Origin: Centroscyllium fabricii
Taxonomy: Eukaryota
DNA: 64,000 nt
Assembly: GCA_051313645.2 (NCBI GenBank)
Contig: JBNRSN020000029.1
Coordinates: forward strand, 20,150,001-20,214,000
Direction of reading: 5' to 3'
Shown: one piece after another, positions 1 to 64,000 of the stretch
Numbering within the stretch: position 1 is the first letter of the stretch
Layout: the number at the start of each line of letters is the position of its first letter
The notes under the pieces: model-generated
The model's input: the letters and a program-made list of their open reading frames with translations, nothing else
Databases searched by the model: none
Told to the model about the DNA's origin: nothing
Translations under genes and position numbers: made by a program

Positions 1-85
1 ACTGACCCATCAACACAAACTGACCAATCACCACCAAACTGACCATTCGCCACAAACTGTCCCTTCAAGACAACCTGCCCAAAGA
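1..85. repeat. End of an AC-rich AAACTGACCAATCA satellite, same family as 6320-16493
   Basis: actgacccatcaacacaaactgaccaatcaccaccaaactgacc matches the monomer of the large array. Confidence 0.8.
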
Positions 86-828
86 CAAATTTCACTTGCC
101 CGCAATTTTAAAAGAAATAACTAAAGGTTCACATTTTTATTTTAAATGCTTCAATATAAAGCCAAAAGGCTTAAAAGTGGATAATCTCCAGGCCCTGAAG
201 AGATGTATCGCAGGCTGCTGGGTGAGGCTATGGAAGAGACTGCAGGGGTTCTGACACAAATTTTCAGAACCTCTCTGTCCACAGGGGATGTGCCGGAGGA
301 TTGGAAAATTGCCAATGTAGTGCCATTATTCAATAAAGCTAGTAGGGATAAACCAGGGAATTACAGGCCGGTGAGCCTGACCTCAATGGTGGGGAAATTA
401 CTAGAAAAAATCCTGAGGGACAGAATTAATCTCCACTTGGAGAGGCAAGGTTTAATTAAGGATAGTCAAAATGGCTTCGTCAAGGGAAGATCATGTCTGA
501 CTAATTTGATTGAAATTTTTCAAGGGGTGACCAGGTTTGTGGATCAGGGAAGTGCAGTGGATGTGGAATACATAGATTTTAGTAAGGCTTTTGATAGGTT
601 CCCGCATAGGAGACTCGTCAAGAATGTAAGACGCCATGGGATACAGGGCACCTTGGCACAGTGGATCCAAAACTGGCCTAGTGACAGGAGGCAGAGAGTA
701 ATGGTTGAAGGTTGTTTTTGTGACTGGAAGCCTGTGTCCAGTACTGTAACGGTTGGGTGTATTCGGAATGAAGGCGGGGCCCAAATGCAGAGACACTGAA
801 ACGTCCATAAAACTAAACTCCTTTATTA

Positions 829-1521
829 CTAAAACACTATAGAATACCAAAAACATACAATAATATTGGACACATATTTAACACAAGTCTTATCAACAGA
901 CCGGCACAAACTTCCCAACACAGCGAGCAATGAATAGAGGGGTGCTACGCAATCCAGCGCGCCATTCTCCCAAAGAATACCAGTCCAGGCATAACTGTCC
1001 AACCTAAAGAGAACCGAGCAAGTCCTCCTCAGCGAGCATGACATCTCAATCCACCCTCTACATAGAGGGTTTGGGAACAGCTTATGCTTCCAGATTACCA
1101 ATGTCCAAACCAGGGTTCGGATGAAGAAATGAATGTCCATGTAGTAGAAATGGGTCCGACCTACTTCTTCTGCTTCGTCACAGAGACTTAACCCCATGGC
1201 AATCAGGCAGTAGCGCACCAGGTCTACTGGCAGGGGGACTCCCTTACCAAACAGATGAATGTCCATTGCTGAGTTCCCAATAGCAGGGCGCACTGTCAAG
1301 GCGGAGGGAAATGAGTTCCACCCCAATGCCCCTGTTGGGCAACCCAGCCTGAGCACCTGAAATAGCAGAGTACAAGTACAAGCTGAGTCAGTCGATCTGC
1401 AACCTTCTTGCCTCTGACGGCCACTCAGCACAACAGCAGAAAACCACCTCCTTCCAGTGGCCTGTAGAATGAATAATGGATATCCAGTCCCAAGACGCAT
1501 TACCATCAACTGATCCCCCAT
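829..1521 (-). CDS. 230-aa ORF of unknown function inside the 3' LTR (coding status unproven)
   Basis: Uninterrupted ATG-to-TAG frame in the element's sense orientation, ending just upstream of the LTR AATAAA. No recognisable domain. Confidence 0.25.
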   Translation of the reverse strand: MGDQLMVMRLGTGYPLFILQATGRRWFSAVVLSGRQRQEGCRSTDSACTCTLLFQVLRLGCPTGALGWNSFPSALTVRPAIGNSAMDIHLFGKGVPLPVDLVRYCLIAMGLSLCDEAEEVGRTHFYYMDIHFFIRTLVWTLVIWKHKLFPNPLCRGWIEMSCSLRRTCSVLFRLDSYAWTGILWENGALDCVAPLYSLLAVLGSLCRSVDKTCVKYVSNIIVCFWYSIVF

Positions 1522-1981
1522 CTGCTCTCAGCCAACCTCCTGATTATATCCTAAACCCAACAAGTACCCTATTGGGTGATAGCCAATAATCCTGAGGGGA
1601 TGAGAGCAGAGCACAACTAGCACATACATAGATAATTGAACAGTTAATAACATAACAAGGGAACCTTTTCCTTAAAACAGCTGTGGAGCCACAGTAAAAA
1701 CGGTTTCTAATATTTAAAGGAACAGGACCCCTGTGACAGGACCCCCCCCTTAAGGGCCGACAGTGACGGCCCAAATATCCAATAAACCAAAATAGGGTGG
1801 GCGGAGGGTACAAAGAGGAGACAACAGTCTACAAAAAATTTTTTAAGAGTATTTAAACGCTACAGTGTCTGCTGGGCCGCATTTGACGGGATCATTCTGT
1901 AACGGTTGGGTGTATTCGGAATGAAGGCGGGGCCCAAATGCAGAGACACTGAAACGTCCATAAAACTAAACTCCTTTATTA

Positions 1982-2674
1982 CTAAAACACTATAGAATAC
2001 CAAAAACATACAATAATATTGGACACATATTTAACACAAGTCTTATCAACAGACCGGCACAAACTTCCCAACACAGCGAGCAATGAATAGAGGGGTGCTA
2101 CGCAATCCAGCGCGCCATTCTCCCAAAGAATACCAGTCCAGGCATAACTGTCCAACCTAAAGAGAACCGAGCAAGTCCTCCTCAGCGAGCATGACATCTC
2201 AATCCACCCTCTACATAGAGGGTTTGGGAACAGCTTATGCTTCCAGATTACCAATGTCCAAACCAGGGTTCGGATGAAGAAATGAATGTCCATGTAGTAG
2301 AAATGGGTCCGACCTACTTCTTCTGCTTCGTCACAGAGACTTAACCCCATGGCAATCAGGCAGTAGCGCACCAGGTCTACTGGCAGGGGGACTCCCTTAC
2401 CAAACAGATGAATGTCCATTGCTGAGTTCCCAATAGCAGGGCGCACTGTCAAGGCGGAGGGAAGTGAGTTCCACCCCAATGCCCCTGTTGGGCAACCCAG
2501 CCTGAGCACCTGAAATAGCAGAGTACAAGTACAAGCTGAGTCAGTCGATCTGCAACCTCCTTGCCTCTGACGGCCACTCAGCACAACAGCAGAAAACCAC
2601 CTCCTTCCAGTGGCCTGTAGAATGAATAATGGATATCCAGTCCCAAGACGCTTTACCATCAACTGATCCCCCAT
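1982..2674 (-). CDS. 230-aa ORF inside the 5' LTR, copy of 829-1521
   Basis: Identical except three substitutions (M/K, E/G, F/L). Confidence 0.25.
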   Translation of the reverse strand: MGDQLMVKRLGTGYPLFILQATGRRWFSAVVLSGRQRQGGCRSTDSACTCTLLFQVLRLGCPTGALGWNSLPSALTVRPAIGNSAMDIHLFGKGVPLPVDLVRYCLIAMGLSLCDEAEEVGRTHFYYMDIHFFIRTLVWTLVIWKHKLFPNPLCRGWIEMSCSLRRTCSVLFRLDSYAWTGILWENGALDCVAPLYSLLAVLGSLCRSVDKTCVKYVSNIIVCFWYSIVF

Positions 2675-4009
2675 CTGCTCTCAGCCAACCTCCTGATTAT
2701 ATCCTAAACCCAACAAGTACCCTATTGGGTGATAGCCAATAATCCTGAGGGGATGAGAGCAGAGCACAACTAGCACATACATAGATAATTGAACAGTTAA
2801 TAACATAACAAGGGAACCTATTCCTTAAATCAGCTGTGGAGCCACAGTAAAAACTGTTTCTAATATTTAAAGGAACAGGCCCCCTGTGACAAATACAGTA
2901 CCGCAGGGATCGGTGTTGGGTCCTTTGCTGTTTGTAGTCTATATTAATGATTAAGATATTAATGTAAAAGGCATGATCAGTAAGTTTGCAGATGACACAA
3001 ATGTTGGGGGGTTGGCAAATAATGAGGAGGAAATCGGCAACATGCAGGACGACATAGATGAGTTGGTAAGATGGTCGGAACAGTGGCAAATTGAATTTAA
3101 TCCGGAAAAGTGTGAGCTGATGCATTTCGGTAGGTCTAACATGGCAAGGGAGTACACCATGAATCGTAGGTCGCTAGGGATGACAGAGGATCAGAGGGAC
3201 CTTGCTGTGCAGTTACATATGTCCCTGAAGGCAGCAGGGCAGGTGGAAAATGTGGTTATAAATGCATATGGGATACTTGCCTCCATTAGCCGAGGCATAA
3301 AATGTAAGAGCAGGGATATTATGATTGAGCTGTGCAAGACCACAGCTGGAGTACTGTGTGCAGTTCTGGTCGCCACAATATAGGAAGGATGTGATGGATT
3401 TGGCGAGGGTGCAGAGGAGATTCACCAGGATGCTGCCTGGGCTGGGGAACTTCAGCTATGAAGAGAGACTGAAGAGGCTGGGTTTGTTTTCCTTGGAGCA
3501 GATGAGGCTGAGGGGAAACCTGAATGAGGTGTACAAATTTATGAGGGGAATAGATAAGGTGGATGGAGTGGAACGGTTTCCCTTGTTTCAGGGTTCAATA
3601 ACTAGTGGGCTGTATTTCAGGGTAAGGGGCAGGAGGTATCGTGGGGATTTGAGGAATAACTATTTCACCCAGAGCGTGGATGGAGACTGGAACTCACTGC
3701 CTGAGAGTGTGGTAGAGGCGGCAACCTTCACAACATTCAAAATGAATTTCGATGAGCACTTGAAATGCCACAGCATACAAGGCTACGGACCAAATGCGGG
3801 AAAATGCGACTAGTATAGACAGGGATTGATGTGCGGAACGGAGGCGATGCTCCGAAGGGCCTCTTTCTGTCCTGTATTACTCAATACTCCATGACTGTTT
3901 GACTCTAAAGCCATAGACGGATAGTTCAGTGATGAACATTGCAAAAGTAAGATACATCAACAGCATAAGATAATTAAATTTTCAGACATTGTGAATGTGA
4001 AGCTAAGTG

Positions 4010-4550
4010 ACGATTGCCAGCCTCAGCCATCTAGCAACTGCAACTGTTGCATCGAAATGCAAAACTGTTGGGCCATGGAGAGAAAGTGACATGAGCTTGA
4101 GTAGCATGTCTACTGTGAGCCCAGATCTCTAGTTATTTTTTGTGTGCTTCATTAAATATACCATCTCACAGGCTGCAGTAGAGAGTGGCAAGTTCATGAT
4201 GATCTCTTTCACAAGCAGGATGTTGCTGAAAGTCTCGGAGCTGACTGGATCTTGCATGGTGTCCTGCCAGATGTGCTTCCACTGGTGCTGAGGAACCGCT
4301 TTGACATGTTATTTAGCTCAAACCTCTTAACATAGCGGGCCGAATTAATGTTACATCCATTAGCCTCTACATCTTCAGCAAAGTGAGTTCAAATGACATT
4401 GAGTGCACCGTTTCTATGGGTTACCAAGGCCTCTTCGTCATCCACTGACTACTTCGAAAAATCAATGATAGATGATGAGGAAAGTACCTCGCTTGGCTGC
4501 ATTGATTCAAAACTTTCTACTCGGGTTTCCACCAACCTTTTCTACAAACC
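4010..4550 (-). mobile_element. Decayed hAT transposase C-terminus (ZNF862-like dimerisation domain)
   Basis: Manual translation: FSNILLVKEIIMNLPLSTAACE..MKHTKNN*RSGLTVDMLLKLMSLSLHGPTVLHFDATVAVARWL, fitting the hATC pattern. Stop codons present. Confidence 0.78.
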
Positions 4551-4559
4551 TGGTCCTTA

Positions 4560-4975
4560 GGCGTGGGGCCGTCGGGCTCGGAGAGCCGTGGGGCCGTCTG
4601 GCTCGGTGAGCCGTGGGGCCGTCGGGCTCGGAGAGCCGTGGGGCCGTCGGGCTCGGAGAGCCGTGGGGCCGTCGGGCTCGGAGAACCGTGGGGCCGTCGG
4701 GCACGGAGAGCCGTGGGACCATCGGGCTCGGAGTGCCGTGGGGCCGTCGGGCTCGGAGAGCCGTGGGGCCATCGGGCTCGGAGAGCCGTGGGGCCGTCGG
4801 GCTCGGTGAGCTGTGGGGCCGTCGGGCTCGGAGAACTGTGCGGCCATCAGGCTCGGAGAGCTGTGGGGCCGTCGGGCTCGGAGAGCTATGGGGCCATCTG
4901 GCTCTGAGAGCTGTCGGGCCGTCGGGCGCCGAGAGCTGCGAGGCCATCGGGGGCCGGGAGCTGCGAGGCCGTCGT
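4560..4975. repeat. GC-rich 25-bp minisatellite (GTGGGGCCGTCGGGCTCGGAGAGCC)n
   Basis: About 15 tandem units that degrade towards the right. Confidence 0.95.
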
Positions 4976-5177
4976 GGCTGGAGCGCCAGGGCCTGAGTGG
5001 CCGGCACTGGGCGCATCGTGGCTGCAGCGCTGGGTGGTCCTGGTGGGATGGAATGGATCAGACTAGCACTAAAGGACATTTAATAATTTGGGAGATTGCA
5101 TGTTTGCATTTCGTTGTTTTGTGTATGTTCACTTTACAATGACAATAAATTGAATCTTATCTTATCTTATCTTATCT
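4976..5177 (+). mobile_element. LINE 3' end with AATAAA and (TCTTA)n tail (Rex1/RTE-like)
   Basis: caatgacaataaattgaatcttatcttatcttatcttatct. Confidence 0.6.
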
Positions 5178-5469
5178 AGGAGATTTACACGGCTGGCACC
5201 AGGAATGTGGGACTTCAGTTATGTGAAGAGTTTATTCAGTGACCAAGCTGTGTGGGTGTCTTTTTCAGACTTGGGTGTTTTATTTTGTTGTTTGAGTTGC
5301 ACACTGCCCTGATTGAACAAATGGCGTCCTGCCACCAGTGGAAGGGAAATTTTGAGCAATTTCATTGACTTTGAAATTAAGGGACATATTTAATTTGACA
5401 ATAATTTCTCATTGAACATTATGCTAGACATTTCACATTTAGTCAATCCGCCTTTTGATTATCAGTCGG

Positions 5470-5785
5470 TACGGTAGCATGGTGGTTATGTCACTGGACT
5501 GATTAATCCAAAATGCTGGACTAACTGAAGCGAGCACTAATGATTCCTGTTCAAATCCCACCATGGCAGCTGGACAATTTGAAATCAAACTTTTTTGAAT
5601 AAATCTGGAATTTAAAGTAAAAGATAGAATCAGTAATAGTAACCATGAAACTACAGGATTGTAATTAAAAACGCGTCTGCTTCTCGAATGACCTTTAGGG
5701 AAGGAAATCTGCTATGCTTACCTAGACTGGCCTATATGTGAATCAAGACACAAAGCAATGTGGTTGATTCTTAATGGCCCTTTGC
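5470..5785 (+). mobile_element. Degenerate tRNA-derived SINE
   Basis: A-box-like tagcatggtgg and B-box-like gttcaaatccc, followed by a body I recognise as common in shark genomes (tttagggaaggaaatctg...ggcctatatgtga). Confidence 0.6.
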
Positions 5786-5787
5786 AA

Positions 5788-6316
5788 TAGAATCAATGAA
5801 ACATAGAACATAGGAGCAAGAGTGGGCCTTTCAGCACCTGGAGTCTGATCCACCATTCAATGAGGTCATGGCTGATCAAGCAAACTCAGTACCCAGTGCC
5901 TGCCTTCCCCCCAAATCGCTTGATCCATTTAGCCTTCAGAAAGATATCCAATTCTTTCTTGAATATATTTAATGAATTGACCTATATGGCCTACTGTGGT
6001 AGATGATTCCACAGGTTCACCAGTCTCTGGGTGAAGAAGATCCTCAACAGCTCTGTCCTAATTAGCTTACACCTTATCCTTGGACTGCAACACATGATTT
6101 TGGACTACCGTTCATCGGGAACATCCTTTCTGCATCTAGTCTGTCCAGTACTATTAGAATTTTATAGGTTTCAATGAGATCCCCCCTTATTCTTCGAAAC
6201 CCCAACGAGTAGATGCACAATCGACAAAATCTCTCCTCCTGTGTCATTGCTGCCATCCCAGGTATCAACCTGGTGAATGTTCGCTGCACTCCCTCCATTG
6301 CAAGAACATCCTTCCA
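5788..6316 (-). mobile_element. CR1/HER1 LINE 3' fragment
   Basis: MEGVQRTFTRLIPGM...RGDLIETYKIL and a (CATAGAA)-type tail at 5788-5812. Confidence 0.88.
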
Positions 6317-6319
6317 AAA

Positions 6320-9300
6320 TGACCAATTTCACAGAAGTTGGCCTACCAGCATAACGTGACCCATCCTCTCAAACTGACCAATTTCACAAACTGGCCCATA
6401 ACCCACACTGATTAATACCCCCAAACTGACCAATCACCGGAAACTGACACATTAATCTGAACAAGCCAATCATCACCAAACTGACCAAATGACCCCAAAT
6501 AATCTATCACTCCCAAACTGAGCGATCACTCCCAAACTAACCAAACACCCCAAGCTGACCAATCACAAACAATGACCAACCACGCCAATATGAAACATCA
6601 ACGCAAACTGCCCCATCAGAACAGACTGACACATCAACACAAACTGACCCATCAACACAAACTGGCCCATCAACACAAACTGCCCAATTACCGCAAAACT
6701 GAAATCAACTCAAATTGGCCCATCACTCCAAACTGACCAATCCTCTTATAATTGATGTGGCAGCGCAATTTCAACAATCAAAGCAAAATAAAGAATCACT
6801 GCAAACAGATCAATCACACAAAACTGACCCAGCAACATAAATTAACCAATCACCATAAACGGCTCATCAACACAATCGGCCCGAAACTGACCAATCATAC
6901 CCAAACTGAACAATCAACACAAACTGAACAATCACCCCAAACTAACCAATCCTCGCCAAACTGACTAATCAACACAAACTGATCAATCACCCCAAACTGA
7001 CAAATCACCCCCAAACTGACAAATCAAACCAAAGTTACCAATAACCCCAAAATGACCCCTCAAAACGTAATGACTTCTTCTTCTTCTTGTCGTATCTTCT
7101 TTCGAAGTGGTGGATGTAATCACCCCAAACTGAAAAATCATCCCAAACTGCCTAATCACATCAAACTAACCGAACACTCCAAAAAAAGACCAATCACACA
7201 AAAAATGACAAATCATCCTCAATCTGCACCATCAGCACAAACTGAACCATCATACTAAATTGACCAATCCCCCTCAAACTGACCAATCGACCCCAACTGA
7301 CCAATCACACCAAAAAAACACCAAAACATTCTCTTTCACGACAAACTGTCCCATCAACACAAACCACCCCATAAACACTAACTGAACAATCACCCTGAAT
7401 CTGACCAATCTCTAAGGAACTGAACAATCACCACAAACTGAACAAAAAAGAATCTGACCAATCACCTCAAAATGCCCCACCAACACACACTGACCAATCA
7501 TCCAAATTGAACAATTACTCTAAAATGACCAATCACCCCAAGTTGACCAATCAACAAAAACAGACCAATCACCCCCAAAATCACCAATAATACAAATGAC
7601 CAATCACACCAAACTGACCCAACCCCCAAAAATGACCAATACCCAAATTGACCAATCGCCTCAAGCAGCCAAATACATAAACTAACCAAACAACAAATAT
7701 GACCAATGACCCCCCCAATCTGACAAAACACCTCAAACTGACCAATCAGGAAAATTTGACAAATCATCCGAATCTGAACCATCAAGACAAAGTGACCAAT
7801 CACCCACAAATTGCCCCACTAACACAAATCGGCCAATCACCCTTAATGTGAACAATCACTAAGGAACTGGACAGTCACCACAAACTGACCCAGAAAATCA
7901 AACTGACCAAACACCTCAAACTGCTCCATCAACACAAATTGTCCAATCACCCCAAACTGACCAATCGAACTATACTACCAATCACCCAAAGCTGACCAAA
8001 CAACAAAAACTGACCAATCACCTGCAAACTGAACAATCATCCCCAAACTGACCAATCATCCCCAAACTGGCCATTTAACACAAAGTAACCAATCAGCCCA
8101 AACCGATGCATCAATACAAACTTACCAATCACCCCAAACTGTCAAATCACCCACAAACAGACACATCAAAACAAAGTAACCAATCTCCCCAAACTGACAC
8201 TTCATAACGTACTGACCAATCACCCGAAACTGACCAATCACACAAAATCGAACAATCAACAAAAACTGACAAATCATCCCCAAACGGAGCAATCATCCCA
8301 AACTGCCCAATCACCCTAAACAGACCAATCACAACAAATTTACCAAACAGTCCAAACTGACCAATCAACAAAAAAATGACAAATCATCCCCAAACTGCAC
8401 CATCAAAAGAAACTGACCCATCACCTCAAACTGACCATCTCCCTCAAACTGACGAATCAACCCCTACTGACCAATCACACCAAAAATAAGAAATACCAAA
8501 TAATACTCTATCACCGCAAACTGGCAAATCAACACAATCCGCCACAAAAACACAAACTGACCAATCACCTTGAATCAGACCAATCACGGCAATCTGACGC
8601 ATCACTCCAAACTGACAAACCACCAAAGAACTGAACAATCACCACAAACTGACCAAAAAATAAACTGACCAATCAAAACAAACTAACCAAACACCGCAAG
8701 CTGACCAGTCAGCACAAACTGACCAATCACCCCCAAACTGTCCCCTCACACAAATTGATCAATAACCCTAAACTGACCCATCAACTGAAACAGACCCATC
8801 AACAGAAACTTTACATTCAACCACAAGCTGACGGACCAGCCAAACCTGACCAGTCATCCCTAAACTGATCAATCAACACAAACCGACTAATCATACTCCA
8901 AAATGACCAATCACTTACACATTGACCAATAACATCAAACTGACCAATTACTGCCAAACTGACCAATCAGCCCAACTAATCAAGGAACAAAACATGACTA
9001 ATCGCCCCATATAGAAACATAGAAACCAGGAGCAGGAGTAGGCCATTCGGCCCTTCGAGCATGCTCCGCCATTAAATGAGATCATGGCTGATCATCCAAA
9101 CCCAGTATCCCGCCCCTGCCCTCTCCCCAAATTCCTCTCGAGCCTGCATCGACACATATCCCACCCTATCCCCGTAACCCCACATATTCAATCTCCCTAA
9201 CACTAAGGGTCAATTTATCCTGGCCAATCAACCTAACCCGCACATCTTTGGACAGTGGGAGGAAACCGGGGCACCCGGAGGAAACCCACGCAGACACGGG

Positions 9301-12300
9301 GAGAATGTGCAAACTCCACACAGATAGTACCCGAGGCTGGATTTGAACCCGGGTCTCCAGTTCTGTGAGGCAACAATGCTAACCACTGTGCCACCGTTAG
9401 ACACAGCAGCCTACATTGACCCAACAGCACAAACTGACCAATCGCTTCCAAGCTGATCAATCACCCCCAAAATAACCGAACATCCCAAACTCACGAATCA
9501 ACAAAATATGACAAATCATCCGAATCTAAACGATCAACACAAAGTTCCCACTCACGCATAAACTGTCCCACAAACAGAAACCTGCCACTCAGCCTGAATC
9601 TGACCAATCACTAAGGAACTGAACAATCACCACATGCTGACCGAAAATATCAAACTGACCAATCACCTCAAAATGCCCCATCAACACAAATTGTCCAATC
9701 ACCCCAAACTGACTAATCAAACTAAACTAACATTCACCCAATGTTGACCAATCAACACAAACTGTCCAATCCCCTGCAAACTGAACAATCATCTCCAAAC
9801 TGACCAGTCATCCACAAACTGATCAATCAACACAAATTATCACATCAGCCCAAATTGATCCATCAACACAAACAGACCAATCACCCCAAACTGACATATC
9901 ACCCCCAAACAGACTCATTAAATCAAAGTGACCAATTTCCCCAAATTGACCATTCAAAACGTACTGATCAATCACCCCAAACTAAGCAATCACCCCAAAT
10001 TGAACCATCAACACAAACTGACCAATCATCCTCAAACGGACCAATCACCCCAAACTGCCCAATCACCTCAAACTGACAAAGTACACCAAACTAACCAAAC
10101 ACCACAAACTGAACAATCAACAAAAAATGACAAATCATCCACAATCTGCATCATCAAAACAAACTGACCCATCACCTCAAACTGACCATGTCCCTAAAAC
10201 TGACAAATCTTCCCCAACTGACCAATCACACCAAAAAAACACCAACAAATGCTCAATCACCGCAAACTGGGCAATCAACACAGAATTACCCAAAATCTGA
10301 AACTGACCAATCACCCAGAATCTGACCAATCATGCCAAACTTAACCATCACATAAACTGACCAATCAACAAGGAACTGACCAATCACTACAAACTGACCT
10401 AAAACAGACTGACCAATCACAACAAACTGACCAATCACCGCAAACTGAAGAATCACACTAAACTGACCAATCACCCTATGTTGACCAATCAACACAAACA
10501 GACCAATCACCCCCAAACTGAGCAATCATACAAAGTGATCACACACACAATACTGACCAATTAGCCCTAAAATGACCAATCACCCAAATGGACCATACGC
10601 CGCAATGCAACCAAATACATAAGCTGACCAATCACCAATGAATCCCAAGCTGAACCATCAACACAAACTGATCCATCACCACAAATTGACCAATCACCAA
10701 AAAATTAGCAATCACCCCGAACTTTCCCATCACCTTAAAGTGACCAATCGCCCCAAATCTGACCCATTAACATAAACTGACTAATGACCACAAACTGATC
10801 ATTAACACAAACTGACCAATCCCCCACAAGCTGACCACTCAAACCCAAAGTGACACATCAACACAAACAAACCCATCAACAGAAACTGACTAATCAACCC
10901 CAAAATGACCGACCAGCCCAAATCGACCATTCGTCCCCAAATTGACCCATCAACACAAACCCACTAATCATTCCCAAAACTGACCAATCACTCACAAATT
11001 GACCACACACATAAAACTCACCAATCACTGCCAAACTGAGCCATCACCCACAAATGGTCGCATCAACACAAACTGACCAATCACCCTGAATCTGACCAAT
11101 CATGGCAAACTAACCATTCACTCCAATCTGAGCAATCACCAAGGAACAGAGCAATCACCGTAAACTGACCCCCCAAAAAAGAACAATCACGTCAAGCTGC
11201 CCCATCAACACAAACTGAGCCACCACCCCAAAATGAGCAATCACACAACACTTACCAAACACCCCAAGTTGACCAATCAACGTAAACTGACCAATCACCC
11301 GCAAACTGAACAATCACACACAATGAGCAACCACCCAAACTGACCAATCACAACAAAGCAACCAAATGCATATACTGGTCAAGCACCAAAAAATGACCAA
11401 TGACCCCCAAACTGATCATTAGCACAAGCTGACCCATCACCCCACACTGACCAATTACCAAAACATTACCAATAACCCAAAGCTGACGTATCAAAACAAA
11501 GTGAACAATCCCCCACAAACTGACCAATCAAACCCAAACTGACCCATCAATACAAACAAACACATTAACACAAACTGACCAAGAAACTCCAAACTAATCG
11601 ACCAGCCCAAACTGACCAATCAACACAGACCTACTAAACATAAGCCAAACTGACCAATCACTCACAAATTGACCAATCACACCAAACTGCCCAATCACTG
11701 CCAAAATGACCAATCACCCAAACTAAACAATCACCAAAAAGTAATCAATCTCCCCCAATCTGAACCATCAGCACAAACTGACCAAGCATTACAAACTGAA
11801 CAATCACCAAAAAATAGCAATCAGCACAAACTGTGCCATCAAACACACAGACCAATCACATCAAACTGACTCAGAAACAGAAAATTACCCATCACCCAAT
11901 AATGACGAAACACCCCAAACTGACCAGTCACCCACAAACAGACCAATCATGCCAAACTTACCTATCAACACAAACTGACCAATCAACACAGCTGACCTTT
12001 ACTCCCCAAACTGACCCATCAACAAAGACTGAACAATCATCACCAAACTGATGCATCACTCCAAAATAATCCATCAACACAAACTATCAATCACGTCAAA
12101 TTGACCAATCAACATAAACTGACCAATTACCTGCAAACTGACCCATCAACACAAACTGACCAATTATCACCAAACTGATCCACCAGCCCAAACTGACAAA
12201 TCATCACCAAACTGATCACACGACACACACTGACCAATGACCCCTAAACTGACCAATCACCCACAAATTGACCAATTACACCAAACTGACAAATCACTGC

Positions 12301-15300
12301 CAAACGGACCAATCACAACAAACTGATCAATCACCCCCAAACTAACCAAACATCCTAAATTGACCAATCACCTAAAAATTACAAATCACCACAATCTGAA
12401 CCATCAGCATAAAGTGACCAATTAACTCCACAACATCCCATCAATCCAAACTGACCAATCACAAAAAAAATTCCAATCACCCCAAACTGACTCATCAACA
12501 GAAACTTCCCCATAAATAAAAACTGACCAAACACCCCAATCTGACCGTCTATATTAACTGGACCATCGCCCCAATATGACCCATCAAGACACTGACATAA
12601 AAACCCAAAATGACTCATCAACACAACATGAAAAATCACTGCAAATTAACCCATTACCCAAACCGAGCAATCACCCCAAACTGACCAATCACCAAAACTG
12701 ACCCATCAACACAATCTGACCAATCACACAAAATGACACATCACTCCAAAATGACTCAGCATCAGAAACTGAGCAATCACCTTAAACTGACTCATCAACA
12801 CAAAGTGAAAAAAGACAAATTGACACATACACGCAAATTGACCAATCAACACTAATTTCACCCATCAACACAAACTGACCAATCATCCCAAACTGACCCA
12901 TTAATATAAACTGAGCAATCACGCTAAACTGACCAATCACACAAATTAACGCATGAGTACAAACTGTCCAATAACTGCAAACTGACCCATCAACTCAAAC
13001 CGACCAATCACCCCACATTGACCCAACAAACACACACTGACCAATCACCTGCAAAGTGCCCCATCCCCCCAAGGAGACAAATCACCCAAATTGACCCATC
13101 AGCACACACTGACCGATCATCCCAGAACTGCCCAATCGACAGAAACTTCCAATCATCCCCAATCTGACCAAACACCCAGAAATTGAGCAATCACACAAAA
13201 CTGACCAATAACTGCAAAACTCACCAATCACCACAATTTCACCAATCACCCCAAAATAAAAAATAAAAAACTGGCCAATCGCCAAAAAATGACAAATCAC
13301 CACAATCAGAACCATCAACACAAAGTGACCAATCACCCACAAACTTACCAATCAGTCCAAACTGTCCCATCAACACTAACTGAATAATTGCCCCCAACTG
13401 ACACAACTAGAGAAACATACCCGTCACCCGAAACAGACCCATCTACACATACTGAGAAATCGCTCCAAAATGATCCATCAAAACGAAATCATCCATCAGC
13501 ACAAACATTCAATCAATCCCAAACTGACCTATCACCAACAAACACATCAATCACCCCGAAACTGAAGCAGAGCCCCATTCTGCCCCATGAATTAAAGCTG
13601 AACAATCAACCCAAAATGACCCAATCTCTCCAAATTGAGCCATGGACCCAAACTGACCCCCAACACAAACTGACCAATCATCCTCAAACCGACAGTAAAA
13701 ATAAACAGAGCAATCAGCCCAAACTGAGACAGCAACACAAACTGAACAATCAGCCACAAACTGGCCATTCAAACAATTTGACTCATCACTGCAAGCTGGC
13801 AAATCACCGCACACGGACCAGTCATCCCCAAAATCACCAATCAACAAAAACTGATTCATTAAAGTAAACTGACCAGTCACCCCAAACTGATACATCAACG
13901 CAAACTGACCAATAAACACAAACCGACCCAACAACATAAACTGACCAATCACCCACAAGCTGACCAATCACACCAAAATGAACATTCAGTCAAACTCACC
14001 AATCAACACAAACTGACCAGTCACCCCAAACAAACCCATCAGCGAAAACAACAATCGCCCCAAACTGATTCATCAACGCAAACTGAACAATCTCCCAAAC
14101 TGACCAATCACTCCTAAACTGACCAATCACCCAAACAGACCAATCATCGTAAACTGACTAATCATGCCCAACCCGACACATGAAAACAAACAGACCATGC
14201 AAAACCAGCTCACCAATTACCCAAGATGAGCAATCAACAGAAACTGACCATTCACCCCAAAACAGACCCATCAGCCCAAACTGACCAATCGGCGCAAAAT
14301 GATTCATCAACGCAAACTGACCAATCACCCCTAAACTGACACATCAACCAAACTGACCAATCACTCCATAACGGAACAATCACTCAAAAGGACCAATCAC
14401 CGTAAACTGATCAATCATTCCCAAAACGAACCATCAACACAAACTGAACAAGCAAAACCACCTGACCAATTACACAAACTGAGCAATCAACACAAACTGA
14501 CCAATCACGGAAAACTGACCAATAATCCTAAGCTGACCAATCACCTCCAAAATGAAGCATCAACCCAAACAGACCCATCAAGCCCAAAATCACCCATCAC
14601 CTCCCAAACACACCAGTCATCCCAAACTGATCCAGAACACCAAACTGACTCATCGAATAAAGCAGAACAATCACCTGCAAACTGACCAATCACCGCAAAC
14701 TGAGCCGTGAACACAAACTGACACTCAGCACTAACTGACCAATCACCCTCAAACCGGAACATAAGCATAAAAAGAGCAACCAGCCCAATCTGACCCATCA
14801 AGACAAACTGACCAATCTATCCAATCTGATCCATCAATACAAAACTAACCAATCATGCCAAATTGACCAATCATCCCAAACTCAACACTCACCCAAACGA
14901 ACAGATCAAAACAAACTGACCAACAACCCCAAAGTCACCATTCACCACAAACTAACGCATTCATTCTAAACTGACCAATCTGCAAAAAAAATCCCAATTA
15001 CTGCAAACTGCCCCATTAAAACAAATTGGAAAACCACGCCACACTGTCCAATCGTCACCAAACTTACCAATCATACAAAACTGTCCAATCAACCAAACTG
15101 ATTCATCAGCGCAAACTGACCAATCACCTATAAACTGACCCATCACCCAAACTGACCAATCACTCCTTAACTGACCAATCACCCAAACTAAGCAATCACC
15201 GCAGAATTACAAATCACCACAATCTGAACCATCAGCGCTAAGAGACCAATCACCTCCACAATTTCCCATCACCGCAAACTGACCAATCAAGAAAAAAGAA

Positions 15301-16493
15301 CCAATCACCACAAATTGGCCCATCAACACAAATTTCCCCATAAATAGAAACTGGCCAATCACCCCAAACAGAACCATTAACTTAAATTGAGCAATCACCC
15401 TAAACTGACCAATCACATAAATTAATGCATACATACAAACTGACTAATCACTGCAAACTGACACATCAACACAAACCGACCAATCACCCCAAATTCACCC
15501 ATCAACACACACTGACCAATCGCATGCAAACTTCCCCATCACCCCAAGCTGACCAATCACCCAAACTGACCCATCAATACACACTGACCTATCATCCCAC
15601 AACTGACCAACCGACGCAAACTGATCAATCACCCCCAATCTGGCCAATCACCCAAAAATTGAGCAATCGCACCAAACTGACCAATCAATGCAAAGCTGCC
15701 AAATCACCTCAAATTTACCAATCACCCCCAAAATAATCAAAACCCGCAAACTGGCCAATCATCAAAAAATGACAAATCACCACAATCTGAACCATCAACA
15801 CAAATTCAGTAATCACCCACACATTTACCAATCACTCCAAACAGGCCCATCAGCACTAACTGACCAATTGCCCCCAATCTGACACGTCACCCCAAACTGA
15901 TCCGTCACCCGAAATTGACCCATGCACACAAAATTACATATTGCTCCAAAATGATCCATCAAAACAAACTGAACAAACAACCTAAACTGACTCATCAACA
16001 CATACTAACCCATCAACACAAACTGACCATTCAAACCCAAACTGACCCAGAATCACAAACTGAAAAATCATCCCCGAACTGACCATCCGACAAAAACTGA
16101 CAAATCACACAAAGCTGACCAATCACCAAAAAAATAACAAATCACTGCAGTCTGAACCATCTTCACAAAGTGACCAATCACCCCCCAAATTTCCCACCAC
16201 ATAAACTGAGCAATTCCCAAAAATTACCAATCACCCCAAACTGACCTATCACAAAAAACTTCCCAATAAATATAAACTGAACAATCACCCCAATCATACC
16301 CATCAACACTAACTGACCAATCGACCCCAATATGACACATCAAAACAAACTCACACCTCACCCGAAACTGACACATCAACACAAACTGAACAATCACTGC
16401 AAACTGACCAATCAACCCACAGAGACCACACACCCTAAACTTACCAATCACACACATTAACGTATGAGTACAAACTGACCAATAACCGCAAAC
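6320..16493. repeat. About 10-kb degenerate satellite, monomer about 17-19 bp AAACTGACC(A/C)ATCA(CCCC/ACAC), with higher-order blocks
   Basis: Hundreds of aaactgaccaatca variants with extreme A/C strand skew. Larger duplicated blocks, e.g. about 7750-8450 vs 9500-10200 and about 12380-12530 vs 15205-15360. Confidence 0.95.
9011..9397 (-). mobile_element. HE1-type V-SINE inserted in the satellite
   Basis: tRNA-like head (acggtggcacagtggttagc...ggttcaaatcc), V-domain (tgtggagtttgcacattctccccgtgtctgcgtgggtttcctccgg) and CR1-derived 3' end with TTTCTATG tail. Confidence 0.9.
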
Positions 16494-16778
16494 TTGGATG
16501 CTTGGAGATTGTCTTAAGACAATCAATAAACTATGCATCACGTGCGAATATGCCTTGTTTAATATATAAGAATCAATGACCGGAGCAGCTACCTTGAGAA
16601 GCTAGTGACTGCACGCAGGTGCATAACTCTTCTCCCAGAGCGCTCTGAAATAAATTATACTCTTGCATTTAAATCAGACAATTGGAGTTTGAGTTTTATC
16701 ACTCTGTTTGATTAAGTCGGGTACTCGTCGACCCTCCTTCATGGTTGGTCCGCTAAGGTACCGATTAATCCCCCAACA
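16494..16778 (+). mobile_element. 5' LTR remnant of a retrovirus-like element
   Basis: TATATAAG at about 16563, AATAAA at about 16649, ends ..CAACA immediately before a PBS. Confidence 0.75.
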
Positions 16779-16780
16779 TC

Positions 16781-16798
16781 GGGCGTAGTCGGCAGGAT
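16781..16798 (+). promoter_or_regulatory. Primer-binding site complementary to the tRNA-Ser 3' end
   Basis: GGGCGTAGTCGGCAGGAT matches TGGCGTAGTCGGCAGGAT at 17 of 18 positions and lies 2 nt after the LTR end. Confidence 0.85.
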
Positions 16799-17183
16799 CA
16801 ACGGCTTCCAACGACAACATGATCAAGTGTCAGCGGACCCGATTGATCAAAGGAATCTGAGAAAATTTGCAAAAGTATACCATACCGGGTTGGTCTTGGG
16901 AGTCTCGGGAACGATTAAGTGTACAGAAAGCATTTTAAGCGTTTTGCATTTATCTTAAGAATGTTTAAAGAAGCCGGTTAACTACAGTTAAACCATTGCA
17001 AGGCTTGAGAAGTCCGGAAAACCCCAGACGGTGATATAGGTTGGTAAACAAATTCACGAACGCACAGTGATGAACGAGTACAAAGGGACAGTGAGTGTTT
17101 ACTGGAGAGTGATCGGAGAGCGAACAAAGGATGTCAAGTAAGGATGTAAACATCGGCCCTCGCGCTCCCTTATTAGCGCTTAT

Positions 17184-18672
17184 ATGACAGATAGAAATTC
17201 GCTGATTGAGAAAATGCAGAATGACGGATGGGATGTCAGTCAGTCATTAGAAGTACAACGATCTTGGGTAAATACACAGAAAAACGATAAGACTAAGAAA
17301 GCGGGGTTTCTATTCGTCCACCAGCTGGCACGATTACTTGAGCACGCAGAGAAAATCCGAGAAACACAGACAGCCAAGCACAAAGAGATAGCAGACCTAA
17401 CAAAAAAGTTAGAAATTTTAGAACGAATAAATCGAGAACAATCTAAGGTTTGTAGTGGAGAATGGCATATGTGTGCACTAGGGCCACCCCCGTATGGACC
17501 ACCAGCACCCGTATTATCGGTAGATGAAATTGACGACGAGGCTCTGGCCCCCATTACAATAAGTCGAACAGCCGGGGGCGGCGGAACCCAAAGGGAATAT
17601 TTAAGCCTTTCACCCCCGGTGAAAGACAACAGATTTTGAAAGACTTTGGACGACTTTTACCTAGAAGTGCCAACACTAAGTTTTGGGAAAACCTAGACAT
17701 GGTCTGGCTTGGAGATAATCTCCACTTTAAAGATATCCACCAGTTAGTTAGGGCTGAATGTCCGGTGGACCGGTGGCGGAATGTAATGGCAAAACAGGCT
17801 GTCGCTAACACAGACTACTACACAGGCCGTAGGCTGACCAATCGCCACTTATGGCAGACATGCAGGTGCAACAGGCACCCTTCCTGTACTTTAAGGCAGA
17901 AATACAGCGGGTCTTGGGAGACTCGCCAACAAACTGGAATAGGATAACTGGTACCAGGCAACAGAAAGGGGATGGGGCATCTGAGTTTGGGAAAAGTCTG
18001 TATAATGTTTAGCAGCAGTCCTCTGGGAACCCAGGGGCAGAAAGAACAGATCCCGTGTTCCTCCAGGCATATAAAGATGTATTCTCAGAGCACCACCTGA
18101 AGATAATCAATATGGGGGTGGTGACCAAGTGGAACTATGTTGAGCTAGTAGAATGGGCATGTGGGGTGGATAGTAGGAGGAATAAGGAAAACAGTGAAAC
18201 CACGACCAAAGTTAAACAAGAACGGGTGAGCGCAGTAAAACAAACTGCATCCCCGAAGGGAGTTTTTCATGGATGTGGGAAGTCGGGACATTTTATTAAA
18301 GACTGTAGGGCTAAGAAAACATGTACCTACTGTATCAAGAAAGGACACACCGAATCAGTGTGTTACAGTAAGCATGGGAGACCAGACGACCGCGTGACCA
18401 TGACCCCGGAGGATTTGCAGCTGTTCCATCAATGGAAGGCTACCCTGTTATAACCCACGGCTCCCATTCAGGCAAACAATGGGACGATGTTTGTGTCTGC
18501 ATTAGTAGGGGGCCGACAGTGTGAGATGCTAGTGGACACCGGAGCATCTGTATCAATCACCAATCTTCCTCTTCCTAAAGCTAGCAAAAATATATTTATT
18601 ACCGCAATAGGGGGAGGCAAAATGCCCGCCTACTCAGTACAGTACAAGTAGTACAGATTGATAAATGGTATA
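17184..18672 (+). pseudogene. Degenerate retrovirus-like gag and protease, truncated by a Gypsy element
   Basis: PPPY late-domain motif. Two zinc knuckles: a degenerate one (HGCGKSGHFIKDC) and CTYCIKKGHTESVC. After TAA at 18451-18453 the same frame reads PTAPIQANNGTMFVSALVGGRQCEMLVDTGAS (aspartic protease). Confidence 0.85.
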
Positions 18673-21600
18673 TGTGGTAAACAACTGTATATATGTCTGT
18701 AACCATCTGCATAGTGTGTGACCTCTGCTGTACTGTACATAGCCCTTTCATGTGTAGCTTGTCCGGGCATGCCCGTGCTGACCCCGCCTGTGGCTCCTCC
18801 TCCTCCGACCCAGTTATAAAGGTGCCTGTCTCCCTCTCCCATTCATTCTGGGATCAGTCGACTAGCATGGGCATGCTCATGTCCTAGTTAATAAAAGCCT
18901 ATAGTTCACTCCTCAGCTTCTAGTCTTTTGAAGTTATTGATAAGGCATCAATTTTATTAACTAAGTTTTCATCATGGAGCAAATTCTGAAACCCGCAACG
19001 TCAGAACTAGATCCCCATGCGCCAGGTGCCTGTAACGCTTTTACGCACTTGTTCTCTTGCTTTAAGGCGCACCTTGAAGACCCTCCGTGATCGTCCAGAT
19101 GGACAGAGACAAACTGCACCTCCTCAATGCACGGGTGGACCCTCAGGTGTACTCGATCATCGCGGAGGCTACGTCCTACAACGAGGCGGCCAGAACTCTG
19201 AAGAGCGAGTATACCCGGGCACCTAACGTGGTCTACGCCAGACACCTCCAGGTCACCCGAAAGCAGCAACCCGGGGAATCGAGCGAGGAGTTCCTGCGAG
19301 TGCTGACAGTCCTCTGCCGGGCCTACGATTATAAAGCGCAGTCGGCCGCCATGCACGTCGAGACCCTCATCAGAGACGCCTACGTCGCCGGCCTCAGGTC
19401 ACACAGGCAGGGAACAGATGATACGTCTGCTGCCAAGGAAAGCACCCGCAGGCTCAGAGCCCTGCGAAGAATGTGACTTGCGCGTGGTGCGCGAAGAAGG
19501 GGCTCTACGCAAAGGTGTGCAAATTCAGACCAGCCTCCACCTCCATAACCAACAGCGCGGCATGCGAGAACAGCGATGCCACTCCGTGGCTCCAGGTACG
19601 GTGTTGCAGCGTGACCCAGCAGCGGTCAGCCAGGGGTAAATCGCAGGCGCCTCAATCCCCTTTAACTGTATGGCGGAGCCCGGCCGCGCGCACGGCACAG
19701 GGGCCGCCACCTCAAACATGACCTAGACCGGCCATGTGCGACCTCCCGGCGCCGCCATCTTGTCCGCAGCGGTCTGCTGCCTGTGAACCACGGGCGCCGC
19801 CAACTGGTCCACAGCAGCCGGACATGTGCGAATCGCTGGCACCGCCATCTTCTGAGTGGCTATCATGCCAAACGCCCCGGCTGGCGCCCCAGATAGCGCA
19901 GGGCCCCCACTCACACACATACACTTCAGCCTCAGTCACCATCAATCAGGCTAGACCTTGTCCAACTCCATGATGGGGATTAAGGTGGACGGGCACGTCA
20001 CTAACTGCCTGTTCGACACCGGAAGCACAGAGAGCTTTATACATCCCAACACAGTGCGGCACTATGCACTGCAGAGCCAGCCCATGCACTACCAAATCTC
20101 CCCTGCCTCAAAGTCCCACACGGCGGACGTCACTGGCTACTGGTGCGTCACGCACATGATCAGGGACCGCATTTACCGCAAAATTAAGTTGTACGTACTA
20201 AATCAGCTGTACGCCCCAGTCTTACAGGGACTGGATTTCCAGTGTCACCTGAAGAGCGTGACGATCGACTTCGGTGGAACCCTGGCCCCCTCACTGTCAG
20301 TAGCCCAGGCAATCCAAAATTAATGCGGAGCTCGACTTGTAGCCTGTCCACATTAAAAGTCGACCCTTCTGTCACTGTACGCCAATCTCTTCCCTAAATG
20401 CAAGCCCATTGCTACCAAAAGTCGGTGTTAAAGTTCAGGGGACCGGGCGTTCATCAGCTCGGATTTCGAGCGCATGCTGAAAGAAGGGATCATTGAGGAC
20501 AGCACCAGCTGCTGGCGGGCCCAGGTCCTAGTGGTTAAGATGGGCCAGAAACTGTGCATGGTCATCAACTATAGCCAGATGATTACCCGCTACACCTGGC
20601 TCGATGCCGACGCCTTCCCCCACATCTCGGATATGGTAAAACAGATCGCCCAGGACAAGGTTTTTTCCACAATCGAACTCTAGTCGGCGTATCACCAACT
20701 CCCCATCAAGCAATCCGACAGCCAGTACACCGCATTTGAGGCGAACGGCCGGCTCTATCATTTTGTCCGTGTCCCCTTCAGTGTGACGCACGGGGTGTCG
20801 GTGTTCCAGAGGGAGACGGACTGCTTGGTTGACCAGAACGGGTTACAGGCCACCTTTCCCTGCTTGGAGAACGTGACTATCTGCGGCCATAACCAGCAGG
20901 ACCATGATGCCAACCTCGCCAAATTCCTACACATGGCAATACGGCTGGACCTAACATAAAATAAAGACATGTGTGTCTTTCGTACAGATAGGGTCGCTAC
21001 CCTCAGATACATGGTGGAAAACGGGGTCCTTGGTCCCGACCCACAGCGTGTGCGCCCCTAGCAAGATCTGCCCTTACCTCACAACCCCAAATCCCTGAGG
21101 AGTATTCTGGTGTTCTTTTCTTATTACGCGCAATGTGTCCCCCAGTTTGTGGGTAATGCCAGACCACTAATCAAGGCCGATATCTTCCCCCTATCGGCCG
21201 AAGCCCAAACGGCATTCATCCGGATCAAGGAAGACCACAACAAGGCGACCATGCTCGCCGTTGATGAGTCAATTCCCTTCCAGTTGGACCGTGATGCTTC
21301 GGGCTTCGCCCTTTTAGAGACCCTAAACCAGGCAGGCAGGCCCGTGGCGTTCTTCTCCCGGACCACACAGGGACCCGAAACTCGCCACTCAATGGTGGAA
21401 AAGGAGGCCCATGCCATCGTTGAGTCACTGTGCTACTAGCATCATTACCTTGCCGGGAAGCAGTTTACTCTGCTCACCGAAAAAAGGTCGGTGGTGTTTA
21501 TGTTTAGCAATAAACAACGGGGTAAAATCAAGAATGATGTGATCCTTCGGTGGCGGACCAAACTCTCGACTTACGAGTATGACATTCTTTACCGGCCAGG

Positions 21601-23035
21601 CAAGCTCAACGAACCGCCGGACGTACTGTCCAGGGGTAGGTGCGCCAGTGCCCAGCTTGACAGGCCGAATGTCATCCACGATCGCCTCTGCCACACGGGT
21701 GTCACCAGATCGCCCACTCCGTCAAATCCCGTAGACTCCACTACTCCATCACGGAGATAAAGGCTATGACCAAAGTGCGCCCTGTCTGTGCCGAGTGCAA
21801 ACCCCAATTCTACAGGCCAGACAAGGCGCATGTCATCAAGTCCACCCGCCACTTTGAACGCCTGAGCGTGGACTTCAAAGGCACCCTCCCCTCCACTGAC
21901 AGCAACTCGTTTTTCCTCCGGTCATAGACGAGTTTTCACGCTGCCCCTTTGCTTTTCCCTGCCCAGATATGACGAGCGTAACGGTGATCAAACACTTCAC
22001 GACGCTGTCCGCCATTTTCGGTCTGCCTAGCAACATCCATAGCGACCGGTGGTCGTTGTTCATGAGCGACAAACTGCCTCAAGCAGAACAACCAGTTACA
22101 ATCCCCGGGGGAACGGCCAGGTAGAAAGGGAGAACGGGACCAGCTGGAAGGCCATCCAGTGTCCCGTTGGCAGCAGGTCCTGGCAGATGCGCTCCATGCT
22201 ATCCACTCTCTGTTGCGTACCACCACTAACTCCACACCTCATGACCTGTTGTTTTCCTTCCCCAGGAAGTCGACATCGGGGACGGCACTCCCGCTGTGGC
22301 ACACAGCACAGGTTCCAGTTTTGCTTAGGAAGCACGTCCGCTGCCACCAGACCGACCCCCTGGTGGAGCAGGTGCACCCGCTCCACGCCAACCCGCAAAA
22401 TGCTTACGTGGCATTCCCCGACGTGCGCGAGGATACACTCTTGATCAGGGACGAGGCGCCCGCCGGGAGCACTAGGGAAGAACCCTCTGTCGAGCCTCAG
22501 CTCGACCAGCCACCACCCACCAAATACTGGCCCCATATACACACACACTGGGGCCCTCAACACCACCGATCAATGACCCGGAATCGAACACCGCAACTTT
22601 AGCACCATTGGCGGAGTGCTCGATCCCGGCTCTGCAACCAGCACCACTATTGCCAGCACCCAGGCAGTCCCCTCGGCAGACGCGACCACCGGAGAGACTG
22701 ATACGGAAATGCTAATTGATTAGGGACATATAGAGATCTATTCTTTCAGCCCATGGTACGTTCACCCCGCCGGACTTTTTTTTAAAGAAGGGTTGAATAC
22801 GGCAATGGTGTAATATACCACTGTAAATAGTTGCTGGTTCACCTGTACTGTATTGCAGTCCAGGTCAGCCACACCCCTAACTCCTCTCCTCAGGTAGGAG
22901 CATGTAGATGAGTGATGCCCTGCCCTCACTCATTCTTTACCTTGACATCATCAGGAGACCAGCTCCATTCTTAGTTAATAAAACCCTGTAGATTACGTAA
23001 CTACTCGTCTTTGTGTATTAATTGATGATACGTCA
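18673..23035 (+). mobile_element. Decayed Ty3/Gypsy LTR retrotransposon (LTR 18673-18950, gag-PR-RT-RH-IN, PPT about 22784-22797, LTR 22798-23035)
   Basis: gag ATG at 18974 (MEQILKP). Protease LFDTGSTESF, RT (SAYHQLP, PFSV, degenerate YLDN), RNase H DASGFALLETLNQAGRPVAFFSR, integrase H..H..CPVCAEC and YNPRGNGQVER. Many stops and frameshifts. Confidence 0.92.
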
Positions 23036-23039
23036 ACTA

Positions 23040-23534
23040 TAAGCCCCAAAACGTAACGAAAACATCAAATACATTTTATAAAGCATCAATTTTAAAAAAA
23101 TAACTATGAATGGAATTGAATAACTACTTTAAACATAATTTACATTTATGAAAAAAATTATTACATTTTCTAATGGGGCTAATATTAAACTTAATTTTCT
23201 TTAAAGTATTTAAAGAATTAAAACTGTGGAGAAAGTGTTTTGGTTTTAGTTAATTCACCAATTTCCTTGTGAAAGGCAGGCCTTATGACTGCTTTTTACA
23301 TGTGCAAATTCTGGAGACTTACCCTCCCGTAAAAACCTGCAAAGAATGTCGTAAGTTCGATGCGAATTTGCTGCCTCTCCTCCATGTATTGCCCCTCTGA
23401 ATACTTTCTTTCAGCAGAACGGACATACCGGTTTCCCGCGCATCCGCTGTGCATGCACGAAACGGGCACTGTCGTTGGGTCTACGCGTGAGTACTCACTG
23501 CATACTCATGCGTTGGTACCCGAAATTCTGGGCC
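23040..23534. mobile_element. Partial non-autonomous DNA transposon with a GAAATTCTGGGCC end (Harbinger-like)
   Basis: Terminal motif and AT-rich core resemble the element at 59505-60257. Confidence 0.5.
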
Positions 23535-23556
23535 ATATTGATAGTACATTATATTG

Positions 23557-24030
23557 TCAGCTGTGGCTTAATAGACAGCGCACTCGCCTCTGAATCAGAA
23601 GGTTCTGGCTTCACATTCCCACTCCTGCGACTAGAGAACAAGAATCTAAGCTGACGCTCTTGTGAAGTGCTGAGGGGCGGCTTCAATGACGTAGGTGCCG
23701 TCGTTCAAATGAGATGTTAAACCGAGGCCCCATCTGTGCTGTCAGGCAGATGTAAAAGATCCCAAGGCATATTTCGAAGAGGAGCAGGACATTTATCCCC
23801 GGTGTCCTGGCCAATATTTATCTCTCAATCAACAAAACGAAATAACATGAGGATTTGTTCATTATCAAATTGTTTTTTGTGGGAGTTTGCTGTGTGCAAA
23901 TTGGCAGCCGTGTTTCCTACATTACAAAAATGGCTCCACTTCAAAAGTTCTTCATTGACCGTAAAGCGCTTTGTGAAGTCCAGTAGTCGTGAAATACGCC
24001 ATATAACTGCAAGGATTTCTTCCTTGTTTC
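23557..24030 (+). mobile_element. DeuSINE (SacSINE1-like)
   Basis: tRNA-like head, Deu-domain motifs (gagatgttaaaccgaggcccc, gatgtaaaagatccca, ccggtgtcctggccaatattta) and tail gtaaagcgctttg...atataactgcaag. Confidence 0.82.
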
Positions 24031-24640
24031 TCTCATTAGGTCCTAACGCTGTATCACTGAGAAATCTTGGGGATAACACTAGGTTACCACCCATCACGCT
24101 GGTTGAAAGTATTTGCTTAAAATACAGGATTGAATATGAAGTGCTGATTAAGATAATTACATCAATACACATCCAGAGTAAAATAAAGGAAGGTTTTTTT
24201 GCGGCAAATGCACAACATGTCTCTATATCTGGTTTGCAGTATCATTGATGTAATCTGTAAATACGCCATCGAATCTGTACGTTTCCTGCAATAAACTATG
24301 TGTGTTCACTGATTTATGTCTGAAGTTTTCGGCACAGTTAAATGCCAATCGATTGAATTAAACTCTAGAAGTTACCCAATTTCACAAGTAATTGGTTTCG
24401 TTTGAGGTAGCTCAGGCAATTAACCATGCGACGAGAATGCATAAGTACTTATGTGTCCTCACGATTTCCACCTTTACGTGTCACAGGCAGTGTATTTTTT
24501 GTGTGAATTGTAAATTAGCATACATTTTCACAAGACTGCTTTTCGAATTTCTATTGATTAACATAATCCTGATTTATTTCAACCCCAACCCCCCCCCCCC
24601 CACCCCCCACACCCCCATCCCCACATACCACCATCCGCAG

Positions 24641-37632: not shown

Positions 37633-37989
37633 ATTATCTCCATTGTAATTCAATAAATGTGTTACAGATGCCTTTCATTAAAAGTAATATTACCACGAAT
37701 GGACGGGCTCATTTTAAATTGTGGTCATAGTGTAAAGCGGACAATATCAGGTCAGTGGCCTGTTGTAAACCTCACCCAAATTAAAAGGGAATACGGGCGA
37801 GGCGTAAAATGGGCATTTGGTCCAATATTGGTCATTTTATTATTTGCTGAAGAGTTAAAAATTACCCCAATAAACATAATATGAAAAATTTCCCTCAAAA
37901 CGATTAAATAAACAAAACTTTACAAATATCATTAATTAAATGTAATAATAAAATATCATTCAATAAATTGTGGTGGTGAAATTTCAACA

Positions 37990-38380
37990 ATGCTGAATCG
38001 GCCGCCCGCTGCACACCATGTCGGAGCCTGGAGGAGTCCGTGTTCCATGTAGCTATCGAATGTGAAAGGTTGCGGCGCCTCTTCCATTTGTTGAACGGGC
38101 TGGTCCTGGATTTTTGGCTGCAATTCATATCCACTTCCTGCTCTTTAGGACCCGGTGCGGAGGGGAGTGGGCAGACCGGGGGATCTCCTCGTAGGCCTGC
38201 CCCTAGGCCTGCCCAAACTTGCCATCAACTTGACCAGGCAGGGGGGAGTCGAAGGGGTCGTTCTGCCCGACTGCATTCCTTTCTTCTGCGGTCACGTTCG
38301 CTCCCGGTTGGCCCTAGAGATGCAGCATGCGGCTTCCGCCGGCACGCTCGAGGCCTTCCACGACCAGTGGGCAGGGACTT
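37990..38380 (+). mobile_element. Tx1/L1-clade ORF2 C-terminal fragment
   Basis: C..C.SLEESVFHVAIECERLRRLF..LVLDFWL and DLLVGLPLGLPKLAIN..GTLEAFHDQWA. Confidence 0.72.
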
Positions 38381-38384
38381 AGAT

Positions 38385-39425
38385 ATATAGAAAAATAGAA
38401 GCTAGGAGCAGGAGTCAGCCATTCGGACCCTCGTGCCTGCTCCGCCATTTAACAAGATCATGCTTGATTATCCAAATTCAGACCCTGTCCCTGCTTTCTC
38501 CCCATATCCCTTGATCCCTTCATCTTGAAGAAATGTATATCACTCATTCTTGAATATATTTAATGAATTGGCCTCAACTGCCTTCTCTGGCAGAGAATTC
38601 CACAGGTTCACCACTCTCTGCGTGAAGAAACTCCTTCTCCTCTCGGTCCTAAATGACTTACCACTTATCGTTAGACTGTGATCTCTGGTTCTGGACTCCC
38701 CCGCCATCGGGAACATCATTCCTGCATCACGGCTCTCTAGTACTGTTCGGAATTTATAAGTTTCAATGAGATCCCTTCTTATTCTTCTGAACTCCAGCGA
38801 TTTAAAAGCACAGCCGACCGAATCTCTCCTCATTCGTCATTTCTGCCATCCCACGTATCAGTCTGTTGAATCTTCGCTGCACTCCCTCCATAGCAAGAAC
38901 ATCCTTCCTCAGATAAGCCGAACAAAACTGCACACAGTACTCAAGGTATGGTCTCACCAAGTCCCTGCACAACTGCAGCAAGAGACCGTTGCTCCTCCAC
39001 TCGAATCCTTTCGCTATGCAGGCCAACATATCATTTGCTTTCTTAACCGCCTGCTGCACCTGCATGCTTACATTCACCGACTGCCGCACAAGGACACCCA
39101 GGTCTCGCTGTACTTCCTCTTCTCCCAATCTATTGCCGTTCAGATAATAATATGCCTTTCTGTTTTTGACAACAAATTGGATAACCTAGCATTTGTCCAC
39201 ATTATTCTGATGTGCCATGCGTCAGCCACTTGACACAACCTGTCCAAATCATACTGGGGTTTCTCGGCATTATCCTCTGAGTACAAACACCAACCCTGCT
39301 TTGGGTCACCTGCAAACCTGGAGACATTACATCGAGTCCCCTTTCTAGATTGTTATTATATAGTGTAAATAGCTGGTGTCTTAGCACCGATTGCTCTGGA
39401 ACCACACTTGTCACTGCCTGCTACT
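38385..39425 (-). mobile_element. CR1/HER1 LINE 3' part
   Basis: QRDLGVLV, LVRPYLEYCVQF, FFTQRVVNLWNSLP and 3' tail. Confidence 0.9.
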
Positions 39426-39469
39426 GTGTGTGCATCTTCACACCCGGTAACCACATTTTAAATTAAGAT

Positions 39470-40500
39470 AATAGCAAAATGCTGCGGATGCTGGAAATCT
39501 GAAATAACAACAGAAAATGCTGGAAAAACTCAGCAGGCTAGGCCGCATCCGTGGAGAGAGAAATTGAATTTACGTTTCGGTTCTGGACCCTACATACGAA
39601 CTGGAATAAGTTGGAAATGTAACAGCTATTAAGCAGGTGCAGAGACAGTTGGACGGGCGGTTTGGAGGGGTGGAAGGATTGAATAAACATGCTGTGAAAA
39701 TGTAGCAAATAGGAATGGCAAAATCATACAGCATGAAAAATGATAGCAGGGATTATTTTCTGAAATTATTGTACTCGATTTTGAGCCCGGACGGCTGTAA
39801 AGTGCCTAATCGAAAAATGAGGTGCTTTTTCTCGATTTGACTTTGAATTTCATTCTACCAGTGTAAGAAGCCGTGGATAGAGAGATTAGAGTGGTAGTGA
39901 AGCGGAGAATTAAAGTGACAAGCGATTGGAAGCACACGGCACCCTTACGGACTGATCGGAGGTGTTCCGCAAAGCGAGCACCCAGTCTGGGTTTCCTCTC
40001 CCCAATATAGAGGAGGCCGCACCGTGAGCAGCAAATACAATATATTAGATTGGAAGAAGTACAAGTAATTCGCTGTTTCACCTGGAAGCGGTGATTGGGG
40101 CCCTGGAGAGTGGGAAAGGTGGACGTGAAAGGTCATGCATTGCATCTCTTGCGCTTGCAAGTAATGGTGCCAGGTGAAGGAAAAGGGCTGTTAGGGGTGA
40201 TTGAGAAGTGGACCAGGATGTCACGGAGGGATCGGTCCTTCTGGAATGCTGAAAGGAGTGGTGAGTGGAAGCTATGTTTGGTGGTGGCATCACGTTGGAT
40301 GTGGCAAAAATGGCAGAGGATGATCCATTTAATGTGGACGGTAATGGGGTGAAATTGGAGGAAAAGGGGAATGGTACCGTGTTTCTGGGATACAGTGCAA
40401 GGGGTGAGTGCAGAAGAGCTGGAATGGAACGGACATGGTCAGGGGACATGTGAAACAAAGTGGTGGGGAATCTTCGGTTGAGGAAAAAGGAAGAAATAAG
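39470..40500 (-). mobile_element. Penelope-like element 3' part
   Basis: TCTSSNLIYCICCSRCGLLYIGE..RLGARFAEHLRSV (GIY-YIG). Typical terminus cctgctgagtttttccagcatt. Confidence 0.85.
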
Positions 40501-41332
40501 GGAAATCGTGTTTGACCAATTTATTAGAGTTTTTGGGGTACTTATCTAGCAGGGTAGTTAAAGGGGTACCAGGGGATGTACTCTATTTGCATTTCCAAAA
40601 GGCAGTCGATAAGCTGCTACATAAAAGGCTTTTAAGCAAGATATGGCGGCATGGAGTTGATAGTACGGTTTTAGCCGGGAAATGATCGTTTAACAGACAG
40701 AAAACAGAGTCTAGGGATAAACAGGTCATTTTCTTTTTTGCAAGCTGTCAATAATGTAGTGCCGCAAGGATCAGTGGTTGGGCCTCAGCTATATGCAATC
40801 TATATTGATGAGTTAGCCGAAGGGAACGGGTGCAATGCATTCATGTTTGCTGACGATGCAAAGCTAGGTGAATAAGTAAGTTGTTAGGTGGACGCAACGA
40901 ACCTGCAAAGGGATATAGCCTGGAAAAGGAGTGGGAAATAAGGTGCCAGATGAAGCAGTGTTGGGAAATGTAAGCTTTTTCACTTTGGTAGGGACAATAG
41001 GAAAACAGAATTAGTTCAATGGTGAGAAACTATAACATGATATTTTTTAGAGAGATTTGGTTGTCCTGTTAGAAGAAACACAGCTAGCATTCATGATATA
41101 AAACAAACAATTAAAAAAGCAAAAGGCATGTTGGCCTTTAAAGCGTGATGGTTGTAGTGCAAGTTTGATGCAATCTTGATGGCATTGTCCAGGGCTCTGG
41201 TGAGACCAAACCTGGAGTACTGTGCACAGTTTTGATCTCGTTATTTAAGGAAGGAAATACTTGTCTTCGAGGCGCTGCCAGCAACGCGGACTACATTGAT
41301 CTCTGGGATTATAGGGTTGACATCTGAGGAGA

Positions 41333-41730
41333 GGCACGGTGGTAAGTGGTTAGCTCCGTTGCTTCACATCACTGAGAGATCCGGGTTCAAATCCAGCCTC
41401 GGGTGACTATCTGTGTGGAGTTTGCATATTTCCGCTGTGTCTGCGTGGGTTTCCTCCGGGTGCTCCTCTTTCCTCCCACATTTCAAAGATATGCGGATTA
41501 GGTTGATTGGCCATGATAAATTGACCCTTCGTGTTAGGGGGATTGAATATGTGGTGTTACGGGGATAGTGTGGGATATGTGTATGTGCAAGTTCGATAGG
41601 GATCGAGGGATATGGGGACAAGGCGGGGACAGGGTGCTGGGTTTGGATGATCAGCCATGATCTCATTGAATGGCGTAGAAGCCGCGAGGGGCCGAATGGC
41701 CGACTCCTGCTCTTATCTTCTATCTTTCTA
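41333..41730 (+). mobile_element. HE1-type V-SINE
   Basis: ggcacggtggtaagtggttagc head, V-domain, CR1-type tail. Confidence 0.88.
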
Positions 41731-42095
41731 TGAGAGATTCAGCAGATTGGGTCTAGAGTTTCTGGCACTTAGAAGCATGTGTCTTGTTCTCATTGAAATA
41801 TATAAGATTTTTATGGGGGAATTTTACTGGCTAAATGCTGAGAGTGTGTTTCCCCTGGGTGGACATTCTATGCTAGGCGGCATAGTCTCAAGAAAAGGGG
41901 CCGGCCTTGTAAAACTGACGTGAGGGGCAATATTTTCACTCAGAGGTTTGTGAATCTTTGGCATTTTCTCGTTAAAGTGCTGTGCATGCTCAGTCGTTGA
42001 TTATACTCAAGGATGAGATAGATTTTTTTTGGACTCAAGAGGAATTAAGGGATATGGTGATAGGGCAGGAAAGTGGGATTGTGGTCGAAGATCAG

Positions 42096-42490
42096 AGAAA
42101 CATAGAAACATAGAAACTAGTAGCAGGAGTAGGCCATTCGGCCCTTCGAGCCTGCTCCGCCATTCAATGAGATCATGGCTGATCATCCAAACCGAGCACC
42201 CCGCCCCTGCCCTCTCCCCATATCCCTCGATCCCTATCGAGCCTCAATCGACACATATCCCACCTTATCCCCGTAACCCCACATATTCAAACCCCCTAAC
42301 ACTAAGTGTCAATTTATCATGGCCAATCAACCTAACCCGCACATCTTTGGACTGTGGGAGGAAACCAGAGCACCCGGATGAAACCCACGCAGACACGGGG
42401 AGAATGTGAAAACTCTACACAAATAGTACCCGAGGCTGGATTTGAACCCGGGTCTCCAGTGCTGTGAGTCAACAGTGCTAACCACTGCGC
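42096..42490 (-). mobile_element. HE1-type V-SINE
   Basis: Closely similar to 9011-9397, with (AGAAACAT)n tail. Confidence 0.9.
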
Positions 42491-42564
42491 CATGATCTTA
42501 CTAATTGCGGAGCAGGCTCGAAGGGCCACATTGCCTACTCATGTTCCTAATTCTTATGTTGCTG

Positions 42565-43050
42565 AATTGTGGCCTTTACCTTAACGGGGCTAGAATAGAA
42601 AAGGGGGCAAGTGTCATTACAGTTATTTAAGCATCTTGTTAGCCCCCAATTAGAGAACTGCGTTCAGTTCTGAGCACCCAATCTGAGGAAGTACATATTG
42701 GCTTTCGACTGGGTGCAGCGGAGATTCACCAGCATGTTGCCACGCCTAAAATGTTTAAATTATGGGGAGAGTTTTCACATACTAGGCTTGTTTTTCATTC
42801 AGTTTAAGGGATTATGGGTGACTGATCTGAAGCATTTAAGATAAATTAAGTAGTTGAAAGGGTTGAAAGGAAGAACATAGGAAGAACCTATTTTCTCTGA
42901 CGGGGCATAAGCTTACAATTAGAGCTCCACCGTTCAGGGGTGATTTTCGGAAACACTTCTTCCCACAAACGGTGGAAGAAATCGGGATCTCTCTCCTCCA
43001 AAAAGCTGTTGAATTAATGTGAATTGAAATTCCAAGACTGAGAATGATAA
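42565..43050 (+). mobile_element. Old CR1 3' fragment
   Basis: gggtgcagcggagattcaccagcatg and cacttcttcccacaaacggtgg. Confidence 0.65.
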
Positions 43051-43654
43051 ACCGTGTCCCGCTTCAAATTCCGGATCGACAGCCGGCATAAAGTTTCATT
43101 TTCACCATCCAATTCCCTATCTTTGACGGCCATAAGCTCCCACATCCATTCCAAACGGCTTGAGAATTGAGATCCTTATCCACATTCATCTTTCTCACAC
43201 TCGTATAATCTCACGCCAGATCCTGTCTCCTTCCCCTTCTCCCTGTTGATGTTGAAATCCATCATCTCAGCATATCCGTGGAACTGCTCAACTTTATAAA
43301 ACTAACTGTATAACTTTCTGTGTGTATCTGTGAACGCACTTCGATCTCAAGTGCAACACGGAGCCTCCTTATATCTATATTATGTAGAGTATATCTTTAA
43401 AAAGAAAGCAAATGAGGTGTCGAAAATTTAGATGCTGCTAATCCGCCAGTAATGTGCGCATTTATTTCATTAACTGTCTTCCCTGCTCCAATATACGAAT
43501 AGCCTTATCTTCAAGCGTCTGTACCATTAATGTGGTAGAGCAGATGTCAAAATGTTTGATTGCTAAATGTTTTCCTCAGTGAAATTTTGTTGCAAAATAT
43601 CCCACTCTGATCAGTAGCAGTAAATATTGCTCGGCTGAACCCGTTTGTTCAAAT

Positions 43655-43860
43655 AACTGTAACTAATGGCAATCATTTTGCAATGCTCATGTTTTACTCG
43701 AGGTTTCCCTCAGTTATAAATACGTCCTTATTTGGAAAGTAGAACATCTGTATCTCCAAAGAACTAACAGACAGCATCGCCTCTTTCTGAAAATGGGACA
43801 GCCGGTCATCATAGAGATAGAAAACATTTACTCCACTACTCCTGCAATAGTTGGCATCTC
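43655..43860 (+). pseudogene. Orphan promoter and exon 1 of a GPR139/142-like GPCR (splice donor deleted)
   Basis: TATAAATA at about 43715. ATG at 43793 gives MGQPVIIEIENIYSTTPAIVGI, colinear with 58160-58364. No GT donor and no matching exon 2 seen. Confidence 0.82.
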
Positions 43861-44599
43861 GTCTGTTAATATTCATTTTTAACAGTGTCTCATTGCGTCA
43901 CTCTTCCTGCGGTCGCTGTATTGATAGGATTTATTTGCTTTAATGTGATCGATTTGCAGACACTGAGCACCAGAAATAAATAAAAGTTAGAAAACCCCAA
44001 ATTTCCTACATATTCTAAATGTAATAACCTGACGGGCAGCACCGTTTCTTCTGAAATATTAAATGAAACAATTCATGTGGGATTGCGTCTACTTTGTAGA
44101 GATTGTTTTAATTTTCAGAAGCGAAATGCAGCGGGTTATGGAAACCTCAGCAGGCGAGGGAAGACACGTGGAAAGAAAAATACAATTACAGTTTCAGGTC
44201 GATGACCAGGTCTGATGAAAATTAATTGACATAAAACTTTAACTATGATTTTCTTGCCAGATATCTTGTCTGAGCTGCTGAACATTTACAGCAGTTTCTA
44301 TCTTTATATGTAATTTTCAATTCGACTCAAATACTTGCATCGCACGTGTGTTCTCATTGGTTAATACTGTTGAAAAGTTTAATACATCCATGAAAGTATT
44401 GTTGTATCGCCAAAATAGGCCTGTGAACTAAAGGCCTGACTCTTCAACAGTCTTTAAATACACTTACATAAGCCATAGGGCTTTGATATAACTGATTGAT
44501 TCCCCTTTCTAGCATATATATTTATATATATAGAAAGTGGCCACATAGCAGAACGAGCAAAGGATGATGGGACCCCTGACACAAATAGTTACCCAGTTT

Positions 44600-45182
44600 T
44601 GTGGGAACAGCAATTGCAAACACATCTTGGAATGTTGTGAATATCAACAGTTCTAATGCAGCTGGTTTCCAGGGAAGCTAATCCATTACTTCTTTAGGTT
44701 AGTGTCTTCTTATCTCTCGCTGGACTGTTCACTCCAACTTCGAAAGCTTGCATGTTTATCGTGAGCTTTCCCACAGAAAAACATTAAGCGTTTCGCATCA
44801 GATAAGGTTGGTTCACCCTAATCTGTATGAGCAACATGTATCGCTTATGAGATAAGATAAAGACCAGAGTCCCAAAACACGCAGTGTTCTGTTTTATGTC
44901 ACCCCACACGTCAGGGCGGCTCCTGACTTTGACTGACTGAACTGTCTAACCAATAGTTGAGTGACACTGTTCGTATAGATACGCCCACATTTGTAACCTA
45001 TGTGCGATGCCTGTTGAAAGCTATATCAAGGTTACCTTGGTTATTTCTCTCGTGAGTGCAGACCTACAGCTTGTTGTGGTCACTCTCTCCTGTACACAGA
45101 TTCGTATCTTATATCTAATAAAATGTATAGTTTATATTTAATTCGGTTTCCGCCTAGTGTTTCTCCGTATCCAGATCCTACA
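44600..45182 (+). mobile_element. Probable solo LTR
   Basis: TGTGGGA...TCCTACA ends, imperfect 4-bp flanks gttt/gttg, TATA-like motif at about 45022, AATAAA at about 45117. Confidence 0.55.
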
Positions 45183-45439
45183 GTTGGAATGTTCATCCTT
45201 TTATCCGAATCTTACAGTATGTTTCCCAGTAACTTTCTGAGAATATGCCCGCAGCAGCGATTGGTTATCACGTTTGCTATATATACGTAAACCAGGGGCG
45301 TATTTGCTGCTTTGATTTGGTGAAAGGAGGGATCTCTAAAAGCGGCAAATACACAGAAAGTTTACACTCACAGGTCAACTCTGCCGGCTACGAGTGTGAT
45401 ACAGAGCGATATTGGATGCTGCATTATATTCAGGCCGGC

Positions 45440-46000
45440 TAATGGCTCGAAGGGCCGAATGGCCTGCTCTTGCTCCTAGTTTCTATGTTTCTATGTTATC
45501 ATGGAAGGATATACTTGCCTCAGAGTGAGCGCAACAAATGCTTTCTAGATAGATTCTTGAGATCACGGGATTGGCCAATAGGAGAGATTCCGGTGTCCAA
45601 AACTATATTCCCTAGCGTTTAGAAGAATGAGAGGTGGTCTCATTGAACCATAAATATCTTTATGGGCATGGCGCTGTGGAAGCTGCGAGAATGATTCCCC
45701 TGGCTGGGGAGTCTGGAACTAGGGTCCACAGTCTCAGAATAAGGGGACAACCATTTAGAACTGAGCTGAGGATACATTTATTCACAGAAAGAGTTGTGAA
45801 TCGTTGGAATTCAGTACCCAGGTGGGCTGTGGATGCTCAGTCGTTGAGCATATTCAAGACAGAGATCAATAGATTTCTGGATATAAGGGATTAGCGGATA
45901 GTGAGATAGAATATCAGCCATGATCTTGATGAATGGCGGAGCAGGCTGGAGAGGCCGAATGGCCTACTCCTGCACTCATTCCTCATGTTCATATGCTTTC
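45440..46000 (+). mobile_element. CR1/HE1 3' fragments
   Basis: aagggccgaatggcct..tttctatgtttctatg tail, then HSLRIRGQPFRTELR..FTERVVNRWNS. Confidence 0.8.
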
Positions 46001-46066
46001 CTTAAAAAGTAATATCTAAAGAGTACCATACATTTACTGAAGTATTTCTGATTCTCTGTCCTGCAG

Positions 46067-47300
46067 GAATTGAAAAGATTGAGAGTAAAGTGAGTATCCA
46101 ATCCAAACCCAGAGGGTCTAAAACTGTGATCACAGTTTGTATCCTGCAGTGAGTGACTGAATCAATGTCCTTCAAAAGGGGACCTGGAGAAAGGTGAGGA
46201 AGGTGAAGGTGCAGAGAGAGGTGAAACTGAAGAGATCCTGGTGTCTGCACGTCTGAAATACAAAATGTTTCGAGGCCCGTTACTCTATGCAGTGTGGAAG
46301 GAAATGAAACAGATGATCTCTCCAGCTAAGAAACTCCACAGCTTTGTGACCACTTTCAGTAGTGTCCTGCTCTCCCCCTTCTCCTGCAGGTGCTGCCTGT
46401 TGCCAGTACAGATTAGTGGGCCAGCACCCTCTCGGGGCTCACTCAAGGGCCCATTCTTTATGTTGTACCTTAGAATGAGCGATTAAACATGAGGGCATCA
46501 GAATATTTTATTTCACATCCGGAAACTGGCACTTTCCAGTACGACTCACTGGACATTGATTGGACTGGGTGCTTGAAATATCTAGTCACTATATACTGGA
46601 ACCGGGGAATATATCTAACTGTATACTGTATCCAGTCTTTTCGTTATAATGCGAAATAAATTACGGACTGCGTGTTGAACCCTGTTATACAGATATTCGA
46701 TATTAACCCTTGTCCTTCCAGCTTCCTCTGTGTGAAGTGTTTGACATGATGTAATTTGTATTTCTCAGAGTTCCAGCCTCACTGATCCTGGACAAAGACA
46801 CAACGCATCGTAGAATCATCCTGTCTGAGGACGGGACCATTATTACTCAGTGAGAGAGGATTACTAATTCGTAATAACCCGCAAAGATTCAATTCCACTG
46901 GCTGTGTACTGGTGTCACAGGGATTCATATCACGGAAACACTACTAGAAGGTAATAGTCGGGGACAAGACTCAGTGGAGTGTGGGTGCTATCAGAGAGTC
47001 AGGTAATTGGAAGAGACAGATGACGCTGGTGCCTGAGCTTGGACACTGGGCTATGTGTCTGTGAATTAGGAATACATATAGAGCCGGTGATCGCCAATGT
47101 GTCCCCCTGTCCCGATGTTAACCCCATGGCCATTGGAGAGTAGCTGGATTATGAGGGAGGACTCGTGACCTTTAACAATGCCAATGATATGTCTGATCTT
47201 TACTCTTTGACTGACACATTCACTGAAAAATATTTTCCTTAAGTTCAGCCTCGATTATGTGATAAGGGCAAAATAATACTCCTCTCAAAGTGCGTCATTT
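46067..47300 (+). pseudogene. TRIM (RFP/TRIM39-like) pseudogene, 3' exons including B30.2/PRY-SPRY
   Basis: 23-nt exon 46067-46089 (ELKRLRVK, AG/GTGAGT). Exon about 46150-46325 ending FRGPLLYAVWKEMKQMISP with donor mutated to CTAAG. Last exon from 46771: [78 protein letters not shown]. Stops present; RING and B-box exons not found. Confidence 0.9.
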
Positions 47301-48152
47301 CGAATTGTTGGTTCCTAACCTGAAGTGTCAGAGTACAGAGAGAATGTGCCCTCTGCTGTGCGAATATTGCACATCTCAAACATTGGGCCAGAATTTCGGC
47401 TGCCTCGCACCAGATGCCCGCGGACGAAATGCACATGGATCCGAGATGCCCACGGATCCGAGATGCCCACGGATCCGAGATTTCCTATGCTGAGGGAGAA
47501 GGGCCCTCAGCATCAAACGCAGGCATATAGTTGCACCCAAGATTTCCGGTTGAAAAGGGTCAATTTTTTCCGTGATTCTGTGGGCAACGTTGCCTTCAGA
47601 TGCCCTCCAAAAAAGCTCCAGTAACTCGTGCATGAAGGAGAGCTGCTGCTTGTGGAGAACGGTGAAAGGACTGTTTCAGCGTGAAAAGTTAAGTTCTAGC
47701 AAATTTATTTCAGTTTTGATGTTTGAATGATGTTTAGTAAAAGTTGTGAGTGATTTTGAACGTTTTAGAAAAAAATTCAAACTCGCGTTTTGAAGTGTTT
47801 TTTTGCCGGGTTTTTTCAACCAAATTGTTTGGTTGAAAAGTCATTCATCCTAATTAAAAAATTAAGGACCTGCTAACCCCCCCACTGCTAAAAGTATTTT
47901 TGGGGGGATTTCAGTGTCAGATAACTGAGAAATGCCTTTTTCATTTTAGAAAAGCAAGTACACTTACCTAACTATGGCACTGAAAAAGTGCTTGCAGTTC
48001 TCTGCAGCACTTTCTGCACTTTCATCAGGGGGCATGTGCATATAGATTAGCCCTCAGAGGGCGGGGCTTGCTATTTCTCCACGCAACAGGCAAGCTGAAA
48101 CGTTGCCCACCAAAAGTGGCTGGGCAGAAACAATGCCCATGAAGAAGGTAAT

Positions 48153-50645
48153 GGGCCAGAAATTCCGCTTGACCCGTTTCGTGGGCATCGTTTCCGTTAT
48201 GTTGCCCACGGGAGACGTCCAGTTTTTGCACTTGAAAATTGCGATACTGATTACCTCCTTCGTGGGCATCGTTTCTGCTCAGCCAGTTTTGGTGGGCAAC
48301 GTTTCTGCATGCTTGCTGCAGCAAGCCCCGCCCTCTGAGGGCTAATTTAAATGCACACGCCCCCTGATCAAAGTACAGAAAGTGCTGCAGAGAACTGCAA
48401 CCATTTTATTCAGCAGCAGAGTTTGGTAAATGTGCTTGCTTTTCAGCTGATTCAAACAATTTGTTTGAAAAAAACCGGCACCATTTTGGTTATGTAGCCC
48501 AGTCAATCCGTTCCGTGAATTGAGGGGGCCCTGAGTTCTTTAACTCCATCTTTCGTTCGTGAATCTTGGATCCTCTATAACAACAATTCCAGTAAATTTG
48601 AATACAATGAGCAAACACTCTTCAGTCTCATACTTTCAAGACTAAACATTAACCTCTACAACAATTAACACTCAGAAACTATTTTAATAATTAAAACAGT
48701 AACTTGTAAATTTATTTGCAAGGTAAAATATTCAACAGTCAAAGTAAACCTTAGCACATTTCTAACTTTCTGTCTTTAACCAAGAATTTAGAGTTACAGC
48801 ATTCAGTTACCTTAATCTCTTTTCAGTCAATGAGTTAAAATAATTTAGATTTTACATTACATCAATGAACTCACACACCTTGTGCCCATTGATATCAACT
48901 ATACTCTAAGCCGGCAGATTGAATTTACAAAATGGAAAAGCGTAGCAGGCCTGTTAAGTTCCTTGCAGACTTTGTAAATAAAACATAAAGTTTCTTCACT
49001 CTCATTAGAGCAATAACCAATCAATAGATCTTGGACCAGGAACAAACAATCAGCAGCTTGGCCTTTCACAAAGTGTTGAGTAAATCCAGCGTAGCCAGAG
49101 GAGTTCTGGAGCTGTCTCCAGGTCACTCAGAATGCTATCTGGTTATAATGGTTCATTCCGCTCAGGAATATTCTGAACCAAGCTACTGCCCCAAGCTCCA
49201 CGAGTATTTTACAGCCTCAGTCAGCCCACATCACTGCTTAAACTCTGCTAACTAGTCGAACATCTTCTCACGAGTTATCGGTATTAAACTTTGGTTCAAA
49301 GCCCTCTATAATCTCGTTAAAGCATATTCCCAAGACCAGTTATGGCTCAAAGGAGTCCACTGCTCTCCAACTCCTTCCCCCTTCTCTCTCAATGGTATAC
49401 TGCCTCTCCGGGCTTCTGCCGCTCTGGGGTTCGCTCTGTGCCACTCAGAGGTAGCCCAGTGGCTCCAGGAAGACTGCTGAGCATTACACAGCCCTCTATC
49501 CGACGACTGCTACTCACGGCTTAGGAAGACTGCTGAGCATTACACAGCCCTCTATCCGAGGACTGCTACTCACAGCTTACAGCTCTGCTCCCTTACCCAG
49601 ACTCCAACTCCTCCTTTCTTCAGACTATGCTCCAAAAAGCTCCTTTTTTCCAGCCAACACTCTAAAAAGCTCCTTCTCTCCTTCAGCCCATGCTCCAAAA
49701 AGCTCCTTCTCCTCTTCAGCCCACGCTCCAAAAAGCTCCTTCTCTCCTTCAGCCCACACTCCAAAAAGCTCCTTCTTCCCCTCTCTCCAGCTTAAACTGC
49801 TAGTTTTAACTACTCTCCTGGGGTCATGTGACCACACTTTGCAACTCCTGTTTTAACTATCAACAGCTGTTGCTCTGGGCTGTTTATGTCTGTGTCTCCC
49901 AGGTCCTAAAGTCCACCCCCTTAACAGCCGAATTATTCACAGGGCTACAGTTAAAAAAACGGGGAAAAAACACTTAAAAACGCGATTTTTTATTTTTTTT
50001 CTAAAACATAACACTCACTCACAACTTTTACTAAACACCACTCAAACATCAAAACTGAAATTATTTTGCTGGAACTTAACTTTTAGCAAAGCAAGCCTTA
50101 ACAGAAACATTTCAGCACTCCACCAACTAAAATGTAAAACGCATTTCTCAGTTAACTGAGACTGAAATCCAAAAAAAAATACTTTCAGCAGTGGGGGATT
50201 AGAAGGTACTTAATTTGGTTGAAAAAAACAGCACCATTTTGGTTAAAAAAAAACGGTGAAAAAACACTTATAAACGTGATTTTCAAATTTTTTTCTAAAA
50301 CATTCACACTCACAACTTTTACTAAACACCACTCAAACATCAAAACTGAAATTAATTTGCTAGAACTTACCTTTTCACGCTGAAAAAGTCCTTTCACCGT
50401 TCCACACAAGCAGTTGCTCCAGCTTTTTTCAAGTGCATCTGAAGGTAACGTTGCCCACAGAATCACGGAAAAAAATGACCCTTTTTCAATCGGAATTTTT
50501 GGGTGCAACTCATTCCTGGTTATTATGCTGAGGGCCCTTCTCCCTCAGTATCGGAAATTTCGGATCCGTGGACATCTCGGATCCGTGGGCATTTTTCGTG
50601 GGCATCGCCGTGGGCATCTGCTTTAGGCATCGGAATTTCTGGCCC
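48153..50645. mobile_element. Second copy of the same family inserted in opposite orientation
   Basis: TIRs GGGCCAGAAATTCC / GGAATTTCTGGCCC, TSD aat/aat. Host sequence resumes colinearly. Confidence 0.8.
48493..49949. mobile_element. 1457-bp solo LTR with internal tandem repeats
   Basis: TGTAGCCC...GGGCTACA ends and perfect 4-bp TSD gtta/gtta. An approximately 57-bp duplication (49466-49580) and approximately 33-bp ctccaaaaagctccttc repeats (49625-49780). Confidence 0.82.
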
Positions 50646-52819
50646 AATCAGTATTGGAAATTTCAAGCGCAAAAACGGGACGTCTCCCGTGGGCAACGTA
50701 ACGGAAACGATACCCACGAAACGGATCGAGTCGAATTTCTGGCCAATTAACTTCGAGATACAGCAGGAAATAGCACGGGTGAAGGGGCATGGCAATAAAT
50801 GGTGGGTTGCAGAGTTTTGTAAGTGATCCTTGCACTGAGCACTGGGGCTGTGATCACGGACTGGGATGTGTGTTACTGTGCAGAGTGAAGAGGTTCTAAC
50901 ATGAGCAGCTGGTCGCTCGCATCAGCTGTCCAATCTGGAAAACATCACACCTGGCCATTCCACCGGGAGAGGCCCTGCCGCTCTTTGTGAATCCGGGAAC
51001 CTGGTTACAAAATAGAGCAGATGCGTTCACCGTCAGGAAACCGGAATAACGGGATCCCGGAGTCGCACTGCACAGTTTGCACTCATGCAAGGGCTAGTAA
51101 TAGTTAAAAAAATATTTAAAACATACAACAATTTGTTATAAATGAGTAAAATTGTTTGCAGATGGGCTAAAGCATACAGTGGTCTCTGAGTTACGCCTTA
51201 CGGTTTTAATATGAGAAGGAAAGCTCATCATAAGTACTTGCATAACTTGGCTCAAGACCAGCTGAAGATCTACATAACCTGGCCACAGATCATGTGCTAC
51301 ATCACAACCTGGGGGCACTAAGATATTTTCAGGGCCTCGGCATGTCGGTGCTAAACATGGGTAGGTGTATTTCTTTCATTACAGGTTATTATTGGGCAGG
51401 CTTTTGAATTGGTTTTGTTGTTAATATAATTCTACACCCTGCACCAATTATAGATATTGACTGAGAGTCATGCCATATTTTTCTGCCATATAAAAAATGA
51501 TTATTTGTCTTATAAAGCCCAGGTTTATGCCTGCCGTCACTTACGAGTTAAAAAAACTCAGTTAAATTTATAGGAGTAGAGATTCTGCTTGTTTTATCAA
51601 TGCAATCCGAGTGAAATTAGCTGAACCAGTGCCAAAGCTCGTGATAATTCAAGCGTGTGTTACGTCAAGCGTAAACCAAATTTACGCGATCTTTAACGAT
51701 AGTTTCAAAGTCATTTTCCCAGAATTCGGCCCTGTGCACAAAGCTGGCTATGCCGCCAATGGAATTAATAACCATGGCGAGTTTGCGCCGATTCTGTCAG
51801 TTCCAGGAGGGTCTTGAAATTGAGCTTTTCTCAACTGCATAGGCACCAGTCGGCATGGAAAAAGGTTTCTACAGGTAAAACAGAAATGACTTAGAAACTG
51901 ACTAATGTACACCAATAAATCCACTGAATGGTTCCGTTTGTTTAAAAAACATAATTTTCTGTGCGCTAAAATGAAGTGGTTGGAGTGACTCAAACAGATT
52001 AAATTCAGATCCTAGCTCCAATATTAATGAGTATTTCCCCTTGATTCCTTTGGTTGAGGGGAATAAAACTCTTCGTCTTTTGGATCTCACCACACAAGTG
52101 GGCCAAATTATTACCAATCTCACTCTGGAGGGCTACCATTCCCAGTTGCTGGACTACTTTCCTTTGAAACAGCTAAACATTCCTGAAGTGGGTTGTTTCC
52201 CAAGTGGAATGCTTGTCCGAGAGGTGCCTGGAATTCGGAGTGGACCCTGGAGCCATCCCAAATTCTGTCACAGGGTCATGGAAGTTGCTAGACAAATTCG
52301 AGTTTTTTTCCTTCTTATACAAATCAGCTTTATTGGACATTGCCTCGAACCTATTCTCTAATGTAATATCAATTTCAGAGGGAATTGCTGGAATACCTTC
52401 AGGATTGTCACCGGTACGTTTTATATATTTTTTCCAACCATTCCCCATCCATGTCCCCATAATCCAAACATTAATTTGACATTGAAGTACCAACCACCAG
52501 CTGATCTTTCGTGGTTCACAGCCGCCATGAGGAAACGCCCATTTCATTTCTAGGGGGCTGCTTATGCAAGGCATCAGCTATCCCCCTTTGAATTTACTCC
52601 AACTAAAGGAAATACCCAGAGGAGTACGATTATGGACATTAAATAATGAAGAGTTTAGTCGCCGAAGATGGGGATGGTGAAAGTAAAAAACAACTATTCT
52701 TTTTACAAAAGAATTATGAATATTGGACATCCTGGAGAGATGTATGTTAGACAGCTTGAGAAGTTAAGGGTTAAAGTCGAACTTTTTTCATCTTAGAACA
52801 ACAGTTATTTCAAGATAAA

Positions 52820-55690
52820 GAGTCATAGAGTTTCACAGCACAGAAAGAGGCCCTTCGGCCCATCGCGTACATGCCGGCAATCGAGCCATGTCTACTCTAG
52901 TCCCATTATCCTGCATTTGGTCCGTAGCCTTGTATGCTATAACACTGCAAGTGCTTATCCAAATGCTTCTTGAATGTTATGAGGTTTACTACCTCCATCA
53001 CCTTATCAGGCAGTTAGTTCCAGATGCAAACCACCCTCTGGGTGAAACGGAGCTTCCTCAAATCCCCTCTGCACATCCCGCCCCTTACCTTTTAGCTATG
53101 TCCCCTTGTGATTGACCCCTCTACCAAGGGAAAAATAGACTTTTTTTCACTCTATCTATGCCCCTCATAATTTTCAACACCTCAAGCATGTCCACACTCA
53201 GCCTTCTCTGCTCTAAGGAAAGGGAACGCAGTCTGTCCAGTGACTCTTCATAGCTGAATCGCTCCAGCTCAAGTAACATACTGGTGAATCTCCTCTGCGC
53301 CCTCTCCAAGGCAATCACATCCTTCCTATATTGTGGCGACAGAACTGCACACAAGACTCCAGCTGTGGCCTTACCCGCGTTTTGTACAGCTCCATCATAA
53401 CCTTATATTCTCTGCCTCGGCTAATGAAGACAAGTATCTCATATGTCTTTTTAAATACCTTATCTACCTGTCCTGCTGTCTTCAGGGATCTATTTACATG
53501 CACACAAAGGTCCCTCTGATCCTCTGTCTTTTCTAGGGTCTTACAATTCATTGTGTATTCCCTTGCATTGTTTGTCCTTCCAAAATACATCACCTCACAC
53601 ATTTCAGGGTTAAATTCCATTTGCCACTGCTCCGCCCATCAGACCAACTCATCCATGTCGTCCTTCAAGTTGCGGAATTCCTCCTCGATATTTACCAACA
53701 CCCAACCTTTGTGTCATCTGCAAACTTACTGATCATGCCTTTTACATTACAATCTCAGTCATTAATATAGACTACACACAGCAAGCGACCCAACACCGAT
53801 CCCTGCGGTACCCCACTGGACATAGGCTTCCAGTCACAAAAACAAAGTTCGACCATCACACTCTGCCTCCTGTCACTAAGTCAGTTTTGGATCCACGGTG
53901 CCAAAGTGCCCTGGATCTCTTGGGCTCTTACCTACTTGACCAGTTCCCTATGTGGGAACTTATCAAAAACCTTACTTAAATCCTTGTATACCACATCCAC
54001 TGCACTACCCTCAGCCACACACCTGGTCACACCTTCAAAAAATTCAATCAAATTAATCAGACATGATCTTCCCTTGACGAGGCCATGCTGACAATCCTTA
54101 ATTAACCCTTGCCTCTCCAAGTGGAGACCAATTCTGTCCCTCAGGATTTTTTCTGGTAATCTCCCCACCATTGATCTCAGGCTCACCGGCCTGTAATTCC
54201 CTGGTTGAACCCTACTAACGTTCTTGAATAATGGCACTACATTGGCCATTTTCCTATCCTCCGGTACATCACCTGTGGCCAGTGAGGTTCTGAAAATTAG
54301 TTTCAGATCCCCTGCATTCTCTTCCTTAGCTTCACCCAGCAGCCTGGGATACATCTCGTCAGGGCCTGCAGACTTATCCACTTTTAAGCCTGATAAAACC
54401 TCTAAAACCTCCTCCCTGTCAATACTAATATGATCAAGTGTATCGCATTCCTCCTATCGTATCTCTATGTCCACATCGCCCTTCTCCACAGTGAACACAG
54501 ATGCAAAAAATGCATTCAAAACACGACACACATCATCTGGCTCTACACATATTTTCCCACTTTTGTCCCTAATAGGCCCCACTCTTTCCCTCGTTATCCA
54601 CTTGCCCTTAATATACTTATAAAAGAACTTACGTTTTTCTTCTGTTTTGCCCGCCAGTGTTATCTCATGGCCCCTCCTCGCTCTCCTAATTTCTTTTTAA
54701 TGTAGCTCCTTGCACCTTCTCTACTCCTCTAGCGCCTCCTCTGTCTTTAGTTATTTATGTCTGCAGAAAGTCCCCCTTTTTTCCGAATCAATTCACATAT
54801 ACCCCTTGACATCCATGTTTCCCTGGGATTATTGGTTCCACCCTTGATCTTTAGGGGAACAAGTTTCCCTTGTACTTTCTCAATTTATTTTCTGAACGCT
54901 TCGCACTGTTCTGATGCAGACTATCCTTCGAGTAGCTGGTCCCAGTCCACTTGGGCCTGCTCCTGCCTTATCATTTTAAAATCGGCCTTGCCCGAATTTA
55001 GAACATTTATTTCTGGTCCATCTTTGTCCTTGTCCATTACTACCTTAAATATTAGCGAATTATGGTCACTGTCCCCAAAGTGCACTGCTACTGATACTTC
55101 TTCCACTTGCCCGTCCTCATTTCCCAGAATTAAGTCTAATGCCACCACCTCTCTTGTAGGACTTCCTACATACCGGCTCAGAAAGCTCTCCTGGATGCAG
55201 TTTAAGAATCCTGCACACTCTACGCCCTTCACACTTTGGCTATCACAGTCAATATTGGCGAAGTTGAAATCCCCTACTATTACTACCCTATTATTTCCAC
55301 ACTTCTCCGAGATTTGCCTGCAAATCTGTTCCTCTATTTCCCTCTGACTGTTTGGGGTTCTGTAGTATACTTCCAGTAATGTGCTTGCGCCCTTCTTATT
55401 TTTAAGTTCCACCCAAATAGCCTCACTAGAGGACCCTGCCAAATCCCTTCTGACAACTGCATTTGACTCCTTTATTAATATTGCGACACCCCGTCCTCCT
55501 TCCCACCTCCATTTCTTGCCTGAAGATTCTATACCCCGGAAAATGGAGCTTCCATTCCCGCCCCTCCCAGACGCATGTCTCTGTAAATTCAAAAATTTCA
55601 TTTTCCCATTTGTTGAACAACACCTTCAATTTATCCCCCTTATATGCCTGACTACTTGCATTAAAATGCATGCCATTTAAACTTGCCCTA
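52820..55690 (-). mobile_element. CR1 LINE with most of ORF2 (AP endonuclease and RT), decayed
   Basis: GRGVAILIKE, YYRTPNS, IVGDFNF, LDLILGN, GDSDHN (endonuclease). PGNYRPVSL and RT motifs. Same subfamily as 160-3907. Confidence 0.93.
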
Positions 55691-57124
55691 CCCCATTGTG
55701 CCGAGACAGATTTGTTCTACCTGTAAAATTGTTTTTTATAAATGCAATGATACGAGCTCCATAGCGAATTTGACTTTTCAATGACGCAAGATGGCGTTAA
55801 ACGCATTGACTCCTGTCAGAAGGATGGGAATTAATGGAAAGATGGACAAATAATTTCAATTTCCAAAATCCAGGGTTGAATGCTTTGAGTTGACAGTGAA
55901 CTTGGGATGATTGCAAGGTATTGGAGAAAATACTTAGCAATAATACCTCCAAAATGGATACTGTCACAAGGGGAGTGCGATAATATTCAATGTCTCTGAT
56001 TTCTTGATATTCTGCTGTATATCTATAAAGACGTTTCCATATACTCTACGATCAACTGTGTCTTGCATATTCGAAACGTGTTGTTTTGAACCATAGAAGG
56101 ACGGAGGTTGATTTCTTCAATTTGATACTCTAATGGTTTGTTGCGACTGTTTAGTGAGATTGATACAATATCAGGAAAAAATAAGATGGGCATGCATCTG
56201 ACATGGTGCAAGTGCTTGAGAGTAACCAGTGAGAATGTAATCTAGATCAAACTGCTGTCATATTGGCCACTATAATATTAGGACTGTTACTACTTAGTGT
56301 TTGGAAATTATTCAGGTGAAGTTGTTCCTAATCAGCTGTTGTCGACACTGCGCATTATCAGATTCCTATGTTTGTCCCCCAAGCTCCTACTTCTACTCTG
56401 CCCCTGTGACATCAGTGTACTGACCCTGATTTACTGGGGCATGATCTAGGACCTATTCGGAATCATCGGGGTATTCGCAGCATTGTGTAACATGCAACAG
56501 AACTCTGTGCTGTCGGAAATTGTGATGTCCGGTACCGCAGGCAACTGAAAAGTCCTCTTACCTGTGGATCAGTAGGAGCAGGAATGCTCCTCTGAGTCGA
56601 ACAAAGCATGCTTGAATTTCCCCTAACATGGGCTCCCCCCTTCTCCGTCTATCCACTTACCTTTTGCTACGTAGCGGTTCATTGAAGATCCCAAGTTGCA
56701 GCACACTGTCACGTGTTTTTTCGGACCTGTGAGCAACTTTCCACCGAATTCTCGGCAGTGTACGGAAAGTAACACAGCAGCTGGCGGACTATTTATTCCC
56801 GGCCATTCAAGTCGGCGGAGCCTGCGCAGTGCTTCTCCCAAGCACACGTGCCACACACACACTCCAGCCCGAGAGTTAAAATAAAGTTCAGAAGTGACGT
56901 AATTTCCGCTACTGCTGTGGCCCAAACACCACATGCTCCGCCTTCTCTGTCCAGCATTTCAGATCTCCATTCAAAAAATAAGACACGGAATCTTGATGCA
57001 TGATGGGTACAATGAATCCCTAATTCAACAAAGTGGCGAGGTCGACAGACGTCAGCGTTTATGAGGCACTGGTTTCTCTATATAAATGTAATGGCTCCTT
57101 CAAATAAAGGAATATTTAATAGTC

Positions 57125-57378
57125 CAAATATGGGCGGGTTAGGTTGATTGGCCATGATAAATTTACCCTTATTATTAGAGGGATTGAATGTGTGGGGTTG
57201 CGGGGATAGGGAGAGATATGTGTCGCTGCAGGCTCGATAGGGATCGAGAGATATGGGGACAAGGCAGGCACAGGGTGCTGGGTTTGGATGATCAGCCATG
57301 ATCTCATTGAATGGCGGTGTAGTCTCGAAGGGCCGAATGGCCTACTCCTGCTCCAATCTCCTAAGTCTATATCTATGT
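57125..57378 (+). mobile_element. 5'-truncated HE1-type SINE
   Basis: Matches the 3' two-thirds of 41333-41730. Confidence 0.8.
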
Positions 57379-58159
57379 CTCATACCAGAGACATTAAATT
57401 GACCGATTGTTAATCCATGTGGATTAACATTCCAAATAGATTGTCAACTTCAAGCACAACTAGTTAGGTTTCTGCTTCATCAATATGCAAACAAAGGTAA
57501 GGAAATAAACAAAGAAACACCCTATACAATGATACATAGTGTATTTTTTCAAAGATTGGCAAGTATGCACAGTTAACGTCATCACTGCCAGGAGAAAAAT
57601 GACAATATCTTAATGACATTAACTGTCATGCTTGGCTCAGCGTTTTAGAGGCTTACTCAAATGACATTCGATTGGACAAACTGCTAATCTAACTGTTAAT
57701 CGTTCTTTTAATTCCGTGCAAGTCCTGTTATTACTTCCAGAAATCTAACATTTCTGCATATCTATGAGGTTGCTCAGCTGTATTTAACAGAGTATTTCAC
57801 GTCCTGTTTTTATCTGATTGTTCTTCAAACGCACTCGCATTGAGACCACTTTAGATAAATTGTATTATTGTATATATTACGGAAGAGAGAGTACATTGTT
57901 TATATAACTAATATCTGGACAAATCTAATCCATCAATATGTATTTATCCATCAAATGTCGTGTCTTAAGTTATAATTAACGCTATCAGCTTCAGTAGTCT
58001 TGTAAATTGACTGAAGTAATGGAGATGTCGAAATCATTTCTTAGGAACGTATGATGTCAATAATATTCCAGATTCCTTTCTCATTTAACAAGCAAAATCA
58101 CTCCAAAATATCGCTGGTGGTAGCAGTGAATATGACACGCCTTAATCTGATAATTCAAT

Positions 58160-58230
58160 GGCTGTAACTAATGAAATGATTGTGTAATGCTCATGAGTCA
58201 CTTGAGGTTTCTCTTAGGTATAAATAAGAC
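58160..58230 (+). promoter_or_regulatory. Core promoter of the GPCR gene (TATA box, AP-1-like site)
   Basis: TATAAATA at 58219-58226 about 70 nt upstream of the ATG, TGAGTCA at 58194-58200. The block is conserved with the paralog at 43655-43725. Confidence 0.6.
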
Positions 58231-58294
58231 ATTACTTTGAAAGCAAACACCTGTTCCTCCAGAACATTACAGGCAGCGTCACTTCTCTCCGAAT

Positions 58295-61200
58295 ATGGGA
58301 CAGCCGGTGATCATACAGATTGAAAACATTTACTATCCGATTCTTGCAATAGTTGCTGTTCCTGGTAAGCCGCTTATAATCAGTTAATATTCATATTTAA
58401 CAGTGGTGTCGGTTTAAATATATTAACTGTTTCTTTTGATGTGTTTTGATTTGCAGATGCTGGTTACTGGCATCAAATAAATAACTCAAATGGCTCTGCG
58501 TTCCTCTGATACTGTAAATGTAAAAAGATGGGAGAAGCAGTTTACTCTGAGTATTTAATTTCAGCAATGTATTATGAATGTCTCTGCCTTGCCAGACTTT
58601 CTTCTCGTTATATGTTTGGGACAAACATTGGTATCGGATTAAGTAGCCAAACAAGCAATTCTGAAAGGGTTTCCCCAAGACAGCTCAGAAACAGGCAACG
58701 AAAGTGTTCTGTTATATAATTTTGAAACCAGGAGAACTGCAAAAGATGCTCCCGGACCCACAAGTAAACTCTGTCGCATTGTTGGCGTATTGTAGCCTCC
58801 CTGGGACGACTTCCTACCCGCAGATCTAACCGGCTCTTATATCAGCAACGGAGCTGACTGATTCCCACCGTTTTCAACAGGGAGGTGCGCAGTAGGATTC
58901 CGATTTTTTTACAGTGTTGTATCTATGTAAGTATTGGGAAAGTTACGCTGAAATATATCAGCCGTAACGATCCCTTTTTATCAGGTTTGTGTTTTATTTT
59001 AAGGAATGTAATATTTTTTTTACAGGTTTTTACTTTTTTTAAACTTTAAAGACATTTAAGTATTTTTTCAGGCCAGTTGAAAACTTTACATGTTTTTTCA
59101 ACATTTTTAGTTTTTCTATAAAATCGGTAATTTTTATGTTAGTTAGAGTATTGTTAAAAAATGTGGTGTTTTTTTTTTAGATATGTTTTTTTACCTCTTC
59201 CTTTACATAACTTACGCAGAAATCTCTGTGTAAGTTATCAATGGAGGATTGCTTCTATTAATTGGCTCCCCGCAGATCAGGTGGCCCCACGCGAGCTCTC
59301 GCACAAATTACCTCGCTGAGTTGCCACAGCATGGCGCCTGGAGCCTGAAGCAACTCTCCATATCGGGACTTCACATCGCAGAAATGGAGAACGGCAATGG
59401 CGGAGGATAAGTGGACCTCGGAGGCATACATCCGCAGGAAGCCTCCGAGGCTAATTTTTGGGCCATATATATGTTTTCCATTATATTGCGCTCATGAAGC
59501 AAATGGCCCAGAAATTCGGTTTGGAGGGTTCCCGTGAGTGCAAGCCTCCAGCCCATACTTAAGCAGCGCACTGGCTGTTCAGCAGTGCACCCGCATGGAA
59601 TCCCAATGTTGGGTACTCCAGAACTGTCGGCCCGCTGTGCTCCTGGATCTGAGCAGTGCCGTTCGAGCAAGGCTTCGCGCGGGACCATGTGGGCTGCGGA
59701 GAGCCAATCGGAGCACAGAATGCTCTATTCATAACTATTTTCAGGAAGATCTTTCAAACTTAGGAATAATGCAACACCAAAACCTCAGTAAAACTAAAAA
59801 TAAATTTTAAAAAACATCACATTTTTAAAATAACTATCAATTGCAGAAATTAGATATTTTAATCTAAAATGAAGTATTCAACAAAACAAAAATTAAAGCA
59901 TTTAACGGCGCTAAATATCAACTTAGCTGTCTTTAAATTATACAAAAACGAAAATAATGTGGATTTTTTTTTTTTTTTTAATCAATCACCACCTAGCTGC
60001 TGAAAACCAGTCTTTGCGCTAGAAAATAGCAGCCGTATCTTTTTCTAATACTTAACCGGATAAAATGTGTAAAAAAATCGCGAGTGCATTGTGCAGCCGC
60101 TGCCACATCCGCACAAGTGAGCCGATCCCTGACCCCTTCTTTCAGGATATCGGAAGTGCTGCTTTTATGCGCATGCCCAGTGCATGCCAGAAACTGGCAG
60201 TTACGATGGTCCTACACGTGAGCACCTGGCACGCATTGGGACCCTAATTTCTGGCCCAAGACTAAAAGATATATTGCATCAAAAATTGTATTATCACACG
60301 AAAATCTACAAGTCATTATATTTGAGGAGATTTGAAATGAGGAAGTACTTGGGAACATTTTCATTCGAGCGTTTGGCTTAAATCTTGTGTTGCGGATCGT
60401 CGGCCTGGTATTATCATTTAGTGGATCAGTATCGCTGGTTTCCACTTGAATAGACATATATAAATCTACCCGACAATGGGTGTGGAGGGACAGGGATAAG
60501 CAGATCATCTGTCCTTTTGACCTTTTTGCACCGAGCTGGAAATTCCTTTATGTTGACAAGAATTAAAATGAAAATCCTGGGAATTCAATTGAGGCCGCCA
60601 GCCATTAACCCCATTTTTGGTCCAGCATTGACTGCAGCATAGTTTTCAATCGAAATAACGCAGAAGAAGTTAGCGTCGTGCAATTATTAAAAATGTACCT
60701 TTTTAAGAATTACTGGGCTTATGCGCGAGACTGGGAGAAAGAGGGAGACAGACAACGATTTGAGGAAAAATAAAACGTTCCCTTTATATCATACAAAGAA
60801 CTGTCGACGGATCATCCGATCAGAGGAAAGAGAGTTATTAAATGAAGTTTCACTTTTTTGCAGCTACTTTGTTGACAATCGTCATTCTCTACCGTGGAAA
60901 GTGCGGTCTCTCGAAATGCATCACCCGTTACCTGATGGCCATGGCAGTGGCTGATCTTCTGGTCCTGATATTTGATGTAATTCTGTATGAGATAAACGAT
61001 GCTTTTTTCCCATATTCATTCCTGAATTACACTCCTATTTGTATTCTCAATATCACCTTGTATTATTTTGTCATTGATTGCTCTGTCTGGCTAACTGTGG
61101 CTTTCACCTTTGATCGATTTGTTGCTATATGTTACCAAACATTGCGAACAAAATATTGCTCCGAAAGGACTGCTGCTGTGGTGATAGCAGTGGTCTGTAC

Positions 61201-61765
61201 TTTAAGTTTTTTAGAAAATGTCCCTGTGTATTTTATATATGAACCTCGGGAAATAATTGATAACATGCCATGGTCCTGCTATGTAAAGTCGAGCTACTAC
61301 ATCTTAACCATATGGGTAGCATTTTTGTGGATGGAATCCATTTTAACCCCATTTGCACCATTTGTGTTGATCTTGCTGTTCAATGCCCTGACGATCAGAC
61401 ACATTGTCCTTGCCAATAGAGTGAGGAGGGGACTCCGAGGGAACAAGACTCAGAGTCACACTGATCCGGAGATGGAGAACCGAAGGAAATCAATAATTTT
61501 ACTGCTCGCTATATCTGGCAATTTTATCCTGTTATGGATGGTAACTTTCATAGTTTACATATTTGTGCAATTCACAGATACAACATTTATGGAAACAGAT
61601 TACAACGACCCTTTCAGCATTGCAGAACAATCCGGGTATATGCTTACGTGTTTTAGTGCTTGCACAAACACGTTTATTTATGCAATTTCCCAGAGCAAAT
61701 TCAGAGAGGAATTGAAGAATGTGATTACGCGTCCTCTGGGTCTCATTAATAATTTAATCAAATAA
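58295..61765 (+). CDS. Intact two-exon class A orphan GPCR, GPR139/GPR142-like (exons 58295-58364 and 60864-61765; 323 aa)
   Basis: Exon 1 MGQPVIIQIENIYYPILAIVAVP followed by G|GTAAGC. Exon 2 after tttttgcag continues in phase 1. Seven hydrophobic segments with AVADLLVL, FTFDRFVAIC and CTNTFIYA. AATAAA at about 61982. Confidence 0.93.
58730..59464. mobile_element. Intronic Harbinger-like non-autonomous element (left end uncertain)
   Basis: Ends in aatttttgggcc; GC-rich arms around a T-rich core. Confidence 0.45.
59505..60257. mobile_element. Intronic Harbinger-like non-autonomous element
   Basis: TIRs GGCCCAGAAATT / AATTTCTGGCCC, flanks aat/aag. Confidence 0.65.
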
Positions 61766-62249
61766 GTTAAATGGCTTCACAGAACAAAAATGCAATTCCT
61801 TAAATCAAAAAGTGAGCAGAAATTGTTCAATTGCCATGTACAAACTGGAATCTCAAAAGGAAATGGAAGCTGCCATCTGTTTACTGTATTAGATGTCATA
61901 TTGTACGATTTCAGAGGTGCTTGGGGAATTATTATCTTTTGCCGATAATGTAAGTCGGGCGATGTCTGAACTCAACAAACAAATAAAACTTTTCAGAACA
62001 GAAATCAAATCTATTAGACAAACATATTTGCTGTTTTTAACTGATTAAGCCCAACACTGGTTTCTTTAACATTCACCTCAACCCCTGCTCCCGTCAAGAG
62101 CACGTGTAGTTAACTGTTGAAAGAGCCATCAATTCCCAGCAACGGATTCATTTTGTAAATGATCCCAGGCCGTATGATTCTTTCAGAGTATAGGTCCTTC
62201 CTGACCTGCCTGTTTGTTAGCAAGTTAAGAATTTACGACATTTTGTCCA

Positions 62250-63230
62250 CAATTTATGTTAAAAATTCTGACTTTAGAATCACAAACACAATTTCTAAAT
62301 TTGCAGAGGACATAAAATTGGGGGGAGGGGTCATTCAATAATGAGGGGATCTGCAACAAATTACAAGAAGACTTTAGTCAACTTGCAGAATTGGCCTTGA
62401 CTTGTGAAATGAATTTTAACATAGGTAAGTGTGAGGTTATTACATTTTGGTAAAAGGAATTAGCAAGTTACATTTTACTTGGAAAATAACAATAAGAGGT
62501 AGAGGAGCAAATGTACCTGGGAGTACAACAACACAAACCACCAAGAGTTTTGAAGTAGGTCAATAAAACCATAGCAAAAGCAAACACAGCATGGGGGTTT
62601 ATTTACCCGATCATATAATTGAACATTAGAGAAAGTATGTTAAACATGTATCGAACCTTGTTTACATCACAACTGGAGTGCTTATTACTGTTTTGGTTGT
62701 CAAATTATGAAAAAGGTTATAGAGCCACAGGAGAATGTGCAGACATTTTACAAGGATGTTAGCGGCTTTGGGAGGTTATACATATCAGGAAAGGATGAGC
62801 ATGCTGCGTCACTTTTCTGTTTACAAGCGAAACCACGGCGGTTACAAAATGGAGTTCTCTGAAATTGTGAAAGTTATTGATAGAGTATACAGCGAGAGAG
62901 TGTTTGTGCTTGTGTTGAAGAGCAAAACTGAAGAAGTTATCACAGATAATCAACAATAAATCAGATAGGATATTCAGAAGAAACGTATTTACCCAGAGAG
63001 TGGTGGGAATAAGGAACTCTCTCTCGCAGGAAGTAGTTGAGGTTAATAGCATGGATGCATTTCATGGAATTCTAAATAGGCATGTGAGCGAGAATGGTAT
63101 GGAGGGTTATCATGATAGATGTAGTTCAGGAAGAATGAGATGAAGCTCGGGTGGAGCATTAACGCCGGAATGGGGTGGTAGGTTCGAATACACTATCTGT
63201 GTGCTGCGTATTCTATGTAATTCTATGTAA
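62250..63230 (+). mobile_element. Old CR1 LINE 3' part
   Basis: TISKFAEDIKLGG, FTQRVVG..NSL and (ATTCTATGTA)n tail. Confidence 0.8.
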
Positions 63231-64000
63231 ACCCAGTGTTCAGATCTCCAGTCAGCTTTAAAGACAAGGGAAATGTGAGATTGCTGTTACAGTGAAAATT
63301 AGTGCAGCTGCAGAATTTACCTTGAATTCAACAACATGGGAGGGCAGCTCAGTGCTAGCTATTGAAGCAATATGAATTGTCCTGCTCCCTCAGCTAAAAG
63401 TGGACTTAATTGATCCACAATTAGAGAGCATTTACCCGCCAAATACATTGGTTCTCAGTCCAAGTGCATTCGCTTTAAATCTAGACTGCACTCTTTACTT
63501 AGCATCTTTTCCGTCTTAATTTATTTCCAAACAAAAGAACGAACAAAAGCACAGAAAACCCATCAGATCCGATGTTTCTTTTTGTTCAGATTGACTGATC
63601 TGCCCAGTTAACGTTATCAGTGTCATGTCATCAATGGAGTTCTCGAAACGATAAAGTTTGCTCAATCAATATATGTCATATTTCTCCTTTTTATTGGAAA
63701 ACATGCGAATTATTGTGTTGCATAATCACAGAAAACAAATCCAAACAACCTTTCGCAACATGCGCCCTTTATGAGGGGTCGCTAATATCAATTCGGAGAA
63801 GGAAGAGGAGAAGATTTCCGATAATATTCGAAGGGAGTTGAAGCGATTTGTCACGTCTGAACACACCGACCTGACTGGGATCAGTTTCCACAGATCCAAT
63901 TGGTGTAGCAACATTCAGTAAACATTTTGCATAGGGTATTTGGAAAGATTATTTTAATCGCATTATAATAGAAGAACGTAGACAATCTAAATTTCATATT

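Follow-up and report, generated by a model that had tools for sequence, protein, structure and literature searches.

Within the window, by which we mean the whole 64,000-nucleotide stretch of Centroscyllium fabricii DNA that was analyzed, positions 745–2891 hold an element of 2,147 bp that consists almost entirely of two long terminal repeats (LTRs), each with a long open reading frame (ORF) inside it. The locus raises the question of whether such an element is a chance deletion of a longer one, a vehicle for a protein encoded in its LTR, or a non-autonomous family that replicates in this form. An earlier note, made from the sequence alone, had proposed a young family whose LTR is a self-contained promoter-ORF-poly(A) cassette. 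Our analysis very probably places the element in a family of several thousand copies with ~1-kb LTRs and a ~160-bp core, which likely primes its own reverse transcription, is likely mobilized by a Gypsy element and probably carries its long ORF by accident.

The window copy and its family

The element is read on the reverse strand and lies in a LINE, which we take to be of the CR1 type. Its features are as follows.

203–3813, + strand: reverse-transcriptase region of the host LINE, interrupted by the insertion (Pfam RVT_1 on both sides)
740–744, + strand: left target-site duplication (TSD), AGTAC
745–1738, − strand: 3' LTR, 994 bp, differing from the 5' LTR at 7 sites (0.7%)
829–1521, − strand: ORF of 230 codons within R of the 3' LTR
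1739–1897, − strand: internal part, 159 bp; primer-binding site (PBS) and leader resemble the gag start of the candidate partner, the polypurine tract (PPT) end resembles its pol end
1742–1751, − strand: PPT, 3 nt ahead of the 3' LTR, of the form found in the chromodomain Gypsy elements of this genome
1863–1876, − strand: leader arm of a predicted U5-leader stem
1886–1896, − strand: PBS, complementary to an 11-mer of the LTR and without a TGG start
1898–2891, − strand: 5' LTR, 994 bp; U3 ~219 nt and R-U5 ~775 nt, with the boundary inferred from the self-primer
1933–1951, − strand: U5 arm of the predicted U5-leader stem
1975–1980 (second copy 822–827), − strand: AATAAA; ATTAAA or GATAAA in some subfamilies
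1982–2674, − strand: ORF of 230 codons within R of the 5' LTR, limited to one clade and evolving neutrally
2420–2503 (second copy 1267–1350), − strand: predicted conserved RNA hairpin of ~80 nt inside the ORF, with compensatory changes
2662–2672 (second copy 1509–1519), − strand: predicted 11-nt self-primer and predicted RNA 5' end; two inner mismatches to the PBS in both LTRs
2696–2701 (second copy 1543–1548), − strand: TATA-like box; its place is constant across subfamilies and its sequence varies
2892–2896, + strand: right TSD, AATAC, with one mismatch to the left one

Much of the structure first described at this locus was confirmed, namely two LTRs differing at under about 1% of sites, a 159-bp spacer, a PPT and the absence of gag and pol; the LTR ORF has neither a Pfam match nor a homologue. 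The 5-bp TSD that had also been claimed is imperfect, differing at one position. The LTRs are direct repeats that, on the reverse strand, begin with TGTCACA and end with TGTTACA. Each has, in order, a TATA-like box, ~690 nt and a poly(A) signal, and the long sense-strand ORF lies, as previously seen, downstream of TATAA (LTR position 191, window 1544–1548) with its stop directly 5' of AATAAA (LTR position 912). Three nucleotide differences between the LTRs fall inside the ORF and none is silent, which accounts for the three amino-acid differences noted before. Among three public sequencing runs with contigs on the element, coverage was deep in two; the third, which bears another organism label, yielded one contig at depth 2 and was not counted toward the host range.

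Genome-wide, exact LTR-PBS junctions numbered at least 4,905 (3,891 plus 1,014) and exact U5 motifs 16,122. The internal part measured 152–172 bp in 30/30 loci and 160–174 bp in 20/20 loci of two position-ordered samples, and perfect TSDs of 5–6 bp were found at 46 of 60 loci. The window element is therefore not a one-off with a short spacer produced by a single internal deletion, since at least 4,905 junctions exist and all 50 sampled internal parts span 152–174 bp. The prediction of a young non-autonomous family with many like copies and independent TSDs was thus borne out. LTRs of sampled copies were mostly 900–1,230 bp long, those of different subfamilies were 47–98% identical, and R-U5 ranged from 750 to 995 nt. 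Solo LTRs of the family were also found, in keeping with the suggestion that the LTR could persist in that state, as were tandem LTR-core-LTR arrays.

The long open reading frame in R

Long ORFs within retroviral LTRs are known from MMTV sag and HIV nef, which lie in U3 and encode conserved proteins. The ORF here instead lies in predicted R, shows an omega of about 1 and occurs in a single clade. Our data indicate that it is probably an accidental, clade-restricted by-product and lend no support to a functional ORF cassette, even though 15/20 position-ordered copies of the window clade retain an ATG ORF of at least 200 aa. A stop-free stretch of 205 codons in an unrelated subfamily (a length seen in 1/400 shuffles) likewise speaks against an accident. 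One further account of the stop-poor frame, that stop triplets are depleted through avoidance of splice or poly(A) signals, was unsupported, as CAG and TAA were not depleted in the short elements.

The alternative that fares best leaves the element as described and adds that the ORF of the young window clade is translated from its second ATG, with selection for an open frame, e.g., for RNA stability, and not for amino acids. It would amount to a de novo gene of 200–240 codons in R of one clade, present in ~3,700 cassettes (many of them solo LTRs), read from an ATG that lies 14 nt into the RNA, with selection for translatability keeping it open. Such translation would occur above all from solo LTRs, because their RNA has no PBS with which the primer could pair. 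We consider this unlikely. The ORF is extreme in length (an ATG ORF of at least 230 codons arose in 0/3,000 dinucleotide shuffles, and 2/2,000 trinucleotide shuffles attained its stop-free length), a second sample of clade copies gave 11/20 with at least 200 aa, and most clade copies have the second ATG at its place, 14 nt into the predicted RNA. Close to the start, a +1 insertion moves initiation to another ATG while the frame stays long, the stop adjoins AATAAA, and nonsense changes are somewhat too few (3 vs 6.5 expected; 2 vs 5.1, P = 0.12; core 0 vs 2.6, P = 0.07). However, these deficits are small and non-significant, and another frame has a comparable one. Frameshifts at LTR positions 533, 656, 781 and 817 have been propagated by transposition, and 461 LTRs carry a 23-bp frameshift deletion. 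The window allele (3,659 LTRs) is outnumbered by a 1-nt-shorter allele (4,703 LTRs) in which 20/20 copies had no ORF longer than 129 aa. The openness of the frame is largely inherited, because the clade is young (at least 90% identity). Nothing on LTR-internal de novo ORFs was found in the literature searched.

The idea of the earlier note, that the LTR encodes a functional, conserved accessory protein in the manner of MMTV Sag or the Nef overlap, is largely refuted and appears very improbable. It was suggested by a frame of 230 codons that, in each LTR, has a TATA-like box ahead of it and AATAAA behind it. Against it, omega was 1.06 on 34 open copies, with values of 0.7 or less rejected, vs 0.61 in a control of 12 gag copies; measured against eight diverged copies, as had been proposed, it was 0.74–1.05, and 37/162 indels were multiples of 3. 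A frame of at least 220 codons was present in 0/18 diverged subfamily copies, so that the ORF is not retained where the cassette idea needed it to be. The first ATG, found in 4/25 position-ordered LTRs, overlaps the first base of the predicted RNA. No homologue was detected by Pfam, by a word-seeded search (lengths 126–403 aa) or by full phmmer against 1.84 billion representatives, and a single-sequence AlphaFold model had a pLDDT of 38, too poor for a fold search. Part of the ORF also aligns to the R region of the LTR of the candidate partner considered below.

The best-conserved part of the ORF is the RNA hairpin, and R is likely constrained as RNA, judging from comparison of the copies. In the hairpin, 98% of cells were paired and two-sided change was seen at 5/25 pairs, with at most one in slid controls; this covariation stems from few independent events, its pair measure was matched by 41/500 shuffles and z was weak in 2/7 copies. 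When R-U5 of the window copy was folded in full, it did no better than shuffles (z −0.15).

Probable self-priming and a candidate partner

The PBS, a feature overlooked at first, is not of the tRNA type. It likely pairs with the 11-mer of the LTR, ~30 nt downstream of the TATA-like box, in the self-priming manner of Tf1/Sushi elements. Despite LTR identities of 47–98%, at least 10 of 11 Watson-Crick pairs between primer and PBS were found in 27/30 5' LTRs. A predicted compensatory PBS variant occurred 1,014 times, and 20/20 such elements had the matching altered primer. In Tf1, the RNA's first 11 bases complement the PBS and are freed by an RNase H cut, according to PMC7175516; by this analogy we infer that the RNA of the present element starts at the first G of the 11-mer. 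Yeast as well as vertebrate members of the Tf1/Sushi group have been described as self-priming (PMC6317226, PMC4600332). A U5-leader stem next to the PBS, as expected of that group, is a tentative prediction here: its 14 pairs are 98% paired in 17 sequences, but only one of them has a two-sided change.

For the autonomous partner with shared LTR ends that had been anticipated, this genome offers a candidate, a Gypsy family of the Tf1/Sushi type with a chromodomain. It has the ends of the short elements and is likely the helper in trans. Its domain content and order are those of Gypsy with a chromodomain integrase. In one copy, a frame of 1,528 codons encodes capsid, protease, RT, RNase H, integrase, SH3 (Tf2-type) and chromo domains, and 649 junctions are followed by a gag start. 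It has its own primer-PBS match, with one G-U in 4/5 LTRs. The PPT ends of basal short elements are almost identical to its own, and identity is ~79% across ~60 nt of U5 and 64% across a 152-nt block of R. As the LTRs are similar only locally, some other family may be the actual helper. Of eight partner regions examined, three had no LTR pair within 7.5 kb. A partner search that kept the exact PBS of the short elements gave no matches, and the 30 best SH3_Tf2-1 loci had no BLAST match to the element and shared only a similarly shaped PPT.

Frequent recombination is evident from the tandem arrays and solo LTRs, and in another reading the short core is itself unreplicated and is made anew each time a longer element recombines or suffers an internal deletion. 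This reading is refuted and hardly credible, unless the same LTR also occurs on many long elements with PBS variants other than those searched, as the core was short at every sampled junction, core and LTR diverge in step across subfamilies whose LTR pairs are 96–100% identical and have their own TSDs, and the coding candidate partner has different LTRs of 497–596 bp.

For the self-primed, Gypsy-mobilized family we propose the following cycle. By analogy with Tf1, Pol II would begin with the first G of the 11-mer, ~30 nt past the TATA-like box, giving an RNA of R-U5-core-U3-R of about 1.9 kb. The 11-mer would pair with the PBS, as the observed co-variation suggests, and the RNase H of the partner would free the primer. 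Gag, RT and integrase of the partner would then package, copy and insert the element with a 5-bp TSD; the TSDs and common ends are observed, and the partnership is the presumed part. R grew through internal duplication of blocks of 150–160 nt, as seen in 4/9 subfamily representatives. It is likely constrained as RNA, the covarying hairpin being observed and a role in packaging a guess. Finally, a stop-poor sense strand and a few recent 1-nt indels likely fused short open stretches into the 230-codon frame, the indel states being observed and their polarity drawn from outgroups.

Relation to known elements and significance

The element works like a TRIM but fits only the broad use of that term (PMC13570524). 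Its LTR pair flanks a core that holds PBS and PPT, gag and pol are lacking, and the family has TSDs and many independent insertions, whereas its 2,147 bp exceed the strict length of <1 kb (or 1.5 kb in relaxed use). In other TRIMs, among them tandem-array TRIMs, biv-TRIM of bivalves and Helenus of fish, an LTR pair and short core likewise occur together with solo LTRs and tandem arrays (PMC10886601, PMC6934838). Vertebrate Helenus uses a tRNA-His, -Leu or -Lys PBS, in contrast to the self-complementary PBS here. TRIMp3 elements (Cassandra, Helenus, Ajax) carry tRNA- or 5S-derived LTR sequence. Here, Rfam gave 0 matches at E ≤ 1 in 11 loci, with no ribozyme found, and ARAGORN gave 0 tRNA genes in eight loci, with no tRNA-derived part found.

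Sugar beet long-TRIMs and intermediate non-autonomous LTR families also have long LTRs, short internal parts, tandem copies and solo LTRs, and form a size continuum in which 65/115 families have short internal parts (PMC13570524). Those families are from a plant, whereas the present one is in an animal genome and has self-priming and a chromodomain-Gypsy-type partner. Tf1/Tf2, Tj1 and vertebrate Tf1/Sushi chromoviruses show the same 11-nt LTR-PBS pairing (PMC7175516), and the candidate partner shares their chromo and Tf2-type SH3 domains. The family has their LTR 11-mer, downstream of a TATA-like box and complementary to the PBS, the window copy itself having two mismatches. Unlike them, the short elements encode nothing needed for transposition, and their R-U5 is 750–995 nt vs 340–440 nt in the partner. 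No shark or fish account of such an element was found in the literature searched, and an existing entry in Repbase or Dfam is possible.

Overall, our data support a long-LTR, self-priming, TRIM-like family. It provides a natural experiment on self-priming in an animal, as primer and PBS have changed together in thousands of copies while the LTR drifted to ~50% identity, and it is a non-autonomous element whose cis signals lie outside the core, in an R that has become much larger. LTRs of ~1 kb, each bearing a TATA-like box and a poly(A) signal, number at least 16,000 and form a considerable reservoir of promoters and of candidate short transcripts. The family also counsels caution, as a 230-codon ORF between TATA and AATAAA can appear and become widespread although nothing points to selection. 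If the ORF were translated, the family would gain importance as an example of de novo gene birth that is dated and present in many copies.

The window copy and its family

The copy of the mini element in the window is arranged as follows:

745-2891, minus strand: mini element, an LTR pair around a short core
1898-2891, minus strand: 5' LTR, 994 bp
745-1738, minus strand: 3' LTR, 994 bp

As the earlier note had described, the LTRs are nearly identical (7 differences over 994 bp) and are separated by a 159-bp spacer. The target site duplication (TSD) is 5 bp long, as reported there, and is imperfect, with one mismatch (AGTAC vs AATAC). The insertion was into the RT frame of a LINE. A second LINE of this type, 75–88% alike and with an endonuclease-like frame, lies at 52825-55625 (minus strand) and displays the empty-site sequence of the mini insertion.

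Searches of the 7.2-Gb genome returned 3,891 exact matches to the junction of LTR end and primer binding site (PBS), 1,014 matches to a PBS-variant junction and 16,122 exact matches to a 25-nt U5 motif. Among the junctions sampled by position on one contig (the first 30 with the exact PBS and the first 20 with the variant), the internal part measured 152–172 bp in 30/30 and 160–174 bp in 20/20, respectively. Pairwise identity among 25 position-ordered LTRs, after removal of five tandem duplicates, was 47–98%, while the LTR pairs of single full-length elements were 96–100% identical and most had their own TSD. Perfect TSDs of 5–6 bp were present at 46 of 60 loci picked by similarity; the other 14 were three views of the window copy, eight cut by locus edges and three lacking a TSD. 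Solo LTRs made up 21 of the 30 best matches to the ORF DNA, 20 of the 21 with a perfect TSD, and arrays of three and four LTRs were each enclosed by a single TSD. The junction counts, short internal parts, subfamily divergence, young LTR pairs and TSDs therefore indicate that the mini family has persisted for long as a non-autonomous lineage, many of whose subfamilies were active recently, and bear out the earlier proposal of a non-autonomous family with independent TSDs. A one-off internal deletion is rejected by the short internal parts at every sampled junction and by the thousands of copies.

Elsewhere in the window we noted a long degenerate 18-bp satellite (6300-16500 and 1-60; higher-order periods of 55, 91 and 109 bp; strong C/G strand skew) and a GC-rich 25-bp tandem array (4562-4987; 17 copies, 87% matched). 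Long inverted repeats at 35403-37495 and 47446-50754 (702 bp at 93%, plus nested shorter arms) are possibly DNA transposon or foldback remnants. An open frame at 32276-32890 (minus strand) contains a possible exon of Ig C1 / MHC class I alpha-3-like type, and an intronless frame of ~300 aa at 60842-61765 (plus strand) we take to resemble a class A GPCR.

Probable self-priming and a candidate coding partner

The mini PBS lacks a TGG start and is complementary to an LTR 11-mer ~30 nt downstream of a TATA-like box. At least 10 of 11 Watson-Crick pairs were formed in 27 of 30 5' LTRs, the three that fell short being truncated or altered. The 11-mer is kept between subfamilies, while its flanking bases vary freely. 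A sub-lineage with an altered third base of the 11-mer predicted a corresponding PBS change; the predicted PBS was found 1,014 times, and in a sample of 20 such elements the corresponding primer was present in 20/20 3' LTRs and 19/20 5' LTRs. Self-priming has been described in the Tf1/Sushi group of yeast and vertebrates (PMC6317226, PMC4600332). Mini RNA would begin with the first G of the 11-mer, so that U3 would measure ~219 nt and R-U5 ~775 nt. The window copy is probably a dead-end daughter, because the primer in each of its LTRs has two inner mismatches to the PBS. The stem predicted between U5 and leader has 14 pairs and is 98% paired across 17 sequences (four from the partner), with two-sided change in only one pair.

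The autonomous partner anticipated by the earlier note has a candidate. A pattern joining LTR end, PBS start and a Sushi-type gag start matched 649 genome sites; the candidate is a chromodomain Gypsy family. A frame opening M(D/E)PA was found in all 30 loci examined, and LTR pairs (497–596 bp, 96.6–99.8% identical) were seen in five of eight regions fetched. In one copy a single frame of 1,528 codons encodes capsid, zinc knuckle, protease, RT, RNase H, integrase, SH3_Tf2-1 and chromo domains; its zinc knuckle and protease matches fall under the Pfam cut-off. The partner's own primer-PBS pair departs from that of the mini at two paired positions, with both sides changed. Identity between the two families is ~79% across ~60 nt of U5 and 64% across 152 nt of R (E 3e-6), and at the PPT end the partner hardly differs from the most diverged minis. 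Based on this common likeness, the mini core resembles the two ends of a partner-like internal region, the first ~35 nt and the last ~45 nt. Features of the LTR end are shared, and the partner is the likely present helper of the mini family.

Three further observations concern these Gypsy elements. Locus L155 holds a partner-type element with a shortened internal part of ~2 kb between 544-bp LTRs that are 98.9% alike, and with a 5-bp TSD; loci L062-L090 represent a second abundant Gypsy family, whose integrase carries SH3_Tf2-1, whose PPT is similar and whose LTR starts are unrelated; and at L137 a mini-family LTR lies within gag of a candidate partner copy.

The open frame within the LTR

Both window LTRs contain a 230-codon ORF, with TATAA 27 nt upstream of its ATG and AATAAA directly 3' of its stop. 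An ORF of such length occurred in 0/3,000 dinucleotide shuffles, and its stop-free length was attained in 2/2,000 trinucleotide shuffles. The earlier note had proposed a self-contained promoter-ORF-polyA cassette, which the checks it suggested on protein identity, selection and retention did not support. Protein searches found no Pfam family and no homologue, and structure prediction no confident fold. A codon model of 34 distinct open copies (drawn from 60 insertions, broken copies excluded) gave an omega of 1.06, with values ≤0.7 rejected, against 0.61 for gag in 12 partner copies (2 delta lnL 12.4 against 1). Variants in 53 young insertions numbered 42 synonymous, 108 missense and 3 nonsense, compared to 41.6, 105.0 and 6.5 expected. 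Relative to eight copies <88% identical, ORF dN/dS was 0.74–1.05, and in this comparison 37 of 162 ORF indels, which are non-independent, were multiples of three. At least 220 open codons were kept in only 3/25 position-ordered LTRs and in none of the 18 diverged ones among them. At codon ~106, genome-wide LTR counts were 3,659 for the window allele, 461 for a deletion of 23 bp that shifts the frame and 4,703 for a 1-nt-shorter allele, and 0/20 copies of the latter had an ORF >129 aa. Outgroups carry the alternative state at several 1-nt indels (LTR ~295, ~478, ~538), which makes the joined frame a likely derived state of recent origin. Stop triplets, counted in all frames, are scarce on the sense strand of 11/14 mini and 3/5 partner LTRs, and on such a strand long frames form more easily.

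Some evidence for an open frame is left standing. In two position-ordered samples of the window clade, the young group carrying this ORF, an ATG ORF of at least 200 aa was kept in 15/20 and 11/20 copies; the retained ORFs often differ at their N- and C-termini through propagated frameshifts. Nonsense changes were slightly fewer than expected (P 0.07–0.12). The L105 subfamily, at 58% identity with the window LTR, contains a separate frame of 205 codons with no early ATG:

L105 3' LTR, nt 212-838, sense strand: stop-free frame, length reached in 1/400 trinucleotide shuffles

In the sister LTRs L104 and L110, open stretches of 109 or 99, and 132 codons in the same frame have just one stop between them, the outcome of paired +1 and -1 indels. 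The predicted RNA-start G is the G of the first ORF ATG, which was found in only 4/25 position-ordered LTRs; a second ATG lies 14 nt downstream of this start, and the ORF might be translated from solo LTRs. That the window-clade ORF is a de novo gene, its frame kept open by selection on translatability, we consider very improbable.

An enlarged R and the place of the family

R-U5 spans 750–995 nt in minis versus 340–440 nt in the partner. Direct internal repeats (148–162-nt period, up to 96% identical) in four of nine subfamily representatives indicate that R grows through block duplication. Within the ORF region, the stretch with the strongest conservation (LTR ~390-500) has a predicted 80-nt hairpin, with z-scores of -4.4 in the window copy, -2.2 to -4.5 in four others and -1.4 and -0.5 in the remaining two of seven. 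Across 15 copies 98% of cells were paired, and 5/25 pairs showed two-sided changes, reflecting few independent events, versus 0–1 in slid controls. Constraint at the RNA level is the better explanation for this conservation; a role in packaging would be a guess.

Our literature search, with Repbase, Dfam and supplements outside its scope, gave no report from sharks or fish of such a self-priming element with kilobase LTRs. TRIMs are defined as <1 kb (PMC10886601) and usually show tandem arrays and solo repeats (PMC6934838); the mini shares these arrays and solo LTRs and works as a TRIM does, but exceeds the strict size criterion. The Helenus TRIMs of fish are tRNA-primed (PMC10886601), whereas the mini PBS is complementary to the element's own 11-mer. 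Long LTRs around short internal parts, a frequent arrangement in the non-autonomous families of sugar beet (PMC13570524), are found in the mini too. Overall, the mini is TRIM-like by mode, over the strict size limit, and carries Tf1/Sushi-type cis-signals.
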